DNA of 64,000 bases from positions 32,001 to 96,000 of the forward strand of contig JAKFBU010000077.1 of assembly GCA_036676985.1 (NCBI GenBank), in the 5' to 3' direction. Position 1 is the stretch's first letter; every line of letters starts with the position of its first letter. The translations under genes were made by a program, and so were the position numbers. The notes under the pieces are model-generated. The model was not told where the DNA came from, did not search any database, and worked only from the letters and a program-made list of their open reading frames with translations. This document shows positions 1 through 64,000 of the stretch, in pieces. The stretch comes from Candidatus Sericytochromatia bacterium. Its GTDB lineage: Bacteria > Cyanobacteriota > Sericytochromatia > S15B-MN24 > UBA4093.

Positions 1-801
1 CACCGCGATGCCGACGTCGAAGAAGCCGTTGTAGACGATGTCGTTGCCGTCCACCGTGGCGTTGATGATCGGGAACTCCTTGAGGGCCTCGGTCACCGCG
101 GACACGAAGAAGCTCATGAAGCCCAGCTTGATGCCGTACTTCTTGACGAACTGGTCCTGGTACTTCTTGCGGAGGTCCATGACCGGCTTCATGTTCACTT
201 CGTTGAAGGTGGTCAGGATGGCCGCCGTGTTCTGGACCTGCTTGAGGCGCTCGGCGATGCGCGCGCGGATGCGCGTCATGGGCACGCGGCGCGCGGGGCG
301 CTCGCCGGTGGGCAGCTGCACGGGCGCGATCGCAGGAGCCGCGGCCTTGGGGGCGGCTCCGCCCTCGACGTGCGCGAGCACGTCACCCTTGGTCACCCGG
401 CCGCCCTTGCCCGTGCCCGCGATGTCCTCGGGCTTGGCGCCCGTCTCGGCGACGAGCTTGCGCACGGCCGGCGAGAGCTCGGTCGAGACCGGGGCGGCGG
501 GCACCGTGGCGACGGCGGGCGCGGCCTCGGCGGCTTGAGCCTGTGCCGGAGCGGCAGCGGCCGCCTCGGTGTCGATCACGGCCAACAGCTGGCCCGTCGT
601 GACGGTGTCGCCTTCCTGCTTCTCGACGGACTTGAGGACGCCCGCCTGAGGGGCCGTCACCTCGAGCACGACCTTGTCGGTCTCGATGCCGATGAGCATG
701 TCGCCGCGATCGACGGCCTCACCCACCTGCTTGTTCCAGTTGAGCAGGAGGCCTTCGCTGACGGACTCCGAGAAAACGGGGACTTTGACTTCTACGAGCA
801 T
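1..801 (-). CDS. sucB: Dihydrolipoamide succinyltransferase, E2 of 2-oxoglutarate dehydrogenase (3' end outside window)
   Basis: Manual translation from ATG 801: MLVEVKVPVFSESVSEG...IETDKVVLEV (lipoyl domain), GTGKGGRVTKGDV (E3-binding), MTRIRARIAERL, TTFNEVNM; directly downstream of sucA. Confidence 0.95.
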   Translation of the reverse strand, partial: MLVEVKVPVFSESVSEGLLLNWNKQVGEAVDRGDMLIGIETDKVVLEVTAPQAGVLKSVEKQEGDTVTTGQLLAVIDTEAAAAAPAQAQAAEAAPAVATVPAAPVSTELSPAVRKLVAETGAKPEDIAGTGKGGRVTKGDVLAHVEGGAAPKAAAPAIAPVQLPTGERPARRVPMTRIRARIAERLKQVQNTAAILTTFNEVNMKPVMDLRKKYQDQFVKKYGIKLGFMSFFVSAVTEALKEFPIINATVDGNDIVYNGFFDVGIAV

Positions 802-813
802 GACTACTCCTAC

Positions 814-3642
814 TTAGACCGAGGCGCCTTGGCGGTCGCGCTCGGCAACCGCCGTCAGGCCGAACGCCCGGTCGATGATGGCTTGCTGTTGTTCGTTGTG
901 CTTGGAGGCATAGCCGACCGCGGGCGAGGCGGAAGCCGGGCGGCAAGCCCGGTCGAGCGACTGGCCGGTGGCGAGGCTCGCCGCCAGGTTGTCGCGCAGG
1001 AAGAACCAGGCGCCCTGGTTTTCCGGCTCCTCTTGGGCCCAGGTGACCTGGGCGCCCGGGTACTTGGCGAGCTCCTGGCGCAGCTCGGTCTCCGGGAAGG
1101 GATAGAGCTGCTCCAGGCGCACGATGGCGACGTTCGAGAGGCCCTTGGCCTCGCGCGCCTCGACGAAATCGTAGTAGAGCTTGCCGCTGCAGACGACCAC
1201 GCGGTCGATGCCGGTCGCGGGGCGGTTGTCGCCGATGACCGTCTGGAACGCGCCGTTGGCGAGCTCCTCGAGGGTCGAGACCGACAGCTTGTGCCGCAGC
1301 ATGCTCTTGGGGCTCATGATGATGAGCGGCTTGCGGAAGGGCCGCACCATCTGGCGGCGCAGCATGTGGAACATCTGCGCCGGCGTGCTGGGCACGACGA
1401 CCTGCATGTTGTCCTCGGCGCAGAGCTGCATGTAGCGCTCCAGGCGCGCCGACGAGTGCTCGGGGCCCTGACCCTCGTAGCCGTGCGGCAGCATCATGAC
1501 CAGGCCGCTCAGGCGCTGCCACTTGGCTTCGCCCGCGCTGATGAACTGGTCGATGACCGACTGCGCGACGTTCGCGAAGTCGCCGTACTGCGCCTCCCAG
1601 ATGTCGAGGACGTTGGGCTCGGTGCTCGAGTAGCCGTACTCGAAGCCGAGCACGCCCTCCTCGGACAGCGTCGAGTCGATGACGTTGAACCAGGCCTGGT
1701 CGTCAGCGAGGTGCTGCAGGGGGACGTAGACCTCGCCCTCGGGCTTGCCCGTCGAGCGCTGGTCGTGCAGGGCCGCATGCCGGTGGAAGAAGGTGCCGCG
1801 GCCGGCGTCCTGGCCCGTGAAGCGGACCGGGAACTTCTCCAGGGTGACCAACGAGGCATAGGCCAGGTTCTCGGCGAAGCCCCAGTCCACCGGGGTCTTG
1901 CCCTCGGTCATCTCCACGCGGCTCTTGAGGACGCGGTCCACGCGGGGGTGGAGCTTGAAGCCTTCGGGCAGCTCGGTCAGCTTGGCGCCGAGCCGCTTGA
2001 GGACGTCCATGGGGACCCGGGTCTCGCCCGCGGCCCGCCAGGACTGGTTGAGGTAGGGCGCCCAGGTGTTGCCCTTGATCGAGATGTAGTCCGACTCGAC
2101 GGCGTCGGCCACGCTCTTGCCCTGATCCAGGGCGTCGCGGTAGCTCGCGACGAGCTGCTTGATCTCTCCGGGCTGGAGCACGCCTTCCTTCTCCAGCTGC
2201 TGGGCGTAGAGGGCGAGCACGCCGGGGTGCTTGTCGATCTGCACGTACATGTCCGGCTGCGTGGCGCGGGGCTCGTCGGACTCGTTGTGCCCGTGCCGGC
2301 GCCAGCAGACGAGATCGATGAAGACGTCCTTGCGGAAGGTCATCCGGTAGTCGAGCGCCAGAAGGGCCGCGTAGGCGACCGCCTCGGGGTCGTCGCCGTT
2401 GACGTGGAAGACCGGCGCGTCGATGAACTTGGCGATGTCGGTCGCATAGCGGGTGGAGCGGACGTCCAGGGGGTCGCTGATGCTGAAGCCCACCTGGTTG
2501 TTGACCACCACGTGCAGGGTGCCGCCGGTGGTGAAGCCGCGCAGCTGCGAGAGGTTGAGCGTCTCGGTGACCACGCCCTGGCCGGAGACGGCGGCGTCAC
2601 CGTGGATGAGCACGGGCAGCACCTGGCTGCGCTCCAGGTCGCTGCGCCGATCCTGGCGCGCGCGGACCGAGCCCTCGACCACCGGGTTGATGATCTCGAG
2701 GTGCGACGGGTTGAAGCCGAGCGCCAGGTGGACCGGACCGCCCTCGGTCTCGAGGTCCGCCGAGAAGCCCAGGTGGTACTTCACGTCGCCCGAGATGTTG
2801 GGCGCGAGCTCCTTTTTGCCCTCGAACTCGGCGAAGAGCTGGCTGGTCTTCTTGCCGAAGATGTTGACCAGCACGTTGAGGCGGCCGCGGTGGGCCATGC
2901 CGACCACGACCTCCTTGACGCCCTGCTTGCCGGCGCCGAGGATCGCCTGATCGAGCAGCGGGATGAGCGAGTCTCCGCCTTCGAGGCTGAAGCGCTTCTG
3001 GCCGACGTACTTCTGGTGCAGGTACTTCTCGAGGCCCTCGGCGGCGTTGACCTTGGCGAGGAGGCGCAGCTTGGTCGCCTTGTCGAACTGGCCGCGGCCG
3101 CGGGCGGACTCGATGCGCTGCTGGAGCCACTCGCGCTCGACGCGGGGCAGGTAGGCGAACTCGAAGCCGATGGGGCCGCAGTAGGTGGTGCGCAGATCCT
3201 CGAAGACCTGGCGCAGCGGGCCATGGAAGCCCTCGTACGAGACGGGGTAGTCCAGATCGGCGGCGTTGACGCCGTGGTAGCCGAGCTCGAGCTCGGGGAC
3301 GTCTTCCTGCGGGCGGAGCTTCAGCGGGTTGAACTTGGCGCGCAGGTGGCCATAGGCGCGGTAGGCGCTGATGAGCGCCCCCACGCCTTGCTGGACCGGA
3401 GCGCACTCCGTGGCAACGGGGGCGACGGCCAGGTGCCGGCCGCTCTGCACGAGCTCGGCAAAGGCGCGCTGCACCGGGGAGTGGGCGACCTCCGGGGCCT
3501 GGCCGGCAACCTTGAGGGCCTCGAAGTAGGTGCGCCACTCGGGGGCGACGGACTGGGGATCGGCTAGGAAATCCTCGTACAGGGCTTCCAGGAAAGCGGC
3601 ATTGCTTCCTGCCATCAGCGTCGTGTCAACGTTCACGTTCAA
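814..3642 (-). CDS. sucA: 2-oxoglutarate dehydrogenase E1 component
   Basis: KRFSLEGGDS, GMAHRGRLN, GDVKYHLG, HGDAAVSGQG, WEAQYGDFAN, LPHGYEGQGPEHSSAR motifs. Confidence 0.97.
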   Translation of the reverse strand: MNVNVDTTLMAGSNAAFLEALYEDFLADPQSVAPEWRTYFEALKVAGQAPEVAHSPVQRAFAELVQSGRHLAVAPVATECAPVQQGVGALISAYRAYGHLRAKFNPLKLRPQEDVPELELGYHGVNAADLDYPVSYEGFHGPLRQVFEDLRTTYCGPIGFEFAYLPRVEREWLQQRIESARGRGQFDKATKLRLLAKVNAAEGLEKYLHQKYVGQKRFSLEGGDSLIPLLDQAILGAGKQGVKEVVVGMAHRGRLNVLVNIFGKKTSQLFAEFEGKKELAPNISGDVKYHLGFSADLETEGGPVHLALGFNPSHLEIINPVVEGSVRARQDRRSDLERSQVLPVLIHGDAAVSGQGVVTETLNLSQLRGFTTGGTLHVVVNNQVGFSISDPLDVRSTRYATDIAKFIDAPVFHVNGDDPEAVAYAALLALDYRMTFRKDVFIDLVCWRRHGHNESDEPRATQPDMYVQIDKHPGVLALYAQQLEKEGVLQPGEIKQLVASYRDALDQGKSVADAVESDYISIKGNTWAPYLNQSWRAAGETRVPMDVLKRLGAKLTELPEGFKLHPRVDRVLKSRVEMTEGKTPVDWGFAENLAYASLVTLEKFPVRFTGQDAGRGTFFHRHAALHDQRSTGKPEGEVYVPLQHLADDQAWFNVIDSTLSEEGVLGFEYGYSSTEPNVLDIWEAQYGDFANVAQSVIDQFISAGEAKWQRLSGLVMMLPHGYEGQGPEHSSARLERYMQLCAEDNMQVVVPSTPAQMFHMLRRQMVRPFRKPLIIMSPKSMLRHKLSVSTLEELANGAFQTVIGDNRPATGIDRVVVCSGKLYYDFVEAREAKGLSNVAIVRLEQLYPFPETELRQELAKYPGAQVTWAQEEPENQGAWFFLRDNLAASLATGQSLDRACRPASASPAVGYASKHNEQQQAIIDRAFGLTAVAERDRQGASV

Positions 3643-4055
3643 TCCTACTCAAACGACATATCGGCGAAAAGGCGGAACTGGTCAGGCGCAGAAGGGCTCT
3701 GGGCCCGGCCTAACCAGCCCCATTGTACCTCGTTATCGGCGGCATGGGGTATCCCCTTCCGTCAATCGGTAGAAAGCCAGGATTTCGGCACCTCTATCGG
3801 CGGTGGTGGGGTCCAATGGGTTGTTGCAGGTGGTTTTGAGTGGGGTTGTGATGGGTGAAAGCTAATTAGGGCGCCATTTTTGCTGCATGATCGGGGGAGA
3901 TGGCGACACGGAAATGACTTGCTGCAAATCGTATCGTTTAATATAGTTTACGAAGCTGCTTTTCGCGCGACCCGCAATAGAAAAGCGTCTCAACTTCCGG
4001 ATTCGCGCCCATTTCAGGGCCATGTTGCCCGCGTCAGGCACAAAGGAGTACGCCA

Positions 4056-5252
4056 GTGGAAGTAAGCCTCAGGGAACTGCTCGATCTGCTCGTCCGGTGG
4101 GTGCACGTCATCGCGGGCATCATGTGGATCGGCAACTCCATGCTCTTCAACTGGCTCGATCGCAACCTCGAGAAGCGGACGGACGCCCAGCCCGGCCATG
4201 AGGGCGAGATCTGGCTCTTGCACAGCGGCGGGTTCTACCAGGTCGAGAAGAAGCAGCTCGCCCCGAACGAGATGCCCGAGATCCTCCACTGGTTCAAGTG
4301 GCAGGCCGGTATCACGTGGCTGAGCGGCGCGTTCCTGCTGGCCATCGTCTACTACATGGGCGGCGGCGTCTTCCTGGTGGATCCGGCGGTCTCGAGCCTC
4401 ACGCCCGCCGCGGCCACGGCCGTTGGGATCGGCGCCCTGGTCGTCTCGTGGGTCGTCTACGACCTGATCTGGAAGTCGCCCCTCTCCAAGCAGCCCCGTG
4501 TCGCCCTGGGCCTGACCTTCATGTACGTCCTCGGCGTGGCCTACGTCTTGACGCACCTCTTGAGCGCGCGGGCGGCCTACCTGCACGTGGGGGCGGTGCT
4601 CGGCACCATGATGGCGGGCAACGTGTGGATGGTGATCCTGCCCTCGCAGCGGCAGCTGGTCGGCGCCACCGAGCGCGGGGAGAGGCCGGATCCGACGCTC
4701 GCCGCCAAGGCCAAGCAGCGCTCGATCCACAACAACTACATCACCTTTCCGCTGCTCTTCATCATGGTGAGCAACCACTTTCCGGGCCTCTACGGTCACC
4801 ACCTGAACTGGGTGCTCTTGGGCGTGGTGATGCTCGCGGGCGCGACGGTGCGTCACTTCATGAACATCCGCTTCACCTACAAGGGGTGGATCCCGGCGAT
4901 CTCGGCCACGGTGACGGTCGCGATCGCGGCCCTGGTGATGATCATGGCCTACCGTCCGGCGGCCCCCAAGCAGGCGTCGGCGGAGCCTGCGACCTTCGCG
5001 GCGGCGCATGCCATTGTCAATCAGCGCTGCGCAACCTGCCACTCGCAGTCGCCGACCGATCCCGCCTTTCCCTCGGCGCCTGCTGGCGTGACCTTCGACT
5101 CGCCCGAGAGCATCAAGGCCTTTGCGCCGCGGATCAAGGCCCGGGCGGTCTTGTCGGCGAGCATGCCGCTCGGCAACAAGACTGGCATGACGCCCGAGGA
5201 GCGGGCCCTGTTGGGGAGCTGGATCGACGGCGGGGCCGAGATCACGCAATAG
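4056..5252 (+). CDS. puuD: Urate hydroxylase PuuD-like membrane protein with C-terminal cytochrome c domain
   Basis: RWVHVIAGIMWIGNS, WLLHSGGFY, LHWFKWQA, RSIHNNYITFP; C-terminal CATCH and MPLGNKTGMT; AAGGAG RBS before GTG. Confidence 0.88.
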   Translation: MEVSLRELLDLLVRWVHVIAGIMWIGNSMLFNWLDRNLEKRTDAQPGHEGEIWLLHSGGFYQVEKKQLAPNEMPEILHWFKWQAGITWLSGAFLLAIVYYMGGGVFLVDPAVSSLTPAAATAVGIGALVVSWVVYDLIWKSPLSKQPRVALGLTFMYVLGVAYVLTHLLSARAAYLHVGAVLGTMMAGNVWMVILPSQRQLVGATERGERPDPTLAAKAKQRSIHNNYITFPLLFIMVSNHFPGLYGHHLNWVLLGVVMLAGATVRHFMNIRFTYKGWIPAISATVTVAIAALVMIMAYRPAAPKQASAEPATFAAAHAIVNQRCATCHSQSPTDPAFPSAPAGVTFDSPESIKAFAPRIKARAVLSASMPLGNKTGMTPEERALLGSWIDGGAEITQ

Positions 5253-5255
5253 GCG

Positions 5256-5432
5256 CTAGTTGCCGGAGGCCCCGACCTTGATCTGGGCCTCGACGAGGCT
5301 GAGGGCGTTGCGCGCGGCCATGAGCTCCAGGAGCATGTCCTCGGCGGGGCAATTGGCCATCACCATTGCCTGGAGAACTTGTAGCTTCTCCTCGATGTGT
5401 TGCAGCGTGTTTAGGCAGAGAACTTGCTCCAC
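5256..5432 (-). CDS. Small 58-aa CsoR/RcnR-like protein (not in ORF track)
   Basis: GTG start after AGGAAGG; MEQVLCLNTLQHIEEKLQVLQAMVMANCPAEDMLLELMAARNALSLVEAQIKVGASGN resembles helices 1-2 of CsoR/RcnR repressors. Confidence 0.55.
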   Translation of the reverse strand: MEQVLCLNTLQHIEEKLQVLQAMVMANCPAEDMLLELMAARNALSLVEAQIKVGASGN

Positions 5433-5544
5433 GGGGCCTTCCTTCTTGCGGGCATTTCGTCGCCACTATATACCGGCTACCGGTATACCGCCAGTGCCGG
5501 CAGACGGTCCGCCGCCCGAGAGGCCCGTGGAATGGGCGAATCCG

Positions 5545-6039
5545 CTAACGCAAGAGGCCGCCCTGCTTGAGCTGCCAGACCGTGGCCCTGACCTCCTGCT
5601 GGTAGGTCAGCTCGTCTGAAAGCTCCGTGAGCGGCTCGCTGGACAGCGCGGCCAGATCCCCGAGGATGTGCTGGAGACGCCCCCGCACCGCCTTGAGGTC
5701 GGCGTGCAGCCGCAGGTCGGCCAACAGGGACTTGAGCTGCAAGACCTTGGCGTCCAGGTCCGCGAGCTGTAGGCGAAGGTGCCCCAGGCGCTGGATCATG
5801 TCGCTTGCCTGGGCGTTGAGCTGGGCATGCAGGGGATCCGTTGGGCCGAGCTCGGCGAGCTGCCGATGCGTCCGCCCGAGGGCCATGGCCAGCTCCGCCA
5901 GGTGCAGGCGGAGCTGGCGCCCGGCGTCCTCGAGCCGTGACGTGGCAGTAATGAGCATGGCCTCGGGGCCGCTCGCACGACCCAAGAGCCGATTCCAGAA
6001 GGCTTGCAGACCGGCGGCCAGGATCTCGAATCCGGGCAT
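5545..6039 (-). CDS. PspA/IM30-like coiled-coil protein
   Basis: FWNRLLG...PEAMLITATSRLEDAGRQLR N-terminal pattern, helical; AGGAGG RBS; divergent from NfeD/SPFH pair. Confidence 0.55.
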   Translation of the reverse strand: MPGFEILAAGLQAFWNRLLGRASGPEAMLITATSRLEDAGRQLRLHLAELAMALGRTHRQLAELGPTDPLHAQLNAQASDMIQRLGHLRLQLADLDAKVLQLKSLLADLRLHADLKAVRGRLQHILGDLAALSSEPLTELSDELTYQQEVRATVWQLKQGGLLR

Positions 6040-6183
6040 GGCTCCCCCTCCTAATCATCAGTTTGAACTTTTGTGAAGCATAGCATGCGACCGCCTTACG
6101 CTAAAGCGATCGCTGTTGCTGGAACAGGCGAACGGGGTATAGCTTTCCTGGTCGACGGGACGTCGCTCAGGAGGCTAACAGGG

Positions 6184-6615
6184 ATGACACCTTGGCAATA
6201 CTGGCTCATCGCAGGGTTCGTCTGCCTGGCCGTGGAGGTCTTCACGCCGGGCTTCTTCATGGCCTGCCTCGGCATCGGCTGCTTTGTCGGGGCGATCGTC
6301 GCCGTGGCGCATGGCGGGCTCACGCTCCAGGTGGTGGCGATGGTGGCGGGCTCCGCGCTCGCCGTGGCGCTCGTCAGGCCCCTCCTGTCGCGGGCCCTTG
6401 CCCCGCGGGAGGCGCTCGTGACCAACACCGACGCCCTCATCGGCAAGAGCGGTCGCGTGATCGAGAACATCGATCCGCATCAGGCCAAGGGCCGGGTGGT
6501 CGTGGAGGGCGAGGACTGGTGGGCCACCTCCCTCGACCAGTCGGGGATCGCCGTCGATGAGCGGGTGCGCGTGATCCAGGTGGACGGCTCTCGCCTGGTC
6601 GTCGAAAAGGACTAG
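6184..6615 (+). CDS. NfeD family membrane protein
   Basis: WLIAG..LAVEVFTPGFF, LIGKSGRV, GRVVVEGEDWWA OB-fold; start moved to ATG 6184 after AGGAGG. Confidence 0.9.
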   Translation: MTPWQYWLIAGFVCLAVEVFTPGFFMACLGIGCFVGAIVAVAHGGLTLQVVAMVAGSALAVALVRPLLSRALAPREALVTNTDALIGKSGRVIENIDPHQAKGRVVVEGEDWWATSLDQSGIAVDERVRVIQVDGSRLVVEKD

Positions 6616-6682
6616 CCCCCACCGGACGATTCGCTACCGTTCCGTCCCCTCAGCGCACCGCGCGGTTTACGAAAGGACTGCC

Positions 6683-7732
6683 ATGGGCTTCTTCATCGTC
6701 TTGCTTTGCTTTCTCGTCTTCGCCATCGTCCTGATCGGCAAATCGGTCAAGATCGTCCAGCAGTCGGAGACCATGGTCATCGAGCGCCTGGGCGCCTATC
6801 ATCGGACGCTGACGGGCGGAATCAACGTCATCTGGCCCATCATCGACCGTCCCCGCGAGGTGGACTGGCGCTACGAGGTCGAGGAGAAGGGCCGTCCGCT
6901 CTACCTGACCCGTCGGGTGTCGCGCATCGACCTGCGCGAGACGGTCTACGACTTTCCGCGCCAGAACGTCATCACCAAGGACAACGTCAGCACGCAGATC
7001 AGCGCCCTCTTGTACTTCCAGATCACCGATCCCAAGAAGTCCGTTTACGAGATCGCGAACCTGCCGGACGCCATCGAGAAGCTGACACAGACGTCCCTGC
7101 GCAACGTCATCGGTGAGATGGACCTGGACGAGACCCTCACCTCGCGCGACACCATCAACAACAAGCTGCGCGCCATCCTGGATCAGGCGACCCACAAGTG
7201 GGGCGTGAAGGTCAACCGCGTGGAGTTGCAGGACATCACGCCGCCCCCCGAAATCAAGGGGGCGATGGAGAAGCAGATGCGCGCCGAGCGCGATCGCCGC
7301 GCGGCCATCCTCGAGGCCGAGGGCTCGAAGGCCTCGAAGATCCTGGAGTCCGAGGGTATCCGGGCAGCGGACGTCAATCGGGCTGAGGGTGAGAAGCAGG
7401 CGCGCGTGCTTGCGGCCGAGGCCGAGGCGGAGGCCCGGATCAAGGTGGCGCAGGCGGAGGCGCATGCGATCGCCTTGATCACGCAGGCGGTGGCGCAGAG
7501 CGGCGGGGATCCGTCGAACTACCTGATCGCCGTGCGCTACCTGGAGACGCTGAAGGAGATGGTCTCGGGCAAGGACAACAAGGTCGTGTACGTGCCGTTC
7601 GAGGCGTCGGGCGTGCTCGGGGCCCTGGGCGGGCTGCGCGAGATGCTGGATCCCAGGAAGGCCGAGGGCCTGGTGTCGTCGGTGCCGCCGGCGCAGCGGC
7701 CGGTACGGCCGTCGGAAGGGCCTACGGTTTAA
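6683..7732 (+). CDS. SPFH/band-7 (QmcA/stomatin-like) protein
   Basis: IERLGAY, QNVITKDNV, LRNVIGEMDLDETLTSRD, KQMRAERDRRA; follows NfeD. Confidence 0.93.
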   Translation: MGFFIVLLCFLVFAIVLIGKSVKIVQQSETMVIERLGAYHRTLTGGINVIWPIIDRPREVDWRYEVEEKGRPLYLTRRVSRIDLRETVYDFPRQNVITKDNVSTQISALLYFQITDPKKSVYEIANLPDAIEKLTQTSLRNVIGEMDLDETLTSRDTINNKLRAILDQATHKWGVKVNRVELQDITPPPEIKGAMEKQMRAERDRRAAILEAEGSKASKILESEGIRAADVNRAEGEKQARVLAAEAEAEARIKVAQAEAHAIALITQAVAQSGGDPSNYLIAVRYLETLKEMVSGKDNKVVYVPFEASGVLGALGGLREMLDPRKAEGLVSSVPPAQRPVRPSEGPTV

Positions 7733-8002
7733 AGGAACCGTTCGACTTTCGACCTAGCTCAAGTCGAACGGGGTTTGTTGTGGGGGCGCGCTTAATGGCG
7801 TGCCCTCTTTGTCCTTAAGCACTTGAGGAGCTGTGCGTTCCTTCGACGGGCACAGGACGAACGGTTGGACGTGGGTGGATCGAGTAGCCTTCCCTTGGCT
7901 TGAGCAGTGACCCCTTGAGACCCTCAACAATCCCCGTTCGTCTTGAGCCTGGTCGAAAGCCTGTCCTGAGCCTGTCGAAGGGGCGAACGGTTCCTCAAGT
8001 GC
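7733..8002. repeat. Cluster of REP-like palindromic units (BIME-like)
   Basis: AGGAACCGTTCG..TTCGACCTAGCTCAAGTCGAACGG (7733), GCACTTGAGG..CTTCGACGGGCACAGGACGAACGG (7819) and an inverted copy CCGTTCGTCTTGAGCCTGGTCGAAAG..CCTGAGCCTGTCGAAGG..CGAACGGTTCCTCAAGTGC (to 8002), between convergent genes. Confidence 0.75.
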
Positions 8003-8034
8003 ATGTTGGGCACGGGGGCAGGCAGGGCTGGCGC

Positions 8035-8901
8035 TTATTGAGGCAGGGGCGTGGTGGTCGGGGACCAGCAGTCCCGGTAATCCGCGATGAACTGCCGCAT
8101 CGTCAGGGGCGGACGGCTCAGGAGGCGCTCGGTGTCAGGCGTCAGGCCCCCCGCGAGCCCGAGCTTGCACGTGGCGTAGATGCCTGCCATCACGAGCACG
8201 AAGGGCATGGGCACGCCTTCGCGGCGCTTGGTGAGGACAAAGCGCAGGAGCGATGGGTTGGCGTAGGCGATGCGCCGGCCGAGACTCGCCGAGAAGAGCT
8301 CCGCGACCTCCTGGTAGGTCAAGGCCTCCGAGCCCGTCAGGGGATAGGCCTTGCCCTCATGGCCCGGCTCCGTGAGGGTCTTTGCGGCCACCGCCGCGAT
8401 GTCCCGGACGTCGATGAAGCTCGTGCGGCCCCGGCCCGCGGGCACGAAGATCTCGTCCCGGTCGCGGATCTCCGCGAGGTGGGTCGTGCTCAGGTTCTGC
8501 ATGAAGAAGCTGGGCCGCAGGAAGGTGTAGGGGATCCCCGAGGCCAGGATCAGGTCCTCGATCTTCCGGTGCGGCACCACCCGGTTCTTCTCGGCGCCGA
8601 GCAGCGAGTGGAAGACGATGTGCCTCACGCCGGCTTCCTTGGCCGCCCGGATGAACGGCCCGAAGATGCGCTCGGCGTCAGAGAGCTCGGGCGGTCGAAC
8701 GAGGAATACCTTGTCCACGCCTTCGAGTGCCAGCTCGAACGTCTCGGGACGCTCGAAGTCGAACTCCACCTCCGGATACGCCCGGCGGGCCACCGAGGGG
8801 CGCCTCACGCCGGCAAAGACGGGCTCGCCCTGCTCGACCAGGAGCCGGAGGATCTCTGCTCCCACGTTGCCCGTGGCGCCGGTGACAAGAATGGCTCCCA
8901 T
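8035..8901 (-). CDS. NmrA-like atypical SDR oxidoreductase
   Basis: ILVTGATGNVG, HRKIED, LRPSFFMQN, FIDVRDIA. Confidence 0.9.
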   Translation of the reverse strand: MGAILVTGATGNVGAEILRLLVEQGEPVFAGVRRPSVARRAYPEVEFDFERPETFELALEGVDKVFLVRPPELSDAERIFGPFIRAAKEAGVRHIVFHSLLGAEKNRVVPHRKIEDLILASGIPYTFLRPSFFMQNLSTTHLAEIRDRDEIFVPAGRGRTSFIDVRDIAAVAAKTLTEPGHEGKAYPLTGSEALTYQEVAELFSASLGRRIAYANPSLLRFVLTKRREGVPMPFVLVMAGIYATCKLGLAGGLTPDTERLLSRPPLTMRQFIADYRDCWSPTTTPLPQ

Positions 8902-8905
8902 GGCG

Positions 8906-9367
8906 CTATCGGACCGAGCCGACGAACGTCGGATTCTCCGCCGCGGCCCGGGCGCTGCTGTCCTGCTTGGCCAGGACGGCGAGCACGCCCATCACCCCGA
9001 GGCCCGCGAGGCTCAGGGGAGCGAGCGGCGGTGGACCGTGCTCGCCCTCCTTCTCCTCGTGTGACCCGCCCGCATGTGCGGCTGCCTTTTCCTGGTGCTC
9101 CAGGGCCTCCTCCCGGTGCTCGACGGTGCCCATGACCCCGCCGAATGCCACGAAGAGCAGGCCTGCGATCGCAAGTCCCTTCCACTTGCCCCGGAGCACC
9201 ACGCCCAGGAGCGAGAACAGGATGCCGAGCGAGCTCGCGCTGATGCCGACGATCTGCTTCTCTTCGGTGTGTCCGGTCAAGACCAGCTCGCCGAGCGTCA
9301 TGGCGAACGCGCCGGCGAGCAGCAAGAGGACGAGTTGCGGGAACTGGGTTTGCAGGCGAGTGCGCAT
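8906..9367 (-). CDS. Hypothetical membrane protein (about 4 TM)
   Basis: Hydrophobic segments, His/Glu-rich loop, PPPLAPLSLAGLG; ATG 9367 after GAGGAGG. Confidence 0.7.
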   Translation of the reverse strand: MRTRLQTQFPQLVLLLLAGAFAMTLGELVLTGHTEEKQIVGISASSLGILFSLLGVVLRGKWKGLAIAGLLFVAFGGVMGTVEHREEALEHQEKAAAHAGGSHEEKEGEHGPPPLAPLSLAGLGVMGVLAVLAKQDSSARAAAENPTFVGSVR

Positions 9368-9460
9368 GGGGCCTCCTCGAGGGTCAAGGGTGGGATGGGC
9401 GATCCGGTCGGAGCCGATGGACAAGCGCGGCCTCGACGGATCGGCGGTGCGGTGGAACGA

Positions 9461-9910
9461 CTAGACGCTCGTCGGGATCGGGTGCTTCTCCTCGAAGCAG
9501 ATCACCTTGGCGAAGGTGTCGAGCTCCGTCCGCCCCGGGGCCACCCCTTCGCGCAGTTGGGTCAGGAAGGCGAGCAGCTCGGGCTCCTCAGGCGGCGTGA
9601 GCAGGAATCGGCGCTTGAAGGCCGCGACCTCTTCGGGCGAACGCGGGGCCTGGTGCTGGCGGACCCAGGAGGCGATCTCGTGCTCGTCCTTGCCGGCCTT
9701 GATCTCGGCGGCGAGGGCGTCGGTGTCGAGCTGGTAGAAGCCGATGAACGCGCGGTCCATGCCGCAGGGGTAGGCGGCGTACTCCCCGTTGGTGCCGGCG
9801 AAGTAGGCGCGGGCCTTGTCGATGAGACGCGGGAGCCAGACGTAGCCGGCCACTTCCACGAACGGGCTGCGGGGGACGTCCTTGGTCAGGTCCAGTGCAG
9901 TTTGAGGCAT
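9461..9910 (-). CDS. DUF5069-like protein
   Basis: DLTKDVPRSP..GYVWLPRLIDKARA..GEY.YPCGMD signature. Confidence 0.8.
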   Translation of the reverse strand: MPQTALDLTKDVPRSPFVEVAGYVWLPRLIDKARAYFAGTNGEYAAYPCGMDRAFIGFYQLDTDALAAEIKAGKDEHEIASWVRQHQAPRSPEEVAAFKRRFLLTPPEEPELLAFLTQLREGVAPGRTELDTFAKVICFEEKHPIPTSV

Positions 9911-9992
9911 GGAGGTTCCTTTCGACGTTGCATGAGGCGCTTGCCCCGAGAGGGCTCGGTCGTTACTATAAGGTTCTGGTGAGAAAAGTAAA

Positions 9993-10014
9993 GTAGGTAC
10001 CCAAAAGTAACTAC
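9993..10014. promoter_or_regulatory. Putative HxlR-family operator
   Basis: Inverted repeat GTAGGTAC-CCAAAA-GTAACTAC between the divergent DUF5069-like gene and HxlR gene. Confidence 0.6.
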
Positions 10015-10035
10015 GAGACCGAGAGGAGCGACCGC

Positions 10036-10419
10036 ATGGGACAGCCGACAGAACCCGCCGCCGCGTGCCCGATGGGTGAGCTGATGCGCCTCTTGACGGG
10101 CCCCTGGACCATGTACATCCTCTGGATCCTGCGTCAGAACGGGCCGACCCGCTTCGGGGAGCTCAAGCGCCAGATCGCGGGCATCTCGAGCAAGGTCCTG
10201 ACCGAGCGCCTGCGAATGCTCGAGGCGGCGCGCCTCATCTACCGAGCCTACGAGCCCTCCGTGCCGCCCCAGGTCACCTATGGCCACACCGAGCGCATGG
10301 ATGATCTCGCGCCCGTCCTGGACCAATTCTTCGCGGTCGCCCTGCGCTGGTACGCCGAGGATCATGATGGCGCGCTGCCGGCGCCCCCGCCCCTCCTCGC
10401 GTCGGAACGGGCCGGCTAG
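10036..10419 (+). CDS. HxlR family winged-helix transcriptional regulator
   Basis: N-terminal CP, WTMYIL, RFGELKRQIAGISSKVLTERLRMLE, PPQVTY. Confidence 0.92.
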   Translation: MGQPTEPAAACPMGELMRLLTGPWTMYILWILRQNGPTRFGELKRQIAGISSKVLTERLRMLEAARLIYRAYEPSVPPQVTYGHTERMDDLAPVLDQFFAVALRWYAEDHDGALPAPPPLLASERAG

Positions 10420-10421
10420 CC

Positions 10422-10694
10422 ATGGCCGAAGGTCCCGCCAAGCAGTCAAGACACCAGGCCGAGTACCTGGTCCGCGAGCTCTATCGGGCGCGCCATGGCG
10501 ACGTGCCCTACGAGCCCCACCGCGAGATGAAGGGCCACCGCCTGCACACGGCCATGAAGGCCTTCGCCGAGCTGCCCTTCAAGGACGCGGAGCGCGATCG
10601 CCACCTCAAGCTGTACATGAACGACTGGGACGACCCGACCTACGGCGGGCTGGTCCGGTACCTCGCCGTCCTCCTGGCGCGCCGCGGCACCTAG
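10422..10694 (+). CDS. Hypothetical protein
   Basis: 90-aa ORF with genome-typical codon usage, tightly packed between HxlR gene and hrpB. Confidence 0.65.
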   Translation: MAEGPAKQSRHQAEYLVRELYRARHGDVPYEPHREMKGHRLHTAMKAFAELPFKDAERDRHLKLYMNDWDDPTYGGLVRYLAVLLARRGT

Positions 10695-10736
10695 CGAGCC
10701 CGCGCCCATGCGCGCCTGTGGTACCATGACGTCCCG

Positions 10737-13163
10737 ATGACCAGCTCACTTCCCGTTCTCGCGCATGCCGACGCCATCCGCGCGGCCGTCCGCGACCATC
10801 GCCGCCTCATCCTCTCGGCCCCGCCCGGCACCGGCAAATCGACCCAGGTGCCGCAGATCCTCATGCCGGCGGACGGTACGGCCGTCGTCCTGCAGCCCCG
10901 CCGCATCGCGGCGCGCAGCCTCGCGACCCGGGTCGCCGCCGAGTGCGGCGAGCCCGTCGGTCAGACCGTCGGCTTCCAGGTTCGCTTCGAGCGGGCGAGA
11001 CAGGACAGCACGAAGCTGCTCTTCGCTACCTACGGCGTCTTCTGGCAGCAACTCTTGCAAGACCCGACCCTGCCCGGCGTCTCGCTCGTCATCCTCGACG
11101 AGTTCCACGAGCGTACCCTGGAGGCGGACGCGTGTCTCGCATGGCTGCGGCGCCTGCAGCTCGGAGCGCGTCCGGATCTGGCGCTGGTGGTCATGTCGGC
11201 GACCCTGGAGGGCGAAGCGCTGTCCGGCCTGCTCGAAGCGCCGCCCTTCCTCGAGATCGACGCCCGGCCCCATCCGGTGGGCATCGACTACCAGGCCCCG
11301 CAGCCGCAGGAGCCCGTGTGGCAGCAGGCGGCGCGGGCCTTCCGGCACCTGACGGCGACGGGCGACGAGGGCTCGGTCCTCGTGTTCATGCCGGGGGTGG
11401 GCGAGATCCGCCGGACGGCGGACGCCCTGGAGCCCGCCTGCCGTCAGCGCGGCTACACGATCCTCGAGCTGAGCGGAGCACAGAGCCCGGAGGCGCAGCA
11501 GCGGGCCCTCAGCCTGCCGTCCGAGGCGCCGTGCGTCATCGTCTCGACCAACGTAGCGGAGACCTCGCTCACCATCCCGGGCGTCACGGCCGTCATCGAC
11601 TCGGGGCTGTTGCGCCAGGCGGCCTACGACTCCGAGCGGGACCTCGACACCCTGCACCTGGGCCTCATCAGCCGACAGAGCGCCACCCAGCGCGCCGGCC
11701 GCGCGGGACGCCTGGGACCGGGGCGCTGCGTGCGACTCTGGGCCCGGAGCCTGGAGTCGAGCATGCCCGAGGCCTTCGCACCCGAGATCGAGCGGCTGGA
11801 CCTCGGTCGCCTGGCCCTGGCCTGCGCTGCCCTGCCCGAGCCGCCCGTGTGGCTCACGCCGCCGCCGGGCGATCGCTGGCAGCGGGCCCAGGATCGCTTG
11901 CTCGGCCTGGGGGCCGTGACCCCGGAGCAGCGCCTCACGCCGCTCGGCCGGAAGATCTTGCGCCTTCCGTTGCCGCCCGCGCTCGCACGGGTGCTCCTGG
12001 CCGCCCAGGAGGCGGGGCATGCCACTCTGTGCGCGGCCATGATCGCCCTCATGGAGGCCGCCGATCGCCGGAGTCTCGCGGACGACGGTGACCTGTACCG
12101 CCTGGGCCTGGACCTCGTGCGCCAGGGCCGGCGCTTCGACCGGGAGGTGGTCGAGACCTATCGCCAGCTGCTGCGCCTGGCGAAGCCCGATGCGGCGGAT
12201 GAAGCGCGGGCCGAGGCCGTGCATCCCCTCGACTCCCCGGACGAGCTCGCGCGCCGCCGGGCGGTGACGAGCTGCTGGCTCCAGGCCTTCGCGCATCGGC
12301 TCGCGTTCCGGCAGGACAAGGCCTACCAGCTCTCGGACGGGCGCAAGGGGCTGGTCTCTGCCGGGCAGCCCGGGGGATCCTTGCTTCTCGCCCTCGAACT
12401 CCACGAAGTGGGCGGGGCCAATCAGAACCGTCAGGTCAGCATTCCGATCTACTTGCCGTGCGAGCCCGACTGGGTGCCCGGCGAGGGGGAGCCCGTGACG
12501 GTGTGCACCTGGGAGGCGGCGAAGGGCCGCGTGGTCCAGGAGCGGCACTGGCGGCTCGGGGGATTGACCCTGCGGCGCGAGGTCCTGCCGCCCGCCGAGT
12601 GGGAATGGGATCAGGCCGAGGCCCTGATGGTCGAGAAGCTGCTCTCCGGGGAGGCCCGGCTCGACGCCTTCGATGAGAGCGTCGAGCAGCTGGTGCGCCG
12701 GATCGAGCTCGCCGCCAAGGCCTGGCCCGAGGCGGGCCTGCCGCGCCTGGACGACGAGGACTGGCGGCTCTTGTACCACGAGCTGTGTCGCGGCCGGACG
12801 GGGCTCGGGGACATCGCCCCGACGGATCTCGTGAACTTGTTGCACGAGTACGTGGGCTGGGAGGCCATGGGACGGCTCGATCGCGAGGCGCCGCGGACCT
12901 TCAAGCTGCCCTCGGGGCGCAATGCGCGGATCACCTACCTCGAGGGGGCGCCGCCCGAGCTCTCGGCCCGGCTCGGCGACATGATCGGCCTGACCGGCAC
13001 CATGCACCTCTACGAGGGGCGGGTCCAGGTGCTGTTCGACATCCTCGCGCCCAACTTCCGGACGGTGCAGAAGACCTTCGACATGACGAGCTTCTGGCAG
13101 AACACCTACCCCGAGGTGAAGAAGGAGCTCAAGCGGCGGTATCCCAAGCATCCTTGGCCCTAG
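10737..13163 (+). CDS. hrpB: ATP-dependent helicase HrpB family
   Basis: APPGTGKST, QPRRIAAR, DEFH, MSAT, TNVAETSLTI, QRAGRAGR; C-terminal FWQNTYPEVKKELKRRYPKHPWP. Confidence 0.9.
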   Translation: MTSSLPVLAHADAIRAAVRDHRRLILSAPPGTGKSTQVPQILMPADGTAVVLQPRRIAARSLATRVAAECGEPVGQTVGFQVRFERARQDSTKLLFATYGVFWQQLLQDPTLPGVSLVILDEFHERTLEADACLAWLRRLQLGARPDLALVVMSATLEGEALSGLLEAPPFLEIDARPHPVGIDYQAPQPQEPVWQQAARAFRHLTATGDEGSVLVFMPGVGEIRRTADALEPACRQRGYTILELSGAQSPEAQQRALSLPSEAPCVIVSTNVAETSLTIPGVTAVIDSGLLRQAAYDSERDLDTLHLGLISRQSATQRAGRAGRLGPGRCVRLWARSLESSMPEAFAPEIERLDLGRLALACAALPEPPVWLTPPPGDRWQRAQDRLLGLGAVTPEQRLTPLGRKILRLPLPPALARVLLAAQEAGHATLCAAMIALMEAADRRSLADDGDLYRLGLDLVRQGRRFDREVVETYRQLLRLAKPDAADEARAEAVHPLDSPDELARRRAVTSCWLQAFAHRLAFRQDKAYQLSDGRKGLVSAGQPGGSLLLALELHEVGGANQNRQVSIPIYLPCEPDWVPGEGEPVTVCTWEAAKGRVVQERHWRLGGLTLRREVLPPAEWEWDQAEALMVEKLLSGEARLDAFDESVEQLVRRIELAAKAWPEAGLPRLDDEDWRLLYHELCRGRTGLGDIAPTDLVNLLHEYVGWEAMGRLDREAPRTFKLPSGRNARITYLEGAPPELSARLGDMIGLTGTMHLYEGRVQVLFDILAPNFRTVQKTFDMTSFWQNTYPEVKKELKRRYPKHPWP

Positions 13164-13260
13164 GCCGAGGTCATCATGCCCCAAGTTGGCGCTCCCGGGA
13201 AGTTGTTGCGCTACACTGGAGGCCGTGCCGGACTCCCGAGACTAGAAGGTAGGCCTTTCG

Positions 13261-13809
13261 ATGGAATCAGCGCGTCAACTGGACCATGCGACCCTGGGCG
13301 GCGGGTGCTTCTGGTGCCTGGAGGCCGTCTTTCAGCACCTCCGCGGCGTCGAAAGCGTCGTCTCGGGCTACGCCGGCGGTCACGTGGCCGACCCGACCTA
13401 CGAAGAGGTCTGCCGCGGCACCACCGGCCACGCCGAGGTCGTCGACGTGACCTTCGATCCGTGCGTCCTCGACTACCGGGACCTGCTGCGGGTCTTTTTC
13501 ACCATTCACGATCCGACCACCCTTAACCGCCAGGGCGCGGACGTCGGCACCCAGTACCGCTCGGTCGTCTTCACGCGATCGCGCGAACAGGACATGGTCG
13601 CCCGCGAGGTCATCCAGGAGCTCGCCGACGCCAAGACCTTCGACCAGCCGATCGTGACCGAGGTGGCGGCCCTCAACACCTTCTATCCGGCCGAGGCCTA
13701 CCACCAGCACTACTTCGAGCGCAACCCCAGCCAGCCCTACTGCCAGGTCGTGGTCGCCCCCAAGGTCGCCAAGTTCCGCAAGGAGCACCTCGAGCGGCTC
13801 AAGCGCTAG
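13261..13809 (+). CDS. msrA: Peptide methionine sulfoxide reductase A
   Basis: GGGCFWC, TGHAEVV, HDPTTLNRQGADVGTQYRS, AEAYHQ. Confidence 0.96.
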   Translation: MESARQLDHATLGGGCFWCLEAVFQHLRGVESVVSGYAGGHVADPTYEEVCRGTTGHAEVVDVTFDPCVLDYRDLLRVFFTIHDPTTLNRQGADVGTQYRSVVFTRSREQDMVAREVIQELADAKTFDQPIVTEVAALNTFYPAEAYHQHYFERNPSQPYCQVVVAPKVAKFRKEHLERLKR

Positions 13810-14093
13810 TCCGGCAAGAGGTCGAAGATCTCCAGGTAGCGCCGGATGCGGGCTTCCAGGGTCGGGAGCGGGGCCACCTCGGCGCAGATCCAGTCGGGCT
13901 GGTAGTTGCGACAGACGGCCGGCCGCGTCTCGTAGATGCCGCAGAGCTGATCGGGCCCCAGGTGCGCGCACGGCACGCCCAGGGGCTTTTTGAGCGTGCT
14001 GATGTCCGGCGCCGCGCAGCAAGCGCCGCATGCCACGCACTGGTAGACGCCGGGGGCGGGGGAGACGTTCAGGGGGATGAGCGAATCGGCCAT
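13806..14093 (-). CDS. YkgJ family cysteine-cluster protein
   Basis: CVACGACC, PCAHL, CGIYETRPAVCRNY. Confidence 0.88.
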   Translation of the reverse strand: MADSLIPLNVSPAPGVYQCVACGACCAAPDISTLKKPLGVPCAHLGPDQLCGIYETRPAVCRNYQPDWICAEVAPLPTLEARIRRYLEIFDLLPD

Positions 14094-14195
14094 GCCCCCA
14101 TTATCCCGGATTTTCGGCCCGGCGCCACCGATCTAGGAGGACAAGCGACCCTTCTTGCGGTTACATGGCCAGGTGACCCATCCCCGGGAGGTGCC

Positions 14196-15596
14196 ATGTC
14201 CTTTCGAACCCTCGACCCCAGCAGCGGTGAGCTCGTCGCCGAGTTCCCCGCCATGAGCCCGACTGAGCTCGCAGCCGCCCTCGATCGAGCGGCTGCGGCG
14301 GCCCCGCGCTGGGCCGCCATGCCCGTCGCCGAGCGAGCGTCTCACGTGCGCGCCCTGGGCCGCGTGCTGCGCGATCGCCAGGCCGAGCTCGCCGGGCTCG
14401 CCACCCTCGAGATGGGCAAGCTCCTCAAGGAGGCCGCGGCCGAGGTCGAGAAGTGCGCCTGGGTCTGCGACTACTACGCCGAGCAGGGGCCGGAGTTCCT
14501 GAAGGATGAGGCGATCGCCTCCGATGCGCGCCGGAGCCTCGTGGCCTACGAGCCCCTGGGCACCCTCCTCGCCATCATGCCCTGGAACTTCCCGTACTGG
14601 CAGGTGCTGCGCTTCGCGGCCCCGGCCCTGGTCGCGGGCAACACCGTCCTGCTCAAGCACGCGCCCAACGTCCCCCGGTGCGCCCAGGCCATCGAGGCCG
14701 CGGCCCGCGAGGCCGGGCTGCCCGAGGGTGTGTTTCAGAACCTCATGATCGAAGTCGCAGACGTCGAGCGCGTGATCGCGGACCCGCGGGTGCATGCCGT
14801 CTCCCTGACGGGCAGCGTGGCCGCCGGTCGCAAGGTGGCCGCCATGGCGGGCGCGCACCTTAAGAAGACGGTGCTCGAGCTCGGAGGCTCGGATCCCTTC
14901 CTCGTGCTCGACGACGCGGACCTCGCGGGGGCCGTGCGCAACGCCGTGACGTCGCGCTTCCTCAATGCCGGGCAGAGCTGCATCGCGGCCAAGCGCTTCA
15001 TCCTGACGCCGGGCATCGCAGAGGAGTTCCTCGCCCGATTCCGGACGGAGGTCGAGGCCCTGCGACCGGGCGATCCCCGGGAAGCCGGCACCACGCTCGC
15101 ACCCATGGCGCGCGCCGACCTGCGCGACACCCTCCATGCCCAGGTCCGGGCGAGCCTCGAGCAGGGGGCCGTGGCCCTCACGGGCTGCGAGCCCCTGCCG
15201 GGACCCGGCTTCTACTACCGCCCGTCGATCCTGGACGGGGTCCGCCCGGGGATGCCCGCCTACGAGGAGGAGCTCTTCGGCCCCGTGGCCATCGTCCTGC
15301 GCGCCCGGGACGAGGAGGATGCGCTGCGGATCGCCAACGACACCTGCTTCGGCCTGGGCAGCAGCGTCTGGACCCGGGATCTGGAAAAGGGTGAGCGCCT
15401 GGCGCGCCGGATCCAGGCGGGCAGTGCCTTCGTCAACGGTATGGTGAAGAGCGATCCGCGCCTCCCCTTCGGCGGGATCCAGTGCTCGGGCTACGGACGC
15501 GAACTCTCGCGCCTCGGGATCCACGAGTTCGTCAACGCCAAGACCCTGTGGCTCGCGGCCGCTCCTGTATCAGGGGCCGTGGCGCCTGTCGAGTGA
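14196..15596 (+). CDS. NAD(P)-dependent succinate-semialdehyde dehydrogenase-like aldehyde dehydrogenase
   Basis: IMPWNFPYWQ, LTGS, ELGGSDP, NAGQSCIAAKR, EELFGP; ATG 14196 after GGAGG. Confidence 0.92.
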   Translation: MSFRTLDPSSGELVAEFPAMSPTELAAALDRAAAAAPRWAAMPVAERASHVRALGRVLRDRQAELAGLATLEMGKLLKEAAAEVEKCAWVCDYYAEQGPEFLKDEAIASDARRSLVAYEPLGTLLAIMPWNFPYWQVLRFAAPALVAGNTVLLKHAPNVPRCAQAIEAAAREAGLPEGVFQNLMIEVADVERVIADPRVHAVSLTGSVAAGRKVAAMAGAHLKKTVLELGGSDPFLVLDDADLAGAVRNAVTSRFLNAGQSCIAAKRFILTPGIAEEFLARFRTEVEALRPGDPREAGTTLAPMARADLRDTLHAQVRASLEQGAVALTGCEPLPGPGFYYRPSILDGVRPGMPAYEEELFGPVAIVLRARDEEDALRIANDTCFGLGSSVWTRDLEKGERLARRIQAGSAFVNGMVKSDPRLPFGGIQCSGYGRELSRLGIHEFVNAKTLWLAAAPVSGAVAPVE

Positions 15597-16606
15597 GGCG
15601 GAGCCGGCGGTGGGTGGTGGCGGCTGCGGGAGTCGTCGCCCTCGCGATGGGAGGTGTCCTGATGCAACGGTCCTTTCGGCATGATCCCGGGGCCGCGCCG
15701 CCCCCCAGCGAACGGGAGCGCCACTGGCAGCAGGAGCTGAGGCAAGACGTCGAGACGCTCGCTACCAGCATCGGCGAGCGGAACGTCCGCCATCCCGAGC
15801 GCCTGGAGGCCACGGCGCGGTGGCTGGAGCAGCGGTTCGCCGCGGTGGGTCTCGAGCCCGTTCGTCAGGCCGTTCCGTGGGACGATCGGACCTACTACAA
15901 CGTCTTGGCCGAGCGGAAGGGGTACGGGCGCCCGGAGGCCGTCGTCGTGGTGGGGGCGCATTACGACTCCGTGGAGGGGACGCCGGGCGCGGACGACAAC
16001 GCGTCGGGCGTGGCGGCGCTCCTCGCCCTGGCCGGGGCGCTCGCTACCGAGCGCCCTGTGGCGACCGTGCGCTTTATCGCGTTCGTGAACGAGGAGTCGC
16101 CTGCCTTCCAGTCGGAGGCGATGGGTAGCTGGATCGCCGCCAAGGCGAGTCGCCGAGCGGGTGAGCAGGTCCTCGGCATGTTGAGCCTGGAGACCCTCGG
16201 CTACTACTCGGACGATCCGGACAGTCAGCGATTTCCCGACCCAGAGCTGGCGCGTCGCTATCCGACGACCGGCAACTTCCTCGCCTGCGTGGCGAACGAC
16301 GCCTCGCGCGACCTGCTCACCCGGACGCTCGCGGCCTTTCGCGCCGCATCCGCGCTACCGGTCGAAGGGGCCGTGCTCCCGGCCGAGTTGCCTGGCGTGA
16401 GCTGGTCGGATCACTGGTCTTTCTGGGCGGAGGGCTATCCGGCCCTCATGGTGACGGACACGGCGCCCTTCCGGAACCCTCACTACCACTTGGCCTCGGA
16501 CAGGCCCGAGACCCTGGATTACGTTCGAATGGCACGGGCGGTGACGGGGCTCGAGGCCGTTATCAGGGCGCTATCGGGCGTGTCCGAGGGGGAATCCGGG
16601 CGTTGA
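15593..16606 (+). CDS. M28 family metallopeptidase
   Basis: GAHYDS, GADDNASG, NEE, SDH, HYH; GTG start overlapping the upstream stop is tentative. Confidence 0.87.
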   Translation: MRRSRRWVVAAAGVVALAMGGVLMQRSFRHDPGAAPPPSERERHWQQELRQDVETLATSIGERNVRHPERLEATARWLEQRFAAVGLEPVRQAVPWDDRTYYNVLAERKGYGRPEAVVVVGAHYDSVEGTPGADDNASGVAALLALAGALATERPVATVRFIAFVNEESPAFQSEAMGSWIAAKASRRAGEQVLGMLSLETLGYYSDDPDSQRFPDPELARRYPTTGNFLACVANDASRDLLTRTLAAFRAASALPVEGAVLPAELPGVSWSDHWSFWAEGYPALMVTDTAPFRNPHYHLASDRPETLDYVRMARAVTGLEAVIRALSGVSEGESGR

Positions 16607-16663
16607 CGCCGAACTCGATGGGAGTAGGCTGAGGTCGGCGCTTTAGAAACCAGGAGGCTCCCC

Positions 16664-16825
16664 ATGAGCGATACCCATCCGAAACCCGAGCCCGGGCGAA
16701 ACGTCCCATACGAACCCTCGCGCGAGGAGCTGGGCCCCCAGTTCTTTGCGACCCTCACGGTGGGCCAGGGCGTCGACGACCGGACCGCCAAGGACGCGGG
16801 AGAGAACCCCGAGGCGCGGATCTAG
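16664..16825 (+). CDS. Small hypothetical protein (53 aa, not in ORF track)
   Basis: AGGAGG RBS, ATG, GC3-rich codons: MSDTHPKPEPGRNVPYEPSREELGPQFFATLTVGQGVDDRTAKDAGENPEARI. Confidence 0.55.
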   Translation: MSDTHPKPEPGRNVPYEPSREELGPQFFATLTVGQGVDDRTAKDAGENPEARI

Positions 16826-16909
16826 ACCTCAGGCCCTTGGCTCAAGCAACCAATGTCTCGAATTGAAAGGCGCCCCCGGATTCCCGGTGGCGCCTTCGAC
16901 TTGGTCCGA

Positions 16910-17425
16910 CTAGCGGCTCAGGATGCCCGTGGCGGTGGCCACCCACGCGGGATGTCGGGTTTCGAGCTGCTGCCACAAGGCGAGCACGTCCTCGGAAACG
17001 GCGCGCCGATCGGCGGCGGGCAGGTTCAGGACCCCTTCCGCCTTCTCTTGCTGGCTTCCCTGCTTGTGCAGGGCCTGGCGCAGGGTGGGGTGCTCGGTGA
17101 GCAGCTCGCGGTACCAGCCGTTGACGTCCTCGGCGATCGCCCGCCGCTCCTTGGCCGGCAGCGCCTGATACGCCTTGCCCAAGGAGTTGAGCTTGGTGGC
17201 CGTGACGGGGACCCAGGCCTCGGTCTTGGCCGCGACCTCGGGATACCGCTCGTGAAGCTTGGCCGCGAGCGCCGTCTGGTCCTCGGGGGCGAGCTGGTGG
17301 TGCCGCATGGCCGCCGTGACGGCTTGATCCTTGGCGAAGGCCAGCGTGGCCGGCCCATAGGTGGCAAGGCCCCAGGCGCCGCCGGCGGCAAGCGCGATCG
17401 CCAGGATCGCGGTACGTAAACGCAT
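16910..17425 (-). CDS. Hypothetical exported helical protein
   Basis: N-terminal hydrophobic signal/anchor; internal repeat LPAKERRAIAEDV / LPAADRRAVSEDV. Confidence 0.7.
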   Translation of the reverse strand: MRLRTAILAIALAAGGAWGLATYGPATLAFAKDQAVTAAMRHHQLAPEDQTALAAKLHERYPEVAAKTEAWVPVTATKLNSLGKAYQALPAKERRAIAEDVNGWYRELLTEHPTLRQALHKQGSQQEKAEGVLNLPAADRRAVSEDVLALWQQLETRHPAWVATATGILSR

Positions 17426-17458
17426 GATTGCGCTCCTCTCTAGGCGAAAGGGCAGAGT

Positions 17459-18361
17459 CTACCGTGGTTCCGGGCTGGTCACAACAAGGGAGTGACCGTC
17501 CGCCACGGCGGCTGCGGCCGGCTGCACCTGCGTGCGCCACACGAGGTAGAACGCGCACAGGATGATGAGCCCCGCACCCGCCGCCCCCATCCAGGTGAGG
17601 CCTTCGCCGAGCATGAGCCACGCGGCCACTGCCGCCACCGGCGACTCGAGCAGGAAGACGACGCCCGCCACGTGCGGCGGATAGGAGCGCTGCACCCAGG
17701 GCTGGAGCACGAAGGCCAACAGCGTGCTGATGAGCGTCAGGTAGAGGAGACCGGCAATCGGCAGGAAGCCGAGGCTGCTGATGCTCGGCGGGCCCTCCAT
17801 GAGCCAGGCGAACGGCAGGCCGATCACCCCGACGGCCATCACCTGGGCCAGGCCGAAGGAGAGCAGGTCGGGCACGGTGCGGGTGCAGCGGTCGAGCCAG
17901 AGGATGTGGAGGGCGCTTGCGATCGCGCAGCCGAGCGTGAGCAGGTCGCCCACGTTGAGACCTGCCAGGTCGAGGTTGCACATGAGCCCCACGCCGACCA
18001 GGGCCAGCGTGAGGACGAGCCACTCGGCGGCCCGCACCCGGTGCCGCAGGAACAGGGCGCCGATGGTCGGGATGAACATGGCGTAGGTCGCCGTGATGAA
18101 GGCGCTCTTGGCCACGGTCGTATACCCGAGACCCATGGTCTGCAGCGCGAGACACGTGAAGAGCAGCGCCCCCCCGATGAAGGCTTCCTTCCACGCGCCA
18201 AAGCGGCGCCACGGGAAGAACGGAGCCGCCAGGAGGCCCGCGAGCAGGAAGCGCAGCTCGGTGAGCCAGACGGGTTCCAGCCCCAAGAGCGCCCAACGCA
18301 TGGCGATGAAGGCAATGCCCCATACGGTGGGGATCATGAACAGGGTCAATAACCGGAGCAC
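17459..18361 (-). CDS. DMT/EamA family transporter
   Basis: About 10 TM, WGIAF, GLGYTTVAKSAFIT, GDLLTL, LESPVAA. Confidence 0.9.
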   Translation of the reverse strand: MLRLLTLFMIPTVWGIAFIAMRWALLGLEPVWLTELRFLLAGLLAAPFFPWRRFGAWKEAFIGGALLFTCLALQTMGLGYTTVAKSAFITATYAMFIPTIGALFLRHRVRAAEWLVLTLALVGVGLMCNLDLAGLNVGDLLTLGCAIASALHILWLDRCTRTVPDLLSFGLAQVMAVGVIGLPFAWLMEGPPSISSLGFLPIAGLLYLTLISTLLAFVLQPWVQRSYPPHVAGVVFLLESPVAAVAAWLMLGEGLTWMGAAGAGLIILCAFYLVWRTQVQPAAAAVADGHSLVVTSPEPR

Positions 18362-18516
18362 GGGTGCCTCCTAGCCATGGGCCTGTGCGCCAGCTTGCAA
18401 CGGCCTTGTTTACTAGCTTAGCAGCTGCTCGAGAGGATTGCATCCCCGGCGGCAACCGGAAAGGTTCGACCCTCGGCGAGCGATAAGAAGACTACCCCCG
18501 GTACCTCGGAGCCACC

Positions 18517-19353
18517 ATGCCCAGAACGCTCGTCGCCGCCCTCCTGCTCGTCCTGCTCGCCGGCTGCAGCCATCCGCTGCCGAACGGCCTGGCGGGCGAT
18601 CGCGCCACGGGGGCCACCGCGCACGATCGGGCCCTCGCTCCGAGCTACCGGTTCATCCTCGGCAAGCGTCGCCCCGAGCTCGCCCAGACCGCCTTTCTGG
18701 CGGCCATGGCGGCGCGCTGGCTGCCGGCCGTTACCGCCATGCAGGCCCCCGATGGCCTCACCGGCTACGTGTCGGCCGTGCCGCCCGCCGCCGAGACCGG
18801 CCTGCCGGACGAGGTGGCGCTTGCGGTCTACGCGTCCGAGGCCGCTTATCTGCGCACCTGGGACACGGCAGCCGGACGGGACGCCACCACGCTCGCAGCG
18901 ACCCTCTTCGACCCCACGAATACCCGTACGACGCGGGTCGTGCCGCTTCCGGGAGGCTTGGTCGCGGGGGACGCCTGCGATGCCCTCGGGGCCCCGGTCG
19001 ACTGGCAGCAGGGCTTCACGACCTTCTTCATCGGCCGGCGGCACGACGACCTCTCCTCGGCCGACTTCCTGCGGAGCCTGCATGCCCAGGTGGACCGCGA
19101 GCGCGCCGCCTTCGGCCCCCATGGCCTGCGCGGCTACGTCTTCATGGCGACCCGGGATCACAAGCTCTCGTTCATGAACTGGCCCGACATGGCCACCTTC
19201 GGCCGGGCCATGGCCTCACCCGAGGGACAGGAGGTGGCCGCCGACTCCAGGCGCCTCATGCGCACGGTGCAGTTCGCGGGTGCCACGGGCTTCCGCGGGA
19301 CGGTCGAGGCCGGCAAGGCGGTCCGGCTGGAAGGAGCGGGGCTGGACCCGTAG
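18517..19353 (+). CDS. Hypothetical lipoprotein
   Basis: Lipobox LLAGC; typical codon usage; no family recognised. Confidence 0.7.
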   Translation: MPRTLVAALLLVLLAGCSHPLPNGLAGDRATGATAHDRALAPSYRFILGKRRPELAQTAFLAAMAARWLPAVTAMQAPDGLTGYVSAVPPAAETGLPDEVALAVYASEAAYLRTWDTAAGRDATTLAATLFDPTNTRTTRVVPLPGGLVAGDACDALGAPVDWQQGFTTFFIGRRHDDLSSADFLRSLHAQVDRERAAFGPHGLRGYVFMATRDHKLSFMNWPDMATFGRAMASPEGQEVAADSRRLMRTVQFAGATGFRGTVEAGKAVRLEGAGLDP

Positions 19354-19357
19354 CCCC

Positions 19358-19999
19358 CTACGCCTCGCCGTGGGTGAGCATGTAGGTCAGCTGCTGGAGC
19401 TCGCTCGTGATGTCGACGCTGCGGACGATGACGCCCTCCGGGGCCGTGAGGGCCACCGGCGAGAAGTTGAGCACCGCCTTGACCCCGGCCGCCACGACCC
19501 GGTCGAGGGCCGACTGGGCCTGATCGGCCGGCACCGTGAGGATGGCGATGTCGAGGGGCGTTTCGGCGGCGACGGCTTCGAGCTCGTCCAGGGACCGGAC
19601 CTTGAGCCCGCCGATGGGCTTGCCGACGACGTCGGGTGAGACGTCGAAGACTCCGCGCAGCACCATGGAACTGCCCGGAAAGCCCGGATAGCGGGCGAGC
19701 GCCGTGCCGAGCGAGCCCGCGCCCATCACCGCGAGCGACCACTCTCGATCGAGCCCCAGGACCTCGGAGGTGACCCTCAGGAGGGTATCCACCTCGTACC
19801 CGAGTCCCGGACGGCCCAGGAGGGCCAGGTAGGAGAAGTCGCGCCGGAGCTGGGCGTCGCTCACGCTGAGCCGTGAGGCCAGCTCTCTGGAGGAGACGAC
19901 CCGCTCACCGGCGTCGTGCATGGCTTGCAGCTCATGCCGGTAGCCGGGCAGCCTGGCCAGCGTCTCCTGCGGTAACCGGCGGCGGATATTTCCCCACAT
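19358..19999 (-). CDS. rex: Redox-sensing transcriptional repressor Rex
   Basis: TLARLPGY, VSSRELA, QLRRDFSY..GRPGLGY wHTH; GAGSLGTAL Rossmann fold; AILTVP, VLNFSP. Confidence 0.88.
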   Translation of the reverse strand: MWGNIRRRLPQETLARLPGYRHELQAMHDAGERVVSSRELASRLSVSDAQLRRDFSYLALLGRPGLGYEVDTLLRVTSEVLGLDREWSLAVMGAGSLGTALARYPGFPGSSMVLRGVFDVSPDVVGKPIGGLKVRSLDELEAVAAETPLDIAILTVPADQAQSALDRVVAAGVKAVLNFSPVALTAPEGVIVRSVDITSELQQLTYMLTHGEA

Positions 20000-20412
20000 G
20001 CGCCCTCACATCGTCGTGCGTGCGTCTACAAACTGGAAAGTGTAGCAGACTTGCGGCCCAGTTCAAAGGGAGGGCTGCGGGGAACCCCTGAAGTCCACCT
20101 GACTCCGGACATTTCGGCTATATCGGGGCGATCTTTTGGCGGTCTGCGGCAAACTACCTAAGTATCCGTGCTCAATACGTAAACTTGAATAATATTGGCT
20201 AATAATCGCTGTTTTAATTCATTCGTACGGAGAAATACGGAATACGTCCCCTGTAATGCCAATTATTCTCTTTTTCGTCGGGTGTCAGGTCTCCAGCCAG
20301 GTTGTTGGCTGGATGCTTAGCGGGCAAGTGCCTGCATTCACCCATCCGCTGCGTCACCAGCGGGAAGGACCTCGAACCTCTTGAGAACCCCCATTGCGGT
20401 AGGAGAACGTCC

Positions 20413-21357
20413 ATGAAGAAACTCTTAACGGTGGCTGCTGGTCTCGCCGTGGCCACGGCCGTCGGCTGCACCGCGCAGCAAGTCGCCACGACCCCCGATA
20501 GCACTTCCAGCATCCTGTCCTGGTCCCTGACCAACCCTCCGACGGGTGCTGCGGTCCAGGGTGCCACGCTTTACGTCATGCTGGCGCCGGAGCTCGATCG
20601 CGAGGGCGCCGACATCATCTCGAAGAAGAACGGTTTCACCAAGGTCGAACTGCTCAAGCCAGACGGCACCGTCTTCAAGACGGCGACCCTCAAGAGCACC
20701 CAGTCCGCCGAGGTCAGCCTCACAGGCCTGACGACCATGGCCGACTACTTCCTGCGCTTCAACGGCAAGAACGAGGCCCTGGTGCCGACCCGCATCATGG
20801 ACCCGGCTCAGCCGATCTTCCAGTACGTGGGCGCTCGGCTGCAGCGCTCGGTCATCGGTGACCTCAGCGATCCGACCTTCGTCATCAAGGTCTACAGCCA
20901 GGCGACCATGGGGGCACACTACGGCAAGGATGCCAAGGGCGTCGTCAAGTTCACGGACGGCAAGCCCACGAGTCAGTACTCCTACTTCGTCTCGTGGCCC
21001 AAGAGCATGCCCCGCGGCAGCGACTGGGCGGAGCTCGGCACGGGCAAGCGCCTCGGTTTCAAGACCGCCAGCACCAAGCACGAGCATGACTACCATGGCT
21101 GGATCCTGGGTGACAACAACCACGGCAAGATCCAGCAGGGCCAGAAGGAGTACTGCAACACCTGCCACGGCCCCAACCTGACCAATGCGGTCTCGACCGA
21201 ATACAACGCCACGCCGAGCTTCGATACGGACGGCAGCGTCAAGTGGGACAAGGGCGTCACCTCGTGGTGGGGCACCAGCACGTCCAAGGGCTTCTGCTTC
21301 AAGTGCCACTACGGTCCGGAAGGCGATCGTACCGGCCTGGTCGACCCCACCAAGTAA
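20413..21357 (+). CDS. Diheme c-type cytochrome lipoprotein
   Basis: AGGAG RBS, lipobox AVGC, CNTCH and CFKCH at the C-terminus plus extra His (HEHDYH, NNHG). Confidence 0.8.
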   Translation: MKKLLTVAAGLAVATAVGCTAQQVATTPDSTSSILSWSLTNPPTGAAVQGATLYVMLAPELDREGADIISKKNGFTKVELLKPDGTVFKTATLKSTQSAEVSLTGLTTMADYFLRFNGKNEALVPTRIMDPAQPIFQYVGARLQRSVIGDLSDPTFVIKVYSQATMGAHYGKDAKGVVKFTDGKPTSQYSYFVSWPKSMPRGSDWAELGTGKRLGFKTASTKHEHDYHGWILGDNNHGKIQQGQKEYCNTCHGPNLTNAVSTEYNATPSFDTDGSVKWDKGVTSWWGTSTSKGFCFKCHYGPEGDRTGLVDPTK

Positions 21358-21391
21358 GCGCGCCTGGCTTGAGATTAGAGGATAGAGACAC

Positions 21392-22279
21392 ATGAAAATG
21401 CGCATGTACGCCATGGCCGCCACGCTGACGGGGCTGACCATGATCATCGGTTGCACCGGCAACCCCTCGGGGACGAACAATGCCACCCCGACGCCCGGCC
21501 CGACGGCGTCGCCGACCGCGGCCCCCCAGAACGTCGTGACGAGCTGGGATCCCCTGCCCTTCACCGGCTTCCCCGCCGATGCGACCCTGACCGGCCGGCT
21601 GGTCGAGCACGGCAAGGCCCCCCGCGATACCTGGACCGTCCAGTATCGCGTCTCGCGCACTTCCAGCGGCACCAACGTCAACGAGGTCGCCCAGTCGGGC
21701 GGCAACGGCTACTTCTGGTTCAAGACGAGCCAGACAGGCAAGTCCAACTATGTCTACGTCTTCAAGGGCTATCCCTATGCCGAACACGAGGTCCACAACC
21801 TTTTGGCCTCGATGAATAGCAAGGAGGTCACGCTACCCGCGACCCTTGATGCCAACAACCCGCTGGCGACCATCGACATGACCTGGGATGGCGCACTCTT
21901 GAAGCCCAAGATCGGCACGGCTATCAACTACGAGGGTGTCAAGTTCGAGTGGCCGGTGCCGGCTGCCTGCCCGAACGCCACCTACAGCATCGATATCGCC
22001 CTGCAACACGATACGCGGAGCTATCTGTATCGCTCCATTTGGGACCCCGCGAACAAGGGCGGCCTGTCGACCAACAGCTTCACGTGGGACGGCAAGATCA
22101 ATGCGCCCAATCCCTTCAAGGACCGCGAGACCGGGGCCATCCTCGGCGACTGGAATGGCAAGGTGGCCAGTCAGGATATCGCGGTGATCATCAACTTCGG
22201 GACCGACAAGCACCTGGCCAGCAACGTGGCGACCGAATCGTGGGGCACTTCGCGTGCGTTGTACTTCAACAAACTGTAG
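21392..22279 (+). CDS. Hypothetical lipoprotein with Pro/Thr linker
   Basis: Lipobox IIGC, TPTPGPTASPT linker, aromatic-rich body; 34 bp after the cytochrome gene. Confidence 0.75.
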   Translation: MKMRMYAMAATLTGLTMIIGCTGNPSGTNNATPTPGPTASPTAAPQNVVTSWDPLPFTGFPADATLTGRLVEHGKAPRDTWTVQYRVSRTSSGTNVNEVAQSGGNGYFWFKTSQTGKSNYVYVFKGYPYAEHEVHNLLASMNSKEVTLPATLDANNPLATIDMTWDGALLKPKIGTAINYEGVKFEWPVPAACPNATYSIDIALQHDTRSYLYRSIWDPANKGGLSTNSFTWDGKINAPNPFKDRETGAILGDWNGKVASQDIAVIINFGTDKHLASNVATESWGTSRALYFNKL

Positions 22280-22323
22280 GCGATAAAACCTAGCGCCTCA
22301 CTGCCGGCAGGAGCAGGCATCAT

Positions 22324-22358
22324 AGCGAGCGGTGGACGGTTGACGTCCACCGCTCGCT
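22324..22358 (+). terminator. Rho-independent terminator
   Basis: AGCGAGCGGTGGACG-GTTGA-CGTCCACCGCTCGCT hairpin followed by TTCT. Confidence 0.7.
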
Positions 22359-22510
22359 TTCTCGGTCACAAACGCAGCCGGCACGCGAGCCCGCAGGGGG
22401 AGCCATGATCGCCACTTCCGGACCAGGGGAATCCCGATGTCTAGGAGCAAAATCAGGGCCTTCCTTACCGACGATCTGCAACGTTCTATCGCATGAGTCC
22501 GCTGGCCCCC

Positions 22511-22636
22511 AGAGGGTGTTTGGAAAGGGCTGTGAAGCAGTGGGACGGGCCTCCGTGCCTGTCTCTGGACGGCCCACGGGGGAAGTCAGGCAGGGACGCC
22601 TGACCTACACGCCAAAGAGCTTTCCTAACGCCCTCT
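22511..22636. mobile_element. MITE/REPIN-like element, copy 1
   Basis: Terminal inverted repeats AGAGGGTGTTTGGAAAG...CTTTCCTAACGCCCTCT around an inverted REP-like pair GTGGGACGGGCCTCCGTGCCTGTC / GTCAGGCAGGGACGCCTGACCTAC; similar copy at 25305. Confidence 0.7.
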
Positions 22637-22660
22637 CAGGACCCGGAGGCTCACGTCAAA

Positions 22661-22687
22661 AGAGGCCGTGGCATTGCCACGGCCTCT
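22661..22687 (-). terminator. Rho-independent terminator of the pentaheme cytochrome gene
   Basis: AGAGGCCGTGGC-ATT-GCCACGGCCTCT hairpin with a T-run on the minus strand. Confidence 0.7.
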
Positions 22688-22721
22688 GGTCCATTGCCGG
22701 CTATTTCATCCGGCGTTCGTT

Positions 22722-23507
22722 TTAGAAGGTCGTCTCGTCGTCCGGCGTGCCGGCGTTGTACCAGTCCTTGACGTTCTGGATCTGCTGCGGGGTGAGGAAC
22801 GAGGTGGACTTGTTCAACATGCCGAGCATCACCGTCTTCTTGCCTTTGACCGAGTAGTAGTTCGTGGAGTCGATGGTGCCGATCCCTTCGGCCACATGGC
22901 AGGTGTTGCACGAAGCATGACCGAGCACGGGCTGGACGTCGGTCGACCAGGTTCGCGTCTTGGGCGCGTTGGGGTCCGTGGAGGCGACCGGCTGCGGAGC
23001 GTTGGGATCGGGCCCCTCGTGGCACTTGAAGCACGTCGTCGAGCCCACCGGGCTCGGCGGGATGCTGCCGTCGGCGGCCTTCTCGGTCGTGTGGCAGATG
23101 TTGCACGACTTGCCGTTGACCAGCGCCACCTTGTAGCCGCCCGCCTTGGTCGTGAAGGCTCCGTGCTCGGCCTTCCAGCCGGTCAGGTGCGGATTGCCGC
23201 TGGGGCCGCCGGCATGACAGGTGTAGCAGGTGTTGGTCGCGCCCTTGCTGGCCGCGATCGTCTTGTCCGCGCCCTGGGTCGAGGTGTGGCAGACGTTGCA
23301 GGACATGCCATTGTCGACCGTGGCCTTCTCGGGGCCGCCCATGGCCTGGACCTTCTTGCCGTGATCGTCTACCCAGTTGGCCGGGTGCTGGTTGGCCACC
23401 GGGAAGAGCGCGGGGAAGACCGAGCAGCCCGCCGCGATCGCGAGCGGCAGCCCCAACAAGGCGGCCTGGGAAATCTTCCGGATAATGCTGGTGTTGCGCG
23501 TTTTCAT
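22722..23507 (-). CDS. Pentaheme c-type cytochrome lipoprotein
   Basis: Lipobox AAGC; five CxxCH: CNVCH, CYTCH, CNICH, CFKCH, CNTCH. Confidence 0.88.
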   Translation of the reverse strand: MKTRNTSIIRKISQAALLGLPLAIAAGCSVFPALFPVANQHPANWVDDHGKKVQAMGGPEKATVDNGMSCNVCHTSTQGADKTIAASKGATNTCYTCHAGGPSGNPHLTGWKAEHGAFTTKAGGYKVALVNGKSCNICHTTEKAADGSIPPSPVGSTTCFKCHEGPDPNAPQPVASTDPNAPKTRTWSTDVQPVLGHASCNTCHVAEGIGTIDSTNYYSVKGKKTVMLGMLNKSTSFLTPQQIQNVKDWYNAGTPDDETTF

Positions 23508-23888
23508 CGCCTTGCCACCTCATGTGCGGGCGGCCGTCCCCACCAAGGGCGGGCCGCCGTCTCGGGAGCGTACTGAGAAGTGTCTCCAGTATTCACGGAT
23601 CGCCGGAACCACGTATCCGTAATCTCTACGCTCTCAACGGCGTTTCAATGCAGATTAGAGGAGACTAATCGGGTAGTCGGGGTGAAATACGTAGGTATGA
23701 ACTCGGTATAGGGGTTTTTCGTTCCAATTTACATGAGATAGGCGTTACTTTCGGAAAAATACCGAACTTTCGCCAATCTATTGCGACTAGGCGATTACAG
23801 TGCTTAGTATTGAGGCATCACGTCGCGGGTCACCGGTACAACGGCGAGTTGCCTCGGGGAATCGGCCTAATTCAGAGAGGGTTCCACA

Positions 23889-24593
23889 GTGAGAAAGCAG
23901 ACCAGATTCATAGCGGGCCTGGTGGGGGCGGCCTTGCTCGCCCAGGCGGTGGGCGCCCTTCCGGCGCAGGCCGAGGAGTTCGCCCTGACGTCCACGGAGC
24001 GCGAGCAGGTCGTGCTCGTCGCCGGCGGCACGTCTCTGATGAGCGAGCCCATCCTCCTGGGGGCGACCCCCCTGTCGGTGGCAGCCGCTGCTGCCGCGAG
24101 CGATCCCGAGTGGGCCGACCTGGCCATCCCGCCCGATCCCGAGGCCGAGGCAAAGCTGGCGCAGGGCCACCTGCGAGAGAACATGTCGCTCGCGCACCTC
24201 CTGCTCGGCAGCGCGACCCTCGGGTTGCTGACCGGCGCCGGCATCACGGGCGTCATGCTCGTGAAGCAGAATGACCCCAACATCCGCCTCCTGCACCAGG
24301 CCACGGTGGGCGTGGGCACGCTCACCTACCTCGCGGACGGCGCCCTGATGCTCTTCGCCCCGAAGCCCTACAAGACCAAGGGTGAGGCCAACCTGAGCAA
24401 CATCGACTACCACCGGTACCTCTTCTACCTGCATCTGGCGGGCATGACCTCGGCCGTCGTCACCGGGCTCATCGCGACCCGGCTCTGGAACCTCGACCCG
24501 TCGCTCGACATCCGTCGGACCCACCCGGCGATCGGCGGGGCCGCCATTGGCCTCATCGGCGTCTCGGCCGTCGTGATGGCCCTCAACTTCTAG
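23889..24593 (+). CDS. His-rich membrane protein, possible cytochrome b
   Basis: Signal peptide then about 4 TM helices with His at their edges (LAHL, LLHQ, YHR/LHL, THP); upstream of YceI gene. Confidence 0.6.
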   Translation: MRKQTRFIAGLVGAALLAQAVGALPAQAEEFALTSTEREQVVLVAGGTSLMSEPILLGATPLSVAAAAAASDPEWADLAIPPDPEAEAKLAQGHLRENMSLAHLLLGSATLGLLTGAGITGVMLVKQNDPNIRLLHQATVGVGTLTYLADGALMLFAPKPYKTKGEANLSNIDYHRYLFYLHLAGMTSAVVTGLIATRLWNLDPSLDIRRTHPAIGGAAIGLIGVSAVVMALNF

Positions 24594-24603
24594 GAGGCTC
24601 CTG

Positions 24604-25182
24604 ATGAAAGCGCTAATCGCCGGTCTCGGTCTGGGGCTCCTCCTGGCAGCCCCCGCCTTTGCCGAGACCTACACGTTCACGGACAAGAGCAAGGTGACGT
24701 TCGTCGCCACCGCCCCCATGCGCTGGAACGGCGTTCACGGCACGTCCCACGACGTTCGGGGCAAGATCGAGGTCCCTGCCGGCAAGTTCGAGCAGGCCCT
24801 GGTGGGCATCGCCATTCCCATCGTCTCGTTCGAGGCCAAGAGCGGCATGGATCAGCACGCCTTCACGGCGCTCGAGGCGGCCAAGCACCCGGCGGTCATG
24901 TTCCGCGGCAAGAGCATCGTCATCGACACGAAGACCGAGACTCCCGAAGGCGTCCGGTTGGCAGGCAAGATCAACGGCCTGTTGAACTTCCATGGGGTGG
25001 TGCAGCCGATCACGGCCCCGTTCACGGTCGTCCAGGGGGCCACGGAGAGCACCATCGAGTCGGAGTTCAAGGTGTCGCTCTCGGCGCACAAGGTCCCGCC
25101 CATCCGGGTCACGATCATCGAGGTCGACGATCCGGTCACCATCCACCTGAAGCTGGTGGCCGTCAAGCAGTCGGTCCAGTAG
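24604..25182 (+). CDS. YceI family lipid/isoprenoid-binding protein
   Basis: Signal peptide, SKVTF, LEAAKHPAVMF, GLLNFHGVVQPI; AGGAGG RBS. Confidence 0.8.
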   Translation: MKALIAGLGLGLLLAAPAFAETYTFTDKSKVTFVATAPMRWNGVHGTSHDVRGKIEVPAGKFEQALVGIAIPIVSFEAKSGMDQHAFTALEAAKHPAVMFRGKSIVIDTKTETPEGVRLAGKINGLLNFHGVVQPITAPFTVVQGATESTIESEFKVSLSAHKVPPIRVTIIEVDDPVTIHLKLVAVKQSVQ

Positions 25183-25193
25183 TTCCAGCTAAC

Positions 25194-25223
25194 AGCGGCC
25201 CCCCTGCACGCAGGGGGGCCGCT
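25194..25223 (+). terminator. Rho-independent terminator
   Basis: AGCGGCCCCCCTGC-AC-GCAGGGGGGCCGCT hairpin after the YceI gene. Confidence 0.7.
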
Positions 25224-25304
25224 TCATTGTTGACGGGGGCTTGAGGCCAGTTGAGGCGTTGTGCAGGCAATCACTCGAGACCCAGGATCATCCCGTTCAC
25301 CCCG

Positions 25305-25437
25305 AGAGGGTGTATGGAAAGTACTTGGAGCCAGTGGGACAGGCCTCCGCGCCTGTCTCAGGGTGGCCCTACAAGGGCGTCAGGCAGGGACGCCTGGCCC
25401 ACTGAGCCAAATCTTCCGGCCTTTTCAGACACCCTCT
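25305..25437. mobile_element. MITE/REPIN-like element, copy 2
   Basis: AGAGGGTGTATGGAAAG...CTTTTCAGACACCCTCT termini; internal GTGGGACAGGCCTCCGCGCCTGTC / GTCAGGCAGGGACGCCTGGCCCAC; same orientation as copy 1. Confidence 0.7.
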
Positions 25438-25458
25438 TGGGGAGAGCGGTTCCTTTTC

Positions 25459-25644
25459 CTAAGGGTGCAGGTAGCGCAGCACCTGCTTGACCGCCGAGCG
25501 CTCCCGGAGGCGCTTCAGGGGGGCGGCAATCATGGCCTCGAAGGTCGAGACGTCGTCCAGTTCGCGCTGCCAGGTATGAGGAGCGCATGCGGTCACGCTG
25601 GACGGAGTTGCGGACATGAGCAGAGAAAGCATATGGGCATGCAT
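25459..25644 (-). CDS. Small hypothetical protein
   Basis: 61-aa ORF preceded by AAAGGAGG. Confidence 0.45.
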   Translation of the reverse strand: MHAHMLSLLMSATPSSVTACAPHTWQRELDDVSTFEAMIAAPLKRLRERSAVKQVLRYLHP

Positions 25645-25868
25645 GGAAAGCCCTCCTTTACGACATCTAGGCGTTAGAGGATGGGTTTCGCGTGGCTGCT
25701 ACCGGGTACCGGCGGTATCCCGTTCGGTTATCCCACCCGAACGTCATGGACGCTCTATAGCTTCCACGGTACCAAGGGCCAAGGTGTATAGTCCTAATAC
25801 CAAGTAATCAGGAGTTTAAGGATAGGTTAAATCGGCAGAGTGTCTGGCATAGCGGACCTCGCATCGCC

Positions 25869-27158
25869 CTAGAACCAGCTCTTGATGGCCTCGAGCGGTC
25901 CCACTAGCCAGGCCTTGTTCGCCGGCGGCTCGAACTCCGTGGGACCCTCGACCTTGCGCGCGGCTTCCCAGAGCGGTTGGAAGACCTGAGCTTCGATGGT
26001 CCGGATGGTCTTGGCGTTGAAGAAGAAGACGTTCAACTCGTGGTTCTCGAGGAGCGATCGCGTGTCCCCGTTGGTCGAGCCGATGCTCGTCCAGACGTCG
26101 TCCGCCGAGAGGTACTTGATGTGCATGAACTTCGGCCGGTAGAGGCCGACGCGGATGCCGGCCCGGGCCATGCGCTTGGCGCTCGACTGGTTCAGCAGGT
26201 GGAACGGGTCGAATGTGCTCCAGTCGGGCAGGAGCAGGCGCACGCGAACACCGCGCCGGGAGGCGGCGATGAAGGCCTGGACCAGCTCCTCGTCCCACAT
26301 GTAGGGGAAGGCCACGTCCAGGCTGTGGCGGGAGTTGTGGGCCGCGAGCAGGTAGGCGGCCCGCACCTCATGGGCCTGCTCCGAGCCGGGCTCCATGAGG
26401 GCGATCTGCAGGGGCTCGTCCCCGATGGACGAGCCCGTCTGGCTCGAAGCATAGCGGTTCTGGCCCGAGGGGGGCACGGCCTCCGCGAGATCGCCGCCCC
26501 ACGCGCGCTTGAAGATCCAGGTGATGTGCCGGGCGGCTTCGCCGCGCATGTCGAGCATGAGGTCGTAGTAGTTGTAGCGGAAGGCGTCGCCGATGTTGAC
26601 GCCGCCCGTGAGGGCGTGGCCCTCGTCGGACACGAGGATCTTGCGGTGGGTGATGTTGAAGCCCGTCGGGCTCCAGTAGTAGGGGTTGTGGATCTGGACG
26701 TTCACCCCGCCGCGCCGCAGGTAGTCGATGAGCTTGTAGTCCTCGCGGCCGTACTCGATCCCCAGGGAGTCGAGCCGGACGCGGACGTCCAGGCCGTCCT
26801 TGGCCCGCCGGATGAGGGCATCGGCGACCTCGCGCCCGGTCGCGTCGAAGTGGAAGATGAACATCTCCACGTACACGCTGCGCCGGGCCTCGCGGATGAG
26901 GGCGAGCATGGCCCGGTGCGTGGCCTCGCCCCCCAGGTGGACGTCCACGTCGTTCTCCCGGGTGACGGGCAGACGGCAGCGCTCGGCGATCAGCTGGCGC
27001 AGGTCGCCCGCGGCTTGCGGGAGGTCGAGGGGCACGCGGTGGACCGGCAGACAGCCGCTCAGCATGGAGGCGAGCGCCGTGGCGATCGCCACGCCACGAG
27101 CCGCACGGCGCCACGTAGCGAGCAGTGGCAGACCAGGAGCAAGCGTCAGTTTCGGCAT
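25869..27158 (-). CDS. Phospholipase D / cardiolipin synthase family protein (probable lipoprotein)
   Basis: Two HKD motifs, HRKILVSD and HIKYLSAD; TGGVNIG; lipobox LSGC. Confidence 0.88.
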   Translation of the reverse strand: MPKLTLAPGLPLLATWRRAARGVAIATALASMLSGCLPVHRVPLDLPQAAGDLRQLIAERCRLPVTRENDVDVHLGGEATHRAMLALIREARRSVYVEMFIFHFDATGREVADALIRRAKDGLDVRVRLDSLGIEYGREDYKLIDYLRRGGVNVQIHNPYYWSPTGFNITHRKILVSDEGHALTGGVNIGDAFRYNYYDLMLDMRGEAARHITWIFKRAWGGDLAEAVPPSGQNRYASSQTGSSIGDEPLQIALMEPGSEQAHEVRAAYLLAAHNSRHSLDVAFPYMWDEELVQAFIAASRRGVRVRLLLPDWSTFDPFHLLNQSSAKRMARAGIRVGLYRPKFMHIKYLSADDVWTSIGSTNGDTRSLLENHELNVFFFNAKTIRTIEAQVFQPLWEAARKVEGPTEFEPPANKAWLVGPLEAIKSWF

Positions 27159-27508
27159 CCTACTCCTACCGGCTGTCGAACCAAAGGACGACGGCAGCGG
27201 TGCACTCCTGCTCGGGAACCCAATGGTGGAGCCCGACTCAGCGTTATGATGTTTCGCTGATTAAGCGTTGATAGCGCGCCGCTGCTTATTGCCACCATAA
27301 CAGCTAGCGATGACGCGGGCTTTAGGTCGAAATGAACAGAGCTTCTCGTGCGCTTGATCCTTGGCGAACGAGTACCTTGCAAGGCCTTTCAAACTCCCCT
27401 TCTTTCAAGGCGAAAACCTCACCTCGCGAGCCGCTGGGCCTTGTGAGATCGCCGGAAGGTCGGCATCATGGAGGTCTGAGCTCTCGGCTGCTTCTTGGGA
27501 GCATCCCC

Positions 27509-28771
27509 ATGTCCAAATCCCTTTCCACCCTCGCGGTGCCCACGATCGACGCGGAGCGTCTCGTCGAGCGCTTCTTGCGCTACGTGGCCATCGACACCCG
27601 GGCCCTTCCCGATGCCGACACCTACCCCAGCAACCCCAACGAGCGGGTGCTCGGGCAACTGCTGGTCGAGGAGCTGCGGGCGCTCGGGCTCGCCGACGCC
27701 ACGCTCGACGAGCACGGCTACGTGATGGCCACCCTGAAGGGCAATCGGCCGGCGCCGGCCATCGGCTTCATCGCCCACCTCGACACGGCGGCCGAGACGC
27801 CCGGCGCGAACGTCATGCCCATCATCCGGCGCAACTACCAGGGCGAGACCCTGACCTTCCCCGGCAACCCGGACCTCGTGCTGTCGGTCGAGACGTGCCC
27901 GAGCCTGGCCACGGCCATCGGCGAGGACCTCATCACCACCGACGGCACGACGCTTCTGGGCGGCGACGACAAGGCGGGGATCGCGATCATCATGGCGGCC
28001 ATCGAGGCCATGGTGCAGCACCCGGAGTGGCCGCACGGCGACCTGCGCATCGCCTTCACGCCGGACGAGGAGATCGGCGCGGGGACGCAGTACTTCGACA
28101 TCCCGCGGTTCGGCGCCCGCTACGCCTACACCGTCGACGGCGAGGCCGCACCAGAGCTCAACGACGAGACGTTCAACGCGGCGAGCGCCTCGCTCGCCAT
28201 CACGGGCCTCAACGTCCATCCGGGCAAGGCCAAGGGGCTGATGGTCAACGCCATCCAGGTCATGGGCGACTTCCTCGCCCTGTTGCCGAGCGACCTGACG
28301 CCTCAGGCGACCGAGGGCCGGGTGGGCTTCATTCACCCGCACAACGTCCAGGGCACGGTCGATTCGGCCACCGTTGACCTGATCCTCCGGGACTTCGACC
28401 TGGAGGGGCTGCGCGCCAAGGAGCGGCTCCTCGAAGACGTCGTCGCCACCCTGCGGTACCGGTACCCCGAGGCCCAGATCGAGCTGGACATCCGCCAGTC
28501 CTACCGCAATATGCGTAGCTTCCTGGATGCGGTGCCCCAGGTGACGGAGCTGGCCCTCGAGGCGCTCGTGGAGGCGGGACTTACCCCCAAGCGGGTGCCA
28601 CTGCGGGGAGGCACGGACGGATCGGCCCTGTCGTGCCAGGGAGTGCTCACGCCCAACCTCTTCACGGGCAGCGGCAACCACCATGGGCTCAGCGAGTGGG
28701 CCTCGATCCAGCAGATGACGAAGGCCGCCGAGGTCGTGGTGCGCCTGGCCAGGCTGTGGACGGAGCTCTAA
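27509..28771 (+). CDS. pepT: Peptidase T (tripeptide aminopeptidase)
   Basis: ERFLRYVAIDT, FIAHLDT, TDGTTLLGGDDKAG, FTPDEEIG, RGGTDGS. Confidence 0.93.
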   Translation: MSKSLSTLAVPTIDAERLVERFLRYVAIDTRALPDADTYPSNPNERVLGQLLVEELRALGLADATLDEHGYVMATLKGNRPAPAIGFIAHLDTAAETPGANVMPIIRRNYQGETLTFPGNPDLVLSVETCPSLATAIGEDLITTDGTTLLGGDDKAGIAIIMAAIEAMVQHPEWPHGDLRIAFTPDEEIGAGTQYFDIPRFGARYAYTVDGEAAPELNDETFNAASASLAITGLNVHPGKAKGLMVNAIQVMGDFLALLPSDLTPQATEGRVGFIHPHNVQGTVDSATVDLILRDFDLEGLRAKERLLEDVVATLRYRYPEAQIELDIRQSYRNMRSFLDAVPQVTELALEALVEAGLTPKRVPLRGGTDGSALSCQGVLTPNLFTGSGNHHGLSEWASIQQMTKAAEVVVRLARLWTEL

Positions 28772-28845
28772 ACGTCAACTCGGGCCGTAGCCGTCAGGTC
28801 TTCGGTGCATCCTGGCCTTCGCCGGGATGAAAGGGTGATACGTAG

Positions 28846-28885
28846 ACAAAGGCCATTCCGTGATGTATCTCGGAATGGCCTTTGT
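28846..28885. terminator. Bidirectional terminator between convergent pepT and OPT genes
   Basis: ACAAAGGCCATTCCG...CGGAATGGCCTTTGT hairpin followed by a T-rich tract. Confidence 0.7.
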
Positions 28886-28901
28886 TGTTTTGTTGACCTT
28901 G

Positions 28902-30842
28902 CTACTCGAGGCCGCCGGTCACGGCCAGGATGGCGGTGATGATGCCCATGAGGCTCTCGCCCGCGATGACGCCGGAGGCCACCGGGACGATGTAGCGCTC
29001 GGCCTTGCTCGCATTGGCCTTGACGAACCACCAGGCGGCGAGCGCGCCGAGGAACATCATCAGCGAGTTGGAGAAGGGCACGACGAGCGCGATGCCCAGG
29101 CCCACGGGCGACGGCATCCAGCGGGCGACACGCGGCGCATAGAACTCGATGAGGCCCAGGAGGATGCCCACCACGCCCATGACGCCCATGGCGATCAGCG
29201 CGCTCGGCGGCAAGGCCGAGAAGCCCTGGCTCAGGAGCTTGGCCACCCCGGCGTAGACCTGTGCCGAAGGGGCGGGGAACTGCTGGGTGCCGATGGCGTC
29301 GACGTTGGGAACCAGCAGGTTGAAGACGGGCACGCAGAAGATCGCGCCCGCCATGATGCCGAGGAACTGGGCGAAGAACTGCTGGCGGGGCTTGGCGCCT
29401 AGCAAGTAGCCGCTCTTGAGGTCCGTGAGCAAGTCCGCCGAGTGCGAGGAGATTCCGGCGGTGGCACCTGCTGTCATGAGGTTTACGGACAAGTTGCCGG
29501 GCGAGATGGCGCCGAAGATGAGCTGGGTGAGCTGGCCCATGGCCGAGATGGGCGTGATGTCGGTCTCGCCGGTCGCCCGTGCGGCGACAATGGCGAGCAG
29601 GAACGAGAGCAGGACCGAGGTGACGCCCATCCAGACCGGGATGTGGAAGTAGGCGTGCTGCAGGAAGACGCAGATGGCGCCGAGCACGACGAAGGCGCCC
29701 AGGAACCAGGAGCCCGGGATCTCGAGCTTGGCGAGCGGATCGTCGGCCTTCTGGGCGGCCTGGGGCTTGAAGACGTCGGCCAGGCCCGAGAAGGCACGCA
29801 CCAGGGTCTTCCACTGGAGGAAGAAGATCAAGAGGCCGCTCGTGAGCATGATCGACGCGCCGGGCCACATGGACCACTTGACCAGGTTGCGGTACCCGCC
29901 CTCGGCAGGGACGATGCCCTGGGAGATGAGCCAGGGCGCGAGGAAGCAGAAGTAGGCGATCGCCCCCACCATCATGGAGAGCGCGATCCGGATGCCCATG
30001 ATGGCGCCGGCACCGAGCATCAGGAGGCTGGACTCCCCCTGGATGGTCAATGAGCTGAGCGGCGTACCCATGATCTTGCCCGGCAGATCGAGGGTCGGCG
30101 GGATGTTGAAGCCCTTCATCCAGCCCACGGTGCCGTCCCGCAGCCATGCGACCATGGCACCCAGGAGGCCCGTGATGCCCAGTGCCTTGGCCTGGGCGAT
30201 GGACTCCGCACCCGAGGCATGCATGCTCTTGAGGGTCGTGGCGGTGGCAACACCCGTCGGGAAGCGGAGCTGCTCGATGTTGATCATGTTCCGCTTCATG
30301 GGGATGGCGACGATGACGCCCAGCATGCTGAGGGAGGCCATCCAGGTCCCGAGCTGCACGGGGGAGAGCTTCTGGCCGGTGGTCATCATGAGGGCCGGGA
30401 TCGAGGAGATGAGCCCGGCGGTCGCGATGTAGCCCGCGGCCGACGCCGCCGAGCCCATGGCGTTGTTCTCCAGGACGCTGAACTCCTCGCGCATGCCTCT
30501 CAGGAAGCGCTTGGGCAGGAAGAGGTCGAAGACCTTGGCCTGCGAGACGTACTGCAGGACCTTGAAGAGCGAGAAGGCGAGGATGGTCGCCGTGATCGTG
30601 ACGCCCATGCCCCAGCCGGTCTTGAGGCCGACATAGAGGTTCGAGAGCGACATGATGCCCCCGATGACCATCCCGATGATCGCCGAGCGGACGGTGAGCT
30701 GGCGGGCGTGGTCCCCCTGGTAGACGTGGTCGTACCAGAAGCGCTCGACGGCGTCGGGGTCCTTGCTGTCCACGGGCAGCTTCTGGTTGAAGTTGAACTC
30801 GAAGTCGGTCTTCGACGTACTGGGCTCCTCGCTGATGGCCAT
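28902..30842 (-). CDS. OPT family oligopeptide transporter
   Basis: QLTVRS, NLYVGLKTGW, ENN, LRFPTG, DLKSGYLLGAKPR, SGVIAGESLMG. Confidence 0.92.
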   Translation of the reverse strand: MAISEEPSTSKTDFEFNFNQKLPVDSKDPDAVERFWYDHVYQGDHARQLTVRSAIIGMVIGGIMSLSNLYVGLKTGWGMGVTITATILAFSLFKVLQYVSQAKVFDLFLPKRFLRGMREEFSVLENNAMGSAASAAGYIATAGLISSIPALMMTTGQKLSPVQLGTWMASLSMLGVIVAIPMKRNMINIEQLRFPTGVATATTLKSMHASGAESIAQAKALGITGLLGAMVAWLRDGTVGWMKGFNIPPTLDLPGKIMGTPLSSLTIQGESSLLMLGAGAIMGIRIALSMMVGAIAYFCFLAPWLISQGIVPAEGGYRNLVKWSMWPGASIMLTSGLLIFFLQWKTLVRAFSGLADVFKPQAAQKADDPLAKLEIPGSWFLGAFVVLGAICVFLQHAYFHIPVWMGVTSVLLSFLLAIVAARATGETDITPISAMGQLTQLIFGAISPGNLSVNLMTAGATAGISSHSADLLTDLKSGYLLGAKPRQQFFAQFLGIMAGAIFCVPVFNLLVPNVDAIGTQQFPAPSAQVYAGVAKLLSQGFSALPPSALIAMGVMGVVGILLGLIEFYAPRVARWMPSPVGLGIALVVPFSNSLMMFLGALAAWWFVKANASKAERYIVPVASGVIAGESLMGIITAILAVTGGLE

Positions 30843-30959
30843 GGTCTACTCCTTGCTGACGGGATGCTTGGCCCATGGTAGCAGCCTTTCGGGCGATAAG
30901 ACAGCTAGTGGCGCGCCTTTGGGCCGATGGCTCGGCTAAAAAGTTCCAACCAATACGAA

Positions 30960-30990
30960 GAGGCCGGGGAACGTCTCGTTCCCCGGCCTC
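30960..30990 (-). terminator. Terminator after transketolase
   Basis: GAGGCCGGGGAACG-TCT-CGTTCCCCGGCCTC hairpin. Confidence 0.65.
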
Positions 30991-31002
30991 CCGAACTGCA
31001 GC

Positions 31003-33042
31003 CTAGTGCGCGGCGAGCTGGCGCTCCGCCTGCTTCTTTGCCATCAGGCGCCGGGCCTTCTCGACGACGTGCTCGGCCGTGAGGTGCAGCTGGATCATCA
31101 GCTCCCACGGGCCGCCGGACTCGCCGAAGCGATCGTCCACGCCCACCATGTCGAAGACCAGCGGCATCTGGTAATCCCGCTCCTCGTTGACGACCGTGGC
31201 GACGAGGCCGCCGAAGCCGCCGCGCTGGTGCTCCTCGCAGGTGAGCAGCACGCCGGTCTCCTTGGCCGCGGCCAAGATCGCCCGGCGGTCGATGGGCTTG
31301 AGCGTGTGGAAGCTCACGACGCGCGTCTCGAGGCCGAACTCCTCCTTGAGGATGTAGGCGGCGCGCATGGCCTCGGGCACCATGGGGCCGCAGGCCAAGA
31401 TCGAGAGGTCCTCGTTCTCCGAGCGGTAGCTCTCGGCGAGCACCGTCTCGAAGGCGTCCACGAACTTGGCCGCCCGGCCGCGGTAGCGGATGACGTTGGC
31501 CTTGCCGAGCACCATCGGGGACTCGGCGCTGGTGACGACGGGCGTGGCCTCGCGGGCAAAGCGGATGTAGGCCGGGCCGTGCAGCCGCATGATGGCCTCG
31601 TCGCAGAGCCGCTCGGTCTCCGGGCCGTCGCAGGGCACGAAGAGGTTCATGTTGGGCAGGATGGCCATCAGGCTGATCTCTTCGAGGGCCTGGTGCGTGG
31701 CGCCGTCGGCGCCCACCGAGATGCCGCCGTGCGCGCCCGCGATCTTCACGTTCAGGTTGTCGTAGCAGATGGTGGTGCGCAGCTGATCCCAGGGCCGACC
31801 CGAGGCGAACACGCCGTAGGTGCCGGTGACGGGGATCTTGCCCTCGAGGGCAAGGCCCGCGGCCATCTGCATCATGTTCTGCTCGGCGATGCCCGCGTTG
31901 AACACGCGCGGCAGGCGCTCGGGATGCCCGTCCTCGAAGTCCGAGATCTTGATGGAGCCCGAGATGTCGGCATGGATGGTGACGAGGCGCGGGTCATCGC
32001 CGTTCTTCTTGAGCGATCGCCCGAACCCGAAGCGCGTGGGCTCCATGGTCACCTGCATGTCCGCTTCCTGGTTCCACCAGTAGTTCTTGCCGAGGCCGGG
32101 CAGCTGCTCGGCCACGCGGACGTCCTGCTTGGCCTGGTAGTCCTCGACGTGCGCGAGCAGGCGCTTGGCGGTCTCGAGGGTGAAGGCCTCCGAGCCGATG
32201 TCCCCGATGGCCTGGGCGAACTCCTCGTCGTTGCGAGGAGCCACGCCGTGCCAGGCGGCCTTGTCCTCCATGTAGGAGACGCCCTTGCCCTTGACCGTTG
32301 CGGCCAGGATGACCGTGGGCTGGCCCTTGGCGGCACGCGCCGAGGCGAAGGCTTCCAGGATCTGCCCCATGTCGTGGCCGTCGATGGCGACGACGTTCCA
32401 GCCGAAGGCGCGGTACTTGTCGGCCAGGGGCTCGACCTTCATCACGTCCTCGACCCAGCCGTCGATCTGCAGGCGGTTGACGTCGATGACGGCGCACAGG
32501 TTGTCGAGGCCGTAGTTGCCGGCCGCCATGACGGCCTCCCAGACGCTGCCTTCCTGCTGCTCGCCGTCGCCCATGAGGCAGTAGACCCGGAAGTCCTTGT
32601 TATCCAGGCGAGCCGAGAGCGCGCTGCCCACGGCGATGCCGAGCCCCTGGCCGAGCGATCCGGACGAGACCTCGACGCCCGGCAGGTGAGGCGCGTGGGG
32701 GTGGCCCTGGAAGCGGCTGTTGATCCGGCGCAGGGTGACGACGTCCTCGTAGGGGAAGTAGCCGGCCTTGGCCATGGCCGCGTACATGGCGGGCGCCTTG
32801 TGGCCGGCCGAGAAGATGATGCGATCGCGCCCGTCCCAGCGGGGCTCCTTCGGATCCAGGCGCGCCTCGTTCAGGTAGAGGGCGGCGGCGATGTCCAGGA
32901 TCGACAGGGTGCCTCCGGGGTGCCCGGAGCGCGCCGCGTAGATGGCCGTCAGGTTGAGGGCCCGCAGCTCGCGCGCCGCCGCCTCGAGGCCCGCGACGTC
33001 GTAGCGTTGTTCGGTGCCGGTTTTCGAATCGACCAAACCCAT
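31003..33042 (-). CDS. Transketolase (N- and C-terminal subunits fused)
   Basis: SGHPGG, SAGH, GSLGQG, GDGEQQEG, GIAEQNM, GADGATHQ. Confidence 0.9.
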   Translation of the reverse strand: MGLVDSKTGTEQRYDVAGLEAAARELRALNLTAIYAARSGHPGGTLSILDIAAALYLNEARLDPKEPRWDGRDRIIFSAGHKAPAMYAAMAKAGYFPYEDVVTLRRINSRFQGHPHAPHLPGVEVSSGSLGQGLGIAVGSALSARLDNKDFRVYCLMGDGEQQEGSVWEAVMAAGNYGLDNLCAVIDVNRLQIDGWVEDVMKVEPLADKYRAFGWNVVAIDGHDMGQILEAFASARAAKGQPTVILAATVKGKGVSYMEDKAAWHGVAPRNDEEFAQAIGDIGSEAFTLETAKRLLAHVEDYQAKQDVRVAEQLPGLGKNYWWNQEADMQVTMEPTRFGFGRSLKKNGDDPRLVTIHADISGSIKISDFEDGHPERLPRVFNAGIAEQNMMQMAAGLALEGKIPVTGTYGVFASGRPWDQLRTTICYDNLNVKIAGAHGGISVGADGATHQALEEISLMAILPNMNLFVPCDGPETERLCDEAIMRLHGPAYIRFAREATPVVTSAESPMVLGKANVIRYRGRAAKFVDAFETVLAESYRSENEDLSILACGPMVPEAMRAAYILKEEFGLETRVVSFHTLKPIDRRAILAAAKETGVLLTCEEHQRGGFGGLVATVVNEERDYQMPLVFDMVGVDDRFGESGGPWELMIQLHLTAEHVVEKARRLMAKKQAERQLAAH

Positions 33043-33104
33043 GGTTGTCCTCTCATATCCAGATGGCGCCGAGAAGGTCTCGGCGCCCTAGTCGTCACGG
33101 GGAG

Positions 33105-34325
33105 TTAGGCTTCGAGCCACTGCTTGAGGCGGGCGAGGCCCTCGGCCATCTCCTGGATGCCGATGCCCGAGTAGGCGAGGCGCACGTACCGGCGCGTCTC
33201 ACCGGCCACCTCGCGCCCGAAGTGCATGCGGGTGCACAGGGAGACGCCGGTCGCCTCCAGGATCTGGACCCGGAAGTCGTCGTAGCTCTCGATGCCCTTG
33301 AGGCGCATGGCCTCGGTCACGTCGGGGAAGAGGTAGAAGGTGGCCTCGGGCTTGAAGCAGCTCACTCCCGGCATGGTGTTGAGCATCTCGACGGCCAGGT
33401 CGCGCCGCTCCTTGAATCGCGCGATGAGCATCTGAGCACCCGTCTGATCGCCGCGCAGGGCCTCGATGGCGCCATGCTGGATGAACTGGGTGGTGCAGGA
33501 CTCCGCGTTCACGTTGAGCTTGGCGATGACGTCGATGACGTCCTTGGGACCGATGGCGGCCCCCAGGCGCCAGCCCGACATGGCGTACTTCTTGGAAAAG
33601 GTGTAAAGGATGACCGAGCGCTCGACCATGCCGGGGAACGAGACGAGCGACTCCGACTTGCCGGCGTAGCGGATGTCGAAGTAGGCCTCGTCGCAGAGCA
33701 CCCAGAGGTCGTGCTTGAGGACGATCTCCGCGAGCTTCTCGAGCTCCGCGTGGGAGGACTCGGCGCCGGTGGGGTTCTGGAGGTTGTTGAACACCAGGAA
33801 CCGGGTCCGCGGGGTGATGGAGGCCTCGAGCTGCTCCAGGTCGATCTCGAAGTTGCTCGCCCCCGGGCGATAGCCGTAGGGCACGGCGACGCCCCCGTGG
33901 TACTCGATCTGCGACTCGTAGATGGGGTAGCCGGGGTTGGGGTAGAGGACCTCGTCGCCGGGGTTGAGCAGGGTGGCGAAGAACTTGCCGATGACGGGCT
34001 TGCCGCCCGGCTGAACGGCGACGTTCTCGGGGCCGTAGCTCGTGCCGCGCGAGCGGTTGATGTCGTCGGCGAGCGCCTCGCGCAGGCCCATGATGCCGGC
34101 GGGCGGGCAGTAGCCGGTCTTGCCGTCCTTCATGGCCTTGAGGGTGGCCTCGATGATGTTGTGCGGGGTGGCGATATTCAGATCGCCGAGGTGGAAGGGA
34201 TAGACGACGTTGCCCTTGGCCGCGTGGGCGGCTGCCTCGGCGGAGACGGCGAAGGCGGTCTCGGTGCCCAGTCGGCCGATACGCTCGGCGAAGGCGTGAC
34301 GGACGGGAGTCTCTATGGTTGGCAT
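33105..34325 (-). CDS. PLP-dependent aminotransferase class I/II
   Basis: NPGYPIY, NPTG, DEAY, FSKKYAMSGWRLG. Confidence 0.92.
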   Translation of the reverse strand: MPTIETPVRHAFAERIGRLGTETAFAVSAEAAAHAAKGNVVYPFHLGDLNIATPHNIIEATLKAMKDGKTGYCPPAGIMGLREALADDINRSRGTSYGPENVAVQPGGKPVIGKFFATLLNPGDEVLYPNPGYPIYESQIEYHGGVAVPYGYRPGASNFEIDLEQLEASITPRTRFLVFNNLQNPTGAESSHAELEKLAEIVLKHDLWVLCDEAYFDIRYAGKSESLVSFPGMVERSVILYTFSKKYAMSGWRLGAAIGPKDVIDVIAKLNVNAESCTTQFIQHGAIEALRGDQTGAQMLIARFKERRDLAVEMLNTMPGVSCFKPEATFYLFPDVTEAMRLKGIESYDDFRVQILEATGVSLCTRMHFGREVAGETRRYVRLAYSGIGIQEMAEGLARLKQWLEA

Positions 34326-34663
34326 CTTTGCCCCTCTCTGGTCGAATGGCGTCTTTGCCGTTCAGATGCAGGATCGCTGCACCCTCGAGCACGCCAATGA
34401 ACTAGTGCTCAAGTAACCGTTTTTCATCATAAGCAGGAGGGTTATGCCGCACCAGATCTGTCAAAACAGTGAATTAACGGGCGTAAAATGCGGTTATTGT
34501 TCGATTGGTGCCATAAGATTAGAAAAATATGCCGGGTTAGAAAGATCTAATCTTCAGGAGGCGCAGCAGGGGCCGGGACCCTTTTCCGCGGCGGACGGTT
34601 AGAATGGGGGTGATGTTCGGGAAGAATAATGATCGAGCCATGTCATTGATCGGAGGTCATACG

Positions 34664-35134
34664 ATGAAGCGACGACTGCGGCTGCTGATGATCGTGCCGT
34701 TGCTCCTGGCCTCATGCACCACCCTCGACGGCTACCTGCCCTGGGTGAAGAAGAGCGTGAGCGGCAGCAAGTCCGTGCTGGCGGCCGTGGATGCGTCCAT
34801 CACCAAGGCCGTGCCCACCGATCCCGAGTACCAGGAGGATCCCTGGTCCTTCATCCTGCTGGTCCGCAACAAAACCCCCCAGCCGCTGACGGTCGACTAC
34901 AAGATCGTGTTCTTGGACCGCAAAGGAGAGCCCTCGGATGTCCAGTACGGCACCGTGGACTTTCCGCCCGAGTGGAAGGAAATCCGGAAGGGCGTCGTGC
35001 CGTTCGCCGAGTCGAGCCAGGCCAAGGTCAGCCTATACTTGCCGGGTGAGCCGGTCGCCTCCACCCCGCCGTACGCTGCGACCTATTCGGCGACGCCGGC
35101 GCCCGTTGCGACCCAGGACCCCGGCGGGCCATAG
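34664..35134 (+). CDS. Hypothetical lipoprotein
   Basis: GGAGG RBS, lipobox LASC, small beta-rich domain. Confidence 0.7.
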   Translation: MKRRLRLLMIVPLLLASCTTLDGYLPWVKKSVSGSKSVLAAVDASITKAVPTDPEYQEDPWSFILLVRNKTPQPLTVDYKIVFLDRKGEPSDVQYGTVDFPPEWKEIRKGVVPFAESSQAKVSLYLPGEPVASTPPYAATYSATPAPVATQDPGGP

Positions 35135-35180
35135 CGCCCTGATCAGCCCCCGGTCTTCCCGATGTGCGATCAGGGGCTGA

Positions 35181-35780
35181 TCAGCGAGCGGGCTGCTTCT
35201 GGATGGGCAGGGGCCTGATTTCGTGGGCGGAGATCGCCTGGGTCTCGGCCAGGTGCTCGTTCATGAGCATGATGGAGTCCGCCAGCACCTGTTGCAGCCC
35301 GATCATCTGGTCGAGCTTCGCGAAGACCCCCCGGGCCGGAGGTCCGGACACCGCGTCGCGCCGGTGGTCCACCTCGCGCAACACGCCGAGCGTCTCCCGG
35401 CTGCGGGCCACCAGGCGCTCGTCGAGCACCTTTTGGCGCGCGGCCAGCTGATCGGAGGTCTTCTTGGCGGCGGTCTGCGCCTCCTCCAGGTCCGTGGCCA
35501 TCCGGACCATGTGTTTCCGGACCACCCCCATGTCCGCGCGCAGGACCTTCATCTCGCGCTCCATCGATAGAATCGAGTGGCGCATGGCCTTCAGGTCCTG
35601 CAGCAGCGGCGTCGCATGGCGCTCAATCCCCGCATCGGCCTTGGCGGCCGCTTGGAGGGCGTAGAAGCCTGCAAAGGCCAACCCGCCAACCAGGAGCAGG
35701 AGCAGGAGCGCAATGGCGCTCAGCAATCGGACGATCGCCGTCTGGGGGTCTGGCGTCATGCATGGGTCCTCCGATGCCAT
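35181..35780 (-). CDS. Hypothetical membrane-anchored coiled-coil protein
   Basis: One TM followed by a long helical region. Confidence 0.65.
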   Translation of the reverse strand: MASEDPCMTPDPQTAIVRLLSAIALLLLLLVGGLAFAGFYALQAAAKADAGIERHATPLLQDLKAMRHSILSMEREMKVLRADMGVVRKHMVRMATDLEEAQTAAKKTSDQLAARQKVLDERLVARSRETLGVLREVDHRRDAVSGPPARGVFAKLDQMIGLQQVLADSIMLMNEHLAETQAISAHEIRPLPIQKQPAR

Positions 35781-35854
35781 GGTAACGCCAACACGTCTGC
35801 CTGCTTAGCCAGGCGCTACGAGCTTTGCCGTGCAAGGCGCACAAGCCGCGTGGC

Positions 35855-37918
35855 CTACCCCGCCTGCTGCCCCTTGGGGTCGTCCACGATGCCCCGGCAC
35901 GAGTTGACGCCGTCCTTGCGCCAGCGCACGCAGCCGTAGCCCTTGCCCGACGGGAAGCGGCTCGTGGGAGCGCCGCACAGCGGGCACTTGGGGTTCTGCA
36001 TGGCCTCGACGCCCATGATGAAGCCGCAGGCCTCGCGTCCGCGGGAGCAGCAGTAGTACTCGCGATCGTTCTTGGGGCTGCGGATCCGCTTCATGAGGGC
36101 CCCGCAGCGGAAGCAGGTCGGGTTGTCGAACATGGCCTTCACGTCCGGCACCTCGGCGCTCTTGGCCTGCTTGCGGCCGCGAGCGCCACGGGCGCCTGAT
36201 CGGCCTGCCGCCGGCGGAGCAGCGAACGGGCGACGCACGACGCCTTGCTGGGCGGCCTCCAGGAGCGGGTGGAAGCTCGTCCAGAAGGACGCGAGGAAAC
36301 GGCGCCACTCCTCGTCCGAGCTCGCGATCCGGTCGAGGTCGCGCTCCAGCTGGGAGGTGAAGCCCTCGTGGATGACGGCGGCGAAGTGGTTGCGCAGCTC
36401 GGTGTCCAGCTTTTCACCCCGCTCGGTGGGCGCGAGGTGCTTCTTGTCGATCTTGGAGACGAACTCCTTGCGCAGGATGAGCGAGACCATGGACGCGAAC
36501 GTGCTCGGGCGCCCGATCCCCTTCTCTTCCAGGTACTTGATGAGCGTCGCCTCGGTGAAGCGATCGGGCGGCTTGCTCCAGTGCTGCTTGGGCTCCACCT
36601 TCAAGAGCCGGAGCGCCTGCCCCTGCTCGAGGGCCGGCAGCATGGTCTCCTTGGAGTCCCGGTCGTCGAGGATGGCGAGGTAGCCCGGCTGCTTGAGGAC
36701 GCGCCCGCTGGCCTTGAGGGCATGCTCGCCCGCGTGGATCCAGACGTCGGTCGCGTCGAAGACGGCCGGTCGGCACTGGCTCGCTAGGTAGGCCTTGGTG
36801 ATGAGGTCGTAGAGCTGGCGGGCACGAGGCTCGATGCCCTCGCCAGGCTGCTCGCCGAGCCGCGTGGGGCGGATGCACTCGTGCGCCCCCTGGGCGCTCG
36901 CGGACTTGGCCTTGTGGATGTTGGGCTTGGCGGGCACCACCTCGGCGCCGTAGCGATCGCGCAGGAAGCCCAGCGTCTCCTTCTGGAACTCGGGGCTGAC
37001 CGAGGGGTCGTCCGTGCGGATGTAGGTGACCAGGCCCGCCTCGAAGAGGGCCTTGGCATGCCGCGTGGTCTCGTCGGTGCCCATCTTGAGGCGGCTCGAG
37101 GCCTGCTGGAGCATGGTGCTCGTGATGAGGGGCGCGGGCGCCTGGCGCTTGGTCTCCTTGCGCTCGATGCGGGCGACGGCGTGGGGCAGGCCGCGCAGGA
37201 CCTGGGCGATCGCCTCGGCCTCCTCGCGCTTGGGGAGGGGCTGCTTCTTCGGGGCCTTGCCGCCCGAGAGCTTGCCCACGTACTCGGCCTCGAAGGAGGT
37301 CTTGTCCGGCCCGGTGTAGTGCGCATGCACGGACCAGGACTCGGTGGGCTTGAACTCGCGGATGGCCCGCTCGCGGTCCACGACGACCTTGAGGGCGACG
37401 GACTGCACGCGCCCGGCCGAGAGCTGCTGCTCGTCGGGCAGGCGGTTGCGGACGATGGGGCTGACCTTGTAGCCCACGAGGCGATCGAGGATCCGCCGCG
37501 CCTGCTGGGCGTAGACCAGGTCGAGGTTGAGCGGGCGCACCTGGGCGAAGGCGCGCTGGAGGCCCTCCTTGGTGATCTCGTGGAACTCCAAGCGCTGGAC
37601 CTGCTTGGGCGCAAGGCCGATGGTCTCGGCGATGTGCCATCCGATGGCCTCGCCCTCGCGGTCGGCGTCCGAGGCCACGAAGATGGTATCTGGCTTGTAG
37701 CGGGTCTTGAGGGCCTTGAGCTTGGAGACGACGTCCTTCTTGTCGGGGGCGTAGACGTAGCTCGGCTCGAACTCGCGCTCGACGGCCACGCCCAGCTCGC
37801 GCTCGGGCAGATCGCGGAAGTGGCCCACGGTCGCCAGCACCTCGTAGCCGGAGCCCAGCAACTGCCGGATGGTCTTGGCCTTGTTGGGGGATTCGACGAT
37901 GATGACGCCGCGTGCCAT
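35855..37918 (-). CDS. topA: DNA topoisomerase I (type IA)
   Basis: IVESPNKAKTI, ASDADREGEAIGW, SAGRVQS, catalytic TYIRTD, GIGRPST; two C-terminal Zn ribbons. Confidence 0.93.
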   Translation of the reverse strand: MARGVIIVESPNKAKTIRQLLGSGYEVLATVGHFRDLPERELGVAVEREFEPSYVYAPDKKDVVSKLKALKTRYKPDTIFVASDADREGEAIGWHIAETIGLAPKQVQRLEFHEITKEGLQRAFAQVRPLNLDLVYAQQARRILDRLVGYKVSPIVRNRLPDEQQLSAGRVQSVALKVVVDRERAIREFKPTESWSVHAHYTGPDKTSFEAEYVGKLSGGKAPKKQPLPKREEAEAIAQVLRGLPHAVARIERKETKRQAPAPLITSTMLQQASSRLKMGTDETTRHAKALFEAGLVTYIRTDDPSVSPEFQKETLGFLRDRYGAEVVPAKPNIHKAKSASAQGAHECIRPTRLGEQPGEGIEPRARQLYDLITKAYLASQCRPAVFDATDVWIHAGEHALKASGRVLKQPGYLAILDDRDSKETMLPALEQGQALRLLKVEPKQHWSKPPDRFTEATLIKYLEEKGIGRPSTFASMVSLILRKEFVSKIDKKHLAPTERGEKLDTELRNHFAAVIHEGFTSQLERDLDRIASSDEEWRRFLASFWTSFHPLLEAAQQGVVRRPFAAPPAAGRSGARGARGRKQAKSAEVPDVKAMFDNPTCFRCGALMKRIRSPKNDREYYCCSRGREACGFIMGVEAMQNPKCPLCGAPTSRFPSGKGYGCVRWRKDGVNSCRGIVDDPKGQQAG

Positions 37919-38125
37919 GGCTGCCCTCCTGTGAGTAGAACGGTTGTTCTATTCTACCCGAACCGGAGGAGACTTGGCAGGGGGTGCGGGCGTCAGATCG
38001 GCCGCAGGCGGTCCTTACGAGCATTTAATGGGATGCAAACGACCTCCAAAGGAGCCGCGCGAAAGTCTGCCCCGGGGGCACGGTATAAGGAGGTCAGGCA
38101 CGCGGCAGCGGAGAGGAGAACCGGC

Positions 38126-39169
38126 ATGGCCTTCAACGTGGATGGATCGGCGCCCGTCTCGCGCTCAACCCCGGCACGCGGCACCCACCCCATCTCCGAG
38201 GCCAGACCCGCCCAGCGCGAGGAGTCCGGCGTCACGCTGGACGCCTTCATGGCCTCGGCCCTCTCCGCGCGCCACAAGTCCAACGAGGAGCAGCGCCTCG
38301 AAGAGGTGTTCTGGCGGGCGGTCTTCCAGCGCTACGATGCCAACGGCTCGGGGATGCTGAGCGATCGCGAGCTGCGCAAGCTCGCGGAGGATCATCCGGA
38401 TCTCGCCTATCTCGTCAATGCCAAGGCGTCCAATGTCGACGGCCAGTTCGCTCAGGATCCCTACCTGATGCGCCTGATGCAGGACGTTCAGGTCGGAGAC
38501 CTGGTCTTCGTCAAGGGGACGGGGGTGGTGGCGGCCGCCACCCGTTCGGAATGGACCCACGTGGCCATGTGCGTCGAGAAGGGCCCACCTCCCAAGTTCG
38601 TCGAGGCCGTGGGCATGACGGGCGGGGCGGGCAGCCGCGGGGGCGTGCGCGAGAGCGACTTCTTCCAGTTCGTCAGCGACTCGGACCTGCTCACGACGGG
38701 CAAGGCCGGCAAATTTTCCATCGTCCGGCCCAGCACGGATCCCCGTGAGATCGCTGCGGCGGTGCGCTTCGCGCGCGAGCAGGTCGGCAAGCCCTACGAC
38801 TTCGCCTTCCGGAACAACAACGGCAAGTATTACTGCAGCGAGCTGGTCTACGACGCCTACAACCACAACCCCTACATGCCGACCTGTCCCGAGACGCCGC
38901 TCCTCGGCCTCGAGAAGAGCCGGTCGCGCGATGTCCTCGTCGATGCCGCCAAGGGCCTTGCTCGCGCGCTCTTCGGCAGCGAGGAGAGCGCGGGGCGCCT
39001 GATCGAGCGTTTCATGCTCCGGGACAGCCAGCCCGGCCCACGCCGCGCGACAGGTGGGAGCGAGAGCACGCGTAACCAACGGCACGGCTTCGTGTCGCCC
39101 ACCGACGTCCTCAACGGCAGCCGCACCCGGATCGTGGGTACCTACGAGCCCAGCCCGCAACAGCCTTGA
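38126..39169 (+). CDS. YiiX/YebB-like permuted NlpC/P60 papain-like enzyme with EF-hand
   Basis: GDLVF, WTHVAM, QVGKPYDF..YYCSELV, VSPTD; EF-hand loop DANGSGMLSDRE; ATG 38126 after GAGGAG. Confidence 0.82.
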   Translation: MAFNVDGSAPVSRSTPARGTHPISEARPAQREESGVTLDAFMASALSARHKSNEEQRLEEVFWRAVFQRYDANGSGMLSDRELRKLAEDHPDLAYLVNAKASNVDGQFAQDPYLMRLMQDVQVGDLVFVKGTGVVAAATRSEWTHVAMCVEKGPPPKFVEAVGMTGGAGSRGGVRESDFFQFVSDSDLLTTGKAGKFSIVRPSTDPREIAAAVRFAREQVGKPYDFAFRNNNGKYYCSELVYDAYNHNPYMPTCPETPLLGLEKSRSRDVLVDAAKGLARALFGSEESAGRLIERFMLRDSQPGPRRATGGSESTRNQRHGFVSPTDVLNGSRTRIVGTYEPSPQQP

Positions 39170-39184
39170 CCGGCGCCTGATATG

Positions 39185-39220
39185 CGAGCCCCCGCCTTCC
39201 TGCTGGAAGGCGGGGGCTCG
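39185..39220 (+). terminator. Terminator hairpin
   Basis: CGAGCCCCCGCCTTCC-TGCT-GGAAGGCGGGGGCTCG. Confidence 0.65.
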
Positions 39221-39371
39221 TCGCATGGCGGCCGACGAGCCCATCGAGCGGCCGCTGCTACTTGGTTTAAGCAGTTTTGGCATAAGGATGTTGCAAAAGT
39301 CGGTCGCTTGCCGTATGATGCCCCTACTTTCGAAAGGTCGCTGCCTCACCCTCACCACAAAGGAGATTTTC

Positions 39372-39848
39372 ATGAAGACGTCCCTCAAGTCTTATGCCAT
39401 GACGACCCTGGCGATCGCCGCGCTGCTCTCGGTCGGCGCCGTGGCGCCCCAGGCCGCCGATGCTGCCCCGGTCAGCCTGAAGGGCAAGCCCCCCGCCAAG
39501 TTCGTGAAGGTGAGCGATGCCCTCAAGAATCCGGGCATGGCCTTCGTGTCCGGCCTGGGGACCCTGTACGTCGATCCCGCGACGCTGCCCGCCGGCCCGT
39601 TCCTCGGCTACGACAAGGCCGGAAACTTGGTCAACGTGACCTACATGCTGCCCTCCGACGAGATCGAGAAGAACGTCGCCTGGCCCAACCTCGGCACCTC
39701 GGTGAGCGGCCTGAAGGTGGATCACACGGAAGTTCACGTCTCGGGGGCTCATCCCGGGGTCATGGAGCGCCACATCCACGTGATCAACTGGCTGATCTCC
39801 GACAGCGAAAAGCAGAAGCGGCTGGGCGCCTATCCCCATCTGCACTAG
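39372..39848 (+). CDS. Exported His-containing protein (DUF5602/TTHB210-like)
   Basis: AAGGAG RBS, signal peptide, GLGTLYVDPATLPAGPFL, VDH..GAHPG..HIH; family call from memory. Confidence 0.6.
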   Translation: MKTSLKSYAMTTLAIAALLSVGAVAPQAADAAPVSLKGKPPAKFVKVSDALKNPGMAFVSGLGTLYVDPATLPAGPFLGYDKAGNLVNVTYMLPSDEIEKNVAWPNLGTSVSGLKVDHTEVHVSGAHPGVMERHIHVINWLISDSEKQKRLGAYPHLH

Positions 39849-39914
39849 ATGAGCAGCAGGCCGGGGGGCAGGGCTCCCCGGCCTCGATCGGCCTATGGAA
39901 GGGAACGATTGGAC

Positions 39915-40493
39915 ATGATTGAGTTGAAGGTTCCGGCCCGTGACACGGATGCCCTTTCGGCCATCCGGACGCTGTTGACGGTCATCGGCGAGGATCCGGA
40001 CCGCGAAGGGTTGAGCGACACGCCGGCCCGGATCTTGAAGAGCTGGACCGAGCTGTTCGCGGGCTATCGTCAATCGCCCGATAGCATTCTGTCCACGACG
40101 TTCGACGAGGTGGACGGATACCAGGAGATCGTCCTGCTGCGGGGCATTCCCTTCCATTCCACTTGCGAGCATCACTGGCTCCCCTTCGAGGGCACCGCGC
40201 ACGTGGCCTATCTCCCCAACGGGCGCGTGGTCGGCCTCTCCAAGCTCGCGAGGTTGGTGGACTGCTTCGCGCGCCGCCTTCAGATCCAGGAGCGCCTGAC
40301 CCAGCAGATCGTCGACTCGCTGATGGCTCACCTGGCGGCACGCGGCGCGGCCGTCCTGATCGAGGCGCGTCATTCCTGCATGAGCTGCCGTGGGATCCGG
40401 AAAGAAGGCGCGTCCATGCTGACCGCGGCCTATGCGGGCGAGTTTCACCGGCCCGAGCGCCGGGCGGAGTTCCTCTCGCTCATCAAGGCCTGA
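39915..40493 (+). CDS. folE: GTP cyclohydrolase I
   Basis: [42 protein letters not shown]. Confidence 0.95.
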
Positions 40494-40595
40494 GGCCCCC
40501 CCCACGGGCCCTCATGCCGGCTGGGTGGGCTCGAAGGACCATCCGACGCCATTGCGCTGGTATAATCGTGGCGAAGGACGAGATGAGGGGCAGGT

Positions 40596-41243
40596 ATGCT
40601 GGAACGGTTCGGAAGACGGCAACAGGAGCTGCTGAGGCTCATGCTGAAGAACAAGGCGGGCGTGTCCATCGACGAGCTCGCCGCTGGGGCCCGGATCACG
40701 CGTACGGCCGTTCGTCAGCACCTGGCGGCCCTGGAGGCGGACGGCTACGTCTGCAAGGGGGACGAGCGCAAGACGGCGGGACGCCCCGGACAGACGTTCG
40801 TGCTCACCACGCGCGGCACGGACCTGTTTCCCAAGCAGTACAGCTGGTTCTCCGGCTTGATGCTGCAAGCGCTGAGACAGGAGCGCGGCAGCGAGGGCCT
40901 GGCCCAGTGGTTCCGGGAACTGGCCGCGACCATCGCCGTGAGCCTCGCCCCGCGCTTGGCGGGCAAGGATGAGGCGCAACGGCTGGACGAGGTCGCCACC
41001 ATCCTGAACGAGCTGGCCTTCGAGGCCAGCGTCGTGCATCCGACCGATCGGTCCGAGGCGCCGGCCATCGAGGCCTCCAACTGCGTGTATCACGATCTCG
41101 CCGCGGTGTTTCCGGAGATCTGCCAGTTCGATGTGGAGCTGCTGACGCGGCTCACCGGTACCCCGCTGGAGCATCACGAGTGCATGGTGCGCGGCGGGCA
41201 CGTCTGCCGGTTTCGGGCCGGGTCTCCCGACCGCCCCCAATAG
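40596..41243 (+). CDS. HTH transcriptional regulator with Cys-rich C-terminus (SufR-like)
   Basis: ITRTAVRQHLAALE, GRP, FPKQY; NC..H..A....IC..D and C..G...C pattern. Confidence 0.8.
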   Translation: MLERFGRRQQELLRLMLKNKAGVSIDELAAGARITRTAVRQHLAALEADGYVCKGDERKTAGRPGQTFVLTTRGTDLFPKQYSWFSGLMLQALRQERGSEGLAQWFRELAATIAVSLAPRLAGKDEAQRLDEVATILNELAFEASVVHPTDRSEAPAIEASNCVYHDLAAVFPEICQFDVELLTRLTGTPLEHHECMVRGGHVCRFRAGSPDRPQ

Positions 41244-41248
41244 TCCCC

Positions 41249-44221
41249 TCACGGGCTTTCGGTTTCCGCACGGCTTGCGAGCGGCAGGCTGAACCAGAAG
41301 GTGCTGCCGACTCCGAGCCGGCTGCGGACGCCGATGCTGCCGTCGTGGGCGTCCACGATGGCCTTGGAGATGCTGAGTCCGAGCCCCGTTCCGCCCTTGC
41401 GCCGCTTGCCCTGCTCGAGCTGGCTGAAGCGCTTGAAGAGGCGTGGAATGTCCTGCTGGGCGATTCCCTCGCCGGTATCCGCGACCTCGACGATCGAGCA
41501 AGGCCCCTCGACCCGAGCGCTCACCCGGATGAGGCCCCCGGCCGGCGTGAACTTGATGGCGTTGGACAGGAGGTTGGCCATGACTCGCTCGAGCCGATCG
41601 GCGTCCCCCCGGATGGGGGGCAGGTCGCTCGGGACATCCACCTCCAGACGCAGCCCCGCATCCTCGATCTGAGGGCGCATGCTCTCGGTGACGGCCATCA
41701 GATTCTGGGCCAGGTCGACGTCCTCCAGGACCAGGTTGAAGCTGCCGGCCTCGAGCCGCGCGAAGTCCAGGAGATCGTTCACCATGCGTGCCAGGCGCTG
41801 GGTACTCCGCTGGATCTGGGCGACGTACTGGAGCTGCTGGTCGCTCAGGGGGGCGGAGAGCTCGTCCTCGAGGAACTCGGCGTACCCCAGGATCGCCGTC
41901 AGGGGAATCCGCAGGTCGTGGGACATGGAGTTGACGAAGTCGTTCTTGAGCTGATCGAGCTCCTGGAGTTTGGCGTACTGCTCGCGCAGGGTGTCCTCCA
42001 GCCTGCGACGCTCGGTCAGATCCCGGAAGCTCCAGATACGGCCGAATAGCTCTCCTTGCGGGGACACCACCGGGGCCGTGTAGCGATCGAAGACCCGTCC
42101 GTCCGCCAGTTCGAGCTCGTCGCGCGCCGACTGCATGGGGTGCTCGTACATGGCTTCCGCGTGCGCGAGGAAGCCCTGCGGGTCCTTGAGCTGCGTCAGC
42201 ACGTAATCCAGGAGGGCGCGATCGTCGACCTCCTGCACCATGCGGGCCGGGATGTTCCATAGCGCGAGGAAGCGTGAGTTGTAGCCGATGATCGCACGGT
42301 GCTCGTCGACGACGAGGAAGCCGTCGAGAGTCGCCTCTTGCTGGGCCTGGAGCAGGGTCAGCGTGCGCGTTTGCGCTTCTTCGATGCGCTTGCGCTCCGT
42401 GACGTCCTGGACGGTGCCGAACACACACGCGGGCTTCTGCCGGGCGTCAAAGCGGACGTTGCCGTAGGAGTGCAGGTGGCGGATCTCGCCGTCCGCTCGA
42501 ATGATGCGAAAGTCCGCCTGGTACGATCGTCCCTCCCGGATGGCCCGGTCCAGGTGGCCCTTCAGCAAGGCGCGATCGTCCGGATGGATGTGGGCAAAGA
42601 GGGCCTCTCGCGTGCCTGCGAACTGGTCGGGCATGAGGCCGTAGATCCGGTAGGTTTCCTCGCTCCACGTGAGGCGGTCGGCCTCGAAGTCCCACGACCA
42701 GCTGCCCAGGTGCGCGATCCGCTGGGTTTCGGCCAGGCTCGCCTCGAGCTTCTTGCGCTCCGTGACGTCCATCGCCACGCCGATCAAGCAGGCCTCGGGG
42801 CCATGTTCCCCCTGGGCGACGGCATACCAGACCTGGAAGACGCTCGGGCCCAGCGCCACCTCGTCTTGCGTGATCGCGCCGCGCATGGCTCGTTCCAGAC
42901 TCGCGACGAGGGCCGGGAATGCCTGGAAGGCCTCCGGGAAGGACCGTCCGATCCAGCCGCGCTCGGGATCCGCGTAGGGCGCGAGCGATCGCCCCTCGGC
43001 GAACGTCACGATGCCGCCGGGCGAGATGGTCAAGAGGATGACCGGAGCGTTGTCCGCCACCAGCCGGAATCGCCGCTCCGCGGCTTCCAGGGCCTCGTTG
43101 GCCTGCTGCAGCTCGGAAATCGTGTGCTCGACCTGTTCCGCCATGCGGTTAAAGGCCGCGGCGAGCTGTCCGAACTCGTCTTGGAAGCCGTCGTGCACCC
43201 GTTCGACCCAGTTGCCGTGGGAGATGCCGTCGGCGCTGGCCTCGAGCCGCCGCAGGGGTTCGGTGACCTGGCGGCTGACGATCTGGACCGCCAGGCCGAT
43301 CAAGCCCAGCATGAGGAGCGTCAGGAGGGCGATCGCCCGCGCGAGATCGTTGACGGGGGCGAGCGCCTCCGCCTGATCGACTTCGCTCAGCAGCATCCAG
43401 TGGGGCGAGCCTGGCACGGACGGGGCAACCGGAAAGGGAGCGAACGAGCCGACCACGGGCACCCCGCGGTAGTCCTCGTACATGGCCGTTCCCCAGCGGC
43501 CGTCTGCCGCCTCTTGGAAGCCCTTGCTGTCGATCTGGCGGCTCAGGGGCGGATCCGGACCGAAGCGCGACTCGCTGATCATGGTGCCGTCACGGCGGAC
43601 CAGGTACGTCTCCCCGCTGCCCCGGATCCGTCCCTGGTGCAAGAAAGCGTTGAGCTGCGAGAGGTTGATCATGGCGACCAGGGAGCCCAGCGACCTCCCC
43701 TGGTTCGTGACGGGCATGCCGTAGTAGTAGACGGGCAGGGCCGGATTGTCGGGATCCTTCCGGGCATCCGAGACGGTGGGCCCCTTCAAGGAGGCCTGGA
43801 CGAACGGCTGATCCACGGGGGGACCTCCCCCGCCGCCGCCCGCGCTCGAGACCAGTCGCCCGTGGCGATCGAAGATGCCGAGCCACACGAAGTCCGGATA
43901 CTGCTTCTGGACCGCGACGAGGGCTTCTTGCCGAGATTGCGGATCGAGCCGCCCCGCCGCTGCGAGGCTCAACAGCGCCATCACGTCCTGCTGCTGCTCG
44001 AGAAGGCGCTTCGCCTCGATCAAGGAGAAGTTGCGCAGTGCGGTGACCTCTTCGGTGATGGTCAGGCGAAGCGCCCGGCTGGTCAAGGTCATGGCGATGG
44101 CCGAGTAGAGGAGCAGCGGCAAGACGGCGACGAGCAGCATCCAACCGGCGAGCTTCACGGAGAAGGAACTCCGGCGCCGCGTCCCGTTGGTGGCCTGCGT
44201 CGTCTTGCTCGGCTCGTCCAT
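41249..44221 (-). CDS. Membrane sensor histidine kinase (Cache-HAMP-PAS x3-HisKA-HATPase)
   Basis: Two TM, DEFGQLAAAFNRM, PAS motifs, SHDLRIPL, NLLSNAIKF, GTGLGL. Confidence 0.93.
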   Translation of the reverse strand: MDEPSKTTQATNGTRRRSSFSVKLAGWMLLVAVLPLLLYSAIAMTLTSRALRLTITEEVTALRNFSLIEAKRLLEQQQDVMALLSLAAAGRLDPQSRQEALVAVQKQYPDFVWLGIFDRHGRLVSSAGGGGGGPPVDQPFVQASLKGPTVSDARKDPDNPALPVYYYGMPVTNQGRSLGSLVAMINLSQLNAFLHQGRIRGSGETYLVRRDGTMISESRFGPDPPLSRQIDSKGFQEAADGRWGTAMYEDYRGVPVVGSFAPFPVAPSVPGSPHWMLLSEVDQAEALAPVNDLARAIALLTLLMLGLIGLAVQIVSRQVTEPLRRLEASADGISHGNWVERVHDGFQDEFGQLAAAFNRMAEQVEHTISELQQANEALEAAERRFRLVADNAPVILLTISPGGIVTFAEGRSLAPYADPERGWIGRSFPEAFQAFPALVASLERAMRGAITQDEVALGPSVFQVWYAVAQGEHGPEACLIGVAMDVTERKKLEASLAETQRIAHLGSWSWDFEADRLTWSEETYRIYGLMPDQFAGTREALFAHIHPDDRALLKGHLDRAIREGRSYQADFRIIRADGEIRHLHSYGNVRFDARQKPACVFGTVQDVTERKRIEEAQTRTLTLLQAQQEATLDGFLVVDEHRAIIGYNSRFLALWNIPARMVQEVDDRALLDYVLTQLKDPQGFLAHAEAMYEHPMQSARDELELADGRVFDRYTAPVVSPQGELFGRIWSFRDLTERRRLEDTLREQYAKLQELDQLKNDFVNSMSHDLRIPLTAILGYAEFLEDELSAPLSDQQLQYVAQIQRSTQRLARMVNDLLDFARLEAGSFNLVLEDVDLAQNLMAVTESMRPQIEDAGLRLEVDVPSDLPPIRGDADRLERVMANLLSNAIKFTPAGGLIRVSARVEGPCSIVEVADTGEGIAQQDIPRLFKRFSQLEQGKRRKGGTGLGLSISKAIVDAHDGSIGVRSRLGVGSTFWFSLPLASRAETESP

Positions 44222-44393
44222 TGCTCGCCTTCCTCGAGCCTCCGCCGGGGAGCGCGAACGCTGCCTGCGGAGGTTCGCTGCCTCGACGAAGTGGGGTCAT
44301 CCGGTCATATTAGCAGCCCGGGGGGCCAGTACAACCAACACTCGCTCGGGGGCGATCCCGGAGGATCGCCCCCGAGCGTTCTTCAGGCCGTGG

Positions 44394-46349
44394 CTAGGAG
44401 CGTCCCAGGTGGAAGGGGACGTCGATCACGGCCGTGTTGGGGCGAAAGAACAAGGCGACCTTGAGCTTGAGCGCGTCTTGGTTGTGCAGCAGGTATTCCC
44501 ACCAGCGGTGCAGGACCAGCTCGGACAGGATGACGGTGGTGAGGGCATGGCGCGTCGCCGAGGTCTGCGCGTCCAGGAAGGTGAGCAGGGGAGAGACCAG
44601 CGATCGGTACGGAGACTCGAGGATGACGAGCGGGATGGCCGGGTCGAGCGCGTCCCACTCTTGCTTCAGGCGCTGGGCGGACGCGAGGTCGTCGGTCACG
44701 TGCAGCGCGGTCACGTCCCCCGAGAGGGAGCGCGCGAAGCGCAGGTTCCGGATGGCCGACTGGTTGAGGCTCGAGATCAAGACGAAGGTCTTGCCGGGAG
44801 CGCTCGGATCCAGCGTGAGTCCATCCCGGTGAGCGAGGGAAAGCTGCCGGCCCACACGCGCATAGTGCCGCTGGATGCCCTTGAGGGTGCAGACGAGGAT
44901 CGGCAGCAGCAGGACGACGATCCATGCGCCGTGCACGAACTTCGTCGCGGCGATGACCAGGGCGACCACGGCCGTGGTCGCGGCCCCCACGCCGTTGATG
45001 GCGAGCCCCTGGCGCCAGCCCGGCTCGCGGCGCGTCCACCAGCGCTTGACCATGCTCGCCTGCGAGAAGGTGAACGAGACGAAGACGCCCACCGCGTAGA
45101 GGGGGACGAGCAGGTGGACGTTGCCGTGCACCAGGACGATCAGGAGCCCCGCGAGGAAGCCCAGGGCCTGGATGCCGGTCGAGAGGGCGAGGCGATCGCC
45201 CCGGAAGACGAACTGCCGCGGCATGATCCCGTCCTTGGCCATGAAGTAGGCGAGGCGCGGGAAGTCCGCGTAGGCCGTGTTGGCCGCGAGGATCAGGATC
45301 AAGGCGGTGCTCGCCTGGATCAGGTAGTAGAAGGGCCCATGGCCGAACACCGCCCGGGCGATCTGGGATACGACCGTCTCCCCGTGATGGGGCAGGATGC
45401 CGTAGTGATGGGCGAACAGGCTGATGCCGATGAACAGGGAGCCGAGGACGAGGGCCATCGCCACGAGCGTCGTGACGGCATTCTTGGCCTGCGGGGCCTT
45501 GAACAGGGCGATGCTGTCCGAGATGGCCTCGGTCCCGGACATGGCCGTGCAGCCCGAGGCGAAGGCCCGCAGCACGAGCAGCAGGGTCAGGCTTTCGGTC
45601 ACCTGGGGCGAGAGGCCGGCGACGCTCTCCACGGGCGGCAACCCGACCATCCAGCGCCAGGCACCCACGCCGAACATGACGAGGAGACTCGCGACGAAGG
45701 CGTAGGCGGGCACGGTGAAGAGGGCGGCGGAGTCGCGGACGCCCCGGAGGTTTGCGATCGTCAGGAAGGCGACGGCCAGGAGGGCCAGCTCGACGGTGTG
45801 CGGGCGGAGCGCCGGGAAGGCCGAGGTGACGGCGGCGATGCCCGCCGTGACGCTGACGGCCACCGTCAGGACGTAGTCGATCATCAGGGCGGAGCCGGCG
45901 GCCATGGCGGCGCTCTGGCCGAAGTTGTCCTTGGTGACGACGTAGGTGCCCCCGCCCAGCGGATACTTGAGGATCGTCTGCCGGTAGGAATAGACCACGA
46001 TGGCCAGGAGGGCGATGATGGCGAGCGTGATGGGGACGGTCAGGTTGACGGCCGCGCTGCCGGCGACGACCAGGACGAGCAGGATCTCCTCGCTGGCATA
46101 GGCGGTCGACGAGATGGCATCCGAAGACAGGACTGCCAAGGCCTTGCGCTTGGTCAGGCGCTCATGGTCGGCCTGGGTGTTGGAGATGGGTCGGCCGATG
46201 AGCGTCTGCTTCAGCTTGGCCACCACGCCCGGCAGGCCTCGCTGCGGTCGGCTCGCTCGCTCGCTCGCGACGAGGTGTCCGTCGAGCTCCCCGGCCTCGA
46301 GCAGAGGCCCCGTCGTTTTGCCCGTTGTCCTGAGGTAATCGGTCGCCAT
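44394..46349 (-). CDS. APC family permease, KimA/YdaO-like K+ transporter
   Basis: SSDAISSTAYASEEI, GGGTY, DYVLTVAVS, NLRGVRDS, PLYAVGVF, ESPYRS, LHNQ. Confidence 0.9.
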   Translation of the reverse strand: MATDYLRTTGKTTGPLLEAGELDGHLVASERASRPQRGLPGVVAKLKQTLIGRPISNTQADHERLTKRKALAVLSSDAISSTAYASEEILLVLVVAGSAAVNLTVPITLAIIALLAIVVYSYRQTILKYPLGGGTYVVTKDNFGQSAAMAAGSALMIDYVLTVAVSVTAGIAAVTSAFPALRPHTVELALLAVAFLTIANLRGVRDSAALFTVPAYAFVASLLVMFGVGAWRWMVGLPPVESVAGLSPQVTESLTLLLVLRAFASGCTAMSGTEAISDSIALFKAPQAKNAVTTLVAMALVLGSLFIGISLFAHHYGILPHHGETVVSQIARAVFGHGPFYYLIQASTALILILAANTAYADFPRLAYFMAKDGIMPRQFVFRGDRLALSTGIQALGFLAGLLIVLVHGNVHLLVPLYAVGVFVSFTFSQASMVKRWWTRREPGWRQGLAINGVGAATTAVVALVIAATKFVHGAWIVVLLLPILVCTLKGIQRHYARVGRQLSLAHRDGLTLDPSAPGKTFVLISSLNQSAIRNLRFARSLSGDVTALHVTDDLASAQRLKQEWDALDPAIPLVILESPYRSLVSPLLTFLDAQTSATRHALTTVILSELVLHRWWEYLLHNQDALKLKVALFFRPNTAVIDVPFHLGRS

Positions 46350-46519
46350 TCCGGTTGAGCCTGATCCCTTTCGTGTCGCCCCGGAGCCCGCCGCGTCCAA
46401 GGGCGGGACCAGGGTACCTCGACCGTACGGGATGGCCGTTAACGGAAGGTCATGCGGTGATGATCCTCATGTTGTGAGGCTCCCCGGCCCTCGACCGGGT
46501 GGGGAGGGCGACCGGGCCG

Positions 46520-48241
46520 CTACCGATTCCAGGCGGCGGGGATGGTGAACCAGAAACGGCTGCCCTTGCCCGGCTCGCTCTCGACCCCGATGGATCCGCC
46601 GTGGGCCTCCACGAGCGCCTTGCTGATGCTCAGCCCCAGGCCAGTCCCTTTCTTGCGCTTGCCCGCCTCGAGCTGCGAGAAGCGCTGGAAGAGCTTGGGA
46701 AGGTCCTCGGGCGCGATGCCCTCGCCGTTGTCTTCCACCTCCACGCGGACCGCGTGCGCGTCCGCGCGGACGCGCACGGTGATGGCGCCCCCCTCCGGCG
46801 TGAACTTGAGGGCGTTGCTGAGCAAGTTGGCCATCACCTGGCTGAGGCGCTGGGCATCCGCTCGCATGATCAGGGGTTGATCCGGCAGCTCCAGGCGCAG
46901 GTCCACATGCGCCTCCCGGGCTTGTGGGAGGAAGCTGTCCGCGAGCTCGCGGATCCGGGGGGTCATGTCGACCTGCTCGAGCTTCAGCTCGAACGTGCCC
47001 GCCTCCATGCGGGCGAAGTCCAGGAGGTCGTCCACCAGGCGCTGCAAGCGCTGGGTGCTGTCCTGGATCTGGTGCACGAATTGCGCCTGGGTGGGGGTCA
47101 GCTGCCCGCCGATGTGGTCCTCCAGGAATTCGGCGTAGCCCATGATGGTGGTCAACGGGGTCCGCAGCTCGTGCGAGACGGCGTTGACGAAGCTGCTCTT
47201 CAGCCGATCGAGCTCCTTGGCATGTTCCAGCTCCACGGTGCGCTGGACGACCTCCTCCTCGGCCCGCTTGCGCTCGAGCTCCGCCTCCAGGCGCTTGGCG
47301 ACCACCTTGAGCAGCATGTGGGCGTAATCCAGGTTCTCGAGGGGCCGGGAGTGCATCACGGCGATCAGGCCCATGGGGGTGCCCGACGAGTCGAAGAGCG
47401 GCATGCCGGCATAGCTCTCGAGGCCCAGCGGCTCGAGGAACGGGTCCTCCGGGAATTGCCTGGCGAGCTCCTGCGGGAAGGCGCTAAACTGCTTGCCGAA
47501 CACCCGCTGGCAGGGCGTCCCCTGGAGGGGATAGGCGAAGCCCTCGACGACCTCCCCGCGCTGCAGCAGCACCACCGGGCGCATGGTCATCGGGTCCGCG
47601 GCGGACACCTCGTCGATGAGCACGTAATCGACCTGGAGGGCCTTTGCCAGGTAACGGGAAATCGAGGTGAAGAACGTCCGGCCGGTGGAGGCCGAGAGAC
47701 CTTGCGCCAGCTCGGTCAGGGCGTTCTCGACCCGCTTTTGCTCGGTGATGTCGCGCGAGATCCCGATCAGACCCAGCAGCTCACCGGTCGGCGAGCAGTA
47801 GGGAAACTTGGTGGTCTGGTATACCCGCTCGGTTGGGCCCCTTCCCACGAGGTCCTCGACCGTGTGCGGCGCTCGCGAGTCCAGGACGCTGCGATCGGTC
47901 TCGGTGAAGCGCTGGGCCATCTCGGCCGGGAAGATCTCCGCGTCCGTCCGGCCGAGAATCTCGTCGCTGGGGCGTCCAAAGGCGATCGCGGCCGCGGGGT
48001 TGACGAGCAGGTAGCGCCCCTTGAGATCCTTGATGAAGATGGGCTCCGGAGCGTGCTCGACGATGGCCTCGAGCTTGGCCTCGCTGCCGCGATGGCCGTC
48101 GTGGTGGTCGGCGCCGCTGATAGACTGCCGGATGGCACGCCGGAGGAACTCGGCATCGCTCAGCCCTTGGCGACGCGCGAGGTCCCGGACCTGGGCCAGC
48201 TCAGCCTCACTTAGATGTACGGGGGGGACAGATGAGCTCAC
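46520..48241 (-). CDS. Soluble PAS-GAF histidine kinase with N-terminal RHH-like segment
   Basis: [17 protein letters not shown]; GAF ([12 protein letters not shown]); [23 protein letters not shown]. Confidence 0.92.
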
Positions 48242-48437
48242 AACTTCGATCCTCGACAGGGCTCCGATGTCCGAACATTATCCCACCCTCTGTCACGGGG
48301 AACAACGCCGCAGAGGGGCGGGCCGGCTCCCGCCCTTGCTCCGGAACCGTCATCGATGGGCGTCCTGTCTAGACATGCGAAGCCAGCTTGGATGTCAGGA
48401 GGCAGAGCGGGTGCGCTCGACCGAGGCCGGTGGGGGC

Positions 48438-49835
48438 TCACCAGGCACAGGGCCGATAATCCTTCAGGAACAGCCCGTAATAGGGCATTTCAGGTTGCGT
48501 GAGACCTTGAGCGACGGGATGGTAGATGCGCGAGGCCCCATCGATGATGTCGAGCGGCGGAAAGAAGCCACGTTCGCCCTGGCCTCGCTCGCGCTTGGGA
48601 GTCGGGTTCTCGTCGGTGATCCAGCCGGTGTCGACGCTCGTCATGTAGATGTGGTCGCGGGCGTAGTCCTCGCCCGAGGTGCGCGTCATCATGTTGAGGG
48701 CGGCCTTCGCCATGTTGGTGTGGGGATGGTAAACGGTTTTGTGACGGTTGAACTGCCCTTCCATCGCCGAGACGTTGACGATGAAGCGCCGCTCGAACGG
48801 CGATCGCGTCATCAAGGGTTTCAGGCGACTATTCAGCAAAAAGGGCGCGGTCACGTTGATCAACTGCACCTCGAGCATCTCGGGCACGCTGACCTCGTCG
48901 AGCCGGCTCATCCAGCTGTTGCTGGACCGCGTGTCCAGACGCTCCTCGTTGTCCACGAAGCGATCGACGGACATCACGTCCCGCAGCGCGGGCAGTGCCG
49001 CCGAGCCATCCGTCAGCGCCAGCGTCGACGACCGTGGGGCCTCCTGCACGACCAGGCGACGGGCTTCCAAGGGCAGCGACTCCGTCGGGTGCTGCTCCTG
49101 GGCGACCAGTGCCGAGTAGAACCCCGGCGGCCGGCGAACGGTCTGGGCGGCGTTATGGATCAGGATCTCGAGGGACGGTTCGGTGTCCAGCAGGTGGCGC
49201 GCGAAGGTCTCGACGGCCGGGATGTTGCGCAGATCGAGGCCGTAGACATGAACCCGATGCAGCCACTCGGCCGAGTCGGGCTCGGCGTGCAGACGGCTGG
49301 CCGCCGCATAGGGAAACCGGGTCGTCACGATCACCTTGGCCCCGTCGCGCAGCAGGCGTAAGACGGTCTGATGGCCGATCTTCACCCGCCCGCCGGTCAC
49401 CAGCGCCGTTCTCCCCGTCAGGTCGGCGCGCAGGTGCCGCATCTGAAAGTTGAACGCGGCACACGACGGGCAGAGGAGGTGATAGAAGCCGTGGACCTCC
49501 GTGAAGTCCGCCTTGCAGACGTAACAGGTCTCGGGCTGGTTGAGCGTCCGCACGACGGCCGGGGCCGCCGGCAACAGCGGCGTCGTCGCGGGCAGGGCGT
49601 CGCGCTGCAGGCTTACCATGGCGGTGGTCGCCTGCAGGCTCCGGTCCTCGTTCGCCAGTCTTCGCCGCTCGACGTTCCGGTCGTGCCGCTTGCCCTCCTT
49701 GTAGATCTTCGCGATCAGGCCGTTCAGGCGATCGCTGCGGCGCATGGCGCCGCCCGAGTCGGCGATCCGTTGCAGGACGCTGAGACAGACGTCCATCTCG
49801 TCTTGGGAAATATCCAGGGCGGCTCCTCCAGTCAA
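48438..49835 (-). CDS. SDR family oxidoreductase with Zn-finger-like N-terminal region
   Basis: CYVC..HLLCPSC, ALVTGGRVKIG, NAAQT, HTNMAKAALNM, VDTGWI. Confidence 0.87.
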   Translation of the reverse strand: MTGGAALDISQDEMDVCLSVLQRIADSGGAMRRSDRLNGLIAKIYKEGKRHDRNVERRRLANEDRSLQATTAMVSLQRDALPATTPLLPAAPAVVRTLNQPETCYVCKADFTEVHGFYHLLCPSCAAFNFQMRHLRADLTGRTALVTGGRVKIGHQTVLRLLRDGAKVIVTTRFPYAAASRLHAEPDSAEWLHRVHVYGLDLRNIPAVETFARHLLDTEPSLEILIHNAAQTVRRPPGFYSALVAQEQHPTESLPLEARRLVVQEAPRSSTLALTDGSAALPALRDVMSVDRFVDNEERLDTRSSNSWMSRLDEVSVPEMLEVQLINVTAPFLLNSRLKPLMTRSPFERRFIVNVSAMEGQFNRHKTVYHPHTNMAKAALNMMTRTSGEDYARDHIYMTSVDTGWITDENPTPKRERGQGERGFFPPLDIIDGASRIYHPVAQGLTQPEMPYYGLFLKDYRPCAW

Positions 49836-50043
49836 AGGGACGTCGGCACGAAGCCGTCCTCCCGATTGTAGGATATCAGGTGCTCCTCGCGCATGAGGCC
49901 TCCGGGGGCGTGATGCGGGCTGTCACCACCGTCTTGCGGGCGATCTGCCGCTGGCGAAGTTGCCAAACGAAACAGGCAATTGGACTCCCGGCCTGAATTG
50001 ACCGCTATACTGGCGTAGGTCCCCCCTTCCCGTGGAGCGAATC

Positions 50044-51642
50044 ATGCAACAATGGCGCGTAGGCCTGCGAACCCAGATCATGCTCGCGTTCATGCTGACG
50101 CTCACCGTGATCCTGTCTCTGGCCTGCTGGCGGTTCTATTCCGTCGCGACGAGCGTTTCGCGTCAGCAGCTGCAAGAGCGCCTCATGTACGGTGCCAGCT
50201 TGGCGGCGCTGAGCGTTGATCACGCGCTGCACAGCCGGGTCACCTCGGAGCGGGAGCCCGCGTACCAGGACATCAAGCGGCAACTCATCCGAGCCCGAGC
50301 GGCGGCCCCGTATCTCAGGGACGTCTACACCTTGCGTCCCGTCAATGGGAAGCTCTGGGAATATCTCGTGGATGCCGAACGGGCGGATAGCCCCCTCTTT
50401 ACGCCCTTTGGGCATGAGTATCCCGTCGGAAACGAGATCGCGGTCCTGACGGAGGCCCTCACCAGACCGACCGCGACCAAGGAGCTCTACCGGGATGCGT
50501 ACGGGGTCTGGCTTTCGGGCTTTGCCCCCCTACCGGATGCCGCCGGCAAGCCTTACGCCGTCCTCGCCATCGATATCAGCGCCGAGAGCGTTCTCGCGCG
50601 AGAAGAGCAACTCAGGCGCCTGATCATGGGGATCTTCGTGCTCGGGCTCGGCTTGGCGGCGCTCATGAGCTACGTGCTGGCCCGCCTCCTCAACCGTCCC
50701 ATCGAACAGCTCGTCGCAGCCACGACGCTGGTGGGACAGGGAGACCTGGCCGTCCGCGTCCCCGAGCACCGCCAGGATGAACTGGGCCAGCTCGCGCGCT
50801 CCTTCAATCACATGCTCGGCGAGCTCGCCACGAAGCAACAGGAGCTCAAGGAACAGGAGCGCGTGCTCCAGGAACTTGCCACCGCCCGCAAGATCCAGCA
50901 GGCCATGCTGCCCTCGGCCGCACCCGAGTCCAAGACCCTCAACATCGATTTCTACGCCCAGTCGGCGAGCGAAGTGGGCGGCGATTACTTCGACTTTTTG
51001 CCGCTCGACGACCATCGCATGGCCATCGTCATCGGCGACGTCACGGGCCACGGGGTGCCCGCCGCGCTCCTGATGGCCATGGTCCGCAGCTGCCTGCACA
51101 CGCAGGTGCTCTCCAACCACCAGATTTCGGATGTCATGCGCGTGGCAAACCGTACGGTCTACCAGGGATCCTACGAGCGGCGCCTCATGACCTTCTTCTA
51201 CTCCATTCTCGATACCCGGACGGGTCATCTGCGCTTTGCCAACGCCGGTCACCTGCATCCCTACCTCTTCCGCTCCAAGGATGGCCGACTGGAGCAACTC
51301 GATTCCTCCGCCTATCCCTTGGGGGTCAAGGCCGCCAGCAACTACCGGGAACAGGAGCTGCAGCTCGCGGATGGGGACCTGATGGTCTTCTATTCCGACG
51401 GGATCATCGAGGCCATGAACCCTGAGGGCGAGGAGTTCGGCTTCGAGCGCATGGAGGCGGCGATCGCCCGCCATGGTCACCGCTCCGCCAGCGAGATCGT
51501 CACCGCCCTGCTGCTCGACTGGAAGGGCTTCACCCAGGGCGGCGAGCGTCCCCCCGAGGACGACGTCACCGTGGTGGCCGTCAAATTCCAGACCGGCGGC
51601 ACGAATCCGGAGCCTGGAGCCGTCGCAACGCTCGAGGTCTAA
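50044..51642 (+). CDS. Membrane PP2C/SpoIIE (RsbU-like) phosphatase with HAMP
   Basis: DELGQLARSFNHM, ARKIQQAMLP, VGGDYFD, GDVTGHG, NAGH, YSDGIIE, DDVT. Confidence 0.92.
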   Translation: MQQWRVGLRTQIMLAFMLTLTVILSLACWRFYSVATSVSRQQLQERLMYGASLAALSVDHALHSRVTSEREPAYQDIKRQLIRARAAAPYLRDVYTLRPVNGKLWEYLVDAERADSPLFTPFGHEYPVGNEIAVLTEALTRPTATKELYRDAYGVWLSGFAPLPDAAGKPYAVLAIDISAESVLAREEQLRRLIMGIFVLGLGLAALMSYVLARLLNRPIEQLVAATTLVGQGDLAVRVPEHRQDELGQLARSFNHMLGELATKQQELKEQERVLQELATARKIQQAMLPSAAPESKTLNIDFYAQSASEVGGDYFDFLPLDDHRMAIVIGDVTGHGVPAALLMAMVRSCLHTQVLSNHQISDVMRVANRTVYQGSYERRLMTFFYSILDTRTGHLRFANAGHLHPYLFRSKDGRLEQLDSSAYPLGVKAASNYREQELQLADGDLMVFYSDGIIEAMNPEGEEFGFERMEAAIARHGHRSASEIVTALLLDWKGFTQGGERPPEDDVTVVAVKFQTGGTNPEPGAVATLEV

Positions 51643-51741
51643 GGTGAGGGTTGCCGTCGCCCCGGAGGCGGGGCGCTCCGCGCGTGTGACATAATTGGAA
51701 GAGCGAGCCTGTTGGCCTCGTTTTTCTGAGGATGGCCCTGG

Positions 51742-53796
51742 ATGCGGCTGCTGACGACGCGAAGCATCAAACACAAGATCACGCTACGGGTCGGGATGGC
51801 CGTTGCGGTCGTCCTGGCCGTCCTGATCGGATTCGTGAGCGCGACGGTCCGCCAGGCCCAGATCGAATCGACCAAGCAGCGCGGACGCATCCTGGTCGCG
51901 GACATGGCCCAGCAAATCGAGGCCTTCAACCGGGAAGGGCTGGTCATTGCCAAGACGATGGCGGTCTTCCAGGAATCCGGGGCCTTCGGGAACCGGGAGG
52001 CCACCCTTCGCTTCCTGCATGACCTGATCCAGTCTCGTCCCGAGTATTTCGGCACCTGGACCCTCTATGCGCGGAACGCGGACGGTCAGGATGCCGGGTG
52101 GATCGGCCGCCCCGGATCGCACTCCCGCACCGGGCAATTCCTCGCCTTTTGGAACCCGACCTCCACGGGCCGCAAGCTGGGGGCGGCAGAAGACATCACG
52201 GAAGCGGAGGACTCCTTCGGCATCTGGGCGATGGCGCGACGGCCGCCCCATTCGTTCATCATGGAGCCCTACCTCTACAACGAGGAGCTCCAGACCTCGT
52301 ACGGTCAGGCTTTCTGGATCGACGGCACCATCAAGGGGGTTGCGGGCATCGATCGCAGCCTGCGGAAGCTTCGCCTACAACTCGCTGCCGAGAAGCCGTA
52401 CCGAACCGCCGTCTTCGTCCTGATCAGCCCCTCGGGCCGCTACATCGTGGCGCCGGATGCGACGCTCCAGACCCAGCCGATCTCCCGGTTCCCTGAGCAA
52501 TGGGCGGTCTTCGAGGGGCTGCCCGGGGCTCGCACCCAGGGGTTTCAGGTCGTGACCAACCCCTTCACGGGGCATGAGAGCTGGATGTTCCATGCCCCGG
52601 TGGTGGCCGGGAACTGGACCCTCGCCATGCTGGTCGACCAGGCCGAGGTTCTCTCCCCGGTCAACCGCCTGGTGGGCATTATCCTGGGGCTCGGTCTGGT
52701 GGGGCTCGTTCTGGTGTCCCTGCTCCTGTACGGCTTGATCGCCAGGGCCGTCTCTCCCATGGATCGCCTGGTAAAGGCTTGCGAAGCGACGGCGCAGGGG
52801 GATCTGGACACGGTGCAGGCCCTCGTGCCGGGTGTCGCGTCGCGCGACGGGGACGAGTTCGACCGGATGGCGGCAGCCTTCCGCCATGCGGTCCACTACC
52901 TCACGTCCATGGCCGAGCGGCTGGAGCAGGTCGCGCGCGGCGATCTGAGCGTCCGCATCACTCCCTTCAGCGACCGCGATCGGTTCGGCAAGGCGCTGGC
53001 TCGATACGTGGTGATGATCGCGGACACCATTACCCAGCTCAATCGAGCCAAGGAGCAGCTGCACGAGAGCAATGAGCGGCTCCAGGATCTCGATCGCCTC
53101 AAGACCGACTTCGTCAACGCGGTCAGCCACGACCTGCGGACCCCGCTCACCTCGATCAAGGGGTATACGGAGTTTCTCGAGGACGAGCTGGGTGGTCCCC
53201 TGACTGCCCAGCAGGCGGACTACGTGTCGCAGATCGCCAAGAGCACCAGCCGTCTCGAGCATCTGGTCGACGACCTGCTGGACGTCGCGCGGGTCGAGGC
53301 GGGAACGCTCCAGCTGAGGTTCGAGGACGTCGATCTGGCTGCGATTGTCCGGGAAGTCATCGATAGCTTGCTCCCCCAGGCACAGGCGGCCCGCCTCACC
53401 CTCGAGGCCAGCCTGCCCGACGAGCCCTTGCGGGTACGCTGCGACGCCTCGCGGATCGAGCGGGTCTTGATCAACCTGGTGAACAACGCCGTCAAGTTCA
53501 CGCCTGAAGGCGGCAGCATCCTGGTCAGCGCTCGGCTCGACGGGGAGGTCGTGCGGTGTGAGGTCGCGGACAACGGCATCGGGATCGCGCCTGAAGACGT
53601 TCCCAAGCTCTTCCAGCGCTTTGGCCAGCTCAAGAGCGGTTCCGCAAAAGGCGGCACGGGCCTTGGTCTAAGCATCTCCAAGGCCATCGTCGAGGCTCAT
53701 CAGGGAGCCATCGGGGTCGACAGCGAGGCCGGACGGGGCAGCACCTTCTGGTTCACGCTGCCCCGAGGGAATGACATGAAAGGGGATCTGGCCTGA
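51742..53796 (+). CDS. Membrane sensor histidine kinase (dCache-HAMP-HisKA-HATPase)
   Basis: Two TM, IMEPYLY, GVAGID, SHDLRTPL, NLVNNAVKF, GTGLGL. Confidence 0.92.
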   Translation: MRLLTTRSIKHKITLRVGMAVAVVLAVLIGFVSATVRQAQIESTKQRGRILVADMAQQIEAFNREGLVIAKTMAVFQESGAFGNREATLRFLHDLIQSRPEYFGTWTLYARNADGQDAGWIGRPGSHSRTGQFLAFWNPTSTGRKLGAAEDITEAEDSFGIWAMARRPPHSFIMEPYLYNEELQTSYGQAFWIDGTIKGVAGIDRSLRKLRLQLAAEKPYRTAVFVLISPSGRYIVAPDATLQTQPISRFPEQWAVFEGLPGARTQGFQVVTNPFTGHESWMFHAPVVAGNWTLAMLVDQAEVLSPVNRLVGIILGLGLVGLVLVSLLLYGLIARAVSPMDRLVKACEATAQGDLDTVQALVPGVASRDGDEFDRMAAAFRHAVHYLTSMAERLEQVARGDLSVRITPFSDRDRFGKALARYVVMIADTITQLNRAKEQLHESNERLQDLDRLKTDFVNAVSHDLRTPLTSIKGYTEFLEDELGGPLTAQQADYVSQIAKSTSRLEHLVDDLLDVARVEAGTLQLRFEDVDLAAIVREVIDSLLPQAQAARLTLEASLPDEPLRVRCDASRIERVLINLVNNAVKFTPEGGSILVSARLDGEVVRCEVADNGIGIAPEDVPKLFQRFGQLKSGSAKGGTGLGLSISKAIVEAHQGAIGVDSEAGRGSTFWFTLPRGNDMKGDLA

Positions 53797-53813
53797 GCTT
53801 GGGCCGGGTCGGC

Positions 53814-54308
53814 TCAGCGCTTCTGGATGGGGTATCCTTTGGCCACCCAGTCCGCCTCGAAGCTCTTGGGAAGGAACAGGACCTTGATGCGCTCGCCGCG
53901 ACGGGAGTTGGCCTGCGTAAATGCGGGCTGGATGAAGGGGCACATGTCAAACGAACAGCAGCCGCAATAGAGCACGATGTCCCGATCCTGGGGCAATTGC
54001 TCGAGGTCTTTCTGGAAGGCGGCCTTGGTCTCGGGAGTGTTCACGCCCTGGAAATGGAGGGCCCCGGGCACGTGGCTGTCCTCATAGAGGGACTGGACGC
54101 CCACATGCACGACGATGGGCGGTTTCGGGCCTTTGAGGTCGCGCGCTAACTGTTCGGGGGTCACGAACCCGCTCTGGTGGGCGTTCTCCATGTGCTGGCT
54201 GTCACTCGCGGCACGAGGAGCGTCGGGCAGAGGCGAAGCAAGCGTCCCGGCAGGCACCAGGGCCCAGCCCAGGGCGGCGATCGCAGCGGCAACGATGAGG
54301 TGGTGCAT
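53814..54308 (-). CDS. Exported rhodanese-like domain protein
   Basis: Signal peptide, SHVPGA, IVLYCGCC, W...GYP; ATG 54308 after AGGAGG. Confidence 0.8.
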   Translation of the reverse strand: MHHLIVAAAIAALGWALVPAGTLASPLPDAPRAASDSQHMENAHQSGFVTPEQLARDLKGPKPPIVVHVGVQSLYEDSHVPGALHFQGVNTPETKAAFQKDLEQLPQDRDIVLYCGCCSFDMCPFIQPAFTQANSRRGERIKVLFLPKSFEADWVAKGYPIQKR

Positions 54309-54698
54309 GGCTTTCTTCTCCTCCTGTTTCGAGAAGCGGCGGAAGGGAGGGCGCGGAGGACTCTGGCCCGCTCTAGGAATGCTTGATCGGTGCAGCACCT
54401 TGTGCCCGCCGGGCGTTGGGATGAATCAGTCGGCTCTCGGGCGTACCCTAAGCCGATCAGGGGCACATCAGGACCCGTCTTACCCTTACCCGGGCTGAGC
54501 GTTCCTACAACTTAGAGACTTCTTAGCGACTCAATCGCCGATCATGGTCCAAGGGCAAGTCCCCGAATATGGTGTCGCTCGGCCCATAGCCTTTCCTGCC
54601 TTCCTGCTTTCTCCACCCCACGCGGGCGCCCCGCGCGCCGAATCGCAGTATAATGAGCAACAGACCGTCATCCGACCGAGAACGCTGAGAGGATCCCC

Positions 54699-55835
54699 TT
54701 GCCCACTTTCGAAGAACTGTCGATTCCTGCCGCTCTGCTCGAGAAGCTGCAAAAGCAGCAGATCACGGAGCCGACCGAGGTTCAACAGGCCGCTATCCCG
54801 GCGATCCTCGCTGGCAGGGACGTCATCGTTCACTCCCAGACCGGAACGGGCAAGACGCTGGCGTACCTGCTCCCCCTCCTCACGCGGTTGGATCCGGCTG
54901 CTACGAGCCTCCAGGCGGTGATCGTGGTGCCCACCCGCGAGCTCGGGATGCAGATCTTCCGCGAGATCAACCAGCTGACCGACGGCGGACCGCTCTTCGC
55001 ACAGCAGTTGATTGGCGGCGCGAACGTCCGGCACCAGATTGAACGCCTCAAGAAGCGGCCGCCCATCGTGGTGGGGACACCAGGCCGCATCGCCGAGCTC
55101 ATCACCGCCGGCAAGCTGAACACCCACACCGTCAAGACGCTCGTGGTCGACGAGATCGACCAGGTCCTCGCGCCGGCCTTCAAGAACGAGCTGATTCGGA
55201 TCCTCAAGGCCATTTCTCGCGATCGCCAGACGATCTTCGTCTCCGCCACCATTCCGGCGGCCGTCGAAGAGGTCTCCCAGCGCTGGATGAAGGAGCCCCT
55301 CCACGTTCAGGTGGCGGCCACCCTCAAGCTGCCGGAGACCCTCACCCATTCCTACTTGATCGCCGAACGGGACAAGACCGATGCCCTACGGCGTCTCCTG
55401 CATGCCCAGTCGCCGAAGGCCGCGATCGCCTTCGTCAACGAGGGCCGGCGTGTTTCGGATCTCGTGAGCAAGCTCTCGTACAAGGGCCTTGCGGTCGCGG
55501 CCCTGCACGGCCAGGCCCGCAAGGAGGAGCGGAGCGTCCTCCTCAAGGGGTTCCGCGAGGGCAAGTTCCAGCTGCTCCTTGCGACCGAGCTAGCGGCCCG
55601 GGGGCTCGACATCAAGGGCCTGACCCACGTCTACAACCTGGATCTGCCGACGGATGCCGAGCACTACATTCACCGGGCGGGCCGCACCGGGCGCGCGGGG
55701 GTGGCCGGCACCGTCGTGTCGATCGTCGCTCCCGGCGAGCGCTTCGTCATCGAAAAATTCGCAAAGGCGCTCGGGCAGGAGATTCGAGAGATCGAGCTCT
55801 CCCATGGGAAGGCCTGGGACCGCAGCACGACCTAA
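54699..55835 (+). CDS. DEAD-box RNA helicase
   Basis: Q motif, SQTGTGKT, PTREL, TPGR, DEID, SAT, ARGLD, HRAGRTGR. Confidence 0.93.
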   Translation: MPTFEELSIPAALLEKLQKQQITEPTEVQQAAIPAILAGRDVIVHSQTGTGKTLAYLLPLLTRLDPAATSLQAVIVVPTRELGMQIFREINQLTDGGPLFAQQLIGGANVRHQIERLKKRPPIVVGTPGRIAELITAGKLNTHTVKTLVVDEIDQVLAPAFKNELIRILKAISRDRQTIFVSATIPAAVEEVSQRWMKEPLHVQVAATLKLPETLTHSYLIAERDKTDALRRLLHAQSPKAAIAFVNEGRRVSDLVSKLSYKGLAVAALHGQARKEERSVLLKGFREGKFQLLLATELAARGLDIKGLTHVYNLDLPTDAEHYIHRAGRTGRAGVAGTVVSIVAPGERFVIEKFAKALGQEIREIELSHGKAWDRSTT

Positions 55836-55983
55836 GGGCTCGATGGCCGCCAGCCCGAGAAGGGGCAAGCCTTGGCCCCGGGCGACGTCGCGATCGCTCT
55901 TGGGCTAGGCCGAGAGCTAGATTGTCAGGTTTCAAGGGGATCTGACGCACGTGGTCGTGTGTCTGGGGGCTAAATCCCGAGCC

Positions 55984-56706
55984 TCACGGCTTGCGCAGGA
56001 CCGCCTCGGCAACCGCGTCCCCGGTAGCGTAGGCATGCTGCTCGACAGGTTGAGCGCGGTACGCTCGGACCCCCTTGGAGGGGGTGGCGTAATCGAAGAA
56101 GTTGTCGTACCAGGTGGTGGCGATGGCCGCATAGGGATCGGCAGGGTCCAGCTTCTTCCTGGACGCTGCATCCCCTTTCTCCCACTGCATGGCATGGGTC
56201 TGCTCGTGAACCACCGTGTTCAGGAACTCGGCCGCGCTGACCATCGACTTCGGACCGATGGTGATGGGCTGGTTGGAACCCGCCGTGAAGCCACCGCGAT
56301 AGGGCCCCTCCTCGAGGCCTAGCGGTCTTGGGCGGAAGCCGTAGATTCCCCCCTGGATAGTAGAAATGCGTTCGCCGAGCTGCATTCGAAGGTCCTGCGG
56401 GAGGCGGGGCCATGAGCGTAGCCCCTTCATCACCGCCTCATCCTGAAGCAGCGTCTGGATCAGGGCCTCACGGCACGCAAGGTCGCGGGTCTGCCAGTCC
56501 TTCGAGGGCGGCACGCTGGGCAGGGGTGGAATCGGACCTGCCAGCTTGGCCTTGAGCTGTTCCAGCTGGCCGACTTGAGTACTCAGGCCAAGGCGATCGC
56601 CAGCTAGGACCGGCCTGGGCTCGGAGGGGGCAGGCGACTTGGTGGTCGCAGCTCGCCTGGGAGCGCTGGTTGAGCCAGCATTGCTTTGCTTGATAGTTGT
56701 GCTCAA
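55984..56706 (-). CDS. Hypothetical HExxH (zincin-like) protein
   Basis: VVHEQTHAMQ and Y..QPVEQHA; low-complexity N-terminus; TTG 56706 after GGGAGGA (ATG 56727 is an alternative start). Confidence 0.65.
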   Translation of the reverse strand: MSTTIKQSNAGSTSAPRRAATTKSPAPSEPRPVLAGDRLGLSTQVGQLEQLKAKLAGPIPPLPSVPPSKDWQTRDLACREALIQTLLQDEAVMKGLRSWPRLPQDLRMQLGERISTIQGGIYGFRPRPLGLEEGPYRGGFTAGSNQPITIGPKSMVSAAEFLNTVVHEQTHAMQWEKGDAASRKKLDPADPYAAIATTWYDNFFDYATPSKGVRAYRAQPVEQHAYATGDAVAEAVLRKP

Positions 56707-56968
56707 GCGATCCTCCCAGGTCAACATGGGCCATGGGGTGCATGGACGGGATGGGGGCGGGTTGGTCCTTAGGACTCCTATACCCCTGCTTGATGCTTAT
56801 GTTACCGGCGTGACAAGGCTTCTCTGACCCGGGCACCCAGAGGGAGTCGGCAGTGCCGCTTTCCTGGGGGCGGTTGACTTCTGACTCGCTATGGCTTAAT
56901 TACTGTCAAATTTCCATTAGCTTTTATTAAGGCAGAGACGTCGAAGCTTCGAATCACAAGGAGATTGA

Positions 56969-57739
56969 ATGCGAACAAACCGCGGAATCATCGCTGCCAT
57001 CATGCTGTTGTCTATCGTTTTTATGGGGCTCGACTGGAGCCGCTTGATACTCCATCCGGCAGATTTGGAAGTCTCTCCCCTCTCCAATGCCATGAAAGTC
57101 TGTGTCTCTTTCCTGGCGACGGTGGTCGCCTGGCGAGCCCGAAACCACGGCTTCTCCAGTGGCGATGAAGCGGCTTTCCGGATCCTTTTTTCCCTCGTGT
57201 TCGTTGCCGACGTTTGCTTCGTAGTGGGCCTGGCCCCCGTGGGCATCGTCTTGTTCGCCATTTTTCAGGGGTTGCTGGCAAAGCGAAACCTGACGGGATG
57301 GCAAGAGGCTAAGGCCGCCCTCACCAGAGACTCGGCCGCGCTGGGCGGTGTGGCGTTGGGCGTCGCAGCTTCTCTCGGGGGAACGCTTTTTGGGATCTAT
57401 CACTTGCAGGGGGTCACGCCCTTGCTGTTTGTGATCGCCGTCTACGTGACCTTCTTGTGGGCCTCCGTCGTGTCGGCCTGGGCATCGCGCGCCATTGGTC
57501 ATTTTCCCCGCCGGAACGCGGGCATGATGGCGCTGGGGATGTCCCTCTTCTTGTTGTGTGACATCACGGTCGCCGGTAACTTGGCCCTGCCGCCGGACAG
57601 CATGATGCGTGTCGTGACGTCGAGTTTGACCTGGATGTTCTATGCACCGGCATTGGTCCTGATTGCGCTTTCCGCCTGGCGAAATCCGGTAAGCTCCGTC
57701 CCTCAGGACATTCGGCAGACGGTCGATTCCGTGAACTAA
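56969..57739 (+). CDS. YhhN/lysoplasmalogenase-like membrane protein
   Basis: Multi-TM, ADVCF, GMSLFLLCDITV, WMFYAPA; AAGGAG RBS. Confidence 0.7.
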   Translation: MRTNRGIIAAIMLLSIVFMGLDWSRLILHPADLEVSPLSNAMKVCVSFLATVVAWRARNHGFSSGDEAAFRILFSLVFVADVCFVVGLAPVGIVLFAIFQGLLAKRNLTGWQEAKAALTRDSAALGGVALGVAASLGGTLFGIYHLQGVTPLLFVIAVYVTFLWASVVSAWASRAIGHFPRRNAGMMALGMSLFLLCDITVAGNLALPPDSMMRVVTSSLTWMFYAPALVLIALSAWRNPVSSVPQDIRQTVDSVN

Positions 57740-57853
57740 GGTTGGACGGACCTGACGTCCGATATCCGGGTCAATAATTGCTTGGGTAGTCATCCGAAAT
57801 AGGCGTTTGTTCGAGTCTTTCCCGGGCCTGCCTATTAACAGGAGAAACAATCA

Positions 57854-57914
57854 GCCCCTCGTCTGCATATGAGGCGAGGGGCCTTTAGCGCGCCTGGCGA
57901 GACGACTATCGAAC
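57854..57914 (-). repeat. att-like junction 1: tRNA-Arg-like 3' fragment plus terminator hairpin
   Basis: Core 57885-57914 TTAGCGCGCCTGGCGAGACGACTATCGAAC; hairpin 57854-57882. Confidence 0.85.
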
Positions 57915-58049
57915 TTTCGTAACCGGGAATGGACCCATTAATCGGCCCGACACCTGAGCCTGGGCCCTTTGGGGGCATGTCATGTTGGTTGTCGCTTTCT
58001 GACACGGACACTTATTGCTAGAGTTTGCCTGAAAGGAGGACTAACGACA

Positions 58050-58328
58050 GTGCTTTCGAAAATCAAGCTTTCGCTCACCAGAATTGCCGTAGCTCTTTCT
58101 CTTATTTTCGCGATGAGTTTGCCAAGCGATGCGGGCAGAGGCTGTTGCTCCTGGCATGGAGGCGTGGCGGGATGCGACGAAACGGTTGGCCGCCTTGTGT
58201 GTAATGATGGGACATACTCTCCGAGCTGCACATGCGTGCGTAGTCTCCCTACGCCTGCGCCAGAACCTACGCTTACGCCAGAGCCAATCCCTATGCCAAC
58301 ATCCGAAGACGAAGTGAGCAATCGGTAG
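58050..58328 (+). CDS. Small secreted Cys-rich protein (RGCCSWHGGV motif)
   Basis: AAAGGAGG RBS, GTG start, signal peptide, GCCSWHGGVAGC..CNDG..SPSCTC, Pro/Thr tail. Confidence 0.75.
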   Translation: MLSKIKLSLTRIAVALSLIFAMSLPSDAGRGCCSWHGGVAGCDETVGRLVCNDGTYSPSCTCVRSLPTPAPEPTLTPEPIPMPTSEDEVSNR

Positions 58329-58414
58329 ACACCGCATTTGCATCAATTAATCGGTTATCCTCTATATCGGTCAAGGATTAGCCTCAAAGGGAATATCTGC
58401 ATGGATGAAAAAGT

Positions 58415-58476
58415 GACCCCCCGCCTGCATTTGAGGCGAGGGGTCGTTAGCGCGCCTGGCGAGACGACTATCGAAC
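58415..58476 (-). repeat. att-like junction 2
   Basis: Identical 30-bp core 58447-58476; hairpin 58415-58445 with a T-tract on the minus strand. Confidence 0.85.
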
Positions 58477-58489
58477 TAACGTCTGCGCG

Positions 58490-58996
58490 TTATTGCGCCT
58501 GAAGCGTTACGTCTGAATTCCACAGATACTGAGCTTTTTGACCTGTTCCGCGCCGCCCGATCGTGCGGATGATCTCATCGCTGGCGAGGCCCAGTGAATG
58601 CAGTATTTCCCTGGCCCGGCTGATGGTGGGGTAAATCGAGGACGGGGACATGCCAGGGATTCCAACTTCGATGTCCTTAAGGGAGAGCGGGGTGCCTGCG
58701 TGTCGATAGAGTAGCCGAATGAGGTCCTCGACGCGGGGCGGGAGTAGGGCCCGCTTGCTTTTGTAACGCAAGGTGCCGGTAGTCAGCAGCAGGTCGCCTT
58801 CGCTTTTGGGAAGGGGAATGGGTGACGCCGTTGCCTCGGTGGCGATACGCTGAGTGTTGGGTCGGTCGTGCCCTGTCATGAGGCTTAGGGCCTGCTTGTA
58901 GGCAGCCACCCAGCCAAGGAATTGTTCCGGGGTCTGGTTCTGCTCCATGGCCTTTAGTAGGAGGTGCTCGATTACCTCTTCCGGTGTTGTGCCCAT
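58490..58996 (-). CDS. Winged-helix (OmpR C-terminal-like) DNA-binding protein
   Basis: LPPRVEDLIRLL..AGTPLSLKDI..SIYPTISRAREIL..IIRTIG; ATG 58996 after GGGAGG. Confidence 0.65.
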   Translation of the reverse strand: MGTTPEEVIEHLLLKAMEQNQTPEQFLGWVAAYKQALSLMTGHDRPNTQRIATEATASPIPLPKSEGDLLLTTGTLRYKSKRALLPPRVEDLIRLLYRHAGTPLSLKDIEVGIPGMSPSSIYPTISRAREILHSLGLASDEIIRTIGRRGTGQKAQYLWNSDVTLQAQ

Positions 58997-59241
58997 TGGC
59001 TTCCTCCCTCTGTTCAGCATCCACCCTGTTGCCACTATACACGACTAGCAAAGACTTAACACGTCTTGCTGGATACTTTTGTTCGCGACTACTGAGGTGG
59101 CAAGCGTTCTCGATATCATCTGTCGTGCTGATTTTCGGAGTTGACCATAGGGCGAATGCATGATGAGGCTTGGCGTAACTACCAAGTTGACCAAGGTTTC
59201 GCATGATCGACGGGCTCAGTCTCCAGTATGGACGCCGACGT

Positions 59242-59271
59242 AATCCAAGGATAATGTGCTATTCTTGGATT
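59242..59271. promoter_or_regulatory. Inverted-repeat operator upstream of the Fic gene
   Basis: AATCCAAGGATA-N6-TATTCTTGGATT (11 of 12 positions symmetric). Confidence 0.55.
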
Positions 59272-59318
59272 CTAAGGGGCGAGGTCCAAGGTATCCAGAC
59301 GAAACGCAGGAGGTGACA

Positions 59319-60557
59319 ATGGGCCGCCTTGTCGAACGTTATTGGGGATCAGACTGGGGTCGCATGGGAGGGCGACGCGCGCGGCGCGGCTTCACGTACT
59401 TTGCGTATGTACCATCGACTGTCAGCGATCTGGAGCTGACGTTGCCCGCGGATCTCGCAGCTGAAATGATGGAGACGGAAGCCCAACTAAGGGAATTACA
59501 GGGCGGCGCCAATCTACTGGGCCTCGAGTCGCTCAGCCGCCAGTTGCTCCGGGCCGAAAGTATCGCCTCGTCACGCATCGAGGGTCTCGAGCTTTCTCAT
59601 CGCCGACTCGTCACGGCGCTCTACGATCCGGATGTCGCGGACGAGACTGCCCGTTTCGTCCTGGGAAACATCGCCGCCATGGAGTCGGCGATCCGACTTG
59701 CCACGGAATCACAGACGTTCGGCCTTACGGAACTCCTGGAGATCCATCGCCAGCTTCTGGAGCGTACGCCACTCCAGCGGATCGCCGGCCAAATCCGACT
59801 TGATCAGAACTGGATCGGGGGAGGGGCGGCAGGCCCACGCAACGCCGAATTCATACCGCCACCTGAGGACGAGGTGGAGGCCTTGCTCGAGGACTTGTGC
59901 GTCTTCATCGAACGAGACGACTTGCCTGCGATTGTCCAAGCGGCGATCGCACATGCCCAGTTCGAGACCATACACCCTTTCGCCGATGGGAATGGGCGCG
60001 TCGGTCGTGCCCTTATTCATGCCATCCTGCGACGGCGAGGGGTTGCCACGACGATCGTTCCACCCATCAGCACCGTACTCGCCACCAACGGAGCGCGATA
60101 CGTGCAAGGTCTCACCAGTTTCCGGGAAGAAAACACGCTCGATTGGTGCACATTCTTCACCCGGGTGGTGGCAAGCGCGGTCCAGCACTCAAACGATCTC
60201 GCCCATCGCCTAACCGCCCTTCAGGCCCGCTGGCATGAACAGGCCCATCATCCTCGTCGCAACTCGACCGCCGAAAAGCTCATTCAATCATTGCCCTCCA
60301 GTCCCGTGTTGGATATCCGCCTCGCGGCCGAGGTGGCTCAGGTGAGTGAAGAAGCGGCTCGTTTGGCTATCAATGCGCTCGCTGAGGCTGATGTCTTGAG
60401 TCCCATTCGGGTCGGGCGACGTAGGGGCCAGGCATGGGAGGCCAAGGAGATCGTGGCCTTACTTGATAACTTCGAATGGGACCTCACGACTCCGACTCAA
60501 CCCGAGCAACCGCGTCGTCGATCGCCTCGTCGTCGAGTCGTCCCGATGGAGAAATGA
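59319..60557 (+). CDS. Fic family protein (class II-like) with C-terminal HTH-like region
   Basis: HPFADGNGRVGR catalytic loop; N-terminal SSRIEG inhibitory motif; AGGAGG RBS. Confidence 0.92.
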   Translation: MGRLVERYWGSDWGRMGGRRARRGFTYFAYVPSTVSDLELTLPADLAAEMMETEAQLRELQGGANLLGLESLSRQLLRAESIASSRIEGLELSHRRLVTALYDPDVADETARFVLGNIAAMESAIRLATESQTFGLTELLEIHRQLLERTPLQRIAGQIRLDQNWIGGGAAGPRNAEFIPPPEDEVEALLEDLCVFIERDDLPAIVQAAIAHAQFETIHPFADGNGRVGRALIHAILRRRGVATTIVPPISTVLATNGARYVQGLTSFREENTLDWCTFFTRVVASAVQHSNDLAHRLTALQARWHEQAHHPRRNSTAEKLIQSLPSSPVLDIRLAAEVAQVSEEAARLAINALAEADVLSPIRVGRRRGQAWEAKEIVALLDNFEWDLTTPTQPEQPRRRSPRRRVVPMEK

Positions 60558-60558
60558 G

Positions 60559-60621
60559 CGGCCCCCCGCCTAAGATGCAGGCGGGGGGCCGTTAGCGCGC
60601 CTGGCGAGACGACTATCGAAC
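60559..60621 (-). repeat. att-like junction 3
   Basis: Identical 30-bp core 60592-60621; hairpin 60559-60591. Confidence 0.85.
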
Positions 60622-60764
60622 CTTGGTAGCCAGGTTAAGTGATTTGCCGATCCGTCCTAACGCCTAAACTGGCCGTGTTTTCCTGGACGACGCTAGCCTT
60701 GGGGGCGGCTTTTAACTCGCCCAAGCCAATGAAGTCGAATCGCAGCATTGGCGAGGGGCAGACG

Positions 60765-62243
60765 CTACACGTTGGAATAGGCTCGCGTGCGCGCCACCCA
60801 GGCCATGACGTCCTCCTTGGGAGGCAAGTCTTGCAAGTCGATCAATGAGAGTTCGTCTTTCGAAATCGATTGGGACGCTACTAGACGATTGGCATGACGC
60901 TCGAGGATCTTCTCGAAAAAGTTTCTGACTTCGCGTGCATTGCCAAAACCAGGTCCTTTGTTCTTGTAGACGTAGTCGAGAATGACTTTCGTCCCCTGAA
61001 CACATCGCGGGGTCAATACATAGCCCGAATCTTCGGCCATTTTGAGGAGGATTGTATGCAGTTCCTCGGATGAGTAATCCGTAAATTCGATGTATTTGTT
61101 GAATCGCGAGCGCAGCCCCGGATTAGATTCGATAAAGTCCACCATTTTCTCGGAATAGCCAGCCACGATGACCACTAGGTCATCCCGCCGGTCCTCCATG
61201 AGCTTCAAAAGGGTGTCGATGGCTTCACGGCCAAAGTCATTGTCACTGCCCTTTGGCGCGAGCGAATAAGCCTCATCGATGAACAAGACGCCGCCGACAG
61301 CGCGTGAGACTACGTCACGCGTCTTGATCGCGGTCTGACCCACGTACCCCGCGACAAGACCGGATCGATCGACTTCGATCAAATGCCCCTTTGAAAGCAA
61401 GCCCAGCGAGCGGTAAACGTGCGCGAGGAGGCGGGCCACCGTCGTCTTGCCCGTGCCGGGATTACCCGAAAAGACGAGGTGCAGAGAAAGCGGAGGAACT
61501 GGTAGCCCCGCCTGCTCACGAAGCTGGCGGACGCGTAAGAGGTTCGTCAGGGTCAAAACGTCTTGCTTGACCGGACCCAAGCCCACCAATCGACTCAGCT
61601 GCTCCTGCAACTCCTCCCAACTCCTGGCAGGCTCCTGCTCGACCTGACTATCCTCTTGGAATTCGTCGTCCTCCTCATCGTCGAATGCTACCCGTATTCC
61701 GGTGCCGTCATCGGAAACGATCTCGATCTCGGCATCGCCATCCTCGACGTACACGCCGTTCATGCGGCAGATGACCTGAAAGCTAGAGATTGTTTGGTTG
61801 AGGAGATCGAGCTCGCTTTCCGTGATTTTTCCGTCAATCGCGATGAGAGTCTTGCCAAGAACCTCGAACAATCCGATTATGGCGTTCGCCATGGTGTTGT
61901 CCAGGTCCTTATCGCTTTCAATGGCTGCTTTTAGCAGCTGCGGAAAGCGAATGTGGTGATCGATTTCATCGGACAGAAAGGACTCGATGTAGCGGATCAT
62001 ATCTGCCTTGGAAAAGTCCAGATCCAACATCGTGCAGATGAGCTGATGCTCCTCGTCCGACAGATATTCGTCAGCCGATACGAGCAGGGCCGAAAAATAG
62101 AATAGGTTCTTGACGGTGACTTCCGACGGGTCCATATTCCGGACGATAAGGCGACTCCAGTAGCCTGCTTCCTTGAGGTTCTGAGCGCACTCGATGAGCT
62201 TTGTGGCGATGTGTTTGGCTTCTGCAACCTTCTGGGCGTTCAT
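60765..62243 (-). CDS. CbbX/SpoVK-type AAA+ ATPase with TerB-like N-terminal region
   Basis: LVGLGPVK, HLVFSGNPGTGKTTVAR, LVAGYVGQTA, FIDEAY, NPGLRSRF, GNAREVRN; N-terminal ADEYLSDEE and IDGKITESE. Confidence 0.85.
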   Translation of the reverse strand: MNAQKVAEAKHIATKLIECAQNLKEAGYWSRLIVRNMDPSEVTVKNLFYFSALLVSADEYLSDEEHQLICTMLDLDFSKADMIRYIESFLSDEIDHHIRFPQLLKAAIESDKDLDNTMANAIIGLFEVLGKTLIAIDGKITESELDLLNQTISSFQVICRMNGVYVEDGDAEIEIVSDDGTGIRVAFDDEEDDEFQEDSQVEQEPARSWEELQEQLSRLVGLGPVKQDVLTLTNLLRVRQLREQAGLPVPPLSLHLVFSGNPGTGKTTVARLLAHVYRSLGLLSKGHLIEVDRSGLVAGYVGQTAIKTRDVVSRAVGGVLFIDEAYSLAPKGSDNDFGREAIDTLLKLMEDRRDDLVVIVAGYSEKMVDFIESNPGLRSRFNKYIEFTDYSSEELHTILLKMAEDSGYVLTPRCVQGTKVILDYVYKNKGPGFGNAREVRNFFEKILERHANRLVASQSISKDELSLIDLQDLPPKEDVMAWVARTRAYSNV

Positions 62244-62259
62244 CTTGAAAAATTCCTGC

Positions 62260-63213
62260 TTATACTAGGCCATATTCGCGGAACAATTTCATCAGTTCAT
62301 TCCCATCGAGAAGTATTACTTGATTCTGTTGGGCATACTCGATGGCATCCGGTGATGTCTCGCCATTTGTGATGTAGACAATCTTGTCAAAGTTTCGGTT
62401 CCCCTTGGCAGAGAAAGGCATCATAAGCTGAAAGCGGGTGATGTACTCGTCTTCCCGAAAGTAGATGAGCCACTCTTGGCCCGACTCGAAGTGGCCGATC
62501 AGTTGCACGGCCTCATCCACATAACCAAGTTTCTCGAGCCGGCAGCGGAGTTTTCGAAATAGTTGAAAAACGAGCAGCTCCAAGCCTGATGTAGTTTCAG
62601 GCAAGGCCATGTCTTCACCAAAGGCGTCCACGTTCTCCAAATTGCCTGCCGTGCCTGCAATGAGTGCGTTGTTGTTTCTGGGCTTGGTTGGAGCCACGGG
62701 TGCCGCGTCGCTGCCGGAGGCAGCTTCTCGCTTTGGCGCCTTTTGCGGCTTGTGAGCATTGGATGGCGTTGGCTCTTGCCCCGTGCTCTCGGGTGGCGGA
62801 GCCACATAGTGTCCCAACGTAAGGAGGATCGTTCCGATTACGCAGGTGCTGAACCAGGCTGCTTGCCAGTCTGAGAAGCGGAATAACAGTTGTATCGGCA
62901 GAAAGAGGATCGCCGATACAACGAAGGCTCCAACAGCGACTTCCAGCGTAGTGAAGGGCTTGGAATCGACCGATGGTGCTTCCACTGCCTGGTTGGTCGA
63001 AGCCTTGAACGAGCGACCCGTCTTGGATTTCTGGCCATGGTTCACGGTGTAGGAAACGCCCGTTCCTGGCAACGAAACGGTAGTGCGGCTCCCATTCTTG
63101 CCTACGGTGTGCTTAAAGCCTTTTCCACCGAATGTCGTAGAAATCCCGCTCTTGCTGAAGTTAAGCGTGACGCCGGGCATCAGTTTTAGCCGACGTGAGA
63201 ATCTAAATCCCAT
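62260..63213 (-). CDS. DUF4236 membrane protein with degenerate Mrr-like C-terminal domain
   Basis: MGFRFSRRLKLMPGVTLNFSKSGIS..PGTGVSY; two TM; C-terminal ITNGETSPDAIEYA..ILLDGNELMKL. Confidence 0.78.
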   Translation of the reverse strand: MGFRFSRRLKLMPGVTLNFSKSGISTTFGGKGFKHTVGKNGSRTTVSLPGTGVSYTVNHGQKSKTGRSFKASTNQAVEAPSVDSKPFTTLEVAVGAFVVSAILFLPIQLLFRFSDWQAAWFSTCVIGTILLTLGHYVAPPPESTGQEPTPSNAHKPQKAPKREAASGSDAAPVAPTKPRNNNALIAGTAGNLENVDAFGEDMALPETTSGLELLVFQLFRKLRCRLEKLGYVDEAVQLIGHFESGQEWLIYFREDEYITRFQLMMPFSAKGNRNFDKIVYITNGETSPDAIEYAQQNQVILLDGNELMKLFREYGLV

Positions 63214-64000
63214 GGAACCTCGTGATGCAGATAGAAGATCTCGTCATTTGATCGGTATACCCGATCATTGGTTAATCGAAAGTAGAACAAATTTTCAAGC
63301 AGGACGGCAAGATAGGGGCAGCTTTCCTGCCTTTCACTGAAGTGGCCTCTTGGTTGGTTGAGAACTGCTGACCGATATGGCCGGGTGACCTCCCCCGGAA
63401 CCTTGGCTGTAGGGGATAACAGTCCTTGCTTGGGCTACGGTAAAGTGAGAGTGTCGCTCCGCGGTTGAGGTCCTTCCGAGGCGGTAAAACGGCCCAGCGG
63501 CTCTGTCGCTGGACCAAGGCGCGCTTGGAGAGGAAACGTTCGACCATTGGTCATCGGGTCATTGCGCTGGCGGGGAGATTAAGTCCTGACTAGGCCTCTG
63601 TTTCGGGGACCATGGCCGTAGGGCAGATTCGTCCTTGAGCGAGGTCTACCGAACCGCTGTCGGGAGTTCTACTTCACTGCCTGTTCGGCGTGCGTCGCGT
63701 CGAGTGAGGCGGTTGGTCGGTCAAAGGTCGCGCCTCGGCTGCCTCCTGTTGGGGGCAATCGTCCATAAACGACGCGACGGCAGCGCTTCTGGGCCACCCT
63801 TGCGCTTGGAAAAGAGTGCTTGCCTGGGCATAATGGAAGGGCCCCACGCCCGGAGGAGGATGCCATTTCAAGTCTGGTCCCTACCGTTGCAGGATACGTT
63901 CCCGACCTCTTGCTGACGTGGCCCGGATGGCATGCGGTCCCCGAGGCACGGATCGAGCGGTTACCGGGTGTCGTCCTCTTGGGGGACATCAGCGGCTTTA

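Follow-up and report, generated by a model that had tools for sequence, protein, structure and literature searches.

A tandem array of small recombinase-less units behind tRNA-Arg(CCG) in a Candidatus Sericytochromatia genome

How small gene units that encode no recombinase come to stand in a row, separated by repeats that resemble the end of a tRNA gene, is the question raised by the right-hand end of the window, the whole 64,000-nt stretch of contig C77 (112.6 kb) analysed here. An earlier note, made from the sequence alone, had read the locus as an integron-like array of cassettes stacked at tRNA-derived junctions.

Results

Repeats and features of the array

Three identical 30-bp repeats in the same orientation, each beside a related GC hairpin, were confirmed as exact matches (3 of 3), while three matches to the 30-mer were obtained in 0 of 100 shuffled sequences. 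The copies are spaced by 562 bp and 2145 bp, as the earlier note had it, and divide a region of lower GC content (0.563 for positions 57854–64000 vs 0.666 for 1–56000). Because a GC hairpin precedes each copy on the plus strand, the members of the repeat family are 76 nt long and 82% identical. Copies 1–3 show 0 of 90 pairwise differences within the 30-mer and 45 of 138 in the adjoining 46 nt. The features are listed below in plus-strand coordinates of the window, each followed by its own strand.

57809..57832, plus: inverted T-arm-like motif (GTTCGAGTCT...) that flanks hairpin 1 on its outer side and is similar to the tRNA-Arg(CCT) 3' end
57854..57882, minus: hairpin 1, distal array end (repeat family and alignment)
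57885..57914, minus: 30-mer copy 1, exact; sense strand GTTCGATAGTCGTCTCGCCAGGCGCGCTAA
58050..58328, plus: 92-aa Cys-rich protein, sole gene of unit D (ORF list)
58415..58445, minus: hairpin 2, terminator-like on the minus strand (alignment and terminator scan)
58447..58476, minus: 30-mer copy 2, exact
58490..59035, minus: 181-aa ORF, divergent from the Fic gene, start codon uncertain (profile searches)
59319..60557, plus: Fic-family protein, SoFic type; likely ATG behind GGAGG, open frame from 59256
60560..60590, minus: hairpin 3, terminator-like; loop inverted relative to hairpin 2 (alignment and terminator scan)
60592..60621, minus: 30-mer copy 3, exact
60622..60700, minus: extra arm of ~70 nt, 5' (sense) of copy 3; also beside copy 4 and the copy on contig C28
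60765..62243, minus: AAA+ ATPase, CbbX/SpoVK/EccA type, 492 aa (profile searches)
62260..63213, minus: DUF4236 protein with a C-terminal Mrr_cat nuclease-fold domain, 317 aa (Pfam)
63820..64000, plus: start of a 1370-aa nucleotide cyclase/STAND ATPase/TPR gene, which continues to C77:99932

The array is headed by tRNA-Arg(CCG)

An intact minus-strand tRNA-Arg and more 30-bp copies had been predicted to the right, and both were found. The tRNA, tRNA-Arg(CCG) (Rfam, 71.2 bits; single copy in the genome), lies on the minus strand at C77:102870-102943, equivalent to window positions 70870-70943 and 6.9 kb past the window end; a fourth copy of the 30-mer, with 2 mismatches, lies between the window end and this gene. 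The tRNA heads the array, with four direct joints behind it. Read in the direction of the tRNA (minus strand), the order is tRNA and hairpin, unit A, joint 4, unit B, joint 3, unit C, joint 2, unit D, joint 1 and core genome. Units B, C and D have direct modules at both ends, whereas unit A is bounded by the tRNA end and joint 4; the direct modules that flank units are, from their sequence, putative att sites.

Each unit holds one to three genes, in mixed orientations. Unit A (2.7 kb) encodes an HSDR_N nuclease-like protein and two small ORFs, unit B (7.5 kb) the cyclase-STAND-TPR, DUF4236-Mrr and AAA ATPase proteins, unit C (2145 bp) the SoFic-type Fic protein and the 181-aa ORF, and unit D (562 bp) the 92-aa protein alone. 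The N terminus of this 92-aa protein is hydrophobic and resembles a signal peptide; the protein has no Pfam match, and its PRK10040-type matches are weak (E 5e-6, below the cut-off). The Fic protein is matched by Pfam Fic (5.9e-21) and Fic_N and by PADLOC SoFic (2.2e-74 over residues 7-359 of 361), and the 1370-aa product has PycC-type cyclase matches. The gene content given earlier (the small ORF of unit D, Fic, AAA ATPase, DUF4236 protein) thus stands, apart from an unconfirmed wHTH label on the 181-aa ORF, which has no family match, Pfam included. Most of the cargo is of defence type, namely the SoFic-type Fic, the nuclease-fold proteins, the AAA ATPase and the cyclase-STAND protein.

The joint module mimics a tRNA 3' end

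The joint module consists of an arm (GTTCGA-TAGTC-GTCTCGC), the 12-nt core CAGGCGCGCTAA and a terminator hairpin, with ~70 further nt on the arm in some units. The 12-nt core is common to the module and the 3' end of tRNA-Arg(CCG), and the module is oriented as expected for a 3' fragment of this tRNA. The earlier note had parsed the repeat as a tRNA 3' end, and CAGGCGC-G-CTAA does fit the 3' acceptor strand, discriminator and trailer of tRNA-Arg(CCG). However, the T-stem strand of this tRNA is CTTGT where the repeat reads CTCGC, and the 5 bases (TAGTC) that follow GTTCGA in the repeat have no counterpart in the tRNA. Only the 3' 12 nt, trailer and hairpin are held in common; the remainder of the 30-mer differs by the 5-nt insertion and 2 changes. 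This T-loop insertion is present in all six arm-bearing copies of the genome. Judged from its sequence, the 30-mer is a damaged or element-borne tRNA mimic and not, as had been proposed, a piece displaced from the tRNA of this genome. The T-loop part of the module would not make a working tRNA, and the placement of the crossover discussed below is therefore one that we infer.

In the consensus hairpin, 12 pairs are kept across six aligned modules, with compensatory changes in 4 of the 12. In a scan of the minus strand, two of the three hairpins in the window (2 and 3) are terminator-like and hairpin 1 is not. The extra arm of copy 3 aligns with copy 4 over 99 nt at 78% and with the C28 copy over 82 nt at 73%; RNA structure prediction on this arm gave nothing convincing. 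An exact 10-mer of the inverted motif outside hairpin 1 occurs only five times on both strands of the 4.68-Mb genome, three of these being two tRNA-Arg genes, one counted twice in overlapping contigs. Partial or inverted extra copies of the module also occur at some joints (near joints 1 and 4), which a simple model does not explain.

No recombinase or remnant in the units

The earlier note had seen no integrase or transposase in any unit, and the searches found neither recombinase genes nor remnants of them there. Contigs C77, C30 and C28, which carry modules, gave no match to PF00589, PF00239 or PF07508; the five PF00589 matches and two serine-recombinase loci of the genome are all on other contigs. 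In tblastn searches with six recombinases against the units, the best E value was 0.047 and no remnant was found. In all, seven units at three loci yielded no recombinase remnant. The integrase gene expected to the right was not found next to tRNA-Arg(CCG), and no link to the module was detected for two integrases of ~435 aa (one on C62 beside tRNA-SeC, one on C41).

Distribution of the module and a contig lacking unit D

In the 4.68-Mb genome the 30-mer occurs at five places (at most 3 mismatches) and module-like sequence at eight in all, seven of which lie at tRNA-Arg genes or at junctions between low-GC and core DNA. On C30, the module ends a 2.1-kb low-GC islet directly behind tRNA-Arg(CCT), where GC climbs from ~0.58-0.63 to 0.66-0.72; the islet carries PRiA4_ORF3 and a Fic paralogue, 57% identical to the Fic protein of unit C. 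On C28, the module ends an 8-kb low-GC stretch.

Relatives lack the array. The 30-mer was found in 0 of 9 genomes of the same family, and in the five relatives inspected the tRNA gene leads into a terminator of its own, with no repeated 3' end. Only one other genome, of a different family in the same order, was found with the module; there it carries the 5-nt insertion too and lies next to a Fic/Doc gene, where low-GC DNA borders on core DNA.

One contig, from run X5 (another sample of the source's own study), lacks a unit precisely: window position 57884 is joined to 58447 and exactly the 562 bp of unit D are skipped. Such a joint was seen in one of four runs examined, and the depth at this place in X5 is wholly accounted for by the contig lacking unit D. 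No circular junction was seen in the runs, which are stored as contigs only. The joint has 31 nt common to both sides, which we take to be the k-mer length of the X5-run contigs; a mis-join is therefore possible. The deletion, if real, could come from homologous recombination.

Discussion

Proposed accretion of tandem islets behind a tRNA gene

The reading we favour, at a probability of roughly 55%, is that these are tandem non-autonomous islets, CIME-like in kind, which accreted serially and site-specifically behind tRNA-Arg(CCG) through a recombinase acting in trans. It draws on the anatomy of the joints, the tRNA, the missing recombinase genes, the small number of junctions, the pattern of conservation, the relatives without an array and the contig lacking a unit. 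Each unit would enter as a small circle whose attP comprises arm, core and its own hairpin, and a recombinase encoded outside the units would join this circle to the tRNA end or to an existing joint. The crossover would lie at, or 3' of, the acceptor-stem core, so that the tRNA body would stay intact, each unit would supply a fresh terminator and older units would be pushed outward. Circles as intermediates, the position of the crossover and an enzyme acting in trans are presumed parts of the model.

A bolder version, which we hold to be doubtful, is a dedicated cassette system served in trans, in which an att module with a 'broken T-loop' (arm, 12-nt tRNA-Arg core and private terminator) stacks tiny circles, down to one with a single 92-codon gene; the recombinase would be encoded in none of them and may be a host enzyme.

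Alternative explanations

The strongest competitor to serial accretion, though itself unlikely in our estimate, is that the units are decayed remnants of larger integrase-bearing islands at tRNA-Arg whose integration genes were deleted, strain differences then reflecting homologous recombination or slippage between joints of 31-76 bp and not cassette mobility. Decay is the usual origin proposed for CIMEs in the account cited (PMC5704250), the X5 joint falls inside a 31-nt exact repeat usable by homologous recombination, and the module copies that lie, incomplete or inverted, near joints 1 and 4 resemble scars. Yet the seven units at three loci are devoid of recombinase remnants, they are compact and have a hairpin each, and the 30-mer is invariant while divergence in the adjoining hairpins has reached a third, which is unexpected for passive scars. 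Homologous recombination might instead have swapped the cassettes on the modules themselves, the module being a conserved intergenic copy of the tRNA-Arg trailer that no site-specific enzyme recognizes. The modules do have 76-100 nt of homology in common, and hairpins 2 and 3 resemble ordinary terminators; however, identity of only ~67-80% beyond the 30-mer makes a poor substrate. Moreover, at three loci, including two tRNA-Arg genes, foreign DNA meets the core genome at a module, and another family has the module complete with its 5-nt insertion, a pattern expected of a specific att site. We consider such swapping improbable.

A true integron-like platform, with imperfect palindromes (GTTCGA...TCGAAC) that fold single-stranded like attC and a dedicated enzyme, seems very improbable. 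The site at tRNA-Arg(CCT), which the sister species has kept, folds with a 19-bp outer stem around its terminator hairpin (DNA fold z -7.9), and the homology between modules starts exactly at GTTCGA. Against this, only one of eight folded sites has a strong outer stem and one more a weak one, most joints lack the outer inverted motif, gene orientation is mixed, the contig has no intI-like gene, and inspection revealed no GTTRRRY/RYYYAAC boxes. Hardly credible is a REP-like extragenic element unrelated to gene mobility: although an intergenic GC hairpin with a conserved flank would suit one, the count of only eight module-like places in the 4.68-Mb genome, of which seven are at tRNA-Arg or low-GC/core junctions, and the 0 of 9 family genomes speak against it. 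The REP/BIME class, for which tens to hundreds of intergenic copies spread over a genome are expected, was rejected.

Relation to known systems

Comparisons with published systems are made here as those systems appear in the cited excerpts. In Dehalococcoides, several ssrA islands lie in tandem downstream of one tDNA, whose 3' end recurs as a short direct repeat at their boundaries (McMurdie et al. 2011, PMC3146451). A conserved motif that cannot be aligned to the tDNA lies just upstream of each repeat, and the insertion point was inferred in the T-loop region; 16 islands have a serine-recombinase module and 15 lack an integration module and were discussed as possibly cis-mobilizable (PMC3146451). 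The tandem islands bounded by repeats that resemble a tDNA end and the upstream non-tDNA motif are shared with our array. In contrast, the Dehalococcoides units are large, while the array is recombinase-less throughout, reaches down to 562 bp and targets tRNA-Arg; it also has a terminator hairpin per unit and an upstream motif that mimics a T-arm with a 5-nt insertion. CIMEs keep attL and attR without integration or transfer genes and form tandem series where their target gene has its 3' end (Pavlovic 2004, Bellanger 2011, via PMC5704250); by definition they are decayed ICEs or IMEs moved in cis by an adjacent ICE (PMC5704250). The array units resemble them in having putative att sites, recognized by sequence, and no integration genes, but no ICE or IME adjoins the array in the assembly and no recombinase remnants were found.

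Islands called by Islander run from an intact tDNA to a 3' tDNA fragment of like orientation, with 'damaged' fragments known (Hudson et al. 2015, PMC4383910). Their crossovers are of the T-stem/acceptor junction class, and each island must encode an integrase and measure at least 2 kb (PMC4383910). The array has the intact tRNA end; its lack of integrases would cause every unit to be rejected, and the length filter would additionally remove the 562-bp unit D, and that one only. Tycheposon-shaped Prochlorococcus islands show scattered partial tRNAs and degenerate remnants, adaptive or defence cargo and cultures heterogeneous for excision, but tycheposons encode integrases and often replication genes (10.1101/2020.12.28.424599), and the array units encode neither. 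The dif modules of Acinetobacter plasmids are small and recombinase-less, with short specific sites (28-bp XerC/XerD sites) and an enzyme encoded elsewhere (PMC13141974, PMC6449649); unlike these, the 30-mer has, by inspection only, no 11-6-11 inverted-arm layout, and it is chromosomal and at a tRNA.

Small units in a row, with a structured site at each junction, recall an integron. Nevertheless, that class was rejected and the label 'integron-like' has to be given up: the 112.6-kb contig has no tyrosine recombinase, the hairpins are simple GC stems without R''/L''/L'/R' boxes, and intI, attI, Pc or another common promoter and attC-type boxes were not found, while units hold up to three genes in mixed orientation. 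Novelty had likewise been overstated: islets that stand in tandem, lack a recombinase and have tDNA-end repeats as their boundaries are already published (PMC3146451, PMC5704250, in the excerpts cited).

Implications

Genomic islands linked to tRNA genes are known, and the array is a small and tidy one of this kind. If its units are only scars, it is an ordinary island of this kind with unusually clean joints. If, however, they move as recombinase-less minicircles, capture at a tRNA gene needs no island-borne integrase and works at the scale of a single gene, and island finders that require an integrase and at least 2 kb would miss such units. A dedicated system served in trans, if that reading were true, would amount to an integron-like platform for defence-gene capture in non-photosynthetic relatives of cyanobacteria. 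Because its cargo is largely defence-type, the array offers a compact model for the piecewise assembly of a defence island in an uncultured soil and groundwater lineage.

Architecture of the tRNA-Arg(CCG) array

An exact match scan placed the three 30-mers, each with an adjoining GC hairpin, at precisely the window positions where the earlier note had read them (57885–57914, 58447–58476 and 60592–60621). Three matches occurred in 0 of 100 shuffles of the sequence, and the copies are thus not expected by chance. On the plus strand every 30-mer is preceded by a GC hairpin, and repeat search accordingly extends the copies to a 76-nt family (82% identity). The lower GC content claimed for the region was likewise borne out (0.563 in 57854–64000 versus 0.666 in the first 56 kb of the window). 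The source assembly comprises 79 contigs (4.68 Mb), with the window at positions 32001–96000 of contig C77; 6.9 kb past the window end, this contig carries the sole tRNA-Arg(CCG) of the genome (ARAGORN, whole genome; 71.2 bits in Rfam), an intact minus-strand tRNA-Arg to the right having been the central prediction. One more 30-mer, also anticipated on that side, separates units A and B. Units B–D have a joint, a module of 30-mer and GC hairpin, at both ends; unit A runs from the tRNA end to joint 4.

Features of the array, from the tRNA to joint 1
C77:102870–102943, minus strand: tRNA-Arg(CCG) with hairpin, heading the array (ARAGORN, Rfam)
Unit A, 2.7 kb, tRNA-proximal, before joint 4: 385-aa HSDR_N nuclease-like protein, 99-aa and 203-aa ORFs
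C77:100078–100107, same orientation: 30-mer copy 4 (joint 4), 2 mismatches
Unit B, 7.5 kb, joint 4 to joint 3: 1370-aa cyclase-STAND-TPR protein, DUF4236-Mrr_cat, AAA ATPase
Unit C, 2145 bp, joint 3 to joint 2: Fic protein and 181-aa ORF
Unit D, 562 bp, joint 2 to joint 1: single 92-aa gene
Beyond joint 1, in the tRNA direction: DNA of core composition

Left of joint 1, GC is already ∼0.59 at window 56500–57850, which includes a 256-aa membrane protein gene (56969–57739) with no homologue in nine family genomes. Together with an inverted T-arm-like motif at 57809, these features suggest that one more accessory unit lies beyond the array as marked. Ten of the 79 contigs (C6, C9, C10, C26, C30, C39, C56, C64, C67, and C68) begin or end within ∼125 nt of a tRNA gene, as would be the case if the assembly graph branched where variable DNA adjoins tRNAs.

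Anatomy of the joints

Aligned with the tRNA, the sense strand of a joint reads GTTCGA-TAGTC-GTCTCGC-CAGGCGCG-CTAA, and its tRNA-Arg(CCG) counterpart GTTCGA-GTCTTGT-CAGGCGCG-CTAA. The two have in common the acceptor 3' strand, discriminator, and trailer, followed by a homologous hairpin and TTTCTCC, and to this extent the repeat agrees with the earlier reading of a tRNA 3' end. The T-loop part of the joint, though, is five bases longer and its T-stem strand differs, so the joint is no displaced fragment of this genome's tRNA. The T-loop insertion is present in all six arm-bearing copies of the genome, as TAGTC, TAGTT, or AAGTC, and an extra ∼70 nt on the 5' side is common to copies 3 and 4 and a copy on contig C28. 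Among copies 1–3, the 30-mer exhibits 0/90 pairwise differences and the next 46 nt 45/138, a plain contrast even though the pairs are non-independent. Hairpin pairing is maintained through compensatory changes, and two of the three in-window hairpins pass a terminator-like scan on the tRNA strand. Judged from sequence, the module may be read as three parts: an arm carried by the element, a 12-nt core that element and tRNA have in common, and a terminator supplied by each unit. Rfam returned no family for module or arm, its matches being tRNAs and sub-threshold noise. A small RNA gene in the ∼70-nt arm was considered and dropped since no convincing conserved RNA fold was obtained.

Two irregularities accompany the joints. 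The hairpins of joint 3 (60559–60588) and joint 2 (58417–58446) are reverse complements of each other, loop included, at 87%; the hairpin is flipped in place between these otherwise co-oriented modules. Beyond hairpin 4 (C77:99985–100040; excerpt L006 5985–6040) lies a second partial 30-mer copy, degenerate and co-oriented (GCGATAGTTCTCGCC...), perhaps the scar left by a unit that has been emptied.

Module copies elsewhere in the genome

At up to 3 mismatches the 30-mer has five copies in the genome, three of them in the window. Blastn and an nhmmer profile yielded eight module-like places: the four joints, the tRNA trailer, and the following.

Module-like places outside contig C77
C30:2225–2254: 30-mer copy, 2 mismatches
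C28:8189–8217: diverged module copy
C28:17188–17269: hairpin with a degenerate tRNA-like end that lacks the insertion

The first feature of contig C30 is tRNA-Arg(CCT); contig C68 shares 123 nt at its end with C30 and stops one base past the tRNA. This tRNA and its terminator are separated from the C30 joint by a low-GC islet of 2.1 kb encoding a PRiA4_ORF3 protein and a Fic protein with 57% identity to that of the window, and past the joint GC climbs to 0.66–0.72. On C28, an 8-kb stretch of low GC ends at the module copy. Borders of foreign and core DNA are thus marked by the module at three loci, including two tRNA-Arg genes. With only eight places in the genome and these positions, the module is not REP-like, and we give a REP-like element next to no chance. 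A loose motif scan gave 1181 matches genome-wide and was useless save as a pointer to a 10-mer test.

On C28, the degenerate tRNA-Arg-like 3' end, hairpin, and T-run are directly followed by a DDE_Tnp_1 transposase gene (17210–18580; excerpt L049 17188–18580). On C30, an inverted copy of the tRNA-Arg(CCT) T-arm and acceptor end is located downstream of the tRNA and terminator (excerpt L007 98–200); in single-stranded DNA, the tRNA end and inverted copy pair over 19 bp into an outer stem that encloses the terminator (z −7.9). The inverted motif is kept in the sister species (G001:C393, excerpt L054 ∼215–340), and the two genomes diverge directly after it, so that the motif lies at the border of a variable region.

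Recombinases

Five PF00589 matches and two serine-recombinase loci were detected genome-wide.

Recombinase loci of the source genome
C61, C4: two Xer-sized PF00589 genes
C62: 441-aa PF00589 gene adjoining tRNA-SeC
C41: 432-aa PF00589 gene
C76: PF00589 fragment adjoining tRNA-Met
C41, C61: two serine-recombinase loci

All lie on contigs other than C77, so the integrase gene expected in the rightward extension did not materialize. The absence of integrases from the units held: Pfam identified no recombinase there, and six of these recombinases searched against all units by tblastn gave a best E of 0.047, leaving seven units at three loci without recombinase remnants.

Distribution in related genomes

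At up to 3 mismatches the 30-mer was found in none of nine family genomes (completeness 81–100%), six of which have a tRNA-Arg(CCG) match. In five relatives, the 1.5–20 kb examined downstream of this tRNA contained its own terminator and no second copy of the tRNA 3' end. In two relatives, G002 and G003, the gene directly downstream of this tRNA corresponds to an orthologue at C30:9798–10256, 7.5 kb past the C30 joint; gene order around the left-flank helicase is different in each of the relatives examined. After an attempt at ancestral flank reconstruction, an inversion between the two tRNA-Arg loci is not claimed.

Among 26 other genomes of the order, one (G012, from another family) contains a module match, GTTCGA-TAGCC-GTCCCTCC-CGGGGCG-CTA followed by a terminator, with the T-loop insertion present. 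It lies at a low-GC/core border beside a Fic/Doc gene whose product shows only 28% identity across its domain; no shared cassette was demonstrated between genomes, and neither the PRiA4 protein of the C30 islet nor the ORF next to the G012 module is related to the 181-aa ORF of unit C. A pattern search for a cognate tRNA in G012 gave chance matches only. Exact scans for the joint pattern found no match in metagenome or viral contigs and only the G012 contig in a genome-contig collection, and blastn of arm and module found none in phages or plasmids.

The G012 Fic/Doc-type gene (G012:C145, excerpt L061 2524–3410; 238 aa) is short and sits beside the sole module copy found outside the source genome; read by eye, a small ORF upstream occupies the usual position of an antitoxin gene. 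Fic-domain genes occur in three module-bounded islets. Elsewhere in G012, a tRNA gene array of 27 genes spans ∼5.4 kb (C179:7400–12800; Rfam tRNA matches).

Populations in public runs

Part of the stretch is contained in 17 of the 18 public runs listed (eight studies of soil, groundwater, and rhizosphere), and at least half of its words in six. Contigs of four runs (X4–X7) were aligned to it. In X5, a different sample from the source's own study, a 2340-nt contig (depth 4.96, 10 other letters) matches 1575–1884 and 2447–4476 of excerpt L056, joining window 57884 to 58447 and skipping exactly 562 bp; 31 letters fit both sides. This contig by itself accounts for the mean X5 depth of the two relevant bins (2.11 and 2.74). 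The repeat at this joint is as long as what we take to be the k-mer used to build the run contigs, so the joint is possibly a mis-join; if a true deletion, its source could be homologous recombination. No such joint at a module was present in contigs of X4, X6, or X7, the last having no cover over units C and D and the left flank.

Two groundwater runs, X4 and X6, exhibit a back-joint from window 61730 to 58720 (L056 5730 to 2720; 8 letters between) that connects the 181-aa ORF with the AAA ATPase gene; it may come from another organism or a rearranged variant, and neither it nor other short-sided joints in the runs enter the interpretation.

Mechanism and relation to known systems

The anatomy fits serial site-specific integration at a tRNA end. 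Crossover would fall within or 3' of the 12-nt core, such that the tRNA body is never replaced, each unit would supply the next terminator, and the arm would remain at the distal end of each unit. We consider it somewhat probable (roughly 0.55) that non-autonomous units were inserted by an enzyme acting in trans, rather than left by passive decay, because the units lack any trace of a recombinase and the arm has stayed invariant next to diverged sequence. These same two observations count against the units being decay products with homologous recombination between joints, which we regard as unlikely. Exchange anchored purely by homology appears more doubtful still, and an attC-like folded-site system very improbable.

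The closest described case is that of the tandem ssrA islands of Dehalococcoides, in which a 20-bp repeat of the tDNA end delimits each island (PMC3146451). Upstream of it is a conserved motif with no alignment to the tDNA, insertion is inferred to occur in the T-loop, and 15 members are without an integration module and discussed as possible cis-mobilizable elements. CIMEs and accretion are reviewed elsewhere (PMC5704250), Prochlorococcus tycheposons are described with partial tRNAs between and within islands (preprint 10.1101/2020.12.28.424599), Acinetobacter plasmid dif modules lack a recombinase and are shuffled by a host enzyme (PMC13141974, PMC6449649), and the proposed crossover would belong to the T-stem/acceptor junction class of Islander (PMC4383910). 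Unlike these systems, the present array has units from which recombinase genes are wholly absent, a 562-bp unit whose one gene is small, a terminator private to each unit, and a conserved "broken T-loop" arm; the literature search behind this comparison was not directed at the lineage. From the earlier interpretation, the tRNA-Arg, the extra copy, and the recombinase-free units stand, while the integron and the displaced tRNA piece fall away. Rather than an integron, the array is a real feature and a variant of an already described type of tRNA-linked island.
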